Positions 1-60,791 are shown, counted from the first letter of the stretch. The stretch: 60,791 nt of DNA from an uncultured Gammaproteobacteria bacterium (GCA_964540995.1 CAZIOU010000005.1:1-60791), one strand, 5' to 3'. Notes: generated by a model not told the origin, from the letters alone. Numbers and translations are program-made.

Positions 1-1361
1 GCGCTGATAATCTGCTGTACGATCTCAGTCAGCGAATCTTCATTACTTTCTTGATGCAGATCGAGTCGTTCGGCGATAGCATGTGGATCCTCACCCGTAG
101 TTACCATGGCGGAGAAGATTGTCTGGGCCGCTGAACTATTGACCTTACCCTGATAGACGAGGACGATAAATTCTGCCATGTCTTCCGGCGTGACTGGTGA
201 CTGCTCGATAGTCTTGCCAGCAGCGTTCAAATGTTTAAAAAGTTCAGTCGTGATCCAAGCGAAAGCCAACCGACCCAACTTCTTACGATTAGCTTGCCAG
301 ATCTCTTCTTCGCTGCCACTGGACTCTCCTGACGACAAGAGCCAGTCACGCAATTCACTAACTGTGGCTTCGAAATAATTGGCTGTAGGGATATCCATGG
401 AGATCAATTCAGCATCACCATAATTGAGCAAATACTCATCCATGAAGCGATTGCGTTTGGCGGACGGTAACTCTGGTAGCGAGCGCTTGATCGCTTCTAC
501 TTCTTCAGCTGTCAGTTCGACTGGCGGCAAATCTGGCTCGGGGAAGAAACGATAATCATTACTTTCTTCTTTGGTCCGCTGCTCCACGGTCACTCCTTCA
601 TCGTCCTTCCAGCCACGAGTACTACCCTGCTTCGGTGCCATATCACCCTCCCAGAGTGCTGTCTGCCTTTCGATCTCATAGTGCAAAGCACGTTCTACCG
701 CACGGAAAGAATTAACGTTCTTAATCTCTGTCTTGGGGTACAGCTTCACATCACCAACTGGTCGCAAGGAAATATTGGCATCGACACGCAACTGTCCCTT
801 CTCCATATCAGCATCCGACACTCCAAGGTAACGAGCAATCAAACGTAACTCTTGTAAGAAGCGTTTGGCTTCAGCGGGCGTGCGGAAATCAGGTTTGGTG
901 ACGATCTCAGCCAAAGGAGCTCCGGCACGATTGAAGTCAATCAGGCTCTGACCTTTGATGTGGAAATTCTTGCCTGTATCTTCTTCTAGGTGCATACGCT
1001 CAATACCGAATCGGCGTTCTTGTCCTTCGACTATCAGCAACAGATAGCCATCAGTAGCGATCGGCTGATCAAATTGGGTAATCTGATAGCCCTTGGGTAA
1101 ATCGGGGTAGAAATAATTTTTGCGATCAAATTTGGAAAAGCGATTAATATAGCAGTTAATGCCTAACCCCATACGAATTCCTTGTTGGATAGCTTCAGCG
1201 TTAACCAATGGCAAAGTGCCTGGGTGTCCGAGACAGACAGGACAGACAGCCGAATTGGGTTGCTCGTTATCACGATCATTAACGCAACGACAAAACATCT
1301 TGCTCTTAGTCTTGAGCTGCAGATGAATCTCTAGACCGATGATCGGTTCGTATTTAGACAT
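1..1361 (-). CDS. gatB: Asp-tRNA(Asn)/Glu-tRNA(Gln) amidotransferase subunit B, N-terminal ~453 aa (C-terminus runs off the window)
   Basis: Own translation of the minus strand from the ATG at 1361 gives MSKYEPIIGLEIHLQLKTKSKMFCRC..CPVCLGHPGTLP..RMHLEEDTGK..DYRFFPEPDLPP, a classic GatB pattern. It is missing from the ORF track only because it is open at the window edge. It overlaps the stop of the upstream ORF by 8 nt. Confidence 0.9.
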   Translation of the reverse strand, partial: MSKYEPIIGLEIHLQLKTKSKMFCRCVNDRDNEQPNSAVCPVCLGHPGTLPLVNAEAIQQGIRMGLGINCYINRFSKFDRKNYFYPDLPKGYQITQFDQPIATDGYLLLIVEGQERRFGIERMHLEEDTGKNFHIKGQSLIDFNRAGAPLAEIVTKPDFRTPAEAKRFLQELRLIARYLGVSDADMEKGQLRVDANISLRPVGDVKLYPKTEIKNVNSFRAVERALHYEIERQTALWEGDMAPKQGSTRGWKDDEGVTVEQRTKEESNDYRFFPEPDLPPVELTAEEVEAIKRSLPELPSAKRNRFMDEYLLNYGDAELISMDIPTANYFEATVSELRDWLLSSGESSGSEEEIWQANRKKLGRLAFAWITTELFKHLNAAGKTIEQSPVTPEDMAEFIVLVYQGKVNSSAAQTIFSAMVTTGEDPHAIAERLDLHQESNEDSLTEIVQQIIS

Positions 1362-2577
1362 GGAGACGTGATTGGATAGTATTCCAGATAGCGTTATTGA
1401 TAGCTTCTCTCGACATCATTGTACCATTGTCCATACACTCGATCAAAGCAAAATTATCAAACTTACTAGCGATCTCCAGATAGACTTGCTCCGCTGCCCG
1501 TAGATGCTCTAGATTGCCTTCAGTCAAATCACGTTTCTTCTCCCCGATATAGGAGCGCGGAGCTTTCTGATCAACTAATTGCTGACCTACTTCGGCAGGC
1601 ACATGCAGGATAATATTGAGGTCTGGCTTAGGGATACCACAAATCTCATATTCCAATTGATACAACCAGTCAAAGAACTTCTGCCGCTCCACCGGATCTT
1701 TGATCTGCGCACCCTGATGTCCCATGCTGGCCGTGACATACCGATTGGACAGGACAATATAGCCATCAGCCAATTGGCGCCGGATCTCGAAGCTGGCCGC
1801 GAAACGATCCAAAGCGTAGAAGAGTGACGCACGCTTAGAATTGACCTGCTCCAACGTACCATAGTTACCGTTCAGATATTGCTCACAGAAATAAGCTGAA
1901 GCTTGACCGTAGCGCGGGAAATCAGCTACCGCTACTCGGTAACCTTTGGCTTGTAGTCGCTGAGCCAACAATTGCACCTGTGTCCCTTTGCCCGAGCCAT
2001 CGGTTCCATCAATAACAATCAACTTACCCGTGACTACTGCTTTGCGCTGAGCATTGCAACTACGGCACAGGGGTAGATAGCTTTCTTTGCCGCCCACTTC
2101 GAATCGTTCGTGTGACTGTGATTTACGGTAAGACCGAGTGGCGTTATCAGCATTGCAATCAGCGCAGACAGCTTGCAGCTTCTCGATATATTCTGATACA
2201 CCCATCAATTCTTTAGTCGCTTCAAAAGCTCTATCCTCAGCATCCAGGTCGAGACCAGCCGTAATCACTTCTTTGCCAGCAGCCGCCAGCGTCTCAGCAA
2301 CGCGGATTAATTGCTGCGCATCCAAGAAATGGATCTCATCGATACCAATCACTTCAAATTCACCTACCAAAGGTAAGATATCGTTGGCGCTGGAAATGAC
2401 GATCGATGGTACCCGATGATTATCGTGTGTCACTACCTCCGTCTCGCTATAACGATTATCGATCTGCGGTTTGAATAAAACCACTTTCTTACCAGCAATA
2501 TCAGCACGCTTAAGATACCACAGCAGTCGACTGGTTTTGCCGGAGAACATGCAACCGGTTATTACTCGGATGGACAT
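1354..2577 (-). CDS. tdk-tmk: Fusion protein: thymidine kinase (N-terminal ~185 aa) + thymidylate kinase (C-terminal ~220 aa)
   Basis: The N-terminus has the TK P-loop GCMFSGKTS, IGIDEIHF and the zinc pairs CADC..CRSC. The C-terminal half restarts with the TMPK P-loop IVIDGTDGSGKGTQ and LSNRYVTASMGHQG (DRY-like region). Confidence 0.85.
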   Translation of the reverse strand: MSIRVITGCMFSGKTSRLLWYLKRADIAGKKVVLFKPQIDNRYSETEVVTHDNHRVPSIVISSANDILPLVGEFEVIGIDEIHFLDAQQLIRVAETLAAAGKEVITAGLDLDAEDRAFEATKELMGVSEYIEKLQAVCADCNADNATRSYRKSQSHERFEVGGKESYLPLCRSCNAQRKAVVTGKLIVIDGTDGSGKGTQVQLLAQRLQAKGYRVAVADFPRYGQASAYFCEQYLNGNYGTLEQVNSKRASLFYALDRFAASFEIRRQLADGYIVLSNRYVTASMGHQGAQIKDPVERQKFFDWLYQLEYEICGIPKPDLNIILHVPAEVGQQLVDQKAPRSYIGEKKRDLTEGNLEHLRAAEQVYLEIASKFDNFALIECMDNGTMMSREAINNAIWNTIQSRLHV

Positions 2578-2595
2578 GAAATGTATTTAGTATTA

Positions 2596-2648
2596 GGTAG
2601 GAAGTATAAAGTAGTTTTGCATGATACCTACTACTTTATACCTTATAC
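2596..2648. repeat. AT-rich GTAG/CTAC-word hairpin in the thyX / tdk-tmk spacer
   Basis: 12-bp perfect inverted repeat: gtataaagtagt (2604-2615) and actactttatac (2630-2641). The same words recur at 33089-33139 and 54515-54630. Confidence 0.7.
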
Positions 2649-4349
2649 TTATTGAATATCCTTCTCATCTAACTTTCTCTCCTTCACTCTCTGCTTGGCC
2701 TCTGCGTCACCCCTGCTCCAGAAATAATCATTGTGATCCACAAACTTCATTGCTTCCGCGCGCCAACTGCGATTCTTCTCAATTTCCTTATGCATCAGCT
2801 GACAGACCTTACGATACTGCGGATGGCCCTGTGGCGTCGTGCGTAGCTCCAGTAAATGATAAGCTTCGCGTTCATTAAAGGCTAAGATCCAACGGACTTT
2901 GTGACCGTGCAAAGTAATATACGAAGCTTCTAGGGGGAAATCTCTGGTCACGGTCTGATACAAGGCTTTGGCACGTTCATGACAGGCCAACACCTTGTCT
3001 TCGAAACCAGCCAACCTGATATCTTCGGGTACGATGAAACCCAGCATCGGACTGAAGCGCTGACGTAACTGACTGGTCATACGATGCCGCTCGAGATCTT
3101 TGTAAGTACCAAAGTCAGTTATCAGATCGAAAGTATAACGATAACCACTTTCCAAAGCTCGGTACGGTCTATCACGTCGGGTCTGACGTTCACCAATATA
3201 AGTCTGACGAATTTTTTCTTTTAATTCCGGAGTTAGTCTGCGTACCACCTTAATCAACTGCCGCAAAGAGTGGTGGCAATATTCATACAGCATCATGGCT
3301 ATCATTAGGACGTCTTCTTCATCACGTGTTAATTCACGCAATTGATCGGCCGAGATCATTGTCTGCTCCATGACCACAGTGTTAATCTTCTCCGCAATAG
3401 CGGATTCGCCACGATCAAGCAAGACAACCGGATCTTCGTCTTTGGCGTCGGTTGTGGCTAATAATTCAGAAGTCAAAGCGTTCATTGCCCGATGGACCAC
3501 TTGACGATACTCATTGGGTTTGGAACGTTTGACATAATGTGGGATGACTTTATCCAACTCTTGTTTGGCCTGCTGTGCTATGCTGGCCGCTTCTTGCAAC
3601 GTTGATGTCATTAGATGGGACAGTACACCCTGATAGAAACGACCATTACCAAACATACCAACATTAGTCTTAGTCGCCAGCGGAAGTAAGCTGCGCAAGG
3701 AATCACAAGCCTTGGTGCGAATATCCGAATTGTAAGTTATAGTGAAGGCTTTCTGATCTTTCTCCTCTTTCAGCTCGGCTAATTTCTGCTTCTGACCAGT
3801 ACCGAGGACATCATATTCCGCTTCTTCGATCGGCTTCAATTTCTGATAGTAGGCCTTCATCGGCTCCATCAGATCGCAATAAGTCTGGAAAATGAAATCC
3901 ATAGTCGCCATGTATTCGCTGGCGTGAGGCGAAGCCATGATGCGCGGATCACGATAATAGCGGAAATTGCCTTGGTCATCGCGTTGATCGTAGAAAACAT
4001 AGCGCGTCGATTGCTCAATGGGCGATCCGCCGATACGCCTGTCCTCTATCTCTTTGGAGATTAAGACAGAAATATTTTCGAAAGAAACATGCGCACCCTC
4101 TAATTCTCCGACTGAATCATCGCCATAAGCCACCAAGACACGTTCAATCAATTGCGAAGCTCGCTGCACATCCAGCATACCTTCTTTGATAAACTCTTTG
4201 AGCAACACCTCCCGGAAACCGCCTTTGGCTCGACTGTAGCGAGCATAAATAGAACCGACAATACCTTCTAGATTGGTGACACAGAAGACATCACCGTCCG
4301 GATCGGTAACATATTTTTTTAGGATTTCTTTTTCTTCAGGGGTAAACAT
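2649..4349 (-). CDS. thyX: FAD-dependent thymidylate synthase, long two-domain ThyX-like form (566 aa)
   Basis: The C-terminal half carries ERHRMTSQ (ThyX RHRxxS signature region). The N-terminal half has a degenerate YARYSR copy. The size recalls long chlamydial-type ThyX. The gene sits between dut and TK-TMPK. Confidence 0.6.
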   Translation of the reverse strand: MFTPEEKEILKKYVTDPDGDVFCVTNLEGIVGSIYARYSRAKGGFREVLLKEFIKEGMLDVQRASQLIERVLVAYGDDSVGELEGAHVSFENISVLISKEIEDRRIGGSPIEQSTRYVFYDQRDDQGNFRYYRDPRIMASPHASEYMATMDFIFQTYCDLMEPMKAYYQKLKPIEEAEYDVLGTGQKQKLAELKEEKDQKAFTITYNSDIRTKACDSLRSLLPLATKTNVGMFGNGRFYQGVLSHLMTSTLQEAASIAQQAKQELDKVIPHYVKRSKPNEYRQVVHRAMNALTSELLATTDAKDEDPVVLLDRGESAIAEKINTVVMEQTMISADQLRELTRDEEDVLMIAMMLYEYCHHSLRQLIKVVRRLTPELKEKIRQTYIGERQTRRDRPYRALESGYRYTFDLITDFGTYKDLERHRMTSQLRQRFSPMLGFIVPEDIRLAGFEDKVLACHERAKALYQTVTRDFPLEASYITLHGHKVRWILAFNEREAYHLLELRTTPQGHPQYRKVCQLMHKEIEKNRSWRAEAMKFVDHNDYFWSRGDAEAKQRVKERKLDEKDIQ

Positions 4350-4391
4350 TGATTATGACTGATAAATTGTTAACGCCGACACTCTCCATAT

Positions 4392-4547
4392 CTGTCTTTG
4401 CGAGAAATCCTTTGGCCTTCTGGTCGAAGGATTTCGCGGCAACCTAGCCTATCTGATGTCACACAATCATCGGGTGACTTCTATTGTGATAAACTGAAGT
4501 AATTTCAAGGGGATTGCTTCCCGCGTCAAACGCGGTCGCAATGACAG
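4392..4547 (+). mobile_element. MITE-like intergenic repeat, copy 1 (156 bp)
   Basis: Terminal inverted repeat CTGTCTTTGCGA...TCGCAATGACAG with internal hairpins (cgagaaatcctt/aaggatttcgcg; cgcg-tcaaa-cgcg). It aligns along its length with 9339-9490 (reverse orientation) and partly with 30636-30725 and 60606-60729. Confidence 0.8.
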
Positions 4548-4555
4548 AGTGTTGG

Positions 4556-4978
4556 TTAACGCCCGGTACTCCCGAACCCACCCTCAGCCCGACTGGTACT
4601 ATTTAATTCCTCCGCTTCTTCAAATTGCACCACTTCCACGGGTTGGAAAAGTACTTGTGCTACTTTATCTCCCACTTTCACTTCATATGGTTGATCGGAA
4701 GTATTGAGCAAAATAACGGTCCACTCACCGCGATAATTGGAATCTAGGACGCCGGCCAGACAGGTCAGGCCGTATTTGGCTGATAGACTACTGCGATCCA
4801 TGATCAAAGCCACATGCGTAGCGGGAAACTGCACCGCGAAGCCCAAGGGAAACGAATGGTGTTCTCCGGGTTGTAATATCTTGGCCTCCAGCGAAAACAA
4901 ATTCGCTCCTGCGTCTCCTTCGTGAATATAGGTTGGGATGTAGGCTTCTGGCCTAAGCTTTTTAAATTTGACGTGCAT
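4556..4978 (-). CDS. dut: dUTP diphosphatase
   Basis: AGANLFS..., GVLDSNYRGE and a C-terminal RAEGGFGSTG match dUTPase motifs. The track start at 4984 is TTG; the first ATG is at 4978. Confidence 0.85.
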   Translation of the reverse strand: MHVKFKKLRPEAYIPTYIHEGDAGANLFSLEAKILQPGEHHSFPLGFAVQFPATHVALIMDRSSLSAKYGLTCLAGVLDSNYRGEWTVILLNTSDQPYEVKVGDKVAQVLFQPVEVVQFEEAEELNSTSRAEGGFGSTGR

Positions 4979-5528
4979 AGCCAAGAGAGGTTAAAAGTTG
5001 ATCTAATTGTTGCTGCAAGGATTCAACCGAACCATCATTATTGATATGATACTCAGCTTGCTCCATCACACTGGGTATGGCCTGTTCTGGTTCTGCTTGT
5101 TGATCGAGGGCAAATTGCTCTCGACTCTTACCAGCGTCATCGGGATTCTCGCCCCGCGTGATCAGGCGTTGGTAGCGAATTGACTCTTCCGCTTCGATAG
5201 CAATCAGATGAAATTCAGGCAGCTGGCGTAAGTACTCGATATCAGCCAAACGACGGATACCTTCGACAATAACAATGTCATGACTGTCAGCTCGCACGTC
5301 TTCAGCAATAACTTGCGCCAAAATATTTTCTCCGAACTGCTGACGCAACAAACCAGACAAAGCTTGCATATTCTCTCTGGTAGTCGGCTGATGCAGACGT
5401 TCCAATACATCTCGCAGCATGGTGGAATAACGGTGACTACCGGCCTGATAGCGCTCAACGACATAAGCAGCAGCAGTACCCTTGCCGCTCACCATCAGCC
5501 CAGTGAAGCCGAGGACAATTTTAGCCAT
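4962..5528 (-). CDS. P-loop nucleotide/nucleoside kinase-like protein (CoaE / dNMP-kinase-like)
   Basis: Walker A GFTGLMVSGKGT at the N-terminus and size of 188 aa. It is embedded between dCMP deaminase and dut with overlapping stops and starts. Substrate is unknown. Confidence 0.5.
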   Translation of the reverse strand: MAKIVLGFTGLMVSGKGTAAAYVVERYQAGSHRYSTMLRDVLERLHQPTTRENMQALSGLLRQQFGENILAQVIAEDVRADSHDIVIVEGIRRLADIEYLRQLPEFHLIAIEAEESIRYQRLITRGENPDDAGKSREQFALDQQAEPEQAIPSVMEQAEYHINNDGSVESLQQQLDQLLTSLGYARQI

Positions 5529-6045
5529 TGGTTAATACGACGTTACCTTCAGCTGCTTGACGCTCTTCAATATCATGAGAGAACATCTCGGACAAACTTT
5601 GCTCCCATTCGGCGTTGCGTTGATACATCGTCACTTCTAGCCCAGCCTCTCGTAGATAATCAAGGGCTTGGGCGTTACGATAAATCTTACCCACCACCAC
5701 TCGTTTGATACCGGCAGCCACGATATATTTGGCACAGTGAATGCAAGGATTATACGTCGCGTACAAAGTAGCACCATCAGTACTCGATCCCTGCAAGACC
5801 GCAACTTGCAGAATAGTATTATGCTCGGCGTGAATCGTTCGCACGCAATGACCATCCTCGAGCAAATGACCAGCTTCGAGACAGTTAGGCTGACCTGAAG
5901 GCGCGCCGTTATAACCAGTGGCGATGATGCGCTTCTGCTGGACCAAGATAGCTCCGGCGGCCAGCCGATCGCAGGAACTTCGGGTTGCTACGATGCGCGT
6001 CATGGCCATGAAATAGTCGTCCCAATTGGGTCTATAGGTAGGCAT
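5521..6045 (-). CDS. Deoxycytidylate (dCMP) deaminase
   Basis: Zinc motifs HAEHN and PCIHCAKYI, and an N-terminal PNWDDYFM typical of ComEB/dCMP deaminases. ATG at 6045 (MPTYRPNWDDYF) is preferred over the 6132 extension. Confidence 0.85.
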   Translation of the reverse strand: MPTYRPNWDDYFMAMTRIVATRSSCDRLAAGAILVQQKRIIATGYNGAPSGQPNCLEAGHLLEDGHCVRTIHAEHNTILQVAVLQGSSTDGATLYATYNPCIHCAKYIVAAGIKRVVVGKIYRNAQALDYLREAGLEVTMYQRNAEWEQSLSEMFSHDIEERQAAEGNVVLTNG

Positions 6046-6181
6046 TGTGTATAAGGTAAGAGTTAGTGCCTGTATTGTACCAAAGGCCAGTCTAAGCGAA
6101 AACATTGACCGAGAGGGCCAACTGTTGCTCAATATAGAAAATCAAAAAACTGCCCCAGAGAGCAGCTTTTTGTGAAATATT

Positions 6182-6862
6182 TTATAGTCCGACTTTGATC
6201 GCAGGACCCATTGATGAGGTCAGGTAGATGCCCTTGATGTAGACACCTTTGAGCTTCTCCGGTTTGACGCTCTTGAGCGCTTTGACGAAGGCTTCGAAGT
6301 TGTCATTGATCTTAGCAGCATCGAAGGAAACTTTACCGATAACGACATGGACATTACCGAAGGAGTCGTTCTTGAAACTGATCTTACCGGCTTTGAGCTC
6401 GGTGACAGTCTGACCAACCTTAGTGGTGATGGTTCCGGTCTTAGGGTTAGGCATCAGGCCTTTCTGACCCAAGATACGAGCGATAGCCGCCAGATCTTTC
6501 ATCATGTCGGGAGTAGCGATAGCAACATCGAAGTCACATTTACCGCTTTTCTTGATCTCTTCGATCAATTCTTTGTTACCGACGGTGTCAGCGCCAGCCT
6601 TCTTGGCTTCAGCTGCGAGATCATCTGGCACAAAGGCAGCGATCTTGACGGTCTTACCGCTACCATGAGGCAGGGCTACCGTAGCACGGACCAACTGATC
6701 ACTCTGCTTAGGATCGATACCGAGCTTCACATGAACTTCAATAGAAGCATCAAATTTGACACCGGAGGTATCTTTGACCAAAGCAATAGCTTCAGCGGTA
6801 GGATAACTCTTGGTGCTGTCGACTTTGGCCTTCTGGGCCTTGAGACGTTTTCCAATTTTCAT
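6182..6862 (-). CDS. rplA: 50S ribosomal protein L1
   Basis: Full-length L1-like sequence (..FDASIEVHVKLGIDPKQSDQLVRATVALPHGSGK..) in the conserved position after rplK. Confidence 0.95.
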   Translation of the reverse strand: MKIGKRLKAQKAKVDSTKSYPTAEAIALVKDTSGVKFDASIEVHVKLGIDPKQSDQLVRATVALPHGSGKTVKIAAFVPDDLAAEAKKAGADTVGNKELIEEIKKSGKCDFDVAIATPDMMKDLAAIARILGQKGLMPNPKTGTITTKVGQTVTELKAGKISFKNDSFGNVHVVIGKVSFDAAKINDNFEAFVKALKSVKPEKLKGVYIKGIYLTSSMGPAIKVGL

Positions 6863-6933
6863 AGTTATGAATTTATGTGGTTATAACGTCGCCCGCAGCT
6901 TAGGCGTAGGGTGACTCCCACTTTAATTAAGAA

Positions 6934-6986
6934 GGTACTCGATACTCGTTACTCGCGACTCGTCTTTCCGAGTACCGAGTAACGAG
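6934..6986 (-). other. Strong hairpin just downstream of rplK (possible attenuator/terminator before rplA)
   Basis: ctcgttactcg (6945-6955) pairs perfectly with cgagtaacgag (6976-6986), and gtactcg/cgagtac forms an outer pair. The sequence is built of TACTCG/CGAGTA words. Confidence 0.5.
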
Positions 6987-6996
6987 CCCCAAGTCC

Positions 6997-7422
6997 CTAG
7001 TCTTTGATTGTGATCCCCATCTGTCGCGCCGTGCCAGCGATAATGTTCATAGCGGCGTCGATGTCATTGGCGTTGAGGTCAGGCATTTTGACTTCGGCAA
7101 TCTCTTTCAACTGCGCTTTGGTCACTACGCCGACTTTCTCCTGTAATGGTTTACCGGAGCCTTTCTCAATACCAGCGGCTTTCTTCAGTAATTCGGAAGC
7201 TGGTGGAGTCTTGAGAATGAAGGTAAAGGTTCGATCTTCATAAATAGTCAGATCGATAGGAACCGTAGTTCCACGCTTATCCTTGGTTGCTTCGTTAAAT
7301 TTGGAACAGAAGTCTTGAATGTTAACACCGTGCGGTCCAAGTGCAGTACCGACTGGTGGAGCTGGTGTAGCCGCACCACCCATGATCTGCAGCTTGACTA
7401 ATGCTTTGATTGGTTTAGCCAT
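6997..7422 (-). CDS. rplK: 50S ribosomal protein L11
   Basis: [35 protein letters not shown].. is a canonical L11 N-terminus. Confidence 0.95.
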
Positions 7423-7500
7423 AATTATTTACTTATTATATCGGGATACACTAGAAGCTTTTCTTAAAGAAAAAATGCACCCAACTTAATTATCAATTTC

Positions 7501-7549
7501 GGTACCCGCGGCCCGAAGCTCGATTATCGAGTCCCGAGCCGCGAGTACC
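7501..7549 (-). other. Hairpin between nusG and rplK
   Basis: ggtacccgcggc (7501-7512) pairs with gccgcgagtacc (7538-7549) with one mismatch, plus an inner ctcgat/atcgag stem. On the minus strand a T-run (gcattttttc) follows further downstream. Confidence 0.45.
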
Positions 7550-7558
7550 AAGCACCAT

Positions 7559-8104
7559 TTATAATTTCTTCACCTGCAAGAAGTCCAATTCAACCGGAGT
7601 TTCGCGACCGAAGACGGAAATAAGAACTTTGACTTTGCCACGAGCTTCATCGATCTCACTCGCTTTACCTTCGTAATTCTTGAACGGACCATCGACGATC
7701 TTGACCATCTGACCGACAGCAATATCAATCTTATACTCTGGATCTTCCACACCCATGCGTTGCTGTAATGATTTGATCTCTTCGTCAGCTACTGGTGTCG
7801 GGATCGTACCGGTACCGATAAATCCTGTGACGTTCGGCGTATTGCGTACGACATACCAAGAAGCATCAGTTACGATCATATTGACCATGACATAGCCAGG
7901 GAAAATCTTCTCACGGACAGTCTTACGCTTGCCGTTCTTGATCTTGATCTTAGTCTCGGTGGGGATCAGTACATCGAAAATCTTATCTTCCATATCCATC
8001 GATTCGATACGCTGTTTCAAGTTGCGAGCTACGTTCTCTTCATAACCAGAGTAGGTATGCAGCGCGTACCAACGGCGACCCTGTTGTAAATTTTGTTTGG
8101 CCAT
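7559..8104 (-). CDS. nusG: Transcription termination/antitermination factor NusG
   Basis: RWYALHTYSGYEENV.. NGN domain and a C-terminal KOW (GQMVKIVDGPFKNYEGK); secE-nusG-rplK-rplA synteny. Confidence 0.95.
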   Translation of the reverse strand: MAKQNLQQGRRWYALHTYSGYEENVARNLKQRIESMDMEDKIFDVLIPTETKIKIKNGKRKTVREKIFPGYVMVNMIVTDASWYVVRNTPNVTGFIGTGTIPTPVADEEIKSLQQRMGVEDPEYKIDIAVGQMVKIVDGPFKNYEGKASEIDEARGKVKVLISVFGRETPVELDFLQVKKL

Positions 8105-8110
8105 AGTCGT

Positions 8111-8314
8111 TTAGCGTAATACCAATTGTAAAGCCCAACTAATGACGAAATCCAACAGTCCCAAGAATAGGGCCAACCCAGCGGAAATAAGCACCACTTC
8201 AATAGTATATTTGGTGGTTTGCTGACGTGTCGGCCACGAGACCTTCATCAATTCTAGCCGAGCTGCTCGCAGGTAGTTGATAATTTTGTTCATAATTTCG
8301 CTAATATTAGCCAA
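8111..8314 (-). CDS. secE: Preprotein translocase subunit SecE
   Basis: 67 aa with a single C-terminal TM helix and ..ELMKVSWPTRQQ.. motif, directly upstream of nusG. Confidence 0.85.
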   Translation of the reverse strand: MANISEIMNKIINYLRAARLELMKVSWPTRQQTTKYTIEVVLISAGLALFLGLLDFVISWALQLVLR

Positions 8315-8402
8315 ATACGGCTAATTGGTATTTTAAAACCGCTCTGGGCGGTGATTTATGCCAAAATAATACCAGCTTCAGGTGGAAAATGCAAGAGCCG
8401 AT

Positions 8403-9293
8403 CTATGCTGATCCAAGACTTATACGCCCCAATATGTAGTCAGCACACTGCTGCAAGTTGGTAGTCTGATCACCCAATTTCTGCGTTAGGGTCATAACTT
8501 TCTGATACTCCTCTTGCGCCTGATGTCGCGCTTCTTCCATCGTGACAACTGATACATAGGTGGCCTTCTCATGCTGAGCATCAGTACCTACCCCCTTACC
8601 CATCATTTCCTTCGTACCAGTGACATTGAGGATATCGTCAACAATTTGAAATAATACTCCCAGATGTTCTGCATACTCTGTCAGTACAGCCAACTTCTGA
8701 TCGTCTACTCCAGCACACAATGCCCCCATACGCACACTTGCTCGGATCAGAGCGCCCGTCTTGGCACGGTGCATAGCACGCACATCATCAAGCGTCAGTT
8801 GCTGTCCTTCGCCTTGCATATCCTGCATCTGTCCCCAGACCATGCCAGCCGGGCCAGCACCGAGAGCCAACTCCTCTACCAAGCGGACTCTGATATCAGC
8901 TGATAATGATGCCTGACTTAATAATTGAAAAGCAAACGTTAATAATCCATCGCCCGCCAGAATCGCTGTAGCTTCGTCGAACTGTTTGTGATTGGTCGGC
9001 TGACCGCGTCGAAGATCATCATCATCCATAGCCGGCAGATCATCATGAATCAATGAATAGGTATGCAGACATTCCACCGCTGCGGCCACCGGCATGATTG
9101 ATTGCAAATCACTACCACCACATGCCTCGAAACTAGCAAAAAGCAGCAACGGCCGAAACCGCTTGCCGCCAGCCAACAAACTGTAACGCATAGCTTCACC
9201 CAATTTCCCTGGGAAATCAGGACCTTGCGCCATCGTCTGCAGATAATGATTTAATTGCGCCGTATGCTGTTGGATGAAATCTTCGAAGGTCAT
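8403..9293 (-). CDS. Polyprenyl diphosphate synthase (FPP/GGPP synthase family)
   Basis: First Asp-rich motif LIHDDLPAMDDDDLRRG and second motif FQIVDDILN. ATG at 9293 (MTFEDFIQQ) is preferred over 9329. Confidence 0.85.
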   Translation of the reverse strand: MTFEDFIQQHTAQLNHYLQTMAQGPDFPGKLGEAMRYSLLAGGKRFRPLLLFASFEACGGSDLQSIMPVAAAVECLHTYSLIHDDLPAMDDDDLRRGQPTNHKQFDEATAILAGDGLLTFAFQLLSQASLSADIRVRLVEELALGAGPAGMVWGQMQDMQGEGQQLTLDDVRAMHRAKTGALIRASVRMGALCAGVDDQKLAVLTEYAEHLGVLFQIVDDILNVTGTKEMMGKGVGTDAQHEKATYVSVVTMEEARHQAQEEYQKVMTLTQKLGDQTTNLQQCADYILGRISLGSA

Positions 9294-9338
9294 TGGGGAA
9301 GTTGTAAGTTTAAAGTTGAAGAGACACACTTAAATAGC

Positions 9339-9490
9339 CTGTCATTGCGAACCCGCCTCGGGGAAGCAATCCCCTTGAAATTGCTGCGAATTTATCAAAA
9401 TAGTAGACCCAATGATTGAGTGACATCGGACAGGCTGGATTGCCGCGTCACCCTTTGACCAGAAGACCAAGGGATTCCTCACAATGACAG
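9339..9490 (-). mobile_element. MITE-like intergenic repeat, copy 2 (152 bp, inverted relative to copy 1)
   Basis: It starts CTGTCATTGCGA and ends CACAATGACAG. The internal ggggaagcaatcccc, gtgacatcggacaggctgg and accagaag segments are the reverse complement of copy 1 segments. Confidence 0.8.
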
Positions 9491-9491
9491 C

Positions 9492-11549
<2,058 letters not shown>

Positions 11550-11756
11550 TTAGGGTCTAAAATAGCTTAATTTAAGCCAATCTTAGCCGTATTTTAACTT
11601 CTGAAGTATAGCACTATTTGGGGCTAGAAACAAGGGACTTTTACTACTAATTAATCATGCCTGACGAGCCAACAAATTTAGCTTACTGCATTTACATTAG
11701 GGCTAATACTAGTTACTATTAAGTGGACTTAAAGCTAGTCATGAAAATTTAAAACT

Positions 11757-12398
11757 ATGAAAAAAAGAGTTATTCACCAAAAATTGCCAATTATTTTCGC
11801 TATCATTATCGTAACGCTAGCTATAATTAGTCTACGGACAACTCAAGAAAATATCCGACTTCGACAGTTAATCAATAACCCTAATTCTGCCCAACAGTCG
11901 GCAGTTAATCGTTACCCGCTAATTCAGGATTACCTACCCCAAGGCCTGACCAAAAATACATTTAACTATCCCGAAGATGGCCTAGAATTTTCCTTCCCAG
12001 CCAATCTAGCCCTAATGAGCGAAGATTGTAGTGGTAATTATCAAGCAGGTTCAGCGCTTGTAAAATGCCAAAACTTCAGTGGTGCCAAGGTAACCATGCA
12101 ATTCCTAGCTGGAAATTTCAACCCCAACTCCAATCCACTAGATTCTATTGCCTCTGCTAGCTCATCAGTGAAGGCAACTACTACAACGATTGACGGACGA
12201 ATCTGGAACCTTGAATGGCGCCGCGGTGGTCCTGGTTGTGATGGTCCAAAACCAACAGGTTGCGATGATTTGATATTATATGCTTACACTTTTAAAGGTG
12301 ACAGTGCGTATATTCTCAGTGATCATAATATTACTTCAACCAACGACTCTTCAGCTGAACTTCTGAAAAAGATACTAGCCACGTTTAAGGTGATGTAA
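11757..12398 (+). CDS. Hypothetical membrane-anchored/secreted protein
   Basis: N-terminal TM/signal anchor (LPIIFAIIIVTLAIISL) and a Cys-containing extracytoplasmic part. No SD, AT-rich core-type upstream region. No family recognised. Confidence 0.5.
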   Translation: MKKRVIHQKLPIIFAIIIVTLAIISLRTTQENIRLRQLINNPNSAQQSAVNRYPLIQDYLPQGLTKNTFNYPEDGLEFSFPANLALMSEDCSGNYQAGSALVKCQNFSGAKVTMQFLAGNFNPNSNPLDSIASASSSVKATTTTIDGRIWNLEWRRGGPGCDGPKPTGCDDLILYAYTFKGDSAYILSDHNITSTNDSSAELLKKILATFKVM

Positions 12399-12497
12399 AA
12401 TGATCAACCAATCCGATTTCTATTGTGACGAGATTCTAAGTGGCGCGACCCCCATTACAGTTGAAGATGAAATAGTAGTTTTGATTCGTTAAGTAAA

Positions 12498-12528
12498 GAA
12501 GCCTACTACCCTTAAGGTAATAGGCTTC
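12498..12528. terminator. Bidirectional stem-loop between convergent ORFs
   Basis: gaagccta (12498-12505) pairs with taggcttc (12521-12528), with an extended inner stem. T-rich sequence follows on the minus strand (tttactt). Confidence 0.55.
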
Positions 12529-12532
12529 TGGT

Positions 12533-12706
12533 TTAGCCGACTTCTGGATTTGGCTTCTCGGAATAGATCAGGACCGTGCCTGATTCAGTCTTTCCAAGAA
12601 CTTTCTGAATCGTTTCAGATAGAGCTTCCATCAGCTGACTTTTCTCTGTTTCTGTCAGTACTTTGTTGACTGCCAGATCGACAGAGAATTTTACCCCCTT
12701 TTCCAT
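12533..12706 (-). CDS. Small hypothetical protein, 57 aa (below the ORF-track cutoff)
   Basis: Own translation: MEKGVKFSVDLAVNKVLTETEKSQLMEALSETIQKVLGKTESGTVLIYSEKPNPEVG. A perfect AGGAGG lies 6 nt upstream of the ATG and a terminator hairpin lies downstream. It faintly resembles a tautomerase-like beta-alpha-beta unit but lacks Pro1. Confidence 0.5.
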   Translation of the reverse strand: MEKGVKFSVDLAVNKVLTETEKSQLMEALSETIQKVLGKTESGTVLIYSEKPNPEVG

Positions 12707-12916
12707 ATAAACCTCCTGTTCACGATCAGATCCTCCCCTGCTTGTCCGCAGTTATGACACGCGACAGCCACTTGTACGCCCAGTCGGTCGACTTGAATAA
12801 CACGTAGAAAAAGAAAGGCGCCAGCATCGTGTCGGTTGAGAACGGACGGCGGAGCGATATATTAACCGCTCCATACGAAATAGTCGCAAAATGGCGATAA
12901 AATGAGCTATTTTTAT

Positions 12917-12945
12917 ATAATAGCATATATATCTATATTTGTCAA
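12917..12945 (-). promoter_or_regulatory. Sigma70-type promoter TTGACA-17-TATTAT
   Basis: -35 at 12945-12940 and -10 at 12922-12917 on the minus strand. It would give a ~200-nt leader before the 57-aa ORF. Confidence 0.6.
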
Positions 12946-12978
12946 TATAATGAACATATTTAATCTATTTCTCTCGTA

Positions 12979-13007
12979 TTGCATTTGAGCTTGCTTTGAA
13001 ATACTAT
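12979..13007 (+). promoter_or_regulatory. Sigma70-type promoter TTGCAT-17-TACTAT
   Basis: -35 at 12979-12984 and -10 at 13002-13007, about 45 nt upstream of the ATG at 13054. Confidence 0.5.
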
Positions 13008-13053
13008 AGGTACGAAGTTAGTAACGTTCCTTTAACTTTCAAGGAGGTCAACC

Positions 13054-13398
13054 ATGGCTGGCAGAATGCCTCAGTGGACACATCTAGTGGCCGATAAGTA
13101 TGAGGCTGGTAACGAAAGTCCCGTCTCACAGCTCATTCTTGATGATCTCGATGTCATCGATGAGTTTCAGTGGCTGATCATGGACACTTTGAATTCTGAA
13201 GTTAAGTCGGTAGCTCCCGATATGAAGCAGCGCAATCGGTATGAACTACATACCACCGATGAGAAGGGTAGATTTCACGACATTACTGTCTATGAAGATC
13301 TAATCTGGCTCAATCTGGGACACAGCGACAACACAGATTGGACAGCCGACCCCGACGGTACGGCCTGGAAATTCCTCATGGAACGTTCAGTACAATAA
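13054..13398 (+). CDS. Hypothetical protein, 114 aa (orphan)
   Basis: AAGGAGG lies 6 nt upstream of the ATG, and a GC stem-loop terminator follows immediately. No recognisable motif. Confidence 0.6.
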   Translation: MAGRMPQWTHLVADKYEAGNESPVSQLILDDLDVIDEFQWLIMDTLNSEVKSVAPDMKQRNRYELHTTDEKGRFHDITVYEDLIWLNLGHSDNTDWTADPDGTAWKFLMERSVQ

Positions 13399-13404
13399 TA
13401 CACA

Positions 13405-13430
13405 GGAGCCTCTTCGGAGGCTCCTTTTCT
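13405..13430 (+). terminator. Intrinsic terminator ggagcctc-ttcg-gaggctcc + TTTT
   Basis: Perfect 8-bp stem, tetraloop and T-run. It is a near-identical copy of the element at 14587-14616. Confidence 0.8.
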
Positions 13431-13573
13431 ATAATAGCCGAATAAAGACCCACCCGGATAAACCAGGTGTGTCGTTGTAGTCTCGCGAAGAGACAGTTAG
13501 AGAGAAGAAATTGGATGATACATCGACAACAACGAATATGATACTTCGAGGAATTGAGATAACTATAAATAAC

Positions 13574-13603
13574 AAAGCCGCTGGTATTTACCTGCGGCTT
13601 TTT
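13574..13603. terminator. Bidirectional intrinsic terminator
   Basis: aaagccgc (13574-13581) pairs with gcggcttt (13594-13601), flanked by an A-run and a T-run. It lies downstream of the minus-strand 67-aa ORF. Confidence 0.7.
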
Positions 13604-13626
13604 AAACGACACATCCTCCTTGTTCA

Positions 13627-13830
13627 TTACCATTCAAACTCGTCATTGATGATCCCCGGTTGATCAAGAGGAATTTCTTCCGTATTATCAATGATACACG
13701 CAGAGTGATCGCCCTCTCGCTCTTTCAACATCCGCTCTGCTTCCTCACTGGTGCTTGCTAAGACAAAGGATAATGCTGGGCGATACGAAAAACCCAATTC
13801 TCCGCGCCAGTTGATTTTGAAAAGCTTCAT
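13627..13830 (-). CDS. Small hypothetical protein, 67 aa (orphan, acidic C-terminus)
   Basis: AAGGAGGG lies 5 nt upstream of the ATG, with its own TTGACA promoter and a terminator. Confidence 0.6.
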   Translation of the reverse strand: MKLFKINWRGELGFSYRPALSFVLASTSEEAERMLKEREGDHSACIIDNTEEIPLDQPGIINDEFEW

Positions 13831-13878
13831 GTCGCCCTCCTTGAAGAAAGGAACCGTGTCTAATCTAGATAATATATT

Positions 13879-13907
13879 ATTTTATAATATAAACTATCTT
13901 TTGTCAA
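13879..13907 (-). promoter_or_regulatory. Sigma70-type promoter TTGACA-17-TAAAAT
   Basis: -35 at 13907-13902 and -10 at 13884-13879. The heptamer TTGTCAA also reads TTGTCA on the plus strand (13901-13906), followed 17-18 nt later by ATATTA/TATTAG, so this is a possible back-to-back divergent promoter pair. Confidence 0.6.
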
Positions 13908-14062
13908 GGCCAATCTGTATTACATATTAGACACCCATTCTTCTACAAAATAGTGTAATTAAGCCCTTCAACTATTGATTGACTTCTCCCCCTACCCGAT
14001 GTAAGGTTGGGCCGAAACCAACCGTTACCGTCCTTTCACATAACGCTTATCAGGAGGATGTC

Positions 14063-14566
14063 ATGAGCGAATTTCAGCATCTCTATGTTGAAGTAGGCGA
14101 TCTACGAATACTACAGCAACTTATTCGACTGTATATCCACGAAACTTTCGTAATTCACCAGGACAAGCCGAAAATCATGGTAGGAATACTGATCTGGGAT
14201 CCAAGCGCCGACCCACTGCCACGGTTGCCTTGGACTATTCGGGCGCAGCCAGAACCACTGTTTCCCCTCCTGCTTATTGATTGGGCTCGAATATCAGATC
14301 AAAAACCCAATGACCAGACGTGGTACAAGCTAACCAAAGAACCAACCTACATTCTGCGTGATACCGTCGGTTATTCAGCGCTGGCCCAACTCGAAAACCA
14401 ACTCGGTCATTATCTCAGTCTTCACGATGGCGTATGGGATAAAGCCTGGAGCTCCGTCCCAAAACCCGACTGTGGCAGCAGCATCGAACTAGGATTTAGC
14501 TTGAGTGCTGGCTACTTTAATGGTCCACTAGTCATCGGAAGGCGCTGGATGGAATATCACGAGTAG
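14063..14566 (+). CDS. Hypothetical protein, 167 aa (orphan)
   Basis: The internal ATG at 14063 is preceded by CAGGAGGA. The track start at 13979 has no SD. Two terminators follow. Confidence 0.6.
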   Translation: MSEFQHLYVEVGDLRILQQLIRLYIHETFVIHQDKPKIMVGILIWDPSADPLPRLPWTIRAQPEPLFPLLLIDWARISDQKPNDQTWYKLTKEPTYILRDTVGYSALAQLENQLGHYLSLHDGVWDKAWSSVPKPDCGSSIELGFSLSAGYFNGPLVIGRRWMEYHE

Positions 14567-14586
14567 ACAGACTACTCCGACACACA

Positions 14587-14616
14587 GGAGCCTCTTCGGG
14601 GGCTCCTATTCTATTT
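14587..14616 (+). terminator. Intrinsic terminator ggagcctc-ttcg-ggggctcc
   Basis: It shares ~30 nt (acacaggagcctcttcgg.ggctcct.ttcta) with the terminator at 13401-13432. Confidence 0.7.
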
Positions 14617-14640
14617 GACTCAACACAAGTTAATATATAG

Positions 14641-14680
14641 AAGAGTCGCCAGGCAGAAGCCACAGCGACTCTTATTTTGT
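14641..14680. terminator. Second stem-loop between convergent ORFs
   Basis: aagagtcgc (14641-14649) pairs with gcgactctt (14665-14673), followed by attttgt. Confidence 0.6.
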
Positions 14681-14718
14681 CTTAAACGAATCTAAGCATC
14701 ACGAAACCGCAAAACTCT

Positions 14719-15207
14719 TCACATCCGTGAGGGCAACTCGATCTGCTTCATCACCTCAATCGGAGGAAGGTCGAGAATTGCCACATCATTATCATAGAGA
14801 ATATAGGAGACCCAGATTGTCCGACCCTTCCCTTTGGTATCGAAGAAACCTCTATTTGACTTCCACGGTACGAAACAGCCGACACCAACATCCAATCGAA
14901 ACTCTGTTCCCATACCAGCCATGAAATAACTCAACACATCACTGCCATTCATGTGCCTCATGTCTTGGATGACCCGCTTCACGTGCGCTGCCTCATCGGG
15001 ATCGCAATAGTCATCCGGGACCGACAAGGCAACGCGACGAGTCAGGTTATCCGTTTGACGCAGAGTCCAGATAATCACCCTCGTGGCCAAATCTGACGCA
15101 TCGACCGAATAGGTGACGAACTGTTCCAGTGCCTGCATCTGCCGATCGGACATGCGAGGCGGTATATAGACCTGATCTTGACCTCTGACCCAAGGGCGCC
15201 AAGGCAT
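14719..15207 (-). CDS. Hypothetical protein, 162 aa (orphan)
   Basis: The ATG at 15207 is preceded by GGAGG at 5 nt, which makes it the preferred start over the ATG at 15219 (whose own codons supply that GGAGG). It has its own TTGACA promoter. No motif recognised. Confidence 0.6.
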   Translation of the reverse strand: MPWRPWVRGQDQVYIPPRMSDRQMQALEQFVTYSVDASDLATRVIIWTLRQTDNLTRRVALSVPDDYCDPDEAAHVKRVIQDMRHMNGSDVLSYFMAGMGTEFRLDVGVGCFVPWKSNRGFFDTKGKGRTIWVSYILYDNDVAILDLPPIEVMKQIELPSRM

Positions 15208-15258
15208 CGAAACCTCCATTGTGGGTGTGAATAGAAAAGAACTAGGAAATAACTAACT

Positions 15259-15287
15259 ACCATAGCCAAATTAAAAAGCTATGTCAA
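15259..15287 (-). promoter_or_regulatory. Sigma70-type promoter TTGACA-17-TATGGT
   Basis: -35 at 15287-15282 and -10 at 15264-15259, immediately downstream of the SET-domain gene. Confidence 0.55.
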
Positions 15288-15311
15288 CTAATTGTTTGGT
15301 GCGAGCCTCAG

Positions 15312-15782
15312 CTAAGGTCTTCCGTATTTCTTCACCAACCAAGCCGAAACATAGCCTCGGTATTTACGCCTCGTTGCTAGCGGCATATTACGATAAGCAC
15401 CGATCTTGCCCCGACAGCTAACTGTACCGCACTGACATTTCATACGCCAACGCGGATGATCTTCAGTCATCTCATAATCCCACGTAATCTCCTCCCCGAC
15501 CTCAATATCGCGCATCGCCACTACTTGGAATAATTTCTTGATACCACAATTGGGTTCGCAGGAATGATTGATCAGACGCGCCACTCCCAGACAGTCTCGC
15601 CAGCGACGCGGCGCGAATTGGATGGTGTGATGATAGAGATCGTGATTCCAATGCGGATACTCCCATTCATAGATCGGCCCATCATACTCGGCTACCACTT
15701 CACCTTTCTTGATTTTACGGGAAACGAAAACTCCCCTGCCTTTGCCTCGGGAAGTTTGTACGTATATCTTCTTACTATCCAT
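15312..15782 (-). CDS. SET-domain protein (putative protein-lysine methyltransferase)
   Basis: RLINHSCEPNC, GEEITWDY and a post-SET Cys cluster CQCGTVSCRG. The start overlaps the pheT stop (TAATG). Confidence 0.8.
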   Translation of the reverse strand: MDSKKIYVQTSRGKGRGVFVSRKIKKGEVVAEYDGPIYEWEYPHWNHDLYHHTIQFAPRRWRDCLGVARLINHSCEPNCGIKKLFQVVAMRDIEVGEEITWDYEMTEDHPRWRMKCQCGTVSCRGKIGAYRNMPLATRRKYRGYVSAWLVKKYGRP

Positions 15783-18202
15783 TACCGTGGAGTGGCTTGA
15801 AATTTCTTCTCTAGATCGGCCGTGATGCGTTTGATCAAGGTATCGACTTCGGCCGACTCCAATGTCTTATCGTTACTGCGAATGGTCAGTGAGAAAGCCA
15901 ATGAACGTTTACCCTCACCTAATTGTGGTGACTCGAAGACGTCGAAGAGATCGATCTCCTCCACCAGTCCCGAGCTGCCGGCAATCTGTTCGTAGATAGC
16001 TGCCCACGGGATCGTCCGATCAACAACAATCGCAATATCGCGGACAACACTGGGGAATTTGGGAAAGGCAGAGAAACTGCGTCGTACTTCTGCGTGCTTG
16101 ACCAGCTTCTGCAGATTGAGCTGCCACCAGACAACCGAATAACCGGCGAACTGCTCTTCTACCAATTCTGGTCGCAACGTACCAAGATAACCAAATTTCT
16201 GATCATGGGCCTGAATACTAAGCACGTGCGTACTGTGATCAAGAGCCTCAGCGATAAACTCATAAGGCAACGAATAGTGCTGCAACAACTGCTCGATCAA
16301 ACCCTTTGTTTCTAGATACAGCGTAGATACTGATTTGTCACGTGAGATACAGACACCAGCCAGCATCTTGGGTTGATCCGGTAAGAAATGCTTGTCGCTG
16401 CCATCAGTAGCAAATTCACCTTTGCCCGCGCGATAGGTGCGACCAATTTCAAATAAACTAAATTCATTGCTCCAGCGTAAATTTTCTTCTACCTTCTGCA
16501 TCAAGCCGGGTAATAACGAGGTGCGCATGAACTTCTGCTCATCATTGAGATAATTAGCCAAGCTCACTTGATGTTCGGTCAGACTGAGTCGCTCGGCCCA
16601 AGCATTGAAAGCAAAGGAATAGGTAGAAACTTCGAAGTAATTGGCGTGGTACGCTAAGCTATCTTTGAGCTGACGCTCCAACTGCAACATAACATTGCGC
16701 TCGGGTAATTCGAGAGCGATCACCGGCATCGTCGGAACAATATTGTCATAACCATAAATTCTGGTCACTTCCTCTACGAGATCTTCTGGGATGCCAATAT
16801 CTTTGGTAGCGCGGAATGACGGCACACCGACATGCCAATCTTTGGCTTTGTTCTGCACGGTGAAATTCAAACGAGTCAAAATTTGTTTGACCGTAGCATC
16901 AGGGATGTTGATGCCAGCAATGCGTGAGAACATTTCTTTGGGCACGATGATAGTGCGTTGGAAATCTGGCGCACGGTTAATATCGATCACTTTGCTGGCT
17001 ACAGTAGCATCAGGGCAGATCTCTCGGATAAGAGCCACCGCCCGCGCGATAACCTGCGGAGTCAGCAATGGATCAAGTGACTTCTCATAGCGAGCTGAAG
17101 CTTCGGTGCGTAGACCGAGAGCAGTCGACATACGCCTAATAGTGCTGGCTTGGAAATTGGCACAGGTCAATAACACTTGTTTGGTGGTGGGTTTAATCTC
17201 ACTGTGTTGACCGCCCATGATACCTCCGACATCAAGGATTTGTTTGCTGTCGGCAAAGACCACCATACCGCCTTCTAACTTGCGCTTCTCGCCATCCAAG
17301 GTGGTAATAGTTTGAGCTTTGGTCAGGGTTTTGACTTCGATCGGACCATTAGTGGCAGCGAAATCAAAAGCATGCATCGGATGACCAAGATCAAACATGA
17401 CGTAGTTGGTGACATCAACGATATTGTTGATAGAACGAATACCGACGCTGTGAAGAGCTCGCTTGAGCCACCACGGTGATTCGCCGACGACGACATTATC
17501 TAGCACAACCGCTGATAAACGATAACAGGCTTCAGCAGTAGTCGTTAGTTGTAAATCAATCGTTTCTGCGCTTGATTTAAGCGGCAATAATTTCACCGGC
17601 TTCAATTTGGTATCGTAGACAGCCGCTAGCTCACGCGCCAAACCATATTGACCCCAGAGATCAGGACGGTGGGTCATCGATTTGTTATCAATGTCGAGAA
17701 TAATATCGTTTAAACCCAAGGCTTCAGCCAGAGGCGTGCCAGCCTTGACGCCAAATTCAGTCAGATCGATAATCTCGTGTTCTGACTCCACCGGGAAGAG
17801 ATCTTGCAAACCTATTTCCGAAGCAGCCACGATCATACCGTGACTTTCTTGACCGCGTATCTTGGCTGGTTCCAAGGTCACCAGATCACCTTGGCCGTGC
17901 CACCGCACCTTACTACCTACCGTGGCTACAGCTACCAGCATCTGCTCGCGTAGATTGGTACCACCGCAGACAATCTGCACTACTTCGGTACCGATAGCAG
18001 TATTACAAATCCACAGCTTATCGGCTTGGGGATGTTTGACGATTTCTCTGATCTGTCCGACGACGATACCGTCCAACTGTTTAGCTTGTTCCAGCACCTC
18101 CTCTACTTCAACTGTGGACATAGTCAATTTCAAAGCTAACTCTTTGGGCTCAACGTCTGGAAGAGTAAGATACTGCTTGATCCAATTAACAGATAGATAC
18201 AT
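15782..18202 (-). CDS. pheT: Phenylalanine--tRNA ligase beta subunit
   Basis: 806 aa with N-terminal MYLSVNWIKQYL and a tRNA-binding domain, B3/4 and B5 regions. It lies directly after pheS. Confidence 0.9.
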   Translation of the reverse strand: MYLSVNWIKQYLTLPDVEPKELALKLTMSTVEVEEVLEQAKQLDGIVVGQIREIVKHPQADKLWICNTAIGTEVVQIVCGGTNLREQMLVAVATVGSKVRWHGQGDLVTLEPAKIRGQESHGMIVAASEIGLQDLFPVESEHEIIDLTEFGVKAGTPLAEALGLNDIILDIDNKSMTHRPDLWGQYGLARELAAVYDTKLKPVKLLPLKSSAETIDLQLTTTAEACYRLSAVVLDNVVVGESPWWLKRALHSVGIRSINNIVDVTNYVMFDLGHPMHAFDFAATNGPIEVKTLTKAQTITTLDGEKRKLEGGMVVFADSKQILDVGGIMGGQHSEIKPTTKQVLLTCANFQASTIRRMSTALGLRTEASARYEKSLDPLLTPQVIARAVALIREICPDATVASKVIDINRAPDFQRTIIVPKEMFSRIAGINIPDATVKQILTRLNFTVQNKAKDWHVGVPSFRATKDIGIPEDLVEEVTRIYGYDNIVPTMPVIALELPERNVMLQLERQLKDSLAYHANYFEVSTYSFAFNAWAERLSLTEHQVSLANYLNDEQKFMRTSLLPGLMQKVEENLRWSNEFSLFEIGRTYRAGKGEFATDGSDKHFLPDQPKMLAGVCISRDKSVSTLYLETKGLIEQLLQHYSLPYEFIAEALDHSTHVLSIQAHDQKFGYLGTLRPELVEEQFAGYSVVWWQLNLQKLVKHAEVRRSFSAFPKFPSVVRDIAIVVDRTIPWAAIYEQIAGSSGLVEEIDLFDVFESPQLGEGKRSLAFSLTIRSNDKTLESAEVDTLIKRITADLEKKFQATPR

Positions 18203-18256
18203 AACGACAGATTAGAATTAATTTTTCATTATAGTCATCCTGAGCCTGTCGAAGGA

Positions 18257-19264
18257 TTAGAATTGTTTTAGAAAACGAATATCAGAAGCGGCCAAGTGGC
18301 GAACGTCATCAATACCGTACTTCATCATGACTAGACGACTAAGCCCAAGGCCAAAAGCAAACCCCGTAAACTGCTGCGGATCAATGCCACCTTCTCGTAA
18401 TACTGTCGGGTGTACCATGCCGCAAGGAATTAGCTCGACCCAACCAGACTGTTTGCAGACGCTACAGCCTTTACCTTCGCAGATCAGACAGCGCAGATCC
18501 AGCTCAAATCCAGGTTCAACGAAAGGGAAATAACCCGGTCGCAAACGTACCTGGACATCACGTTGGAAGATAGATTGCAACAAGGTCCGCATGGTAGCGA
18601 TCAGATTGGCGATAGTAATATTCTTATCCACCATCAAGCCTTCCATTTGATAAAAAGTATGTTCGTGCGAAGCGTCAGTTGATTCATAACGAAATACTCG
18701 TCCTGGGACGACACCACGAAATGGCGCACCATATTTCTGTAAAGCTCGGACCTGGACCGGTGAGGTGTGGGTACGTAATAAATTGCCGTCCGTCAGCCAA
18801 AAGGTATCTTGAGTATCGCGAGCAGGATGATCATCAGGAATATTGAGCGCGGTAAAATTGTAATATTCGGATTCAATCTCTGGACCGTCAAGCACACGGA
18901 AACCCATCTGACGGAAGACGTCTTCTAGTTGGCGTTGGATAGTCGTCAAAGGGTGCAGATGACCGAGCGGCAGCGGTTTACCCGGCAAGGTAGCGTCGAA
19001 ATCATTTAAGCGCTGTGACACTTTCTTTAGCGAACGCTCTGCTTGGTCCAAGGCAGTCTGCAAATCACGCTTAATCTTATTGGCTAGCTGACCAATCTTA
19101 GGACGTTCTTCCTTAGACAATTCCGTTAAGCCTGACAAGACATCATTGAGGATACCTTTGCGGCCCAAGAAAGCATTGCGGACATCCTCCAAACCTTTGG
19201 CGTCAGTAGCAGCTTCTAAAGCTGATAAAAAATCTGCCTGAATTTTTTGTAATCGTTTTTGCAT
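18257..19264 (-). CDS. pheS: Phenylalanine--tRNA ligase alpha subunit
   Basis: HPLT.., LLRTHTSPVQVR, FRYE..DASHEHTFYQMEG and GFAFGLGLSRL are class II motifs. The track start at 19279 is TTG; the first ATG is at 19264. Confidence 0.9.
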   Translation of the reverse strand: MQKRLQKIQADFLSALEAATDAKGLEDVRNAFLGRKGILNDVLSGLTELSKEERPKIGQLANKIKRDLQTALDQAERSLKKVSQRLNDFDATLPGKPLPLGHLHPLTTIQRQLEDVFRQMGFRVLDGPEIESEYYNFTALNIPDDHPARDTQDTFWLTDGNLLRTHTSPVQVRALQKYGAPFRGVVPGRVFRYESTDASHEHTFYQMEGLMVDKNITIANLIATMRTLLQSIFQRDVQVRLRPGYFPFVEPGFELDLRCLICEGKGCSVCKQSGWVELIPCGMVHPTVLREGGIDPQQFTGFAFGLGLSRLVMMKYGIDDVRHLAASDIRFLKQF

Positions 19265-19266
19265 AA

Positions 19267-19659
19267 TTATTCTTCCCAACGAGGTTTACTAAGTATCAAT
19301 AAGGTAAACTCCATAGTAGCGAAAGCAATCACCAAGAGCATGATCAGCCACCAGCTCAATAACCGTTGTGACTGTAGGGCTAAAGCGGTAACGAGAGCCA
19401 AAGCCCAGAGACAAGCTTGTCGGAAGGCCATCGAGACGCGGTAAATCTGTCCCCGCTTACGGCCTTGGAAGAGCCAACGGATACCGATCCCGACCAGTGA
19501 TAACGTACCAATCAAAGATAACAATAAGCTGACGTAGAAAAACATAAATTCAAAAGCGCTAGCAGAAGTCGGATTTACCATAAATACAATAACCGCCCAG
19601 CCAGACCACGCCAGGACGGTCGTTAACAGCATCAAAACTATAAAGGTTTTAAGTCCCAT
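19267..19659 (-). CDS. Hypothetical integral membrane protein (about 4 TM helices)
   Basis: Hydrophobic segments throughout. Its stop lies 2 nt before the pheS ATG. Confidence 0.5.
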   Translation of the reverse strand: MGLKTFIVLMLLTTVLAWSGWAVIVFMVNPTSASAFEFMFFYVSLLLSLIGTLSLVGIGIRWLFQGRKRGQIYRVSMAFRQACLWALALVTALALQSQRLLSWWLIMLLVIAFATMEFTLLILSKPRWEE

Positions 19660-19690
19660 AGAACTACTATCAGTCTACTGATTTTCAGCG

Positions 19691-19735
19691 AAAAAATCAA
19701 GAAAAACCCCTCACCACAACGAATGTGATGAGGGG
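19691..19735 (-). terminator. Intrinsic terminator after the nuclease gene
   Basis: On the minus strand: cccctcatcaca-ttcgt-tgtggtgagggg, followed by tttttcttgatttttt. Confidence 0.75.
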
Positions 19736-19740
19736 CGTAA

Positions 19741-20862
19741 TTAATCGACTTTGAGAGTCAGTTGTGCCACATCGGCTCGGCGACGGAGCTGCTGATAGGT
19801 CCGTGCCGACGTACCAGACGATGCAGTCGGCTCGATCATGACACCTAATTCTAGCTGTGCCAGGTTGGTCGATCGACCATAACGCTCGACGATCTGCTGT
19901 GCCAGCAGAGCACGTCGTTCAGACAAACTCAACTGGGCATAACGCTGACAATCTACCACATGACCGCAGTAGCCACAGTGCTGCCCGCGGGGTAACTTGG
20001 GACTGATAGTACCTGTCTCCAGATCAGTCAGGTCAAAGAAAGGATAGACGTCAGTTACGGAAGCACCCTTAAGGATGGCCAAATAATAATTGGCCACCCG
20101 ACGCATTAGTCGTTGCACTTCATCGAAAGCTCCAGCCTCTCGCAAGGGCACATCGACGATAACATCGCGTCCATAATTATGAACTTGCATCTGTACCAGA
20201 GGCGGACTACCAGGTAAACGGGTACGGATAGCTGTCTCGTATAACCATTGGTAGATGGTGAACTGCGTGCCTCCGAGAACCTGATGCAAGGCGTATTCAC
20301 TGGGTTTGTAATCGACGATACGCGCACCCCAGACCTGACTGCCGTCAGCTAACGCGAACGTACCAACCTCAATCCGGTCAAAGATACCAGTGACTGTCAA
20401 TCCGCTCCAATCTATGGTCGCTCGCCGCTCCACCAACCGCTGTTCGATCTTCTCATCGAGACGCATCGGATGTGCCCGAGCGAAGAACAGCTTGAGCAGA
20501 TTGACACCACGGCCAAAGAATTGACCAGGTTGGTCACTATCCTTCCAAGCAACAGTCGTAGGAGCAGCGCGGCGACTATGAAATCCATGATCGCCTTTGA
20601 CCGCTCCCCACCACAGATTGCCGAAAGCTCCGATCAACTTGGATTCTTCTTGATAGGGGTAACGTTTGGTACTACGGTGTGGTGTGAAAAATTGAGCAAA
20701 CAAATAGTGCATCATCTGCCCATGTACCGCCGCTGGATTCTCTGGCACCGGAATCTCCACGATACCATCCCAGAATCCTTGCAACGGACAAGCGGTCGCT
20801 GTCGACAGGAACGAATGACTCATGCGATGCAACTTGGATTTCAGACTCCGTCGCTTACTCAT
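19741..20862 (-). CDS. PD-(D/E)XK nuclease with Cas4/AddB-type Fe-S cysteine pattern
   Basis: N-terminal Cys (TATACPLQ), GIFDRIE, IVDYKPS, QFTIYQWLY (QxxxY) and a C-terminal CGYCGHVVDC (C-x2-C-x5-C). ATG at 20862 follows GGAGGGAG and overlaps the M16 stop as ATGA. The track start at 20883 is GTG. Confidence 0.7.
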   Translation of the reverse strand: MSKRRSLKSKLHRMSHSFLSTATACPLQGFWDGIVEIPVPENPAAVHGQMMHYLFAQFFTPHRSTKRYPYQEESKLIGAFGNLWWGAVKGDHGFHSRRAAPTTVAWKDSDQPGQFFGRGVNLLKLFFARAHPMRLDEKIEQRLVERRATIDWSGLTVTGIFDRIEVGTFALADGSQVWGARIVDYKPSEYALHQVLGGTQFTIYQWLYETAIRTRLPGSPPLVQMQVHNYGRDVIVDVPLREAGAFDEVQRLMRRVANYYLAILKGASVTDVYPFFDLTDLETGTISPKLPRGQHCGYCGHVVDCQRYAQLSLSERRALLAQQIVERYGRSTNLAQLELGVMIEPTASSGTSARTYQQLRRRADVAQLTLKVD

Positions 20863-22130
20863 GTACTTCTCCCTCCACGCCACAGGCGCTTGATCTTGTA
20901 ACGATCAGCCCGTGTGACTGGACCGATGACCGTCAGGTAACGATTAGCTGGCGCCAGATAGCGCTTAGCTGCAGCATTGACGTCTTGCAGACGGACTCGA
21001 GCGATACGACGTCGCAACGCAGGATAGAGTTCCAGATTACTGTGTACGAGCAGTTGAGCCAAGAGCAACCGACCGATGTATTCTGACTCTCTCCAGCGCC
21101 GTTGATGGTAACTCAAGGCTGCATGCTTGGCAGCATCGAATAGATCCGTAGTGATACCACCAAGATAATACCGGTCCAATGTTCGACGTATCAAAGTCAA
21201 CAGCGGTAGGACTTTGGGCCGACCGCAAGAAGTAGCGATCGTCAGCAACCCGACTTCCGGATAGTGCCAGATGTCGGAATGTAGCGAATAAACCAGACCT
21301 CGCTGTCGTGCTTGTAACCATAGCGGCGAAGAATTCATATCACCGATACAGTTATTGAGTAACTGTAGAGCCGCTCGCTGACGATGACCGAACCCTGGTA
21401 CCGGTATAGTTGCTACCAACGATACTTGCTGTCGTTCTGCCCGCATGATGCTAATGCGACTGGTCGGTTGCGGTATATCAAATGAGCGTAAGGCAATCGG
21501 CTGCTGTTGCGGACTCAAAGAACCGAAAAGTTGGTTGATAGTCGTGATAACCGGCGTAGCCTCAAATCGCCCTACGACCGTGATGGCCATGATCCGGGGA
21601 TCAAGCAATCGCTCCCAGTAACGCAAAACTCGCTCTAAAGTCAGTCGCTGCAGACTAGACGGCGTGCCGACCACATGTCGACTCAATCCGTGACGGGGAA
21701 ATAATTGACGATCGCGCAACAAGGCGACTTGATTCTCAGGATCGTCTGCAATGTCGGCCAATTCTTCACGGATGCAATGGCCTTCGAATTCGAAATCAGC
21801 TTGGGTAAAGTCTGGGTTGAGCAATAGCTCTGCCATCAACTCCAGACCCCAACGCCAATGTCGTGCCGGAATCCTGATCCACCACTTGGTCATGTCCTCG
21901 CTGGTTTCAGCATTGAAATCAGCTCCCAAAAGATCCAGCTGACAAGCGATCTGCTTGCGAGCGCGGAAACATTCACCAGCCAAATGCTCAATATAGTGCG
22001 TCACGCCGCGCCAACTGCGAGATTCGTCAGCCGACCCTCGGCCAACTCCGATGGTAATAACAACGTCGGTATCAGATTTAGGCACGAACACATAAGCCAT
22101 CCCGTTCTTCAAATGCCCTCGACGATACAT
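20859..22130 (-). CDS. M16-family (pitrilysin/insulinase-like) zinc peptidase
   Basis: Inverted zinc motif HYIEH with downstream FNAETSEDMTKWW. GAGGAGGA lies upstream of the ATG. Confidence 0.8.
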   Translation of the reverse strand: MYRRGHLKNGMAYVFVPKSDTDVVITIGVGRGSADESRSWRGVTHYIEHLAGECFRARKQIACQLDLLGADFNAETSEDMTKWWIRIPARHWRWGLELMAELLLNPDFTQADFEFEGHCIREELADIADDPENQVALLRDRQLFPRHGLSRHVVGTPSSLQRLTLERVLRYWERLLDPRIMAITVVGRFEATPVITTINQLFGSLSPQQQPIALRSFDIPQPTSRISIMRAERQQVSLVATIPVPGFGHRQRAALQLLNNCIGDMNSSPLWLQARQRGLVYSLHSDIWHYPEVGLLTIATSCGRPKVLPLLTLIRRTLDRYYLGGITTDLFDAAKHAALSYHQRRWRESEYIGRLLLAQLLVHSNLELYPALRRRIARVRLQDVNAAAKRYLAPANRYLTVIGPVTRADRYKIKRLWRGGRST

Positions 22131-22178
22131 CTATTCCTCCTCAAAGGGAAGGTATGACAAAGAACCTTAGACTGTTGT

Positions 22179-22207
22179 ATCTAAAGCTAAAATGTCACAA
22201 GTGTCAA
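22179..22207 (-). promoter_or_regulatory. Candidate promoter TTGACA-17-TTAGAT (or 18-TAGATA)
   Basis: -35 at 22207-22202, about 45 nt upstream of the M16 start. Confidence 0.45.
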
Positions 22208-22216
22208 CTAGCCAAA

Positions 22217-22513
22217 TTAATTGATATAGCGTATTCGATCGACTACTTCGGCGGCGGCTTTCTGATTGATATAGTCGATAATCTCACCTTCACGATTACG
22301 CAATTCCTGTCCCAGCACAGGAGAAATCACCGCTACCGTCAAAACATGGTCACGTAAATACAAAGGGCGCGCACGATCTTTCATTCGTCCTGACCACAAT
22401 TGATCAACAATCGCATTAAAATATTCCAAAGCCATAGCTGCCTCCACTTGATAGCGAAGGCCTTTACGTTGGATATTGCGATTGAGTAATGAAGAGAGTT
22501 CTTGGAAAGGCAT
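22217..22513 (-). CDS. DUF721/DciA-like small protein
   Basis: 98 aa with the pattern ..W..ivg...a....p..lrd..LtVaV.sp.l.qEL......i...iN. as remembered for DUF721. It lies next to the helicase. Confidence 0.55.
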   Translation of the reverse strand: MPFQELSSLLNRNIQRKGLRYQVEAAMALEYFNAIVDQLWSGRMKDRARPLYLRDHVLTVAVISPVLGQELRNREGEIIDYINQKAAAEVVDRIRYIN

Positions 22514-22587
22514 AGTAGGTTGGTAGATTGGTAGGATAGTAGGTGAAGATAGACAATAGCTACTGCCTACACACCTACGTGCCTACT
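22514..22587. repeat. GTAGG/CCTAC-word hairpin region
   Basis: gtaggttggtagattggtaggatagtaggtg ... ctactgcctacacacctacgtgcctac. There are five GTAG on the left and their complements on the right; taggtg pairs with caccta. Confidence 0.6.
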
Positions 22588-25567
22588 TCATGGCAACCGG
22601 ACAAATCTGATTAAAATCACAATACTTACACTGATTACCAGGAGTAGCCACAAAGTTGGACTGCTTGATACCATCGGCCGTGGTCGTAATCCACTCTTTG
22701 ACTTGAGCTAGATCTTTCTGACTCGCTTGGAATTCGATCGGCTTATTCTGATCCAGATAATAGAACATCAAGGATTCCGTCTCGGCTTTGAATATATCCT
22801 GGGCCGCTAACTGATAAATCAGCAACTGCTTCTTATCATCAAAGGTCAGCTTCTCCTTCACTTTACCAGTTTTATAATCCATGATACGCCACTTGCCATT
22901 GGTGGTTGGATCAATTCGATCAATCACGCCACGGATGGTGTATTCACCGACTTTAACATTAAAGCCTTTTTCTAGATAGAGTGGTATAGGAACGTTGGCA
23001 GAAATCTGCTGGTAAAACTCTTTAAGGATGCGCTTACCATTGTCATGATATTGAGCTTTATTCTTCTCGTCAAAAAACCAATCATCCTGCCACGCCGCTT
23101 CATACATTTCCATTAACTCTTTATAAGACACCAGAGTCCCGTCTTCTCGAGTACCAAGTACCGAGTCGCCAGCACCAGCACCAAACAAATCCGCCTGCTT
23201 CCCGACAGTACTCCGCTCCATTACGGCTGCAAAGAAACTTTGCAGCGTCTTGTGCATCGTCTGACCAAAAGAGAATACCGCCGCGCCCTTGGCTGGTATC
23301 TTGATCACATGAGCGTAATAATATTGTAGCGGACAATTCTCGAAAGCTTTCAACTGGGTGAATGACAATTTGGTAGGTAACTTGTAGTTGGTTTGACGAC
23401 GTGCTTTCTTAGTTCGCTCGGCAGCGAGTTCATCATTTTTCACCACCAGATCTTGATTGATCTCTTGTACCGGAAAATTCTCTAACTTCATCTCTGTGAG
23501 GAATCGCGAAGGTTTACGCTTCTTGGCGCCACCATAATCCTCGGCCAAGGTCAGGAATACCTCTTTACGAGCACGCGTCAACGCCACATACATCAGGCGA
23601 CGTTCTTCTTGTAAGTGCGCTTCGCCTTCGGGCAAAGTGTCTTTGATTAGTGCATCAGGCAATTCGATAGCGTCTGCTCGTTCAATCGATGGGAAACGCA
23701 GGTGCACCAAACCGACAATGAAGACATAATCAAATTCTAAACCTTTGGAGCCGTGAATAGTCATGATCTTGATGGTCTCCGGCCCTTCTTCGATATCTTG
23801 AACCATCTTGCCAGCTTCACCCGACTCTAGCTCCAGACTGATGTACTCGACGAAATTATGAATCGTCGATCCTAGATTCTCATCTTCCCAAGTACGTACT
23901 TTCTTATAGAATTGATTCAGCAAAAGTAATTGTTCTTTACTCTCGGCTGTTTCTTCCAGTGTTAGCCATGACAAATAACCAGAGTCTTCCAAGAAATGAT
24001 AGACAATAGCTGACACCGGCTGGGTCAGAGCTTGCTGCTTATGATTATCTAAATCAGTGATCAACTTGGCCAGACCACGCGCTCCGGCCAATGATAATGT
24101 CACTTGGCCGTGATAATTCTTGGCGGCATGATAGAGACTCCAGCTCTTGCGTCTGGCTAGATGGGCCACATTAACAATATCTTCGTGAGTCAATCCTATA
24201 AACGGTAAAGTGATTATTTTATACAAGCTGGGCGACTCATGATAATTATCCAGCAACTTGAGATAGTTCAAGATGTTGAGAATAATCTCCTGCGTATATA
24301 AGCCTTTGGCAGCCACGAACTGATGCGGTACTCCGACCTGACGGAAGAAGCGAACAAACTTCTGCGCCTGCTCATTGTTACGAGATAGTATGGCGACCTG
24401 TCCCCAATTAAAATCTTCTTCCGTATTTTTGACTTTCAATATTTCTTCCAAAACGCCCCTCACTTCATCCTCACCCGAAGCGTAACATTTAACTGCTACC
24501 TCTCCCGGAGCATCAGAATGCGATATCAATTGCTTACTCAATTTCTGCTCGGCCTTCTTACCCTTGCGTCCTTGCGCCAACTTAACTTCCAGTCGATCGG
24601 GATTATTGAGTTGGATAAAATTGTAAGCACTATCTAAGATAGCCTGACCACTGCGGTAGTTATCAGTCAGGTAGATCTCTCCCGCTTGAGGGAAATCTTT
24701 CTTGAACGCTAGAATATTAGAAACAGAAGCCCCGCGAAATTTATAAATTGCTTGATCATCATCACCGACCACCATAATATTCTGATCAGCGCCGACCAAT
24801 AGTTTGACCAACTCATATTGCGCCCAGTTGGTATCTTGGAACTCATCGACCAAGACATATTTAAATTGCTGCTGATACCTTTGTCGCAAGTGAGACCGTT
24901 TCTGAAATAGCTGCAAACAATAATTAATCAGATCGCCGAAATCAAGAGCATTATTTTCTAACAAAACTTGTTGGTAGACGTGATAGGCATTGGCCACCTC
25001 AGTGAGCCGTGCAATCTCTTGTTGCTGCGCTTCCTTGTCACCGGTCGTATCACTGTCCAATTTCAGTCCTTGGGCGTATTGGAGATAGTCATCGGGATAG
25101 ACCGTTTCGTCTTTGCAACGTGAGAAATGATTGATCAGTGCGTGAATAAAGCTAGTAGGATTACCAAGAGGACGATAATAGTCCAGATCAAATCGATGTA
25201 GATTCTCTCGTACCAACATCCAAGCTGACGTCTGATCAAGGACTTTAAATTCTTTGGGTAGTCCAATCTCCAGCGCATGCTGTTTCAGGATCTTTTCAGC
25301 GAAAGCATGAAACGTCTGTATCCACAGATCGACATAGCCGAGCGGTAATAATTTATCGACACGCTCCTCCATCTCGGCAGCGGCCTTATCGGTAAAGGTC
25401 AAGGCTAATATTTCATCTGGTTTGGCCAGACCTTTCTCAATTAGCCAAGCAATCCTTTGGGTAATAACAGTCGTCTTACCAGTGCCAGCACCAGCGACGA
25501 GAATAACCGGCCCCGATGGGTGCTGGACAGCTAATTGCTGATTAATATTGAGCTTGGAGATATCCAT
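22583..25567 (-). CDS. UvrD/PcrA-type helicase fused to a C-terminal PD-(D/E)XK (AddA/RecB-like) nuclease
   Basis: AGAGTGKTT, VDEFQDTN, TIHGSKGLEF and YVALTRA. The C-terminus has IDRID..IMDYKTGK and CKYCDFNQICP. Confidence 0.85.
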   Translation of the reverse strand: MDISKLNINQQLAVQHPSGPVILVAGAGTGKTTVITQRIAWLIEKGLAKPDEILALTFTDKAAAEMEERVDKLLPLGYVDLWIQTFHAFAEKILKQHALEIGLPKEFKVLDQTSAWMLVRENLHRFDLDYYRPLGNPTSFIHALINHFSRCKDETVYPDDYLQYAQGLKLDSDTTGDKEAQQQEIARLTEVANAYHVYQQVLLENNALDFGDLINYCLQLFQKRSHLRQRYQQQFKYVLVDEFQDTNWAQYELVKLLVGADQNIMVVGDDDQAIYKFRGASVSNILAFKKDFPQAGEIYLTDNYRSGQAILDSAYNFIQLNNPDRLEVKLAQGRKGKKAEQKLSKQLISHSDAPGEVAVKCYASGEDEVRGVLEEILKVKNTEEDFNWGQVAILSRNNEQAQKFVRFFRQVGVPHQFVAAKGLYTQEIILNILNYLKLLDNYHESPSLYKIITLPFIGLTHEDIVNVAHLARRKSWSLYHAAKNYHGQVTLSLAGARGLAKLITDLDNHKQQALTQPVSAIVYHFLEDSGYLSWLTLEETAESKEQLLLLNQFYKKVRTWEDENLGSTIHNFVEYISLELESGEAGKMVQDIEEGPETIKIMTIHGSKGLEFDYVFIVGLVHLRFPSIERADAIELPDALIKDTLPEGEAHLQEERRLMYVALTRARKEVFLTLAEDYGGAKKRKPSRFLTEMKLENFPVQEINQDLVVKNDELAAERTKKARRQTNYKLPTKLSFTQLKAFENCPLQYYYAHVIKIPAKGAAVFSFGQTMHKTLQSFFAAVMERSTVGKQADLFGAGAGDSVLGTREDGTLVSYKELMEMYEAAWQDDWFFDEKNKAQYHDNGKRILKEFYQQISANVPIPLYLEKGFNVKVGEYTIRGVIDRIDPTTNGKWRIMDYKTGKVKEKLTFDDKKQLLIYQLAAQDIFKAETESLMFYYLDQNKPIEFQASQKDLAQVKEWITTTADGIKQSNFVATPGNQCKYCDFNQICPVAMK

Positions 25568-25625
25568 ATCTAGGGGCTATTGTAGCTAGCCAATAGCATA
25601 ATTGCAACCAACATCTATCATCCAC

Positions 25626-26288
25626 TTATTCAAGCTCCTGATGCAACTGTTTAAAGTTATCGACGATAAAATCTGCACCCGCCTGCTGTAGGACGGCAGC
25701 AGAAAATGAATTGGTGATACCGATTGCGAGACAGCCAGCGGCTTTGGCTGACAAGATACCATTATCAGAATCCTCTAGGACCATAGCTTCGACGGGAGTC
25801 ACACCTAACTTCTGCATCGTGACGATATAGGGCTCGGGATTGGGCTTACCTTGAGAAACTTGATCACCAGTCACAACAATATCAAAATAGGATTCAAGAT
25901 TATGAATAGAGAAAATTAATTCCTGAATACCCTTACTGCTAGATGTGGTGAGGGCAACCAGAGGGAACCGAGCTCGGATAAATTGCAGAAAATCTATCGC
26001 TCCAGCAAATAATGGAGTCTGCTGTAGAGAAGATTTAACCAATTGTCTTTTCTCCTCAATCAAATCATCAACATTGAGGGAACTAGTGGCGGCAAAATTA
26101 CTCAGAATGTAACTAAAAATGGCTTGGTTGGTTTTACCTTTGAAATGATCCCATTCTGAAGCTGGGATATCGATCCCATGATTACGACAAATATCCTGCT
26201 CTATCTTCACGTACAGTGCTTCCGAATCTACCAATACTCCATCCATATCAAAGATAAAGGCTTTCTTATTTACTAGTAGTTTATTCAT
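25626..26288 (-). CDS. HAD-superfamily hydrolase (beta-phosphoglucomutase-like subfamily)
   Basis: FIFDMDGVLVDSE, LTTSS, KPNPEPY and EDSDNG. The track start at 26327 is TTG; the ATG is at 26288. Confidence 0.8.
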   Translation of the reverse strand: MNKLLVNKKAFIFDMDGVLVDSEALYVKIEQDICRNHGIDIPASEWDHFKGKTNQAIFSYILSNFAATSSLNVDDLIEEKRQLVKSSLQQTPLFAGAIDFLQFIRARFPLVALTTSSSKGIQELIFSIHNLESYFDIVVTGDQVSQGKPNPEPYIVTMQKLGVTPVEAMVLEDSDNGILSAKAAGCLAIGITNSFSAAVLQQAGADFIVDNFKQLHQELE

Positions 26289-26463
26289 TGGGCTATTGTA
26301 ACCACTGTTATCTATTATTGCAAACAAAAAAGCAGGCTCCGAATTATTAGAATAATAATTGGATAAACCTGCTTTACGCTATAGCCTATTGGCTATAGGT
26401 GAGCCTCTTCGACAATTAGTATACTATTGTCGAAATTACTGAGCATTCTGGAAAGTCTGATCT

Positions 26464-26913
26464 TTAGACGTAGTAAATCGGACTGCCGTCTTCCATACAC
26501 GCGACTAATGCGCGACGCTGTAGACGGAAATTGGTACAACCTTGGTACAAGGCCCATAGTACATCCCGCGCCCAACCGCCTGGAAAATATACACGATTTG
26601 ACGGTTGATTCAGAAAGATACGATGATCCCAGTTATGTTGGTACCTGCACCATGTCAGGAAACCAACTTCATCATGTCGCAGATAGGAAAGTGGAAACCT
26701 CCTATTCATTACCGGCACACCTTGGATAGCAAAGCGACGAATCAAATCTCTACGAGACCAATGCAATTTGAATGTAGCATTGATCAGCCGCAACAGATCA
26801 TCAGCATCACACCATGCCCACCGTCGCCAACTCTGATGCCTATCAAAACTCTTTTCGGACACCCTGATTTCGGGAAGTCTGCTGATTGGCGGTCTGACAT
26901 ATTGAAACGACAT
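26464..26913 (-). CDS. Hypothetical Trp/Arg-rich protein, 149 aa (orphan)
   Basis: GGAGGGG lies 3 nt upstream of the ATG, with its own TTGACA promoter. No motif recognised. Confidence 0.6.
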   Translation of the reverse strand: MSFQYVRPPISRLPEIRVSEKSFDRHQSWRRWAWCDADDLLRLINATFKLHWSRRDLIRRFAIQGVPVMNRRFPLSYLRHDEVGFLTWCRYQHNWDHRIFLNQPSNRVYFPGGWARDVLWALYQGCTNFRLQRRALVACMEDGSPIYYV

Positions 26914-26970
26914 AACCCCTCCACAAAATGCTATTTACAAAGAACCGGCCACCGCTTTGATGGTAATTAT

Positions 26971-26999
26971 TATATAACATATAATTAATATTGTGTCAA
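26971..26999 (-). promoter_or_regulatory. Sigma70-type promoter TTGACA-17-TATATA (TATAAT at 19)
   Basis: -35 at 26999-26994 and -10 at 26976-26971. It overlaps the T-tract of the preceding terminator. Confidence 0.6.
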
Positions 27000-27011
27000 T
27001 AGTAAAGCCCC

Positions 27012-27251
27012 TTAATGAAAAGGGGCTCGGCAGAAGTCATCCTCCTCCGGCGGTTCCGGTAAAGGCGGTTGGACAGAAGTAGAAACCTCACACTGAGGAG
27101 ACTCATCTTGGAAATAAACTCCGCAATGATGTCGTTCGGCATGTGGCTGACACAACGACAACTTACACTGCTCACAGGTCAGACAAGCCTTGGTGAGGCA
27201 CCCACAGGAAGCCTCACAGGTTTCGTTGGAAGCATAGGCCAAGAAACTCAT
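27012..27251 (-). CDS. Small Cys/His-rich protein, 79 aa
   Basis: CEASCGC..CLTCEQCKLSLCQPHAERHHCG, then a Pro/Glu-rich tail. GGGAGG lies upstream. The ATG overlaps the stop of the upstream paralog (ATGA). Confidence 0.6.
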   Translation of the reverse strand: MSFLAYASNETCEASCGCLTKACLTCEQCKLSLCQPHAERHHCGVYFQDESPQCEVSTSVQPPLPEPPEEDDFCRAPFH

Positions 27252-27433
27252 GGTACCTCCCTTATGGTAGGCTGAGAAATGACGCCGGGTCGTTTCTGGT
27301 GCAATTTGGCGACACAGCCGTGATTATCTTGATGATGACGGCAATGCCAGTCCTGACAATCCGGACATTTCTCAAACGGTCTATTCAAACAAGGTCCGAC
27401 TTCACATTTCTCTGGCTGATCAGCTGGAGGCAT
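27248..27433 (-). CDS. Small Cys/His-rich protein, 61 aa (paralog-like to 27012-27251)
   Basis: MPPADQPEKCEVGPC..CPDCQDWHCRHHQDNHGC. GAGGAG lies 6 nt upstream of the ATG at 27433. The track extension to 27508 has no SD. Confidence 0.55.
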   Translation of the reverse strand: MPPADQPEKCEVGPCLNRPFEKCPDCQDWHCRHHQDNHGCVAKLHQKRPGVISQPTIREVP

Positions 27434-27491
27434 CCGCGTCTCCTCGAGGAAGGGATAACATTTACGATATAGAAGGAGCAAAAACAATATC

Positions 27492-27519
27492 ACTCTACAC
27501 CTGTACAACTGATTGTCAA
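27492..27519 (-). promoter_or_regulatory. Candidate promoter TTGACA-16-TAGAGT
   Basis: -35 at 27519-27514 and -10 at 27497-27492, directly after two terminator hairpins. Confidence 0.45.
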
Positions 27520-27532
27520 TACAGTGTGGTTT

Positions 27533-27605
27533 ACCCCGTTGGATAACTTCGTATCCAACGGGGTAAAAAAAGCCCGACTCCTTTCAAAGTCGGGCTAAAA
27601 TTTTT
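27533..27605. terminator. Two tandem stem-loops (second one bidirectional)
   Basis: accccgttggata/tatccaacggggt (27533-27564). Then A7-agcccgact-cctttcaa-agtcgggct-aaaattttt (27564-27605). Confidence 0.75.
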
Positions 27606-27882
27606 AGGTGAAGAAGCTCTGCAGCAGTCCGGGTACAGTCGTCCCCACCCTATTTAGGGTACACCTCCCGGACAATGGCCGTGGCCTTGATCACCTCCTC
27701 TCGGGGCGGTTAGCGAAGCGTGATGGAATCGCAGACAGCACCGAGAGAAGGTCCAAAAAGCTGATCATAAGCCATAACTCCTCCATTGCTTGGGGTATGA
27801 TGCGAGACTAAAGAAACAGGACCTCTTTCACCTCCCTCCTGTGGTAAGATCAAAAATCATAAGTACTCTAACATAGGTTTAG
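27606..27882 (-). other. Structured non-coding region (candidate sRNA or leader) with only tiny ORFs
   Basis: It is bounded by terminators on both sides. There is an 11-bp stem ccttctctcgg/ccgagaggagg, a 7-bp stem gtccggg/cccggac enclosing accct-aaat-agggt, and ends ggtgaa.../...ttcacc. A 21-codon ORF (27710-27775, MAYDQLFGPSLGAVCDSITLR) follows GGAGGAG. Confidence 0.3.
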
Positions 27883-27941
27883 CAGAAAAAAAAGAGCGGC
27901 CGTCGAGCTTCCACCAAAGGCGGATAAGCAGCTCGACGGCC
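27883..27941 (-). terminator. Strong intrinsic terminator after the 351-aa gene
   Basis: Minus strand: ggccgtcgagct...agctcgacggcc (12-bp stem), followed by gctcttttttttc. Confidence 0.85.
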
Positions 27942-27948
27942 GTATAAT

Positions 27949-29004
27949 TCACAAAACTCTACGTGCAGTTGCTTGGATGACCTCCAAGGGTTCCAGTCTG
28001 CGGGTATGGATGTCTACCACACTACGTATCTGACGTAAGTACGGCCAAAGCTCCGACACATGATCGCGGATGGCTGCTGCAGCCTGATGATGAAGTCCGG
28101 AAACTTTATCGACTTTGAAAGGACGATCGTCACCGCTCGAATACGGTGCTGAAGTCATAAGAACGATGTCTTCAGCCTTGATCCGACCATCCAGCAGATT
28201 ATGCCAGACGATGCGACCAGCCGTGATAACCGCCTGCAGATAATCTGGGTCGAAGTGACCGACGATCAGCGCCTTATTGGGCAAATGCAGCCAATCATAA
28301 CCACGACCAACAGCGATCACGGATTCGCAATGCCTAAGTTGTTCGATAGTGCGACCAGAACAACGAGTCTCCTGCACTCGATCGGCGTTACGGACCAGAA
28401 CTTCAGTCGCGTCGCGAACAACATCGCTAGGCATATCCGCATGATGACGGAGCAACCAATTGGCAATAAGATCACGATCAGTCCCTACGTCTGCCATATC
28501 CAGATCATCGTGGCCATCTTCACTCGCCAGAACCAGACAATCCCAGTCAGTATCGAGACCAACCAAGATAGCGTAGTAATGCGGATGAGCCAACACGCGA
28601 CGACATTGATGTGTCAGCTGTAGCGCCGAAGAACGTGCCTGATCCAAGTTATGCTTATGACCAGCACAACCAAGCGAGTCGTTGTCACTGCGTGAATAAT
28701 GATAGGTCACAAATAGCAGTCCACGCTTATTCCGGCATCTGCCATAGCGTTGCCACTCGGCCAAAGATGCATTGAAAATTGGCCAACGAGTATCAAACAT
28801 GCCACCGATATTTCTCCATGGCTGAATGATTCCCAGTGGTGTGTTGGTAGCGATCGGTAAATGCAGTCGTCCATCCATACACTTCAGAGCACCTAGTTCT
28901 GTTGGATGACGCGACCGATACTCCCTGCGCCGCTCCTGCTGACTCAGAAATTCCCTTGACTGCTTGGCATTGAGATCCATCAGGAATTCGATTCCCGTCG
29001 GCAT
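27949..29004 (-). CDS. Hypothetical protein with beta-carbonic-anhydrase-like CxDxR...H-x10-C pattern (CsoSCA-like), paralog 1
   Basis: KC42MD44GR46, TYH102YSRSDNDSLGC113. It is about half identical by eye to the neighbouring ORF. It has its own promoter, GGGGAGG directly upstream and its own terminator. The coding call is solid; the function is a hypothesis. Confidence 0.5.
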   Translation of the reverse strand: MPTGIEFLMDLNAKQSREFLSQQERRREYRSRHPTELGALKCMDGRLHLPIATNTPLGIIQPWRNIGGMFDTRWPIFNASLAEWQRYGRCRNKRGLLFVTYHYSRSDNDSLGCAGHKHNLDQARSSALQLTHQCRRVLAHPHYYAILVGLDTDWDCLVLASEDGHDDLDMADVGTDRDLIANWLLRHHADMPSDVVRDATEVLVRNADRVQETRCSGRTIEQLRHCESVIAVGRGYDWLHLPNKALIVGHFDPDYLQAVITAGRIVWHNLLDGRIKAEDIVLMTSAPYSSGDDRPFKVDKVSGLHHQAAAAIRDHVSELWPYLRQIRSVVDIHTRRLEPLEVIQATARRVL

Positions 29005-29065
29005 AGCCTCCCCGCCCGTGGTATAGGTTAAAAAAGCAACTACTGTAAAAGAACGACAAGAAAAA

Positions 29066-29093
29066 AGTATACTCCCCTGACATAAAAAGTCAA
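29066..29093 (-). promoter_or_regulatory. Sigma70-type promoter TTGACT-16-TATACT
   Basis: -35 at 29093-29088 (inside the 3' arm of the preceding terminator) and -10 at 29071-29066. Confidence 0.55.
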
Positions 29094-29116
29094 AGCCTCA
29101 ATTTGAGACTTTGACT
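29088..29116 (-). terminator. Intrinsic terminator ending the atp-operon transcript
   Basis: Minus strand: agtcaaagtctcaa-a-ttgaggctttgact, followed by ttttat. Confidence 0.75.
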
Positions 29117-29137
29117 AAGTATATAATCAACTATCAA

Positions 29138-30178
29138 TCAGGCCTTCCCCGAATGCAACACTTCCATTTCCCGTGTATGGATATTAACCACCGCGGTCAT
29201 ATGTTGTAGATAGGGCAAAATATCCGGAACTTGTTGACGGATGACTTCCATGGCGTAACGGTGTAGGAATTCTGACTTGGCTTGCTTAAACGGTTTATCC
29301 AGTGCTCCCCGGTAAGGCGATGAAGCCAAGAGGACGATATCTTCCTCATTAATTCTACCCGCCTTAAGATTAGACAAAATAATACCAGCAGCCACGGCCA
29401 CTGCCTGATCAAAATCCGGATCAAATGGACCGATGATAAGAGCCTTGTTGATGACATGAAGCCAGTCAAATCCACGTCCGATAGCCAAGACTGACTCACG
29501 GTGTTCAACGTCGCCTAATGTTCGATCAACTTGTTTCATCTCTGCTACATGCTCAATGTTGCCTTTGATTAACGGGATGAAATCCAAAACCGTTCGCTCT
29601 GGCATATCGGGATAGAGACGATGTAACAAGCTGAAAAGATGTTCTTCATTGGTATCGGTGATAGTAGAGACATCAACAATCTCATTATTCTCACCATGAA
29701 GGATGATCGCGTCCAGATCCGTCTCAAAACCAATTTGAATCGTATAGGCAGTTGGCCGCCCTAAAATACCATCACACTGCTTCTTAAGTTCGGCCGTATA
29801 AGCAATAGACGCTTCGGTGTCATAATTGAATCCCCGACAACCGCGATGTTTCTCACCACGTGAATAGTGGTAGGTAACCAACAGCAAAGCGTTACGTCCC
29901 TTACCGATAGCATAATCGCGCCATTCTTGAAGTGCTGGGCTAAAAGCTGGCCAACCAATATCAAACTTGCCGCCGACATTGCGCCATGGCTGGATAATAC
30001 CCAGCGGAGTCTTGGTCGCTACCGGCAGATGGATGCGACCATCCATACATTTCAGTGTGCCGATCTCTGTCGGGTGCTGGGCGCGATAAATCCGCCGAGC
30101 GGCTGCTGTACCTGGGTTACTAAAAATACCCGAATGCTCTTTATTCAAATCAATAAGCTGTTGGATGCCTGTACTCAT
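29138..30178 (-). CDS. Hypothetical protein with beta-carbonic-anhydrase-like CxDxR...H-x9-C pattern (CsoSCA-like), paralog 2
   Basis: KC44MD46GR48, TYH104YSRGEKHRGC114. ATG at 30178 (MSTGIQQLIDLN aligns with MPTGIEFLMDLN of paralog 1), 16 nt after the atpC stop, no SD, AT-richer. Confidence 0.5.
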   Translation of the reverse strand: MSTGIQQLIDLNKEHSGIFSNPGTAAARRIYRAQHPTEIGTLKCMDGRIHLPVATKTPLGIIQPWRNVGGKFDIGWPAFSPALQEWRDYAIGKGRNALLLVTYHYSRGEKHRGCRGFNYDTEASIAYTAELKKQCDGILGRPTAYTIQIGFETDLDAIILHGENNEIVDVSTITDTNEEHLFSLLHRLYPDMPERTVLDFIPLIKGNIEHVAEMKQVDRTLGDVEHRESVLAIGRGFDWLHVINKALIIGPFDPDFDQAVAVAAGIILSNLKAGRINEEDIVLLASSPYRGALDKPFKQAKSEFLHRYAMEVIRQQVPDILPYLQHMTAVVNIHTREMEVLHSGKA

Positions 30179-30194
30179 AATACTTATTAAATAA

Positions 30195-30626
30195 TTATTC
30201 AGTTCCTTTGGTATGGACGCCGCGCTCCTTGTAGCGACGAGCAACCTTAATCTTGGAAGTCTCTCGCTCTATGAGTGCGCGTAACATTTCATAGTTATGA
30301 TCATGGGTACCCGTTGTCGCCAATGTTTCTTCGGCTCGGCGAATAGCTTCTTGTACTTTGTGTTCGTCAATCTCTGAAGCCATCTGTCCTGCATCGGCCA
30401 ATACTACCAAGCCATCCGGTACGATCTCGACGAAACCACCTTCAATCGCTATGAAGATTTCGTCATGAGCCGAGGTCACGATAATCTCACCATGACTCAA
30501 GACACTTACTAAGGGAATGTGGTGCGACAAAATAGTTACCTGACCCAATTGAGTCGGCAACGTGACTTGATTGACTTCACCTTCGTGAAGCACCCGTTCG
30601 GGAGTTACAATTTTTAATTTCAACAT
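30195..30626 (-). CDS. atpC: F1 ATP synthase epsilon subunit
   Basis: MLKLKIVTPERVLHEGEV..VTLPT..G.VTILSHH is typical epsilon. It follows atpD. Confidence 0.9.
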   Translation of the reverse strand: MLKLKIVTPERVLHEGEVNQVTLPTQLGQVTILSHHIPLVSVLSHGEIIVTSAHDEIFIAIEGGFVEIVPDGLVVLADAGQMASEIDEHKVQEAIRRAEETLATTGTHDHNYEMLRALIERETSKIKVARRYKERGVHTKGTE

Positions 30627-30635
30627 ATCTTTAAT

Positions 30636-30725
30636 CTGTCTTTGCGAGGAGTCTTGAGCTTAAGCGAATGACGACGAAGCAATCCCATTGAGATTGCTTC
30701 CCCCGCCGCGGGGTCGCAATGACAG
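30636..30725 (+). mobile_element. MITE-like repeat, copy 3 (short 90-bp form) inside the atp operon
   Basis: CTGTCTTTGCGAGG ... gaagcaatc-ccattga-gattgcttc ... ccccgccgcgggGTCGCAATGACAG. It fills most of the atpD-atpC spacer. Confidence 0.75.
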
Positions 30726-30728
30726 TCG

Positions 30729-32111
<1,383 letters not shown>

Positions 32112-32160
32112 TTATAAGTTGTAATTTGAAAATTTAAAATAAATCGTACGATTATAAATA

Positions 32161-33072
32161 TTATCTGCTTAATCCTTCAGCACCAGCAGAAATCTCCGCA
32201 ATCTCGGCCGTGATACCCGCTTGTCTGACGCGGTTGAAAGCCAGTGTCAATTCATCGATCATCTCACTGGCCGAATCACTGGCATTGCGCATGGCCATCA
32301 TACGAGCGGAATGTTCTGACGCTTCTGACTCCAGCACCATCTGATACATCTGAACTTCCACTAGGCGTAACAATGCAGCGTCCAACACCTGATCCATTGA
32401 CGGCTCAAAGAGATATTCCGAGAAATGAAAGGCTGGCACATCAGTAGTAATATCATGAGCAGCGTGCGCCAAGTACCGACTGGGCTTGACCAGAGGTAAT
32501 AAATGTCGAACCCGAACTTCCTGCTTGAGACTAGAATGAAAATGAGTATAGACGACAGCGATCTCATCGTAACGCTGCTTAATAAAACCTTGGATCAAAT
32601 GTTGTGACAGAGGGATAATATCAGCTACTTCGTCTGTGATGTCATTCTTGGGATAATCAGCCATCACCGACATCTTCACCGCCGCTAGACCTTGAGCTGC
32701 ACGTTTACCAAAGGTAATAAGATCAACGGCAATATCAGGCTGGTCCCAACCTTCCTTCTTCAGAAGCTTACGCACTTTATCCACTACAGCAATATTGTAG
32801 CCACCGCACAATCCACGGTTACTTCCGATTAGGAGAACTCCCACCTTCTTAACAGGACGCTCCTGGAGCAAAGGATGTGCTTCGGTATCAACACGCTTAG
32901 CCAGATTCAAAACCAATTTCCAAGCCAAATCCGAATACTGACGAGACATTAGGACTCGTTCAACGGCACGGCGCATCTTACTAGCCGAAACCAGCTCCAT
33001 GGCTTTGGTAATTTTCTTGGTGCTGGCGACTGATTTGATGCGTCGCTTGATATCTCCGGTTAGTTGGGGCAT
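32161..33072 (-). CDS. atpG: F1 ATP synthase gamma subunit
   Basis: IKRRIKSV..T.KITKAMELVSASKMRRA at the N-terminus and ITAEIAEI..GAE at the C-terminus. Confidence 0.93.
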   Translation of the reverse strand: MPQLTGDIKRRIKSVASTKKITKAMELVSASKMRRAVERVLMSRQYSDLAWKLVLNLAKRVDTEAHPLLQERPVKKVGVLLIGSNRGLCGGYNIAVVDKVRKLLKKEGWDQPDIAVDLITFGKRAAQGLAAVKMSVMADYPKNDITDEVADIIPLSQHLIQGFIKQRYDEIAVVYTHFHSSLKQEVRVRHLLPLVKPSRYLAHAAHDITTDVPAFHFSEYLFEPSMDQVLDAALLRLVEVQMYQMVLESEASEHSARMMAMRNASDSASEMIDELTLAFNRVRQAGITAEIAEISAGAEGLSR

Positions 33073-33088
33073 CTTTTTATAGTGACAA

Positions 33089-33139
33089 GTATAATGTATG
33101 AAGTATTAGCGTGGGTTCATTATACTTCCTACTTTATAC
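33089..33139. repeat. GTATAAAGTAG-word hairpin in the atpA-atpG spacer
   Basis: gtataatgtatgaagtat (33089-33106) pairs with atacttcctactttatac (33122-33139) at 16 of 18 positions. The right arm overlaps the atpA stop codon. Confidence 0.65.
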
Positions 33140-34637
33140 TAACTACTTCTTCAATAGCTTTCTTCAACTTCTCCTCATTATCCGCTGATAACTCTCCTGT
33201 CTTAGCAATGTCAGCTAATAAGTCAGGGTAATTGGCATCAAGATGTTCATAGAAGTTAGTTTCGAATTGCTTCAGCTGATCGACTGCTATTTGGTCCAAT
33301 AAACCATTAACCGCAGCGTAGAGAATCGTCACCTGATAATGAACTGCGATCGGTCGATATTGACCTTGTTTCAATAACTCGACGATACGCTTACCTCGGT
33401 TTAAACGGCTCTGTGTCTCTTCATCCAGATCTGATCCAAATTGCGCGAAGCCTTCTAACTCTCGGTATTGCGCCATATCCAATTTGAGACGACCAGCCAC
33501 TTTCTTCATGGCTTTGATCTGCGCAGCTGATCCGACACGAGAAACAGAAATACCGACGTTAACCGCTGGACGGAAACCCTGATAGAAAAGATCGGCTTCC
33601 AAGAAGATCTGACCATCAGTAATGGAAATAACATTGGTAGGAATATAAGCTGAGATATCGCCAGCCTGCGTCTCAATAATAGGCAGAGCGGTTAATGATC
33701 CGCCGCCATTATCAGTATTCAAGCGAGCAGAGCGCTCCAACAAACGAGAGTGTAAGTAAAAAATATCTCCTGGGTAAGCTTCCCGTCCTGGTGGGCGTCG
33801 GAGCAACAACGAGATTTGGCGGTAAGCAACAGCTTGTTTGGATAAATCATCGTACACAATCAATACGTCTTTACCTTGGTCCATGAAGTATTCGGCCATA
33901 GCACAGCCCGCATAGGGAGCGATAAATGACATAGCAGCTGGATCAGAGGCTCCGGCTACTACTACCGTGGTATAGCTCATAGCACCAGCTTCTTCTAGAC
34001 GGGCAATAATCTGAGCCACTTTGGATTCCTTCTGACTAATAGCTACATAGATACACAATACACCGCTATCTTTCTGATTGAGAATAGTATCGATAGCAAT
34101 CGCTGTCTTACCAGTCTGACGATCACCAATGATCAGCTCGCGCTGTCCGCGACCGATCGGGATCATAGCGTCAATTGATTTGATACCTGTCTGCAGTGGC
34201 ACCGTGACTGACTGACGAGTAATAACTCCAGGAGCAACTTTCTCTACGGGATTAAACCGCTTGGTTTTGAGAGCACCTTTACCATCCACCGGTTGCCCAA
34301 GAGCATTGACGACGCGACCAATAACTTCTTCGCCCACCGGAACTTCTAATACTCGGCCAGTACAGCGCACCGTATCGCCTTCACGTAATTGCAAATAGTC
34401 GCCCAAGATCATGACACCGATGACGTCTTCTTCTAAGTTCAAGACAACACCTTCAATCTTCTCACCGGAGCCGCTTTCTAACTCTACCATTTCCATAGCC
34501 AAAGCTTTGGACAAACCAGAAACCGTAGCGATGCCGTCTCCTACTTCAATAATATGTCCTACGCGTTCTTCGCTAGGAGCGAATTCCAAACCCTCAATTT
34601 TCTTCTGTAAATGTTTGATCAGATAATCGTGAGACAT
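33129..34637 (-). CDS. atpA: F1 ATP synthase alpha subunit
   Basis: GDRQTGKTA Walker [30 protein letters not shown] and ITDGQIFL. Confidence 0.97.
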
Positions 34638-34641
34638 ACTA

Positions 34642-35043
34642 TTATTCGTTTAATAATTGTTGTTGTAATGAAGCTAAGCGATGATTGATAGTCGCATCCA
34701 ATTGCTGGTCACCATACATAAGCTTAAATCCTCCGATGATGCTAGAATCAATCACTTCTTCTAGGTCTACTGGCTTACCTAAATGTTTGTGACACCAGCG
34801 ACTAATCGTAGCTAACATCTCTGGTCCGACTGGATGACGGGTAATAACTTTGACCAAGACTTTACCTTCAGCCTCTCGAACTGCCTGTTCCAGAGCTAAG
34901 CGTATCTTGGGCCAGCGACTGATCAGGCGTTGACTCTTAAGCCACAAGAAAGCTGACTCGATAACCGCATCAAGTGCTTTACCTTTCTTATCTTCGGTAG
35001 CACCGATGATAGCTTGGGCAATAGTTTTATCGGCGATTTTCAT
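34642..35043 (-). CDS. atpH: F1 ATP synthase delta subunit (short, 133 aa)
   Basis: Its position between atpF and atpA and the C-terminal ..[22 protein letters not shown] matching the delta C-terminal motif. It overlaps atpF by 17 nt. Confidence 0.75.
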
Positions 35044-35542
35044 GTGATTTGAGTGAAGTTACTTGTTCAGAAATAAAGGTACGATCTTTGTGCGTGTCAA
35101 TCTTTTGATTCAACAGTTTAGCACTGGCAGTAACTACCAGCTCAATCATCTCTTCCCGCGCATCAGCAACAAGTTTATCCTTCTCTACCTGAATCTGTTG
35201 CTTAGCATCAGCCACGATCTGCTGGGTCTTGGCTTCAGTTTCTTTCATAATAGCCGAGCGCTTCAACTCTGCCTGCTGACGAGCTTCGGCCAAAATTTCA
35301 GCCGCTTCCTTCTTGCTGGCTGCTAATTGTCGCTTGGTCTGTTCGGCGGTCTCTTGTATTGTCCGTTCGATAACTTTGGCCTGATCCAAACTCTGGCCGA
35401 TGATCTTACCTCGTTCGGCCATGACTTTGGTCAGAGGCTTCAAGGCGAAACGATAAATAACGAAGAATACAATAGCAAAATTGATCAGCTGCGCTAGCAT
35501 CAAGGTCCAATCAATATGAAATGTCTTAATTAATTCTTCCAT
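35027..35542 (-). CDS. atpF: Fo ATP synthase b subunit
   Basis: One N-terminal TM helix followed by a long charged helix (AEILAEARQQAE..). Confidence 0.85.
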   Translation of the reverse strand: MEELIKTFHIDWTLMLAQLINFAIVFFVIYRFALKPLTKVMAERGKIIGQSLDQAKVIERTIQETAEQTKRQLAASKKEAAEILAEARQQAELKRSAIMKETEAKTQQIVADAKQQIQVEKDKLVADAREEMIELVVTASAKLLNQKIDTHKDRTFISEQVTSLKSHENRR

Positions 35543-35609
35543 TGCTCATTATGATTAATAATTCATTCCCGTATTCTTTCGAAAAGAATACGGAGAGAAA
35601 TATCAATGA

Positions 35610-35858
<249 letters not shown>

Positions 35859-35903
35859 TTATTGTTTTGTTTAACGTCCCCGGGGAAACTACGTTTGGTT
35901 AAT

Positions 35904-35981
35904 AAATAGTTACTAGATTAGTAACTTATTATTAGTCACTAGGTTAGAAATTCTTCCCTAATAACTACTAACAAATAACTA
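35904..35981. repeat. AATAAC-word imperfect hairpin in the atpB-atpE spacer
   Basis: tagttactagattagtaacttattattag ... ccctaataactactaacaaataacta. The 26-nt right arm (35956-35981) matches 60067-60092 at 24 of 26 positions and overlaps the atpB stop. Confidence 0.65.
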
Positions 35982-36818
35982 ATGACTGCCTTCTTCCGAA
36001 TGATCCTGCGCTGCGATAGTAAAATACACCAAGGTCAAAACAGAAAAGATTAAGGCCTGTATCAAACCAACCATGACTTCCAAGAACATGAAGGGAATCG
36101 GCAAGATGAAAGCAAATAAAGCCGCCATAGCCGCCAATAATACTTCACCGGCGAAGACGTTACCAAATAACCGGAAGGATAGCGAAGCTACTTTGGCGAA
36201 CTCACCGATAATTTCGATTAGTCCGACGAAGAATTGAATCGGGTTGACGATGATAGCTGCTTTATTGTGTCGCATATCAGCTGGTATCGCCATTAACGTT
36301 TTGACATTGATAAATTTATTAAAATACTTCCAGCCGCCCACAATCATCACACCGAAAACATTGGCGGCGATGATAGAAAATAAACTCAATGCCAAGGTTG
36401 TATTGACGTCAGCCGTACCACCACGGAGAAGAGGAACGAACACACTATGGCCTTCTGCCTGCTCGATCCAACCGATAGAACCCACTCCTGGCAACAGGCC
36501 TAACCAGTTATTGATAATGATGAAAATAAAAACAGCAAAAACTAAAGGAAATATTTTTACTGTTATGGCTCGGTCATTGGTCACCGAATCAGCTAGATTC
36601 ATAGCGGCATCGATGATCGCTTCTGCGGTAGCTTGCAGTTTGCCCGGTATGGCTTTTGCCTTCTTACCGATGACAAGACTCAATACGACGATGATTAGAA
36701 CTGCTATCCAGCTGGTGAGCAATGAATTGGTGATCGTTAGCGGACCAACATGCGCAATAGGTTCGGCAAAAATAGTTGACTCGTGACTAACTTCAGTTGT
36801 AACCGGCGTAGCTTCCAT
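35979..36818 (-). CDS. atpB: Fo ATP synthase a subunit
   Basis: Polytopic membrane protein with LSFRLFGNVFAGEVL (conserved Arg helix). Confidence 0.92.
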   Translation of the reverse strand: MEATPVTTEVSHESTIFAEPIAHVGPLTITNSLLTSWIAVLIIVVLSLVIGKKAKAIPGKLQATAEAIIDAAMNLADSVTNDRAITVKIFPLVFAVFIFIIINNWLGLLPGVGSIGWIEQAEGHSVFVPLLRGGTADVNTTLALSLFSIIAANVFGVMIVGGWKYFNKFINVKTLMAIPADMRHNKAAIIVNPIQFFVGLIEIIGEFAKVASLSFRLFGNVFAGEVLLAAMAALFAFILPIPFMFLEVMVGLIQALIFSVLTLVYFTIAAQDHSEEGSH

Positions 36819-36829
36819 GATAATTCAAA

Positions 36830-37057
36830 TTATTGATAACGTTTGGCTAAGCGTAACAGACCGATAACCGTCCCCACGAAAGCCAACAACATACAAACGA
36901 GCAACCACAGGGGCTGACTCGAGAAACGCTGATCTAACCATCGACCCAACCACAATCCTGCCAAGGCCGGACCAACGATCCAACCGGTAGCTTGCGCGCC
37001 GATGGCCAAAGCCAGTGTCTGCCACTTTTTGTCCTTAGGATCTCCCTTTTGGTTCAT
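36830..37057 (-). CDS. AtpZ/AtpI-like small membrane protein preceding atpB
   Basis: 75 aa, two TM helices, G.Q..G.I.GP...G...G..LD pattern, first gene of the operon. Confidence 0.6.
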   Translation of the reverse strand: MNQKGDPKDKKWQTLALAIGAQATGWIVGPALAGLWLGRWLDQRFSSQPLWLLVCMLLAFVGTVIGLLRLAKRYQ

Positions 37058-37113
37058 GCGATTATAATCAAAAAAGGCCTTAACTGGGTCTTCTGACTGA
37101 AACGAACGCCATT

Positions 37114-37142
37114 AGTATAGAGGAATTTAGCAAAAGGGTCAA
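37114..37142 (-). promoter_or_regulatory. atp operon promoter TTGACC-17-TATACT
   Basis: -35 at 37142-37137 and -10 at 37119-37114, about 55 nt upstream of the atpZ-like start. Confidence 0.6.
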
Positions 37143-37262
37143 CGATTTTTTTATTAGAATTTCTTATTCATTCAATATTGACAAATCTATAATATTGTGA
37201 CAAAACTACCCATAGTTCGATCTTTTTAGTGGCGACTCACTTACCCTAGCTATGGAGGAAGT

Positions 37263-37592
37263 ATGTTTCTGGTCATTGGTCAGTTTCGAGATGAAAAGAT
37301 GCATCAAATCTATACGTCAGTACTTTTATTAACTACTGATCCTCAGCTAGCCTATGACACTGCGCTCCAGCCAGAAAAATGCGGACACCGATTTGGAGAA
37401 GATTCGCATGTATATATTCTTGGTCTTCAGCCGGATAAAATCCAGACAAAAGCCAATGGCAGGCCCAAATACGTTTTGTGGCATGAATCTGCAGACTGGC
37501 TCGGTGGTCCACCATTCCGACGTATCAGATCTAGTTTCAAGGACTTAATTAGGGAAAACCCTGATAGGCTGGCAGCAGCACTGAACGACTAA
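37263..37592 (+). CDS. Hypothetical protein, 109 aa (orphan)
   Basis: GGAGGAAG lies upstream of the ATG, a perfect TATAAT lies at 37188-37193, and a strong terminator lies downstream. It is a lone plus-strand gene between minus-strand operons. Confidence 0.6.
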   Translation: MFLVIGQFRDEKMHQIYTSVLLLTTDPQLAYDTALQPEKCGHRFGEDSHVYILGLQPDKIQTKANGRPKYVLWHESADWLGGPPFRRIRSSFKDLIRENPDRLAAALND

Positions 37593-37647
37593 ACGGTCAT
37601 CTGACATTATTTTGTAAATCTTGCCACTCGACAACCATAGAAGATCC

Positions 37648-37689
37648 GACCCCAGACTATCTCTCCGGAGATTGGCTGGGGTCTTTTTT
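37648..37689 (+). terminator. Intrinsic terminator
   Basis: gaccccag...ctggggtc (8-bp stem with an extended imperfect inner stem), followed by TTTTTT. Confidence 0.85.
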
Positions 37690-37718
37690 GTTAGCATAGA
37701 TACAATCGCTATGCTCCA

Positions 37719-39194
37719 CTAATTCTTGATTTCAATCGTTTTGTCGCTAAACAACAAAACAAAATGATCTGATCTGTATTTGACGCGCAATTCTGAAAAC
37801 GCAGGATCGATTTTGCCTTGTTCATCAAAAAAGATCGGCATGAATTCAGTTTGCAGAAAAAGATACAAAGGCCCTTCGACATTTACTGATTGACCAGCCG
37901 CTGGCATCTTCACCGTCGCAATAGGCATGTCCGCATAATAACTTAAAGTATCACCTACTGGCCACGCTAATTGATAAAATCGATCGCTCGGCTGTCGCAG
38001 TACTTTGACCGTCTGACCGATGGATTTTAATTCCGAATCAAAAGCGAAGTGCAACCCAGGCATTATCGATCGGCCTACTTGATAACTTATACCAACCACG
38101 AGGGCCATCAATACCACACCGCTAATCAATAACCATCGTCGAGCGAAAGTAAATTTCTGATTAAATATAGTAGAAATAAAGCTAAGAACGCATACTAACG
38201 ATAACGCCATGAAAGGATAAGCCGGCAATATATAGGTTGGAATATGTGTCTTGAATAGTGAATAGAGAATTATTATCCCTAGTGACGACAAGCTAGACGC
38301 CAACCACAACTTCTTAGTCACACTCGAACTACTCCACCGCTTCCAGCTAACAAGGCCCGCTAGCAAAGATAAAATCCATAGCGTGTACCATGGTTGGGCT
38401 AATTTCCCCAAAGTAACAAAGTAATCATACCAATGTGTCGCTTGTAAACCGAAACCTTGGGTTGCACGCTGTAAGACATTAAAGCCCAGATACGTAGTCC
38501 AGAAAGTTTGACCATAAATCGAAGCCTCATACCAGTGCCACGGGACAACAATCAACAGAGCCAAGGCGGTGCCGAAATAAAACCAGCGTGAACGTAGCCA
38601 CTGCCACTGATGATATACGCCGGAGAAAACTAGTAAAATCGGTAGGATGCTAATGGCCGCTACACTCTTGGTCATGATAGCTAGAGCGATAGCAGGAGCG
38701 ATCACCGATGCATATTTCGGTTGCTGCCAACTCCTGATCAACCAATACAACACCAGTAGGAAGAAAGCTATCAGAAGTCCGTCAACGCGCACTTGGCGCA
38801 TGACGATGAACCAATAGGGAATAGTAGTTAGTATTAACGCCGACAGTACAGACCAATGGCGTTTCAGACCTAATTGATTAGCGATAAGGAAAAGTAGCAG
38901 CGCCACAGCCAGAGCTGACAAAACCGAAGGCAGACGATAGGCCCACTCATGGTCACCGAATAATGAGGTGCTGATCATGGCTAACCAGAAATAGAGCGGC
39001 GGCTTCTCTAACCAAGGGTGACCAAATTGTTGTAGCGAAAGCAACGAAGAAGAATGCAACGTATCATGAGTAACTCGTGCATAAATGACTTCATCGTAGG
39101 CGGTCAGCGGTAAGGCGTTGAGCTGCCAAGTTAGAACGACAGTGACAACACTAGCAAGCACAATTATCAACCAATAGGATTTTAGAAATTTCAT
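37719..39194 (-). CDS. GT-C fold glycosyltransferase (GT39/ArnT/PMT_2-like)
   Basis: About 12 TM segments, N-terminal loop YDEVIYARV and EKPPLYFWL, with a C-terminal soluble domain. Confidence 0.7.
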   Translation of the reverse strand: MKFLKSYWLIIVLASVVTVVLTWQLNALPLTAYDEVIYARVTHDTLHSSSLLSLQQFGHPWLEKPPLYFWLAMISTSLFGDHEWAYRLPSVLSALAVALLLFLIANQLGLKRHWSVLSALILTTIPYWFIVMRQVRVDGLLIAFFLLVLYWLIRSWQQPKYASVIAPAIALAIMTKSVAAISILPILLVFSGVYHQWQWLRSRWFYFGTALALLIVVPWHWYEASIYGQTFWTTYLGFNVLQRATQGFGLQATHWYDYFVTLGKLAQPWYTLWILSLLAGLVSWKRWSSSSVTKKLWLASSLSSLGIIILYSLFKTHIPTYILPAYPFMALSLVCVLSFISTIFNQKFTFARRWLLISGVVLMALVVGISYQVGRSIMPGLHFAFDSELKSIGQTVKVLRQPSDRFYQLAWPVGDTLSYYADMPIATVKMPAAGQSVNVEGPLYLFLQTEFMPIFFDEQGKIDPAFSELRVKYRSDHFVLLFSDKTIEIKN

Positions 39195-39206
39195 GCTGTA
39201 TATCTA

Positions 39207-40028
39207 TTAACTATTGCAGGCACAGAGTCTCTTATGACCCGAGGGCAAGCTGGAAGGATTATTGCAGTAAGAAGACCCAGACGCCCGATAATAACAACTT
39301 GTAGTACTATAAATTTTCGGTGACACTGTATGTTCACCGCCAAAGGCTTGAGAAGCATAACATGAGCAGGCAGGTGCGAAATGTTTACCAACCACACAGG
39401 CCGCTGTATCATTCCACGTACCACTAGCATTACAACCGCCGTGGGAAGCACACACGGTAGTACAATCCTGCGTATTATTGGCTGCCAAATACCAGCAATA
39501 CCCATTGGCATCATAGCCACTACAAGCTGGCGGCGGAGCCACATAAGCTGGTAGCGCTAAGTTACTAGCGATTTCCATAGTCGCACCGGCAGTAGCATGG
39601 CAAGAACCAAAAGTAAGACTGTTATTGTTCCTGCGGGTAATATAGTAGCCAGTATCCACATCATGACCTTCGATTGGATCTCTCGGTATTGTCGGAATAT
39701 AAGTTGGCATCAAGCTCGAAGGTATAACACAGTTAATACTCTGGCCGAGACAGCTAGGAGTGCCAGCTGTACCACAAATAACCGCCCTATCACTACTACC
39801 CAAACCGGATAATGAAAATTCCGATGGCATCGCACCGTAGTCGGCTGCATAGAGCTGAATCGCTGCCTGCAATGCTTGGAGGTCAACTTTACGACGACCA
39901 TCCTGACTGTCGCCAATCCTTTTGGCAGGATTGATAGCTACAAAGGCAGCGACTGCTAAAATAACTAAGGTGACCACTGCCACCATCAGCTCGATGATTG
40001 TAAAACCTCGATGCTTAGTCGCCGACAT
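39207..40028 (-). CDS. Type IV pilin-like protein with Cys-rich C-terminal domain
   Basis: Prepilin signal KHRG/FTIIELMVAVVTLVILAV. The C-terminal ~110 aa has ~14 Cys and is homologous to the C-terminus of 52287-53348. Confidence 0.75.
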   Translation of the reverse strand: MSATKHRGFTIIELMVAVVTLVILAVAAFVAINPAKRIGDSQDGRRKVDLQALQAAIQLYAADYGAMPSEFSLSGLGSSDRAVICGTAGTPSCLGQSINCVIPSSLMPTYIPTIPRDPIEGHDVDTGYYITRRNNNSLTFGSCHATAGATMEIASNLALPAYVAPPPACSGYDANGYCWYLAANNTQDCTTVCASHGGCNASGTWNDTAACVVGKHFAPACSCYASQAFGGEHTVSPKIYSTTSCYYRASGSSYCNNPSSLPSGHKRLCACNS

Positions 40029-40059
40029 ACATAGCTATTTTAAATTTCAAGTAACCAAC

Positions 40060-41109
40060 CTAATCTTCCACTCTCGGCTTCTCGAGTAGCACCGTCTCCT
40101 CCAGTTCGCTATCTACGCCTGTAATCCTCATAACATCTTTATCGATCTTCTTGAATTCATTACCCGTAATAGAATAAGTATTTACTACGGTACCGAGCTG
40201 AGCACCTAGTTTCTTGTAAAAGGCGTCATAATTAATCAAATGTTTCTGCAACGCTTCGACATTTTTCTTAATCTCTTTGGCTGACTCTTCAATTTGTAAT
40301 GCTCGCAATCCTTGAAGGACAGTTTGCAGATAGGCTAGAAATGACGTCGGCGAAACAATGATGACATGCTTCTCGCGGAAGGCGTAGGTAATTAGATCAC
40401 GCGTTGAGATCTTCACCGCACCAACTTTATTCACCAGCAAATCATAATAGATCGCTTCAGATGGGATAAACATGAAAGCAAAGTCCATGGTCCGCTCTCC
40501 GGGGCGGACGTATTTGGCTGTCTCGTCAATACGATTCTTGAGATCTTGTTTGAATAACTTTTCAATCTTCTCACGTTCAACAGGATCTGACTCGTTGAGA
40601 ATACGTTCATAATTCTCCAATGAAAATTTGGAATCGATAGGGACGATCTTATCTTTGATAAATACAACCGCGTCGACAATCTCACCATCAGCAAAGGCGT
40701 ACTGCATCTGATAGCTGCCTGGTGGCAAAACATTTTTCAAAGTTTCTTCTAAGAAATACTCGCCCAACACTCCCCGCTGTTTAGGATTTTTCAGAATATC
40801 TTGGAGATTCTTCAGTTGATCAGAAAAATTTAATACCTGTTTATTGGTCTCATCTAGTTTGGCCAGCTTTTCAACTGTGTCGCGGGACAACTTAGAAATT
40901 TCGATAAACTGATCCTGTTGCATCTTGGAATTCATCCCAAACTTCTGGTCCAGCGTCTTATTCAAATCCTGAACCTGATTTTGCAACAGCATCAGGGATT
41001 TATCTTCCGCCGGCTTCTGCATGGCCTGCAGCTTATTCAAAATCACTATGATACCGAAAATCAGGACAGCTACTACAGCGATTAAACTTATTATAATAAA
41101 TATTTCCAT
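40060..41109 (-). CDS. rmuC: DNA recombination protein RmuC
   Basis: N-terminal TM, a long coiled coil, and a nuclease-like core with DFAFMFIPSEAIY. Confidence 0.8.
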   Translation of the reverse strand: MEIFIIISLIAVVAVLIFGIIVILNKLQAMQKPAEDKSLMLLQNQVQDLNKTLDQKFGMNSKMQQDQFIEISKLSRDTVEKLAKLDETNKQVLNFSDQLKNLQDILKNPKQRGVLGEYFLEETLKNVLPPGSYQMQYAFADGEIVDAVVFIKDKIVPIDSKFSLENYERILNESDPVEREKIEKLFKQDLKNRIDETAKYVRPGERTMDFAFMFIPSEAIYYDLLVNKVGAVKISTRDLITYAFREKHVIIVSPTSFLAYLQTVLQGLRALQIEESAKEIKKNVEALQKHLINYDAFYKKLGAQLGTVVNTYSITGNEFKKIDKDVMRITGVDSELEETVLLEKPRVED

Positions 41110-41130
41110 ATATAGAGTGGTACCTAGTAC

Positions 41131-41931
41131 CTAAATTGTAAATAACTCCTGCGCATTCCGCCCTGTCTGCTCCACCACTTCTTCAACACTAATGCCTTTA
41201 ATCTCCGCCACCTTCTTGGCCACTTCAATCACATATATTGGTTCATTACGCTGACCGCGATATGGTTCGGGTGTCAGGAAGGGTGAATCAGTTTCTAAGA
41301 GAATACTTTCAAACGGCACCTCTCTGACAATCTGCTCCAAGAGGCCAGTTTTGTCAAAAGTGATAATACCAGTGATACCCAAGTGATAGCCATGGCTGGT
41401 AATTTCTTTGGCTTGCTCGAGAGTGCCGCCGAAGCAATGAAACACCGCTCGATCAACTTGTCGTTCGGCCAATAGTCGTAACATGCGATCATAAACACTA
41501 TCATCCTGCCCTTTTACTTTGGCTTCTCTGCCATGGAGAATCAACGGGAGATTATTGCTCTGGGCTAAAATAATCTGTAATTCGAAAACGTCCTGTTGCA
41601 AATCTTTGATACGTTGACGTTCGGTCGGATCATCAGGCAAACGGAAATAATCCAAACCGCACTCACCGATAGCCGTGACCAATCCCGTATTGATCAATTC
41701 TTGATAATCAATGGTGGCAAATTCTTCGGCTTCAACTTCACTCGGATGCAATCCAATAGCAGCCAGAAGTGACCCGTGTTGCTGCGCCAATTCAACGCTC
41801 AAACGACTAGAAGCAAAATCAGTAGCCGGCATCACTACCTTCATCTCTGCCTGTTCTATCCTTTCTATAACTTGGTCGCGATCCTCCTCAAACGCTTCTA
41901 AGTTAACGTGTCCGTGAGTATCTATAAGCAT
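41131..41931 (-). CDS. tatD: TatD-family metal-dependent hydrolase/DNase
   Basis: LIDTHGHV, GECGLDY, ILHGRE, FHCFGG and LETDSPFL. Confidence 0.85.
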   Translation of the reverse strand: MLIDTHGHVNLEAFEEDRDQVIERIEQAEMKVVMPATDFASSRLSVELAQQHGSLLAAIGLHPSEVEAEEFATIDYQELINTGLVTAIGECGLDYFRLPDDPTERQRIKDLQQDVFELQIILAQSNNLPLILHGREAKVKGQDDSVYDRMLRLLAERQVDRAVFHCFGGTLEQAKEITSHGYHLGITGIITFDKTGLLEQIVREVPFESILLETDSPFLTPEPYRGQRNEPIYVIEVAKKVAEIKGISVEEVVEQTGRNAQELFTI

Positions 41932-41942
41932 CTGAAACTATT

Positions 41943-42554
41943 TTACTTCTTACTATTTAATTTATTCTTAATCAACTCTAACTGTTCTGGTGAGAGACGT
42001 TTGAGAAATTCATCAGGCGAGAATTGAGCTGGAGTAGGCAGACCAAAGCGAGCAAAGTCCAAAGTAGTAGCCGACTTCATCCAGTCAGGCAATAACATAC
42101 GTGCCCAACCGGAAGCGTTGACCAAACTATCTGACAAGGTAGAATTCTTAACCGATTCCGAATATTGATTGTTGAGCGGTAGAGCCAAGATAAACCATAG
42201 AGCCAAGCCAATCAGTAAGGCGCCTTCAATAATACCCAAGACGCCACCTAAAAGACGATTGACCAAGCCGACGAATGGCACGAAGTTGACGATCTTGTTG
42301 GCGATCCAGAAGAAAACTCCAACGATAACCATCACGACCAGTACCAGACCAACGAAGCCAACAACTGCTGACAAAGCTGGGTTGTGTAACCACTGATCGA
42401 GCCAAACGGCCACTTGTTGTACATATTTACCAGCTGCCCAGACCCCGACCGCGAAACCAATAAGCCAGCCTAAGCTACCAATAATACCAACTTTGAAACC
42501 TTTAAGAAAAAAGATGATTAATACAGCAATGATAATATAATCTACTATATTCAT
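41943..42554 (-). CDS. cvpA: CvpA-family membrane protein
   Basis: MNIVDYIIIAVLIIFFLKGFKVGII.. is a typical CvpA N-terminus, with 4 TM helices. Confidence 0.6.
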   Translation of the reverse strand: MNIVDYIIIAVLIIFFLKGFKVGIIGSLGWLIGFAVGVWAAGKYVQQVAVWLDQWLHNPALSAVVGFVGLVLVVMVIVGVFFWIANKIVNFVPFVGLVNRLLGGVLGIIEGALLIGLALWFILALPLNNQYSESVKNSTLSDSLVNASGWARMLLPDWMKSATTLDFARFGLPTPAQFSPDEFLKRLSPEQLELIKNKLNSKK

Positions 42555-44005
42555 GATATGCGATTAAATAAATTAGTGGGTTTAGAAATTTTGGGTGAGG
42601 CAAAGACGGCGCTAATGACTTCGGCTGTCTGCGGCATAACCGGTGCGATCAGACGAGCGACCAATTTGATTCTACCCAACAAACCAACAAGTACTTCTTG
42701 GGCCTTGGTCGCATCAGTTTTGGCTAGTTCCCAGGGCTTCTCTTGCTCCATGATCTGATCACCTTCGCGTACGATCTGCCAGATCAATTGCAAGGCTTCT
42801 TTGAACTGAACCCGCTTCATCGCTTGATCAATGGCTTCGGCTTGTGGTGCCACGTACTCAGTGATGATAACTCCTTCAGGCACAAATTTCTCTGCCAGAT
42901 GAGTCACGCGGGCGACGAAGTTTCCTAAACCATTAGCCAATTCACCGTTGTAGCGTTCGGCCATGTCACTAATCTTGATATCTGACTCGGAACCGAAAGA
43001 AAATTGCGACAAAATCAAATAACGCGTGGCATCAGCACCATATTGAGTCACCAGAGCATTAGGATCAATCACGTTGCCAATACTCTTACTCATCTTCTGC
43101 CCATCAACGGTGAAAAAGCCATGCACCCACAATTCCTTAGGCAAGGGTAACTTCAAAGCCAATAACATCGCCGGCCAATAGATAGCGTGAAATTTGAGAA
43201 TATCAGGCGCCAAGATTTGAGCCGAAGCTGGCCACCAAGTTTCAAATAATTTATCATCCTGCGGATAGCCGATGGCAGTAATATAATTCATCAAGGCTTC
43301 GATCCAAACATAGATCACCTGCTCTGGATCCCACGGCACCGGTATACCCCACTTGACGGTCTGACGTGAGACAGAAAAATCTGGTAATTCCTGTTGCAGT
43401 AAACCTAAAACTTCATTCTTTCGCGTCTCGGGAAGAATTTTGATACTATCGTTACTAATCAATTCTGTCAGCTGCGGCAACCAGTCTTGTAGGCGGAAAA
43501 ACCAATTCTTCTCTTTCAATAGTTGCGGTGCTTGATTAGGATGCAGTGGACACTTGCCATCAACCAATTCTCTTTCCGTTAGGAACTTTTCACAACCGAC
43601 ACAGTACAATCCTTCATACTCACCAGTGTACAAGACGTCTTTACCAAGTGGCGTAACTGCTGCTCGTAAACGAGCCATAATCTTACCGACCGCTTCTTCG
43701 TGTCGCGGTTCAGTCGTACGGATGAAATCATCTTGAGCAATGTGGAGATTGGTCCAGGTTGCACGGAACTGCTCGGCTACGGTGTCGACAAACTGCTCGA
43801 CAGGTACACCTTGCTCTTGAGCCTTCTGCAATATCTTGGCACCGTGTTCGTCAGTACCAGTCAAAAACCAGACCTTGTCCTTACCCAGCTTCTCACGCCA
43901 ATAGCGACTAGCGACGTCTGCCAACAAGGTTGAATAAGCATGACCGAGATGTGGTTGGTCATTGACGTAATAGATTGGCGTCGTGATATAGAATCGCTGC
44001 GGCAT
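42551..44005 (-). CDS. metG: Methionine--tRNA ligase
   Basis: TTPIYYVNDQPHLGHAY (HIGH), CxxC knuckle (CVGCEKF..CPLH) and KMSKSIGN. Confidence 0.93.
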   Translation of the reverse strand: MPQRFYITTPIYYVNDQPHLGHAYSTLLADVASRYWREKLGKDKVWFLTGTDEHGAKILQKAQEQGVPVEQFVDTVAEQFRATWTNLHIAQDDFIRTTEPRHEEAVGKIMARLRAAVTPLGKDVLYTGEYEGLYCVGCEKFLTERELVDGKCPLHPNQAPQLLKEKNWFFRLQDWLPQLTELISNDSIKILPETRKNEVLGLLQQELPDFSVSRQTVKWGIPVPWDPEQVIYVWIEALMNYITAIGYPQDDKLFETWWPASAQILAPDILKFHAIYWPAMLLALKLPLPKELWVHGFFTVDGQKMSKSIGNVIDPNALVTQYGADATRYLILSQFSFGSESDIKISDMAERYNGELANGLGNFVARVTHLAEKFVPEGVIITEYVAPQAEAIDQAMKRVQFKEALQLIWQIVREGDQIMEQEKPWELAKTDATKAQEVLVGLLGRIKLVARLIAPVMPQTAEVISAVFASPKISKPTNLFNRIS

Positions 44006-45045
44006 TAGGCTATAACTTCATTCTTCTTTGATTGATTAGCATCGCGGATAAAAATGGCGATAACAGTGGTTACTGGTATAGCCAATAAAGCTCCGACGAT
44101 ACCGGCAATTTTGGCACCAATCAACATTGCGATCAAAATAATCACGGGATTGAGTCCAGTGACTTTGCCCATCACTTTAGGCACGATTAAGTTATTCTCT
44201 AACTGCTGAATAATGAAATAGAGAACCAAGACGACCAACGCTTTCTCTGGCGCTTGCTGAAACGATAAGAAAATAGCAGGTACCGCGGCTAATATCGGAC
44301 CCAGATACGGCACGATCTCCAAGGCTCCAGCCAGCAAGGCCAAGATCAAAGCATATTTAACGCCCAAAATCGTTAGGCCTGCATAGGTCATAATAAATAT
44401 CATGACCGACAAGATTACCTGTCCTCGCAACCAATGACCAAGTTTACGTTGGACACGACTCATGGTGTGCATAGCATAGCCCTGGTGTCGCTCCGGAATC
44501 ATGCTCTTGAGGAAATGCCGCATGTTACGCTCTTCGACTGACAGATAGAAAGTCATAACCAACACCAGTAAAAAGGCAATAATGCTGCCGAACACTCCCT
44601 TAACAAATCCGAACACTCCCAAAGTAGCATCGGGTAAGCTGAAATTATCGGTTAAGGTACCGCGCAGATTATAATTGGTCAGAAAATCGCCACCTATTAA
44701 TTGCAATTTATTCCAAGTATCAATTACTTCGTTATAGTATTGGGGGAAATGATTAGACAAAGCCACTACTTCATGGGCTACTGGCCCAGCTACGAGATAG
44801 ATCACGCCACCGAAAACAGACAGTACTAGTAAATAGATAAGGATAATCGTAATGCCACGCGGAATCCGTCGACGTTGCCAAGCATCAACCCAAGGATTGA
44901 GTGCTGAAGCGAAAATGATGGCCACAAATAGTAATCCGAGAATATCACGGATAAACCAGACGAAAAGTACTGCCACCACTACCAATAAAACTTTGAGGAT
45001 AGAAGTTAGGGAAATATGATATTCTGGACGCTTGATTTCCGGCAT
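44005..45045 (-). CDS. AI-2E family transporter (PerM/UPF0118)
   Basis: 8-TM protein with ..EIVPYLGPILA.. and ..ENNLIVPKVMG.. motifs. Confidence 0.75.
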   Translation of the reverse strand: MPEIKRPEYHISLTSILKVLLVVVAVLFVWFIRDILGLLFVAIIFASALNPWVDAWQRRRIPRGITIILIYLLVLSVFGGVIYLVAGPVAHEVVALSNHFPQYYNEVIDTWNKLQLIGGDFLTNYNLRGTLTDNFSLPDATLGVFGFVKGVFGSIIAFLLVLVMTFYLSVEERNMRHFLKSMIPERHQGYAMHTMSRVQRKLGHWLRGQVILSVMIFIMTYAGLTILGVKYALILALLAGALEIVPYLGPILAAVPAIFLSFQQAPEKALVVLVLYFIIQQLENNLIVPKVMGKVTGLNPVIILIAMLIGAKIAGIVGALLAIPVTTVIAIFIRDANQSKKNEVIA

Positions 45046-45049
45046 ACAA

Positions 45050-46321
45050 TTAGGAAGTTAATATTTTAAGAAACTCTTGATCCGAGGTAAAAGGTCCAAT
45101 GATAGCTAGATTACTTCTGTTCCAACGAATAAGTGCCTGCGCGACTTTCCGTACATCTTCTCGGGTCACCGCTTCAATCTTGGCTAATTTCTGATCTTCA
45201 GTCTCGATCTTACTGTGCAGTAATTCTTGAGACTGCAAGAAATAGAGGTAACTACCCTGATCTTCTAAATTCAAGATAGTAGTGCCTTTGAGATATTCTT
45301 TGGCGCGATGCAGCTCTTCGACCGAAACTAAACTGTTAACCATACGGTCCAATTCTTTCTTGATCAGCTTGAGTGCTGGTACCAACCGTGACTTGTCTAG
45401 ACCGGAACGCACATAGAGCGTACCGACGTCTTCATAGGTCTCGGCACCAGCGCGGACAAAATAGCATAAACCCTGCTTCTCACGGATATTGATAAACAAG
45501 CGGGAGCTCATATTGCCACCCAAGATGGTGGACAAAACAGACAGTGCTGGCAACTGCGGATGTTGGGAACGTAGTCCTGGAAAGCCTAGAGCAATCTGCA
45601 CCTGTTCGGTTTCACGTTGGACGATTTTAATTTGAGGCTTGGTCTGATCCAGCTTAATGGCTGGGATCTTGGCTTTGGCTTTGGTGCTACGTTCCAATGG
45701 GAAATATTTATCAGCTAAAGCCATCGCTTGTTTCTCATCGAGAGCACCAGCGATACCAATAATCATATTGCCTGGATAGTACCAGCGTTTCTTGTAAGCA
45801 TAGAGCATGTCACGGCTGACAGAGCCACCGATCGTCTTACGATTACCGATGATGTCTCGACCGAGCACGGTGCCTTGGAACAGTAAAGCTTCATAGACAT
45901 CTTCGATATGCATCAGAGGATTATCTTCGTACATCTTCATCTCTTCGATGATAACTCCCCGCTCTTTCTTGACTTCAGCCGGATCGAAAACAGAATGACG
46001 CAACATATCAGACAACATATCCATGGCTAAGGTGATATGGCCACTATCTGACTTGACGTAGTAGGCAGTACGATCTTTGCTGGTGAAGGCATTGTACTGC
46101 GCTCCAATAGAGTCCAATTCTTTGGAAATTGCTAAGGTTGAAGGACGCTTCTTGGTGCCTTTGAACATCAGATGCTCGACGAAATGCGAACTACCGCTCA
46201 AAGCAGCTGTTTCTTGACGGGAACCGACTTTGTACATTACCTGGACAGTGACGGCTTTGGTATCTTGTTTGGGCGCTAAAATGACGACGCTTCCGTCCTT
46301 ACGAACAAATTTTTTATACAT
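45050..46321 (-). CDS. M16-family zinc peptidase
   Basis: HFVEHLMFKGT (HxxEH) and YNAFTSKDRTAYY. Confidence 0.8.
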   Translation of the reverse strand: MYKKFVRKDGSVVILAPKQDTKAVTVQVMYKVGSRQETAALSGSSHFVEHLMFKGTKKRPSTLAISKELDSIGAQYNAFTSKDRTAYYVKSDSGHITLAMDMLSDMLRHSVFDPAEVKKERGVIIEEMKMYEDNPLMHIEDVYEALLFQGTVLGRDIIGNRKTIGGSVSRDMLYAYKKRWYYPGNMIIGIAGALDEKQAMALADKYFPLERSTKAKAKIPAIKLDQTKPQIKIVQRETEQVQIALGFPGLRSQHPQLPALSVLSTILGGNMSSRLFINIREKQGLCYFVRAGAETYEDVGTLYVRSGLDKSRLVPALKLIKKELDRMVNSLVSVEELHRAKEYLKGTTILNLEDQGSYLYFLQSQELLHSKIETEDQKLAKIEAVTREDVRKVAQALIRWNRSNLAIIGPFTSDQEFLKILTS

Positions 46322-46385
46322 GAAAAATGAGTTAATTCTTAGCTAGAGTATACTGAAAATAGCGAACTTTGGCAATTATTACTGC

Positions 46386-46921
46386 CTAGACATTATTTCT
46401 GTCCCGATGCCAACGCAAAGGATTGGTGAGGATATAATTTTTAACCTTTTCATAGGTTAACTCCTCGACTATAACGCGCTCATAACATGACGGTTGCCAC
46501 TGAAAGCTGGATTCACCGTAATTATGAATTTCGCGGCTACAGCGGCTTTTGAATGATTGAATGAGTCGGAATAAATCAAATTTTTCTGGATTTCCTCCCG
46601 CCTCGGGTAGGCCCTCTACTAGTAGAGGGCTAATATCGTGTGCTCTTTGTCCGCCTTTGGTGGAAGCACACGATCTACCCCTTCGGGGTGGTTAATGATT
46701 AAAATTCCGTGGACATGGTTGGGCATTACAATAAAAGCATCAAGTATTACATAGGGATATTGTTGCGCTAACCAGTACCATTGCTCCCACACAATACACC
46801 CAATAGTATTCAGGGCCATATAATTGCCATGTATGGTGCCGAAATTATGACGTCGATTCTTGGTGCAGATAGTGAAGAAATAGGTACCGTTTTGACTATA
46901 GTCGAAATCAGATAATTTCAT
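46386..46921 (-). pseudogene. IS200/RAYT-type Y1 transposase, reading frame broken
   Basis: The N-terminal frame (from ATG 46921) reads ..YFFTICTKNR..VMPNHVHGILIINHPEG and ends in TAG TAG at 46616-46621. A second frame, open from ~46691, gives ..FRLIQSFKSRCSREIHNYGESSFQWQPSCYERVIVEELTYEKVKNYILTNPLRWHRD and stops at 46386. The total of 536 nt is not a multiple of 3. It contains a 20-bp perfect palindrome at 46611-46630. Confidence 0.7.
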
Positions 46922-46999
46922 AAAAAATAGAACCGCCCCATTAATCTGGGGTGGCCCTGTTTTTGTACCTGACACTATACAGCAATAAAAATATTTGGC

Positions 47000-47033
47000 A
47001 ATAAGAAACTCCCTCGACTATTTGCCGAGGGAG
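47000..47033 (-). terminator. Intrinsic terminator after the 90-aa ORF
   Basis: Minus strand: ctccctcg-gcaaatag-tcgagggag, followed by tttcttatt. Confidence 0.75.
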
Positions 47034-47041
47034 TAATCAAC

Positions 47042-47314
47042 TCAGTAGACATTCTGACCTGGATAAAGCTGTGGTCCAGAGTTGAAGCCACCTTCCAGTC
47101 GAACCGGAATCGTGGCCTGTCCGGGCACATCAGTCATGAAGTCGAGCGGTAACTGATTAGGATCCGTTACCCTTCGCGACTTAAGGTGAGGAGCTTGCTC
47201 AAGGCAGGTTCGACAGATGACGCCTTGCGCTACGACGGAATCGACATCGACTATGAGGTTGACGTCCCTTTGCTCAGTCGAAGTTCCACAGAAGACACAG
47301 GTGTAAGTCGACAT
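47042..47314 (-). CDS. Small zinc-ribbon-like protein, 90 aa (orphan)
   Basis: CVFC...CRTC pairs. GAAGGAGG lies upstream of the ATG. Confidence 0.55.
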   Translation of the reverse strand: MSTYTCVFCGTSTEQRDVNLIVDVDSVVAQGVICRTCLEQAPHLKSRRVTDPNQLPLDFMTDVPGQATIPVRLEGGFNSGPQLYPGQNVY

Positions 47315-47328
47315 ACGACCTCCTTCAG

Positions 47329-47718
47329 TTAACGAAGCACGATCTCGACTGGAAATCCCTCTGTCTCTATTCTGACAGGTGCTAGTCTCATTTGTTGGAG
47401 TTCATTCTCCAGCGTATCTACCCTCGTCCTCCAAGTTTGCTCCTCTTCCTCGAGACGAATCTTTTCGCTCGTCATCTCTTCGAGCTCCGCACGTGTTCGC
47501 TCCAAATGAACCAATTGATCTCGTAATTCTTGTATTACTTTGGTAGCTTTGACGCTGCCATCGAGAGAACGACAGTCGGAACAGATCAATCCATCGACAT
47601 TTTCAGCCACCAGAGTTCTTCCACTACTAACCTGTTCAATGAGAACACCGCTAACGACGAGGGAATTACCAAATCCCGACGACACCCATTGACCGCAAAC
47701 CAAGCAACCTTGCCGCAT
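47329..47718 (-). CDS. Zinc-ribbon + coiled-coil protein, 129 aa (orphan)
   Basis: CLVC...CSDC pairs, then a heptad-like ELRDQLVHLERTRAELEEMTSEKIRLEEEEQTWRTRVDTLENELQQ. CAGGAGGTGGG lies upstream. It begins 21 nt after the glyQS stop. Confidence 0.55.
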   Translation of the reverse strand: MRQGCLVCGQWVSSGFGNSLVVSGVLIEQVSSGRTLVAENVDGLICSDCRSLDGSVKATKVIQELRDQLVHLERTRAELEEMTSEKIRLEEEEQTWRTRVDTLENELQQMRLAPVRIETEGFPVEIVLR

Positions 47719-47739
47719 ATCCCACCTCCTGGGAAAAAG

Positions 47740-49092
47740 TTACCCTTGTATCTTGTCTTGTATAAAGGTACGGACTTGGTCGATGCTGATACGCTCTTGC
47801 AACATCGTGTCGCGGTCGCGTACCGTTACTTTCTTATCTTCCAAAGAATCAAAATCAACCGTCACGCAATAAGGCGTACCAATCTCATCCTGACGACGAT
47901 AGCGCTTACCAATACTACCGGTTTCATCGTACTGCGTACGGAATTGCTTAGCTAAATCTTGAAATAACGGTTCAGACACTGATTGTAACTCGGGCTTCTT
48001 GGACAGAGGCAACACCGCTACCTTGATCGGGGCTAAGCGTTTATCTAAACGTAAGACCGTCTCGATCTCCTTGGAGCTTTCTGTCGTGGTACTACGGCCA
48101 CCTTCGATTTCTTCGTAGGCTTCCATCAAGAAAGCCAACGTCGCTCGGTCAGCACCAGAAGAAGTTTCGATAATATACGGGATATAATCGCTATTGTCTT
48201 CCGCTTTGACACCCAAATTCTGCTTGGAATATTCCTGATGGCGCGACAGATCCCAGTCTCCTCGATTATGAATACCTTCCATTTCTTTGAATCCATCATT
48301 ATCGTCACTAAAATCAAATTTGTACTCAATATCATAGGCCGCACGAGCATAATGAGCTCGTTTGTTGGCTGGGTGCTCGAATAATCGTAGGTGATCAGCC
48401 TTGATACCCAAATCTTGGTACCACTGCATGCGAGTAGCTTTCCACTGATCAAATGTTGCGTCAGCCAATGATGGCGGCAAGAAATACTGCATCTCCATCT
48501 GTTCGAATTCGCGCATACGGAAAGTAAAGTTCTTAGCCGTTATTTCATTGCGGAAGGCCTTACCAACTTGAGCAATACCAAAAGGCGGCTTGAGACGCAT
48601 ACTTTCCATCACATTCAAGAAGTTGAGGTAAATTCCCTGACAAGTCTCTCCCCGTAAATAAGCATCTTGCTTCTGTCCATCGACGACGCCTAACTCTGTC
48701 TTCATCAATAAATTAAAAGATCGTGGTTCGGTGAAGTCGCCGCCACAATTGGGGCATTTAATATCAGCAATAGATTTACCAGTCTCTTCTTCTAAATGAT
48801 CAGCTCGGAAGCGCATCTTACATTTCTTACAGTCAACCAAAGGATCGGTGAAATTCTCCAGATGACCAGAGGCCTTCCAGACAATCTCTGGTGTCAGGAT
48901 AGCTGAGTCCAGACCAACGATATCGCGTCGGCTAGTCATAGCCCGCCACCAAGCCTGCTTAACATTATTCTTCAATTCCACGCCCAAAGGGCCGTAATCA
49001 TAGGTTGCGGCTAAGCCACCATAAATCTCGGCCGAAGGGTAGATAAAACCACGGCGCTTAGCGAGGTTGATAACTTTTTCGATAGTTCTCAT
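47740..49092 (-). CDS. glyQS: Glycine--tRNA ligase (dimeric GlyQS type)
   Basis: NLAKRRGFIYPSAEIYGGLAATYDYGPLGVELKNN, FRNEITAKNFTFRMREFEQME and ETSSGADR. Confidence 0.93.
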   Translation of the reverse strand: MRTIEKVINLAKRRGFIYPSAEIYGGLAATYDYGPLGVELKNNVKQAWWRAMTSRRDIVGLDSAILTPEIVWKASGHLENFTDPLVDCKKCKMRFRADHLEEETGKSIADIKCPNCGGDFTEPRSFNLLMKTELGVVDGQKQDAYLRGETCQGIYLNFLNVMESMRLKPPFGIAQVGKAFRNEITAKNFTFRMREFEQMEMQYFLPPSLADATFDQWKATRMQWYQDLGIKADHLRLFEHPANKRAHYARAAYDIEYKFDFSDDNDGFKEMEGIHNRGDWDLSRHQEYSKQNLGVKAEDNSDYIPYIIETSSGADRATLAFLMEAYEEIEGGRSTTTESSKEIETVLRLDKRLAPIKVAVLPLSKKPELQSVSEPLFQDLAKQFRTQYDETGSIGKRYRRQDEIGTPYCVTVDFDSLEDKKVTVRDRDTMLQERISIDQVRTFIQDKIQG

Positions 49093-49189
49093 TGGAGGCA
49101 GTATAATGAAAGTTTATAGAGACTGCAAGTATTTAAGTTCTGTCCGGACACCGGATAGCGGATAGCGGATACCCTTGTAATTCTAAATT

Positions 49190-51892
49190 TTAGTTAAATT
49201 TTTCCGCTTTCTCAACTTCAATCACCCCACCCGGTTTCAACACTACCCGATCTCGACGGCCCAAACTACCCTTGAGCAAATATTGAGCCAAAGCATTATC
49301 GACACGTTCTTGGATGACGCGACGCAGTGGCCGTGCCCCAAAGACTGGATCGTAGCCAGCTTGAGCTAATTCTGCTTGAGCCTCTGGTGAAACAGTGAGG
49401 TGAATACCTTTGAGCTCCAAACGCTTAGCTACTCCTTGCAACATCAATCCAGCTACCAACAACAATTCCTTTTCCTGTAGCGGTTTGAAGACGACGATAC
49501 CATCGAAGCGATTGAGAAATTCTGGAGCGAAATAGCGCGTCAGCTCTTCTTTGACAATATGATCCTTGATCGTATCAAGAGCAATATTCTGAGCTACTTG
49601 TTGTTGGATATAGAGACTAGCAGCATTGGTCGTGGCGATGATAATCGTATTAGTAAAATCAATTACCCGACCCAAAGCATCCGTTAATCTACCATCTTCC
49701 ATCACTTGGAGGAAAATATTGAGAATATCTTTGTGAGCTTTGTCGATTTCATCCAGCAGTAGTACGGCAAATGGCGTCTTGCGCACCGCTTCTGTCAGGA
49801 TGCCGCCCTGACCAGAGCCAGGCATACCGATCAATCGAGCCACACTGTCTTGGAGTTGGTATTCACTCATATCGAGTCGGATCATCTTGGTCTCATCGCC
49901 GAAATAGCTCTCAGCTACCGCTTTGGCGAGTTCCGTCTTACCGACACCGGTCGGTCCGGCGAATAGTAGGTTAACGATGGGACGCTTCAGATCGCGCAGT
50001 TCGGTACGAGCGCGCTGCAAAGCATTAACGACCAACTTGACCGCTTCTTCTTGACCAACGATACGACGATGGATAATTTCTTCCAATTGTAATAATTTGG
50101 ACGACTCGGCCACAGTGATCTGCGACAAAGGAATATTGGTTTTATTGGATACTACTTGGGCTACATCTTCGGCCATTACCAGAGCAAACTGATTCTTATT
50201 CCGCGCTCCTACATTGGAAGCTACTTCTTGAATTACTGTAATGGCTTTGGCTGGCAGAAACTGATCATGGACATAACGATGCGAGAGTTCTACCGCTTTC
50301 TGCAAAGCACCATAGGTGAAGAATACATTATGCTGTCGCTCGAGATAGCCAACATTGGCTTCCAGTATTTTGATAGTTTCCGCTTCATCTGGTTCATCAA
50401 TTTTCAAAGTAGCAAATCCCGACATCAAGCTACTTTGCTCGATGTAAGCAGTGAAATCTTTGGGTGTGGTCGTTGCCAGCAGGACAATCCGCGGATCACG
50501 AATCTGTTCACTCAAAACTTCTGCCAGATCGACATTCTCCGTGCCAGCCGAACCGACACCGACGATATTATGAATATTTTCGATATACAAAATGATGTTA
50601 CCAGAACGGATAGCTTCATTGGTGATGGCTAATAATCGCTGCTGCAATTCTCCAGTTTCAGTAGCACCAGCCACGAGCTGTGATACCGAGATACTGACCA
50701 AGCGTTTGTCCTGAAGATACGACGGCACATCTTCAGCTGTCATACGCAGAGCCAAAGCATCAACTAAACTCTCTTTGCCCACACCCATCTCACCCACTAA
50801 TAGAATGGCTGATTTGCCAGCTTCTAATAGCCGGTACAACTGATCAGTGTAATTAGCCCGATCAATCGACAAGGGCACACCACCGCTGCGAGCGACAGCT
50901 GTCAGATCAGTACCGAAACGATCCAAAACTGGTGTCGCAGTCGCTGTATAAGAACGATTGATGGGACCTTTGGGCTTATGATGAGACTCATGACGATAGC
51001 GACGGTACTGATCAACTAGGCGACGCTCCATCTCCACCCACAGCAGCACACTCTGAACTACTTCCAGATCAACTTTGTAATCATCAAGCACCTCGACGAT
51101 GCGCTCATCACTGGTGACCAAACTGGCAAAAATATCAGTAATTTCTATTCGCTTGTGATTCTGCTCAACTGCGGTAACGAAAGCTTGGAGCAACACATTC
51201 ATCGTGGCTGTCGAGAATCCCCGCTCCTTAGACTGGCTAATTGATTTACCATTGATGGTGGCAATGCTGGCGCGAATATGTCGCATATCAATACCCAATC
51301 GCGCTCCAACCAAGACTACATCTGTCTGATCTAATATGGATTGAAAAAGGTGTAGTGGCTCAACTGGTTCTCGATGACTAGCCACGCTGCTATTCCAGAC
51401 CAAATCAAGATAACGAATTACTTCCGGCGCCAGATAATCGGCGATATTAATCTTCTTGCCCGCTGCTTTCAACAGCTTGACATCAATGTGCTTATATTCA
51501 CTAGCTGACCGCGATAAACGATACCAGAGATAACAATGTGTAACGATCAACAACCAAAATAAAATAATCGCTAGATCATTACCATACAGTAGCCGGTGAC
51601 CCAACAACCCAATATTCTGATCAGCTGCTAGAAGCAAACGCCAGACATTGATAATGTTGGCTACCAAAGCAACAAAAAGCAGACCGTTAATACCGGCTGA
51701 AACTGCGAACCGTAAGCGTCGTAGAGCGGTATGCAAGATACTCAACGGGTAGTGCCAGAAAAGGTAATTGGAACGAAAGACATAGGTCAGACCGCTCCCC
51801 TGACACTCACCACAAGTCATCACTCCTTGTCGACCACTGCCATGACAAGCGGAGCAATTCTGAAACTGAATCTGTTCTGGTACGGAGCTCAT
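49190..51892 (-). CDS. Atypical Clp/Hsp100 AAA+ protein: N-terminal DnaJ-type zinc finger + 2-3 TM helices + degenerate D1 + canonical D2
   Basis: CSACHGSGRQG..CGECQGSG, then hydrophobic helices. D1 has Walker A GEMGVGKES and Walker B ILYIENIH (both deviate from GxxGxGKT / hhhhDE). D2 is canonical (GPTGVGKTELAK, VLLLDEIDKAH, GARPLRR). There is no long M-domain and no IGF/IGL-type loop seen. Confidence 0.8.
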   Translation of the reverse strand: MSSVPEQIQFQNCSACHGSGRQGVMTCGECQGSGLTYVFRSNYLFWHYPLSILHTALRRLRFAVSAGINGLLFVALVANIINVWRLLLAADQNIGLLGHRLLYGNDLAIILFWLLIVTHCYLWYRLSRSASEYKHIDVKLLKAAGKKINIADYLAPEVIRYLDLVWNSSVASHREPVEPLHLFQSILDQTDVVLVGARLGIDMRHIRASIATINGKSISQSKERGFSTATMNVLLQAFVTAVEQNHKRIEITDIFASLVTSDERIVEVLDDYKVDLEVVQSVLLWVEMERRLVDQYRRYRHESHHKPKGPINRSYTATATPVLDRFGTDLTAVARSGGVPLSIDRANYTDQLYRLLEAGKSAILLVGEMGVGKESLVDALALRMTAEDVPSYLQDKRLVSISVSQLVAGATETGELQQRLLAITNEAIRSGNIILYIENIHNIVGVGSAGTENVDLAEVLSEQIRDPRIVLLATTTPKDFTAYIEQSSLMSGFATLKIDEPDEAETIKILEANVGYLERQHNVFFTYGALQKAVELSHRYVHDQFLPAKAITVIQEVASNVGARNKNQFALVMAEDVAQVVSNKTNIPLSQITVAESSKLLQLEEIIHRRIVGQEEAVKLVVNALQRARTELRDLKRPIVNLLFAGPTGVGKTELAKAVAESYFGDETKMIRLDMSEYQLQDSVARLIGMPGSGQGGILTEAVRKTPFAVLLLDEIDKAHKDILNIFLQVMEDGRLTDALGRVIDFTNTIIIATTNAASLYIQQQVAQNIALDTIKDHIVKEELTRYFAPEFLNRFDGIVVFKPLQEKELLLVAGLMLQGVAKRLELKGIHLTVSPEAQAELAQAGYDPVFGARPLRRVIQERVDNALAQYLLKGSLGRRDRVVLKPGGVIEVEKAEKFN

Positions 51893-52260
51893 AAGAAAAA
51901 GGATAATAATCGAACAACGACCAAAACTGGCAACCCCATCCAGACGATGATCAGCAAGAAATCAATAGCCAATAGTCCCAGCATGTAGATCGATCGACCG
52001 AACAGAATAGCCAAACGCATGAAGAAACTAATGATCCGTCCCTCACGATCATATTGACTAAACATAGGCAGAAATAAACTGCGCGCCAAAAGACCAAGCG
52101 CTAGGTAGCGTTCACTCGATCTCGCTTGCTGTGCCAATGACATAATCAGCTGACGTAAACCAACTGAATACCACCACAGTGGGAAATACAAAATATCTCC
52201 CACCAGTTCGATTAAAAAATATTTACCGCTAGCCAAAATAATTGACGATCGTACCGCCAT
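51889..52260 (-). CDS. Hypothetical membrane protein, 123 aa
   Basis: 3-4 hydrophobic helices. Its stop overlaps the Clp-like start (ATGA). Confidence 0.5.
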   Translation of the reverse strand: MAVRSSIILASGKYFLIELVGDILYFPLWWYSVGLRQLIMSLAQQARSSERYLALGLLARSLFLPMFSQYDREGRIISFFMRLAILFGRSIYMLGLLAIDFLLIIVWMGLPVLVVVRLLSFFL

Positions 52261-52286
52261 AATTAGCTATAGTATACCACAGGCTC

Positions 52287-53348
52287 TTACTTATTGCAGG
52301 CGCAGATGCGATTGAATCCTGGGATACCGACAGTACCCGTACAGGCACCGCTGCCAGAAGCGCGATAATAACAGGCCGATGTACCAACGTCAAAATAAGG
52401 CGCTTTATTACTAGCAACTGAAGAGCAAATTGAGCAGGTCAAAAAGGCGTTAGCGATTGCACATGAGGCATTATCATTCCAAGTTGATACGGTACACCCC
52501 GCATGACCTGCACATACGGTCGTACAACTAGTTGCGTCATCAGGTGCCTGATACCAGCAGTAACCACCACTATAAACTCCTCCGGAATCACAGGTACCTA
52601 GGCAAGCAGCTTGAGTAATGCAAGCATTGCAACTGGCTGTGTTGCAAGCATACTTACTACTGGTACAGGTAACTCCATCATAGACATAGCCTGCATAGCT
52701 GTAGCTGGCATTATTGGGACAGACAGTACCAGTGTAATCACAGACTTCTGCACCACCGACACTGCCATCACCGCAAGCGACGGAGGCAACGTAGGTTGGT
52801 AAATTGACACGTGAAGCTATCTGTACTGAACCGCTATAACTAGAGCAAGCTCCTAGTATTAGGGTGTTGGTATTGGAACGAGTGATATAATAGCCCGTAT
52901 CGGTCGTCGCTGTTTTGGTCGGATCGATGGGTAAGTCACCCAGATACGGTCCAATGAAATTAGTATCCGTCACCACCTGACACGTATTGGACTGTCCATT
53001 GCAGGTCAAGGTTGAGGACGATGAACAGAGGACATATTTCTGACCCGATTGGATACCAGCAGCCGCGATCTGTGACGGCGGAGCACCATAATCGGCGGTA
53101 TATAGTTCGATCGCCCGAGCGATGGACTCCAGATCGGTCTTGCGTCGAGCATCGTTGCTATCCCCGATACGTTTGGCGGGGTTCAAAGCAACGAATAAGC
53201 CAGCAGCGATGACCGCCACTATACCAATAGTTATAAGTAATTCAATCAGGGTGAAGCCGTGGGTCTGAACTAAATATTTCTCGCGACGAGAAAAAATAAT
53301 CGAAGAGACGATATCAATAGCCCGCTTATAATTTCTAACGGGATTCAT
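52287..53348 (-). CDS. Type IV pilin-like protein with Cys-rich C-terminal domain
   Basis: Prepilin signal QTHG/FTLIELLITIGIVAV. A long Cys-rich C-terminal region ends ..YYRASGSGACTG..RICACNK, paralleling ..YYRASGSSYCNN..RLCACNS of 39207-40028. The ATG at 53348 is preferred over the GTG at 53372. Confidence 0.75.
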   Translation of the reverse strand: MNPVRNYKRAIDIVSSIIFSRREKYLVQTHGFTLIELLITIGIVAVIAAGLFVALNPAKRIGDSNDARRKTDLESIARAIELYTADYGAPPSQIAAAGIQSGQKYVLCSSSSTLTCNGQSNTCQVVTDTNFIGPYLGDLPIDPTKTATTDTGYYITRSNTNTLILGACSSYSGSVQIASRVNLPTYVASVACGDGSVGGAEVCDYTGTVCPNNASYSYAGYVYDGVTCTSSKYACNTASCNACITQAACLGTCDSGGVYSGGYCWYQAPDDATSCTTVCAGHAGCTVSTWNDNASCAIANAFLTCSICSSVASNKAPYFDVGTSACYYRASGSGACTGTVGIPGFNRICACNK

Positions 53349-53374
53349 GTCATAATTATAGCACAAATCCACCG

Positions 53375-54630
<1,256 letters not shown>

Positions 54631-54635
54631 CATAT

Positions 54636-56387
54636 CTACTGAACCACCGTTCCCACATCTCCCGATATAGTCGAGCTGACTTGGGAACTGCGTAGAGCAG
54701 AGCTCTTGGTCTGGAAGGGAACATCACCCTGCGCGCTGACACTGACTGGATTGACTAAGGTTAACAATTGACCGACTTGATCTTTGGTTGGCTTGACCAC
54801 AACTTCAAAGGCGGCCTGCAGTGGCGGCAAGGTGGAGCTGAACTGATCAATCTGCCAGGTCAAACGTCGAGAATCGCTATCATAGTTGAGATTCCCTTCA
54901 TCGATCGAATCACTCTTCACATAATTCACATCCGGCGGCAAAATGGCTGACGCGCTAACAGTCGAATACTTGGCAGCACCATTGTCGATCGACCAGATGA
55001 TGACATACTGCGTCGTCTTGTCTACACGCGGTGGTAGCGAACCAGAACCCACTTGCTTACCGGCTAACTGCCAGTAGGCCCCTTGGCTAAATGACAAGCC
55101 ATCACCAATCGAAGCGACTATTAGTGGTGATACCATCTGCCAATTATCCAGACCACCGATCGTCAGCTTAGCAACCGAATCGATAGTTGAGCGGCCTGTC
55201 TTGGCTTTGGACTGAATAGCAATACTCCACTGATAGGTGATCGATTTACCAGCACCCAAGGTCAGACCCTTCCACACTAGATTATTGGCATCGCGAGTAC
55301 CGTCACCTTGGAAGGTCGACCAATCGAGGACATCGCTATCCATCAAGACACTAAGCTGGGCTTCCGTAACATCGAGCGCCGAGCCATTGGTAATTGATAA
55401 TTGATAATTGAGCTTCTGACCCCAATCGGCTGGGAAATCTTTGGTCTTGCCGTTGACTGATAGCTCCATCTGTAATTGCGGATCGATGAGGGCAATATCT
55501 TTGCGCGTCTTCTGTAAATGATAAAGCTTATCACCTTGCTTATCACCAAATTCTACTAACCAATTCTGTGACCGTGTGGCGTCATGAGCGATAGTTCCAT
55601 TGATGACAAAGGTTAGCGACTTGCCAGCATCGATCGGGCCAGTCCAGCTATTGCTAGCGATGACTGGTGTACTGGAGGCGATCGTCAGATCTGGTGGCAA
55701 GGTGAAATCAGCTTGCAGGTTAGAAATAGTGCTGCTCGTCTGATTGGTCACAATGGCGGTTAATTGCAGTTCTTGTCCTGCTAATGCCTTATCTGGAGAT
55801 TGCAACTCAACTTTGAGCTTAGTATCGGTAATATGAGTCGAGATAGTTTTCTTCTCGGTGAAATCAGAGTTAAAATTCTCCGGCGTATAATTGAGACTAA
55901 ATACAGCGTCAGCTACTGCGTCTTTATCCCCTACCAATTGCCCTGTGATGGTCAGCGAAGCTGATTGACCGGCTACTAGATCTGGTAATTTCCAGGTGTT
56001 GGCGAAATTGTCTGTTGCTCCTTGTGTAGCAGTATCGAAATAGAAACCTTCTGGCCACTGCACATCGACTTCGACATTATTCAAAGCGACTTGATCATTG
56101 TTGGTATAGGTCAGATTGTAGGTCAGGGTATCACCTGATAGCGCTTCGCTCGGTCCAGAAACTTCCAAAGTAGCACTGCGTCCTTGGAATCCAGGCAAAC
56201 GATTATTCCACCAATACAATCCTCCGAGACCAGCGATGAAGACTAGGAATAAGAAAATAATCCACGACCGTAAAGGGTGGTGCTTGGGGTGACGCATCGT
56301 CTGATATTCAGTCGGTACAGCCTGTTTGCGACGATTGACGCGGACCGGTTTATCGGCTCGGAATTGAAGACGTTTGGTAGTAAACAT
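54636..56387 (-). CDS. Large membrane-anchored surface protein with repeated beta-rich (DUF11/CARDB-like) modules
   Basis: N-terminal basic region plus a TM helix (WIIFLFLVFIAGLGGLYWW), then repeating ~110-aa T/S/N/Q-rich units (..LTYNLTYTN.., ..LQLTAIVTNQ.., ..LNYQLSITNG..). Confidence 0.6.
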   Translation of the reverse strand: MFTTKRLQFRADKPVRVNRRKQAVPTEYQTMRHPKHHPLRSWIIFLFLVFIAGLGGLYWWNNRLPGFQGRSATLEVSGPSEALSGDTLTYNLTYTNNDQVALNNVEVDVQWPEGFYFDTATQGATDNFANTWKLPDLVAGQSASLTITGQLVGDKDAVADAVFSLNYTPENFNSDFTEKKTISTHITDTKLKVELQSPDKALAGQELQLTAIVTNQTSSTISNLQADFTLPPDLTIASSTPVIASNSWTGPIDAGKSLTFVINGTIAHDATRSQNWLVEFGDKQGDKLYHLQKTRKDIALIDPQLQMELSVNGKTKDFPADWGQKLNYQLSITNGSALDVTEAQLSVLMDSDVLDWSTFQGDGTRDANNLVWKGLTLGAGKSITYQWSIAIQSKAKTGRSTIDSVAKLTIGGLDNWQMVSPLIVASIGDGLSFSQGAYWQLAGKQVGSGSLPPRVDKTTQYVIIWSIDNGAAKYSTVSASAILPPDVNYVKSDSIDEGNLNYDSDSRRLTWQIDQFSSTLPPLQAAFEVVVKPTKDQVGQLLTLVNPVSVSAQGDVPFQTKSSALRSSQVSSTISGDVGTVVQ

Positions 56388-57135
56388 CGGTTAATAAAAA
56401 ACTATACATATCTAAGGTACGAAGTGGCCGCTCCAAGATATCACGGACATAGCGTTGGGTCAGACGCCACCAGGCTTCATCAGCCTTGGCTTGGCGCAGC
56501 TGCTCCACGATCGTTAACCAATTGGTTCCATCCGAGACAGCTAACTCACTAATAGCCTGACGTACGGCTGCGGGCACTAATAAAGGTGATAATTGACTAT
56601 GCTGATCACAGATGAAGCCACTTCCCGGATGATAATAGGTGGCCTGTTCTGCTATTACTGTAGCACAAAGCGCACAGCGCTGAAATGAAGCTTGCCAGCC
56701 AGCCACAGCCAATACGGTCCAGGTGAAGGCACGTACTGCTGCTACCCGATCAGGTAACGGTACTGTCTCATCATGAATCAACGTCAGGATAGCCCAGAGC
56801 AGATGATATTCACGCGCTGACTCTTGGCCTGACACATTGAGTGCCGTCACTAACTCCAAAACAAAAGATTCTAAGAGAGACAACTGCAACGAATCGCTGG
56901 GTCCAAAAGAATTTAAAATCGTCACACCAGCCACATGATCGTGTCGTCCGCGTCCGACTAATAATTTGACCCGATTACCAGGCCAGAGATGACCAGCTAG
57001 TTTACTGGAGCTACGACCAGCGCTCTTAAGTATCAGACGCAACTTGCCTTCCAAGGGTGTCAGTACATAGTACCAGCGGTCAGCTTCGCGCAGCGGTCGT
57101 GATCCCAATACTATAGCTTCAGTCTTGATAGCCAT
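56350..57135 (-). CDS. recO: DNA repair protein RecO
   Basis: EAIVLGSRPLREADRWYYVLTPLEGKLRLILKSA OB-fold N-terminus and a central Cys pair (CALC..). Its ATG shares 1 nt with the ileS stop codon (57135). Confidence 0.75.
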   Translation of the reverse strand: MAIKTEAIVLGSRPLREADRWYYVLTPLEGKLRLILKSAGRSSSKLAGHLWPGNRVKLLVGRGRHDHVAGVTILNSFGPSDSLQLSLLESFVLELVTALNVSGQESAREYHLLWAILTLIHDETVPLPDRVAAVRAFTWTVLAVAGWQASFQRCALCATVIAEQATYYHPGSGFICDQHSQLSPLLVPAAVRQAISELAVSDGTNWLTIVEQLRQAKADEAWWRLTQRYVRDILERPLRTLDMYSFLLTDVYYQTSSIPSR

Positions 57136-59990
57136 TACATCCGGACACTCAACGTGATAGCTTCACCGTTCACTTCCACCGCTGACTGTTCGGAGAATAA
57201 TTCTGCGATTTCCCAAGCACGGCTAATAGTTGCTGCTTGGAGATCAGCTGTCCGGGTGGCGATCAATTGTTTCAAGGATTCACTCTCCGTCTGATAATGA
57301 ACCACGACAGAATCTTGGGGCGTCAGCTTAGCTTGTTTGCGTAGGGCATTGGTGAAGCGGATCAGCTCGCGGAGCATACCTTCTTGTTTGAGAGCGTCAG
57401 TTAGCTTCACATCAAGCGCGATCTGACCATTATCCGATGGCATCCACGGTTCACCAGCTGGCAATGAGTCTACTACCTGAATCGAGAGTACATTAATTTC
57501 ATCGGCCAGCACTGCCTGTAATTCGGCATTAAGTTTGGTGACAATGGCAGCTTGAGTTAGCGGCTGACGGATCTTGAGCTTGGCTTGGGCTCGGACAGCA
57601 TGAGCTGCTTCCACCAGCTGTCGAACCAGATTCATTTGCGTTAATAATTGCTCTTCCTCCTTGGTCACATTGGCTTCGGGCCAACTCGATAGATGGACTG
57701 ATGGCTGTTCTATCACTTTGAGCTGACGCCAGAGACTTTCGGCCATAAATGGTGTGAACGGAGCCATTAACTGACTCAATGTTTTCAAGACATAACCCAA
57801 CGTAGCGACCGAGGCTTCGCGAGTCTCTTCGTCTTTGAAACGATCACGGCTACGACGCACATACCAGGTTGATAGTTCATTGATGAAGTCTCCGAGTAAA
57901 CGAGCGCTTTCTGTTAAACGATAATTTTCTAGATGTTTGGATACGTCCTTGATGGTTTGCTGCAACAAAGCCACGATCCAACGATCCATACTGTCAGTAC
58001 TCGTAGGCCGATCCAACTTCTGCGGTTCGGTCGAAGCGTATAACTGATAGAAAGAAATAATATTAGTCAGTGTGCCGAAAACTTTGCGCACAATTTCCAG
58101 TACTATCTTTTCATCAAAATTTTTCGTTTCTCCTGGCTGTGACACCGTGTAGAAGAAATAGCGCAAGGGATCAACACCAAATTTAGCGATCGCTTCCTCG
58201 GGTACGATAATATTACCCTTGGACTTGGACATCTTCTGTCCTTTGGCATCATTGACATGACTGTAACAAATGACGTTCTTATAGGCCGCTCCTTTATTTA
58301 ACAAGGTAGAGATGGCCAACATGGTATAGAACCAACCCCGCGTCTGATCGATAGCTTCAGAAATATAGTCAGCCGGATAGGCTAAGCCTCGGTCAATCAA
58401 ATCTTCGTGTTCAAAAGGATAGTGATACTGTGCCCAAGGCATGGCGCCACTATCAAACCAGACATCGAGAACTTCTGGCACCCGCTTCATCTGTTGGCCG
58501 CAGTCACAAGGCAAAACTACTTCATCAATATAAGGTCGATGCAAATCTGCCAATGATCCTAATTCTTTACGGTCAACTACCATTTTCTTCTTACCACAGC
58601 TACTGCATTCCCAGATTGGCAGCGGTGTACCCCAATAGCGTTCACGAGAAATTGCCCAGTCCTTAATACCCTCCAACCATTCTCCGAAACGACCACGCTT
58701 GATATGTTCTGGGATCCAATTGATTGACTCACCATTTTTAACCAGCTGCGACTGGACTTTGGTCATAGCGATGAACCACGAAGTCTTGGCGTAATAGAGC
58801 AAAGCGGAATCACAGCGCCAGCAGAAAGGATATTCGTGCTCATACAGCTCTTCTTTATAGAGGATGCCTTGGTCTTGCAAATACTGAATAATCTTCTCTT
58901 CTGTCTTGACGTCCTTGGCTGGCAAGCCAGCTAATCCAGTGACTGTGGAGACGAATTTGCCCGTCAGATCAACGGTGTGCTGCTGGGGCAAATCAAATTT
59001 GAGACCCAATTCATAGTCATCCACACCATACATTACTGCTGTATGCACGACACCCGTACCATCACCAGTAGTGACGAAGTCAGCTGGCAATACTTCCCAA
59101 CCTTTGCCTTTATGTTCGATAACTCCAGGGAATAACGGTTCATAGGTAGTACCGACCAAGTCAGAACCTTTGAACGTTGCTGTCACGCCAGCTTGGCCAT
59201 CGATCACTTTCTCCCACAGTCCTTCAGCCATGATGTAGTATTCATTACCAGCTTGCACACGAACGTAGCTAATAGTAGAACCGACAGCCAGCGCCACATT
59301 TCCCGGCAAGGTCCATGGTGTGGTGGTCCAAGACAAAATGTAGTCACCTTTTTTGGCTACTTTGGAATCAGTAGTGACTTTAAATTTCAAATACACCGAA
59401 CGATCCTTGACTGTCTTATAGCCTTGCGCTACTTCGTGTGAAGATAACGTGGTGCCACAGCTGGGGCAATGCGGTACAACTTTGAATCCTTGATAGATTA
59501 AATTCTTGTCCCAGATCTGCTTCAGTACCCACCAAACCGATTCGATATAGTCATTATCGTATGTGACATAAGGATACTCCAAATCTAACCAGAAACCGAC
59601 CCGCTTAGTCAGCGTTTCCCATTCTGTCTTATATTTCCAGACCGACTCCTTACATTTCTGATTAAACTTTTCAATGCCGTACTTTTCAATATCCGGCTTA
59701 CCCACCAAACCTAATTCTTTCTGCACTTGCAACTCCACCGGTAGACCATGGGTGTCCCAGCCGGCTTTGCGCTCCACATGATACCCCTGCATAGTTTTGA
59801 AACGCGGGATGACATCTTTAAAAGCCCGTCCAATGACATGATGGATACCTGGTCGGCCATTGGCGGTTGGAGGACCTTCATAAAAGACAAAATTACCCTT
59901 GGGACTGGGTTTAGCCAAGGTAGCTTGAAAAATCTTCTGCTCCTCCCAGAATTTGAGGATTTGTTCTTCTTGGTCGTTGTAGTTGAACAT
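57135..59990 (-). CDS. ileS: Isoleucine--tRNA ligase
   Basis: PPTANGRPGIHHV (HIGH), CP1 editing domain WTTTPWTLPGN and KMSKSKGN. Confidence 0.95.
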   Translation of the reverse strand: MFNYNDQEEQILKFWEEQKIFQATLAKPSPKGNFVFYEGPPTANGRPGIHHVIGRAFKDVIPRFKTMQGYHVERKAGWDTHGLPVELQVQKELGLVGKPDIEKYGIEKFNQKCKESVWKYKTEWETLTKRVGFWLDLEYPYVTYDNDYIESVWWVLKQIWDKNLIYQGFKVVPHCPSCGTTLSSHEVAQGYKTVKDRSVYLKFKVTTDSKVAKKGDYILSWTTTPWTLPGNVALAVGSTISYVRVQAGNEYYIMAEGLWEKVIDGQAGVTATFKGSDLVGTTYEPLFPGVIEHKGKGWEVLPADFVTTGDGTGVVHTAVMYGVDDYELGLKFDLPQQHTVDLTGKFVSTVTGLAGLPAKDVKTEEKIIQYLQDQGILYKEELYEHEYPFCWRCDSALLYYAKTSWFIAMTKVQSQLVKNGESINWIPEHIKRGRFGEWLEGIKDWAISRERYWGTPLPIWECSSCGKKKMVVDRKELGSLADLHRPYIDEVVLPCDCGQQMKRVPEVLDVWFDSGAMPWAQYHYPFEHEDLIDRGLAYPADYISEAIDQTRGWFYTMLAISTLLNKGAAYKNVICYSHVNDAKGQKMSKSKGNIIVPEEAIAKFGVDPLRYFFYTVSQPGETKNFDEKIVLEIVRKVFGTLTNIISFYQLYASTEPQKLDRPTSTDSMDRWIVALLQQTIKDVSKHLENYRLTESARLLGDFINELSTWYVRRSRDRFKDEETREASVATLGYVLKTLSQLMAPFTPFMAESLWRQLKVIEQPSVHLSSWPEANVTKEEEQLLTQMNLVRQLVEAAHAVRAQAKLKIRQPLTQAAIVTKLNAELQAVLADEINVLSIQVVDSLPAGEPWMPSDNGQIALDVKLTDALKQEGMLRELIRFTNALRKQAKLTPQDSVVVHYQTESESLKQLIATRTADLQAATISRAWEIAELFSEQSAVEVNGEAITLSVRM

Positions 59991-60004
59991 TGAGATGAAG
60001 TCGT

Positions 60005-60092
60005 TAGTTATTGGTTACTTGTTATTTGGGAAGAGAAGAGAAGATTAAATAACCGGCTTCGACCTTCCCTAATAACCAATAACAAATAACTA
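60005..60092. repeat. AATAAC-word imperfect hairpin upstream of ileS
   Basis: tagttattggttacttgttatttggg (60005-30) pairs with ccctaataaccaataacaaataacta (60067-92). The right arm is 24/26 identical to 35956-35981. Confidence 0.65.
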
Positions 60093-60305
60093 CTATCTGT
60101 GCCATTAACTAATACCAAATAAGCTCCCATCTGGCAACGCTTCTGTCTAGTGCTGCCTAAAAGAATATCGAATACAAAACCTGCCAGATCTTACGCTGTT
60201 GCTTGCGGGCCACCGGCTGTCTAAAGGTTGTCGCCGAGCGCCAGCTAGTCAGCTCGAACTGACGTCGGTTGTTGTACCCTTTGTGACGGTTGGGATGTCT
60301 CATGG

Positions 60306-60524
60306 TTATTTCTTAGGTATTAATTTCTTAATCTCTTGGATGGTGAGACGACGCTTATCCTGCATCTCCCGGATCTGCTCCAGGCGACGGGAAGCCTTGT
60401 CCCCCAAATACAAACGATACCCACCACGGGTGCGTCCGTCGGCGGGTAGTAATCCTTCGTTGGTATAGTAATTGATCGTTGAGGGTAACAAATTATGGAG
60501 GCGAGCCAATTCGCCAATTTTCAT
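60306..60524 (-). CDS. MerR-family HTH transcriptional regulator (short)
   Basis: MKIGELARLHNLLPSTINYYTNEGLL..R...GYRLY is a MerR-type wHTH. ATG at 60524 is preferred. Confidence 0.75.
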   Translation of the reverse strand: MKIGELARLHNLLPSTINYYTNEGLLPADGRTRGGYRLYLGDKASRRLEQIREMQDKRRLTIQEIKKLIPKK

Positions 60525-60605
60525 GAGTTTGTTCACACCCCTCTTCATGAGCTCTAGTATACGCCGATAACCATGAAGTGTAAAGTAGTACTTCTTACTT
60601 TATGG

Positions 60606-60729
60606 TTTTGCGAGCCGTCAGGCGAAGCAATCTAGCCTGTCTGATGTCACCACACCACATTCCCAACCAACCACTACACCGCCATCTCAATGGGATTGCT
60701 TCCCGCCCGAGCCCGGTTCGCAATGACAG
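60606..60729 (+). mobile_element. MITE-like repeat, copy 4 (left end degenerate)
   Basis: ttttgcgag...gaagcaatctagcctgtctgatgtcac...gggattgcttcccgcccgagcccggTTCGCAATGACAG, in the same orientation as copy 1. Confidence 0.7.
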
Positions 60730-60791
60730 CTATGGTGGGACCTACCCTTCGGGGTGTAGGGCAGGCTAAGGGGCATCAGACAGGCTAGATT

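Follow-up and report, generated by a model that had tools for sequence, protein, structure and literature searches.

Two adjacent minus-strand genes of a tiny-genome (Patescibacteria/CPR) bacterium encode proteins that, on sequence and structural-model evidence, belong to the CsoSCA superfamily of carbonic anhydrases (CAs), and one of them, paralog 2, is predicted to close the F1Fo ATP-synthase operon. We give a probability of about one half to the reading that the pair are cytosolic CAs that serve proton-translocating machinery by equilibrating CO2, bicarbonate and protons, with paralog 2 cotranscribed with the atp genes. The recurrent operonic linkage described below, to F1Fo ATP synthase in bacteria from across the CPR classes and to DabA/antiporter operons of ammonia oxidisers, provides a concrete, testable hypothesis for the role of the widespread CsoSCA2 family. 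It bears on how CPR, in which respiratory chains are absent, employ their ATP synthase and regulate pH and proton-motive force, and it suggests a possible origin of the carboxysomal enzyme in a family first tied to membrane bioenergetics.

Family Assignment of the Two Paralogs

The two proteins are homologous, as the initial annotation had it (45% identity, E 9e-107 by BLASTP). A longer, TTG-start reading of paralog 2 (to 30244) is an unlikely start, since it overlaps atpC and homologues align from the ATG. The C-x-D-x-R and H-x10-C/H-x9-C residues lie where the initial annotation placed them. Counted on the sequence, the putative zinc ligands are C42, H102 and C113 in paralog 1 (spacing H-x10-C), with the dyad D44/R46, and C44, H104 and C114 in paralog 2 (H-x9-C), with D46/R48. 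The correspondence to CsoSCA that the initial annotation gave is correct at the residue level: in a phmmer alignment of paralog 1 to 2FGY (E 1.8e-5; chain numbering is native +28), C173, D175, R177, H242 and C253 of CsoSCA correspond to C42, D44, R46, H102 and C113, while H397 and E399 correspond to a further pair, H225/E227. These are the seven CsoSCA active-site residues in H. neapolitanus numbering (PMC9164163, Table 2). None of the seven varies across a 48-sequence family alignment, an invariance that places the C/D/R/H/C pattern far beyond chance.

Profile and model searches lead to the same family. Pfam CsoSCA_cat (PF20686) matches paralog 1 at 38.1 bits (E 1.5e-9), above the gathering cut-off of 21.5 bits; paralog 2 by itself stays under it at 14.5 bits. 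When a family profile that includes paralog 2 was searched against the PDB, the matches at E 1e-9 to 1e-8 were CsoSCA structures only, among them 8THM (E 8.6e-10) and 2FGY (E 6.6e-9). For the AlphaFold models of both paralog 1 (pLDDT 93.1; TMq 0.69–0.71) and paralog 2 (pLDDT 92.9; TMq 0.71–0.74), the top five Foldseek matches are CsoSCA crystal or cryo-EM structures (340–400 columns, E 1e-15 to 1e-13), followed by a two-domain beta-CA and then by canonical beta-CAs. Both models have the two-domain fold, with a catalytic beta-CA domain ahead of a degenerate C-terminal domain that resembles a beta-CA. The description of the proteins as CsoSCA minus its N-terminal domain is right in that the long domain is absent; however, an N-terminus of ~35 residues forming two helices (H4–21 and H23–32) is kept in the models, and the loops are shorter (PMC9164163).

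True CsoSCA has a long N-terminal domain, a carboxysome context and a redox switch formed by vicinal cysteines; both paralogs are without these and thus fit, by sequence and model, the compact non-carboxysomal variant that was named CsoSCA2 in 2022 by Sutter, Kerfeld, Scott et al. (PMC9164163), and the identification of the enzyme is therefore not new. The initial annotation had missed that the family was already named. That survey drew on isolate genomes only and therefore left out CPR members; it did not consider gene neighbourhoods, and it posed the physiological role of CsoSCA2 as an explicit open question (PMC9164163). Both paralogs share with CsoSCA2 a length of ~350 aa, a two-helix N-terminus of ~40 aa, shortened loops, a non-carboxysomal location, an active domain followed by a defunct one, and all CsoSCA active-site residues. 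Proteins from two Nitrosomonas oligotropha loci (L010/L020; 41% identity, E 2e-79) fall in the same tree, and the non-carboxysomal copy of that species is one of the published CsoSCA2 examples (PMC9164163). The present pair differs in that the gene is an ATP-synthase operon cistron, is tandemly duplicated, and has a fast-evolving copy, paralog 1, that is back to the CsoSCA-like H-x10-C spacing.

Carboxysomal CsoSCA (H. neapolitanus 2FGY and 9G4T; Cyanobium 8THM) resembles the paralogs in both domains (TM ~0.7), in the Cys-His-Cys zinc site with its long His-to-Cys spacing, in the Asp-Arg dyad and in the equivalents of H397/E399, but shares only 16–20% identity with them, and its ~144-aa N-terminal domain with the RuBisCO-binding peptide, its Cys283/Cys284 redox switch and its carboxysome locus are absent here. 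The NCBIfam equivalog TIGR02701 gives 35.9 bits for paralog 1 and 17.6 for paralog 2, against a cut-off of 241. This score, together with the N-terminal domain, the locus context and the redox cysteines, rules out a true carboxysomal CsoSCA. Membership of the canonical beta-CAs (E. coli Can, 3LAS) is likewise ruled out: PF00484 finds no match even at E <= 10, and the canonical spacing is H-x2-C instead of the H-x9/10-C found here, where there are also two domains of which one has a dead site. What is shared with that class is the C-x-D-x-R motif, Zn(Cys)2(His) chemistry, weak fold matches and a weak profile match of 3LAS at the C-x-D-x-R region (E 0.21).

The vicinal pair Cys283/Cys284 is regulatory and conserved in ~80% of CsoSCA (bioRxiv 10.64898/2026.04.02.716132); it keeps the enzyme off in the reducing cytosol. 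A Cys-Cys pair occurs in none of the 48 family sequences (the position is Y143/Y144 in paralog 1), and a hydrophobic stretch was found at the N-terminus of neither paralog, which together make cytosolic activity plausible as judged from sequence. The missing pair does not guarantee the predicted activity, since CsoSCA in which the cysteines were changed to Ala is inactive.

Operon Organisation and Expression Signals

The atp operon, in the order atpZ(I)-B-E-F-H-A-G-D-C, occupies 30195–37057 on the same strand as the paralogs (Table 1); Pfam labels of its genes were taken from a near-identical locus, L080. The ATG of paralog 2 follows the atpC stop codon by exactly 16 nt, no hairpin was found at this junction, and a terminator-like hairpin lies downstream of paralog 2, with equal stability reached in 0 of 200 shuffles. 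These signals support co-transcription of paralog 2 with the atp genes as the terminal cistron, and the hairpin would mark the end of the predicted transcript. Paralog 1 has a promoter-like site and a terminator of its own, as well as a GGAGG that ends 2 nt before its ATG at 29004, so that separate transcription is supported by sequence signals, in agreement with the initial annotation, which had also called this copy SD-bearing and GC-richer (its GC of 0.510 exceeds the 0.472 of paralog 2 and the 0.463 of the window, the whole 60.8-kb stretch analysed).

Table 1. Positions of the paralogs, the atp genes and the candidate expression signals.
Feature	Positions	Strand	Description and basis
Terminator hairpin with U8 after paralog 1	27886-27942	-	strong; dG -35.4 kcal/mol, z -7.4
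Paralog 1	27949-29004	-	351 aa, ATG start
Promoter-like site, paralog 1	29066-29093	-	TTGACT-16-TATACT; overlaps descending arm of paralog 2 terminator
Terminator-like hairpin with T-run after paralog 2	29083-29116	-	13-bp stem; dG -20.1 kcal/mol, z -4.6
Paralog 2	29138-30178	-	346 aa, ATG start
atpC (F1 epsilon subunit)	30195-30626	-	ORF; Pfam ATP-synt_DE_N on L080 orthologue
atpD	30729-32099	-	ORF; Pfam on collinear L080/L081 orthologues
atpG	32161-33072	-	ORF; Pfam on collinear L080/L081 orthologues
atpA	33129-34637	-	ORF; Pfam on collinear L080/L081 orthologues
atpH	34642-35043	-	ORF; Pfam on collinear L080/L081 orthologues
atpF	35027-35542	-	ORF; Pfam on collinear L080/L081 orthologues
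atpE	35610-35822	-	ORF; Pfam on collinear L080/L081 orthologues
atpB	35979-36818	-	ORF; Pfam on collinear L080/L081 orthologues
atpZ/I	36830-37057	-	ORF; Pfam on collinear L080/L081 orthologues
Promoter-like site upstream of atpZ, candidate operon promoter	37114-37142	-	TTGACC-17-TATACT; consensus match only

Paralog 2 had been singled out as an SD-less terminal cistron. Its position and its lack of an SD motif stand, whereas the lack as a special trait is ruled out: an SD-like motif precedes only 10 of the 59 ORFs in the window (49 are without one), and among the atp genes only atpE has one (AGGA). With SD absence the rule in this genome, the unusual feature is the SD of paralog 1. As had been claimed, carboxysome genes are absent nearby: BMC shell, CsoS2 and RuBisCO genes are missing from the window, which holds housekeeping genes only. 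Scans of the window for tRNAs and Rfam families gave no matches.

Divergence and Selection of Paralog 1

Among the 48 sequences, paralog 1 is the most deviant: of the 84 columns that are highly conserved, it departs from the family at 17. Nevertheless, its dN/dS against its 95%-identical orthologue is 0.043; that of paralog 2 is 0.025, and both values lie in the range of the atp genes (0.023–0.069), indicating that both genes are functional. A decaying pseudogene or relaxed copy is thus ruled out despite the 17 deviations, and paralog 1 is, by these sequence comparisons, a lineage-specific duplicate; its divergence was quick, and strong purifying selection maintains it. Tandem duplicates arise independently again in three other loci (L027, L021 and L028). 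Paralog 2 is 84% identical to atpC-adjacent orthologues in L001 and L002.

Gene Neighbourhood in Related Loci

The neighbourhood was surveyed in 79 related loci (+/-10 kb), 55 of CPR type and 24 proteobacterial. The atp linkage that the initial annotation had seen at a single locus recurs: the family gene adjoins F1Fo ATP-synthase genes on the same strand in 24 of the 55 CPR-type loci, a count inflated by shared ancestry of the loci, and in the CA tree the linked genes turn up in most of the CPR clades. It follows the F1 genes in 18 of them (atpC; atpD in L046), with gaps of mostly 21–146 nt, precedes atpB in four (gap of 87 nt in L073), and follows atpH in two split atpBEFH-CA operons that are without F1 genes (gaps of 28 and 33 nt). 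Tight coupling to atp is not obligatory, as an extra 254-aa ORF and ~350 nt split atpC from paralog 2 in the closest relatives (L080–L083). Neighbours are heterogeneous in the 31 CPR-type loci that are not atp-linked, among which no shared alternative neighbour was found; a few have PD-(D/E)XK/UvrD-type genes and two have a PF20393 putative CA.

The gene closes an operon of the form antiporter-DabA-antiporter x3 in 20 of the 24 proteobacterial loci, a count that shared ancestry inflates likewise. Two Moraniibacteriota loci have it beside a complex-I/group-4 hydrogenase-like module. In the longer homologues (P0297, P0282, P0342 and others), CsoSCA_cat was the one domain detected. The atp linkage in CPR and the DabA/antiporter linkage of CsoSCA2 appear to be unreported; in the literature outside subscription journals, no earlier description was found of CsoSCA2 in CPR, of a CA-atp operon or of the DabA linkage in Nitrosomonas.

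Proposed Role and Alternatives

The data presented above have led us to propose a model in which both paralogs, for which we infer zinc binding and catalysis, would be cytosolic CAs belonging to the compact CsoSCA2 branch within the CsoSCA class (epsilon, a deeply divergent beta). Behind the short two-helix N-terminus, a single catalytic beta-CA domain would carry the Cys-His-Cys zinc site and the Asp-Arg dyad, the degenerate C-terminal beta-CA-like domain would contribute the conserved His/Glu pair, and the reaction would be CO2 + H2O <-> HCO3- + H+. With paralog 2 expressed as the last F1Fo ATP-synthase cistron and paralog 1 from its own promoter, the CA would hold the cytoplasmic CO2/bicarbonate/proton system in fast equilibrium where complexes that translocate protons face the cytoplasm, so that proton flux through F1Fo would be neither limited by cytoplasmic pH nor disturb it. 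In fermentative CPR, F1Fo probably often acts as an ATP-driven proton pump, and the logic would be that of carbonic anhydrase II with H+-ATPases in acid-secreting animal cells. The inferred proton-motive coupling, which the initial annotation had already suggested, is strengthened by the recurrent same-strand atp linkage in CPR together with the DabA/antiporter linkage in Nitrosomonadaceae.

A bolder version of this model, tentative and rather unlikely, would have CsoSCA2 serve membrane complexes that translocate ions as their dedicated accessory, and not as a free housekeeping enzyme: the F1Fo module in CPR, where the association might be physical, and an enlarged DAB-type complex in Nitrosomonadaceae, with the paralogs forming a heterodimer that tunes activity. 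A CsoSCA2-F1Fo module would then supply or sink protons through CO2/bicarbonate interconversion, as a bacterial counterpart of the animal CA-H+-ATPase pairing, and the split atpBEFH-CA operons would hint at the Fo/stator side.

The paralogs could instead be ordinary housekeeping cytosolic CAs that supply bicarbonate or remove CO2 for metabolism at large, their adjacency to atp reflecting only inherited synteny and, in a streamlined genome, convenient constitutive co-expression, with no functional bond to proton translocation. The evidence for enzyme identity is equal under either view, and more than half of the CPR-type loci are not atp-linked. The ORF that the closest relatives carry between atpC and their paralog 2 also fits this explanation, as does the downstream order of UvrD/AddA-like, DciA and PheST genes, which is kept in L075 as well and shows that long-range synteny can last without obvious functional meaning. 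We nonetheless consider it somewhat unlikely, for the atp linkage persists through three rearrangements, including the split atpBEFH-CA form, in most CPR clades, and a separate lineage ties the same enzyme to DabA and antiporter-like subunits, another ion-translocating complex. In addition, CPR are not known to have most of the biosynthetic routes whose demand for bicarbonate makes CA indispensable to E. coli.

Improbable, in our judgement, is a non-catalytic CO2/bicarbonate sensor or regulatory subunit, for example of ATP synthase, or a paralog 1 that has neofunctionalised, perhaps as a heterodimer partner. Many deviations combined with strong purifying selection, as in paralog 1, are a pattern typical of neofunctionalisation, the independent tandem duplicates fit it as well, and CsoSCA itself is under conformational and allosteric regulation; but the zinc ligands, Asp-Arg dyad and His/Glu pair are kept in both paralogs and in 48 homologues, and this retention throughout argues that catalysis is conserved. 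Very improbable is a carboxysome-free counterpart of the CsoSCA-RuBisCO partnership, in which the CA would feed CO2 to a RuBisCO (form II/III or III-like) that serves nucleotide salvage in CPR. CsoSCA proper does work with RuBisCO, and some CPR encode RuBisCO. However, the motif G-x-[DN]-F-x-K-x-D-E, which we take to be the signature of the large subunit, is absent from six-frame translations of the window and of the 79 loci (+/-10 kb), ruling out RuBisCO linkage in any of them; the RuBisCO-binding N-terminal region of CsoSCA is missing from the paralogs, and the window has no Calvin-cycle or carboxysome genes.

Related Associations of Carbonic Anhydrases with Ion Translocation

Carbonic anhydrase II works with V-type or P-type H+-ATPases in osteoclasts, renal intercalated cells and parietal cells. 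In the proposed logic, a cytosolic CA likewise acts as proton source or buffer for a proton pump powered by ATP, although carbonic anhydrase II is an unrelated, alpha-class enzyme and its pump is eukaryotic instead of a bacterial F-type; the animal association is experimentally established, whereas the one proposed here is read from gene order only.

The vectorial CO2-hydrating DAB complexes (DabA/DabB) offer a second comparison: there, a genetic link joins a beta-CA-like protein to a membrane machine that translocates cations, and in Nitrosomonadaceae CsoSCA2 itself shares an operon with DabA and four antiporter-like subunits. CsoSCA2 differs in being small and soluble, and its partner in CPR is F1Fo, not a NuoL-like subunit. 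The paralogs have no match to the DabA profile PF10070 and no detectable sequence homology to DabA; they are far from the DabA length of ~800–1100 aa, and the Nitrosomonadaceae operons encode DabA in a gene of its own. As a counterpoint to a role with proton machinery, the standard model of CO2 concentration makes it paradoxical for a soluble CA to sit beside a DAB pump.

Identity of the Tandem Proteins

Two minus-strand genes of the window, encoding paralog 1 (351 aa) and paralog 2 (346 aa), had been described in the initial annotation as relatives of the carboxysomal carbonic anhydrase (CA) CsoSCA, and this assignment is correct. The Pfam model of the CsoSCA catalytic domain (PF20686, gathering score 21.5) scored 38.1 bits against paralog 1 and a sub-threshold 14.5 bits against paralog 2, while the canonical β-CA Pfam model matched neither. 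Searches of PDB sequences with paralog 1 (phmmer) returned only CsoSCA entries (2FGY, E = 1.8e-5), as did a profile of 48 family members (8THM, 8.6e-10; 2FGY, 6.6e-9) bar one marginal match to a canonical β-CA, which falls at the C-x-D-x-R region. In the phmmer alignment to 2FGY, with residue numbers offset for the 28-residue tag of that chain, C42, D44, R46, H102, C113, H225 and E227 of paralog 1 correspond to CsoSCA C173, D175, R177, H242, C253, H397 and E399, the complete list of active-site residues (Table 2, PMC9164163). All seven positions are invariant across the 48-sequence alignment, in line with the proposed CsoSCA-like zinc-site pattern. AlphaFold2 models of both proteins were confident (pLDDT 93.1 and pTM 0.90 for paralog 1; 92.9 and 0.89 for paralog 2), and with each the top five Foldseek matches in the PDB were CsoSCA structures (E = 1e-15 to 3e-14, TMq 0.69–0.74, 340–400 columns), followed by the two-domain red-algal β-CA 1DDZ and then weak canonical β-CA matches. 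The predicted fold thus comprises the catalytic and degenerate C-terminal domains typical of CsoSCA.

Carboxysomal CsoSCA proper was rejected as an identification, the NCBIfam equivalog TIGR02701, whose cut-off is 241 bits, scoring only 36 and 18. The modeled N-terminus consists of about 35 residues in two helices, whereas that of carboxysomal CsoSCA spans about 144, and the window genes, unlike those of carboxysomal CsoSCA, do not lie in a carboxysome locus; the earlier remark that no carboxysome genes are nearby holds for the whole window, which contains no BMC shell, CsoS2 or RuBisCO gene. In CsoSCA the vicinal pair Cys283/Cys284 acts as a switch that confines activity to oxidising conditions (bioRxiv 10.64898/2026.04.02.716132). 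This pair aligns with Y143/Y144 in paralog 1 and was found in none of the 48 family members, some of which have the two zinc ligands as their sole cysteines.

Non-carboxysomal homologues were named “CsoSCA2” by Sutter, Kerfeld, Scott and colleagues in 2022 (PMC9164163), who described a compact variant that retains every catalytic residue and has shorter loops and an N-terminus of two helices (about 40 aa), and stressed that it was unstudied. The window proteins match this description and group with sequences of Nitrosomonas oligotropha, one of the examples in that paper; some database entries are already titled “carboxysome shell carbonic anhydrase”. The enzyme identification itself is therefore ordinary and not new. 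The 2022 survey drew on isolate genomes, which places CPR members and genomic context outside its coverage, and the sole later mention of CsoSCA2 that we found is its use as a phylogenetic outgroup. The family is modest in size: a set of 1.84 billion clusters at 50% identity contains 567 representatives at E ≤ 1e-3 (294 at E ≤ 1e-30), and one-genome-per-species contigs contain at least 585 loci.

Organization and Evolution of the Two Genes

The tandem genes are indeed homologous, with 45% identity over their full length (E = 9e-107), and the residues read from the sequence lie where they had been reported: C42/D44/R46 and H102-x10-C113 in paralog 1, C44/D46/R48 and H104-x9-C114 in paralog 2. 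Upstream lies a complete F1Fo operon, its Pfam labels taken from the collinear locus L080 of a close relative (Table).

Coordinates of the features discussed
Feature	Location	Strand	Remarks
Fused thymidine kinase-thymidylate kinase	window 1354-2577		407 aa
Double-length ThyX	window 2649-4349		566 aa, two Thy1 stretches
SET-domain protein	window 15312-15782		156 aa, adjoins pheT
Small Cys/His-rich ORF	window 27012-27251	minus	79 aa, preceded by GGGAGG
Small Cys/His-rich ORF	window 27248-27508	minus	86 aa, promoter-like site upstream
Paralog 1	window 27949-29004	minus	ORF, 351 aa
Paralog 2	window 29138-30178	minus	ORF, 346 aa
F1Fo operon	window 30195-37057	minus	atpZ(I)-B-E-F-H-A-G-D-C (ORFs, Pfam labels)
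ORF between atpC and paralog 2	L080:7714-8478		254 aa
Split atp operon	L052:72-3090		atpB-atpE-atpF-atpH-CsoSCA2
Split atp operon	L056:3379-6552		atpB-atpE-atpF-atpH-CsoSCA2
Six-gene operon (N. oligotropha Nm75)	L010:502-11035	same strand	Proton_antipo_M 490 aa, DabA 1103 aa (PF10070), NuoL-like 522, Proton_antipo_M 539, Proton_antipo_M 501, CsoSCA2 357
CsoSCA2 and directly following module	L054:10001-13700		Moraniibacteriota
CsoSCA2 and directly following module	L055:180-8609		Moraniibacteriota
PF20393 gene	L007:8681-9298		Saccharibacteria-labelled contig

The ATG of paralog 2 lies 16 nt beyond the atpC stop codon with no secondary structure at the junction, and a 13-bp hairpin with a T-run follows the gene (ΔG −20.1 kcal/mol, z −4.6), in keeping with its description as the terminal cistron. 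Its lack of a Shine-Dalgarno (SD) motif, also emphasized in that description, is simply the genome norm, as the motif occurs in only 10 of the 59 window ORFs and in practically no atp gene; it is the SD of paralog 1 that stands out. Paralog 1 has, as claimed, the higher GC content (0.510; paralog 2, 0.472; whole window, 0.463) and signals of its own: a promoter-like TTGACT-16-TATACT and GGAGG upstream, and a very strong terminator downstream (ΔG −35.4 kcal/mol, z −7.4, U8).

Four of the ten SD-bearing genes cluster at 25626-29004, namely paralog 1, the 79-aa Cys-rich ORF, a 149-aa ORF without family and a HAD-family hydrolase. The last two are absent from the collinear loci of the closest relatives (L080–L083), so the segment looks like an insertion. 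The 79- and 86-aa ORFs, neither with an assigned family, overlap and carry zinc-finger-like C-x2-C and C-x-H patterns; L080 and L083 have similar-sized ORFs in their place.

Paralog 2 is typical of the family: it deviates at 4 of the 84 columns with conservation of 90% or more across the 48 sequences, and it shares 84% identity with the atpC-adjacent orthologues in two other loci (L001, L002). Paralog 1 deviates more than any other of the 48 (17 deviations; family median 2), alone has the CsoSCA-like H-x10-C spacing, forms a long branch beside the paralog 2 clade and has orthologues only in L080–L083. Comparison with close relatives gave dN/dS values of 0.043 for paralog 1, 0.025 for paralog 2 and 0.023–0.069 for the atp genes, pointing to strong purifying selection on both paralogs. 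Such selection rules out a decaying copy, and paralog 1 is a functional, probably specialised duplicate. Tandem duplication arose independently in L027 and in the Nitrosomonas locus L021. CsoSCA-type enzymes function as dimers or higher oligomers, making a putative heteromer of the two paralogs conceivable. Across 27949-36818, dS relative to L081 is very uneven (atpA 0.044, other atp genes 0.35–0.86, paralog 2 1.26), which suggests recombination or mosaic ancestry inside the operon.

Genomic Context and Possible Role of CsoSCA2

The 79 best genome loci of the at least 585 were surveyed over ±10 kb by tblastn with the window atp proteins. Linkage to atp extends across CPR: of the 55 CPR-type loci, 24 have the CA gene beside atp genes and on their strand. 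As in the window, it follows the F1 genes in 18 of these (atpC, or atpD in L046), with gaps mostly of 21–146 nt. In four it lies upstream of atpB, and at L073 the 87-nt gap makes it the first gene of the operon. In the remaining two, which are split operons, it comes straight after atpH at distances of 28 and 33 nt; at L056 the 10 kb downstream are devoid of F1 genes, so that the CA there remains with the Fo/stator half. Of the 31 unlinked CPR-type loci, seven offer under 2.5 kb of flanking sequence on one side, and the others have heterogeneous neighbours. Because atp-linked genes are spread across nearly all CPR clades of a neighbour-joining (NJ) tree, the data suggest an old arrangement that was retained, rearranged and sometimes lost.

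None of the 24 proteobacterial loci shows atp linkage. In 20 of them, from Nitrosomonadaceae and relatives, CsoSCA2 is instead the final gene of a longer operon in the order Proton_antipo_M, DabA (PF10070, 800 bits), NuoL-like, Proton_antipo_M, Proton_antipo_M, CsoSCA2. This enlarged DAB-type cluster with a soluble CA at its end is exemplified by L010 and recurs in similar form in 19 more loci (L004–L006, L008, L009, L011–L014, L016–L021, L024–L026 and L031; L019, with just 1.9 kb of upstream sequence, has only an antiporter-like match there). In the standard CO2-concentrating model, bicarbonate accumulation would be short-circuited by any CA free in the cytosol, so that CsoSCA2 in a DAB operon is paradoxical and needs its own explanation. 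At two Moraniibacteriota loci CsoSCA2 is directly followed by a complex-I/group-4 [NiFe]-hydrogenase-like module (NuoB-, NuoL-, NuoH-, NuoM- and NuoCD/large-subunit-like genes), and in L054 it stands between this module and the atp operon. Altogether, this soluble CA clusters with ion-translocating membrane machinery in 44 of 79 loci from two very different bacterial groups. Searches of the available literature found no description of either F1Fo or DabA/antiporter linkage, and the operonic wiring of CsoSCA2, which joins it to F1Fo in CPR and, in ammonia oxidisers, to DabA/antiporter operons, appears to be undescribed. This conserved wiring offers a testable lead to what the family does.

The enzyme would hydrate CO2 reversibly, using a Zn(Cys)2(His) site and an Asp-Arg dyad, and could thereby bring CO2, bicarbonate and protons to fast equilibrium at the cytoplasmic face of proton-translocating complexes. 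As a rule, neither respiratory chains nor most of the biosynthetic pathways that consume bicarbonate are known from CPR bacteria. These gaps weaken the usual housekeeping rationale for a CA and make a role in pH or proton-motive force beside an ATP-driven F1Fo pump attractive; its logic resembles the pairing of carbonic anhydrase II with H+-ATPases in the acid-secreting cells of animals. Such a role has one main and still plausible rival, a housekeeping CA simply kept beside atp by inherited synteny. In its favour, more than half of the CPR loci are unlinked to atp, and the nearest relatives, L080–L083, have a 254-aa ORF (PsbP_2 match only sub-threshold) between atpC and paralog 2, a junction that spans just 16–21 nt in the window and in L001, a more distant locus. 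Supply of CO2 to RuBisCO would be another rationale, and the gene neighbourhoods examined give it no support.

In an NJ tree of 80 CA sequences, computed without support values, the DAB-linked sequences of Nitrosomonadaceae are monophyletic and branch from within those of CPR, a hint that genes have passed horizontally between CPR and ammonia oxidisers. Eight MAG loci labelled “uncultured Gammaproteobacteria” (L001–L003, L027, L035, L037, L064, L074) encode AtpD 75–91% identical to that of the CPR window; with CPR-like atp genes and a CPR-type CsoSCA2, these labels look unreliable. In the opposite direction, the CA of L022, labelled Saccharibacteria, is almost identical to that of the Nitrosomonas MAG L016. 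A gene for a putative carbonic anhydrase (Pro_CA_2, PF20393) lies two genes upstream of CsoSCA2 in L007, and occurs at one other locus among the scanned neighbours.

Other Genes of the Window

By its PheT the organism belongs to Patescibacteria (CPR), with Candidatus Komeilibacteria closest among named lineages (82% identity). The other window genes are housekeeping genes, among them those for nucleotide metabolism, L1/L11/NusG, GyrB, PheST, AddA-like helicase-nucleases, aminoacyl-tRNA synthetases, ClpB, TGT and RecO; three more genes were conspicuous, for the fused thymidine kinase-thymidylate kinase, the double-length ThyX and the SET-domain protein entered in the Table.
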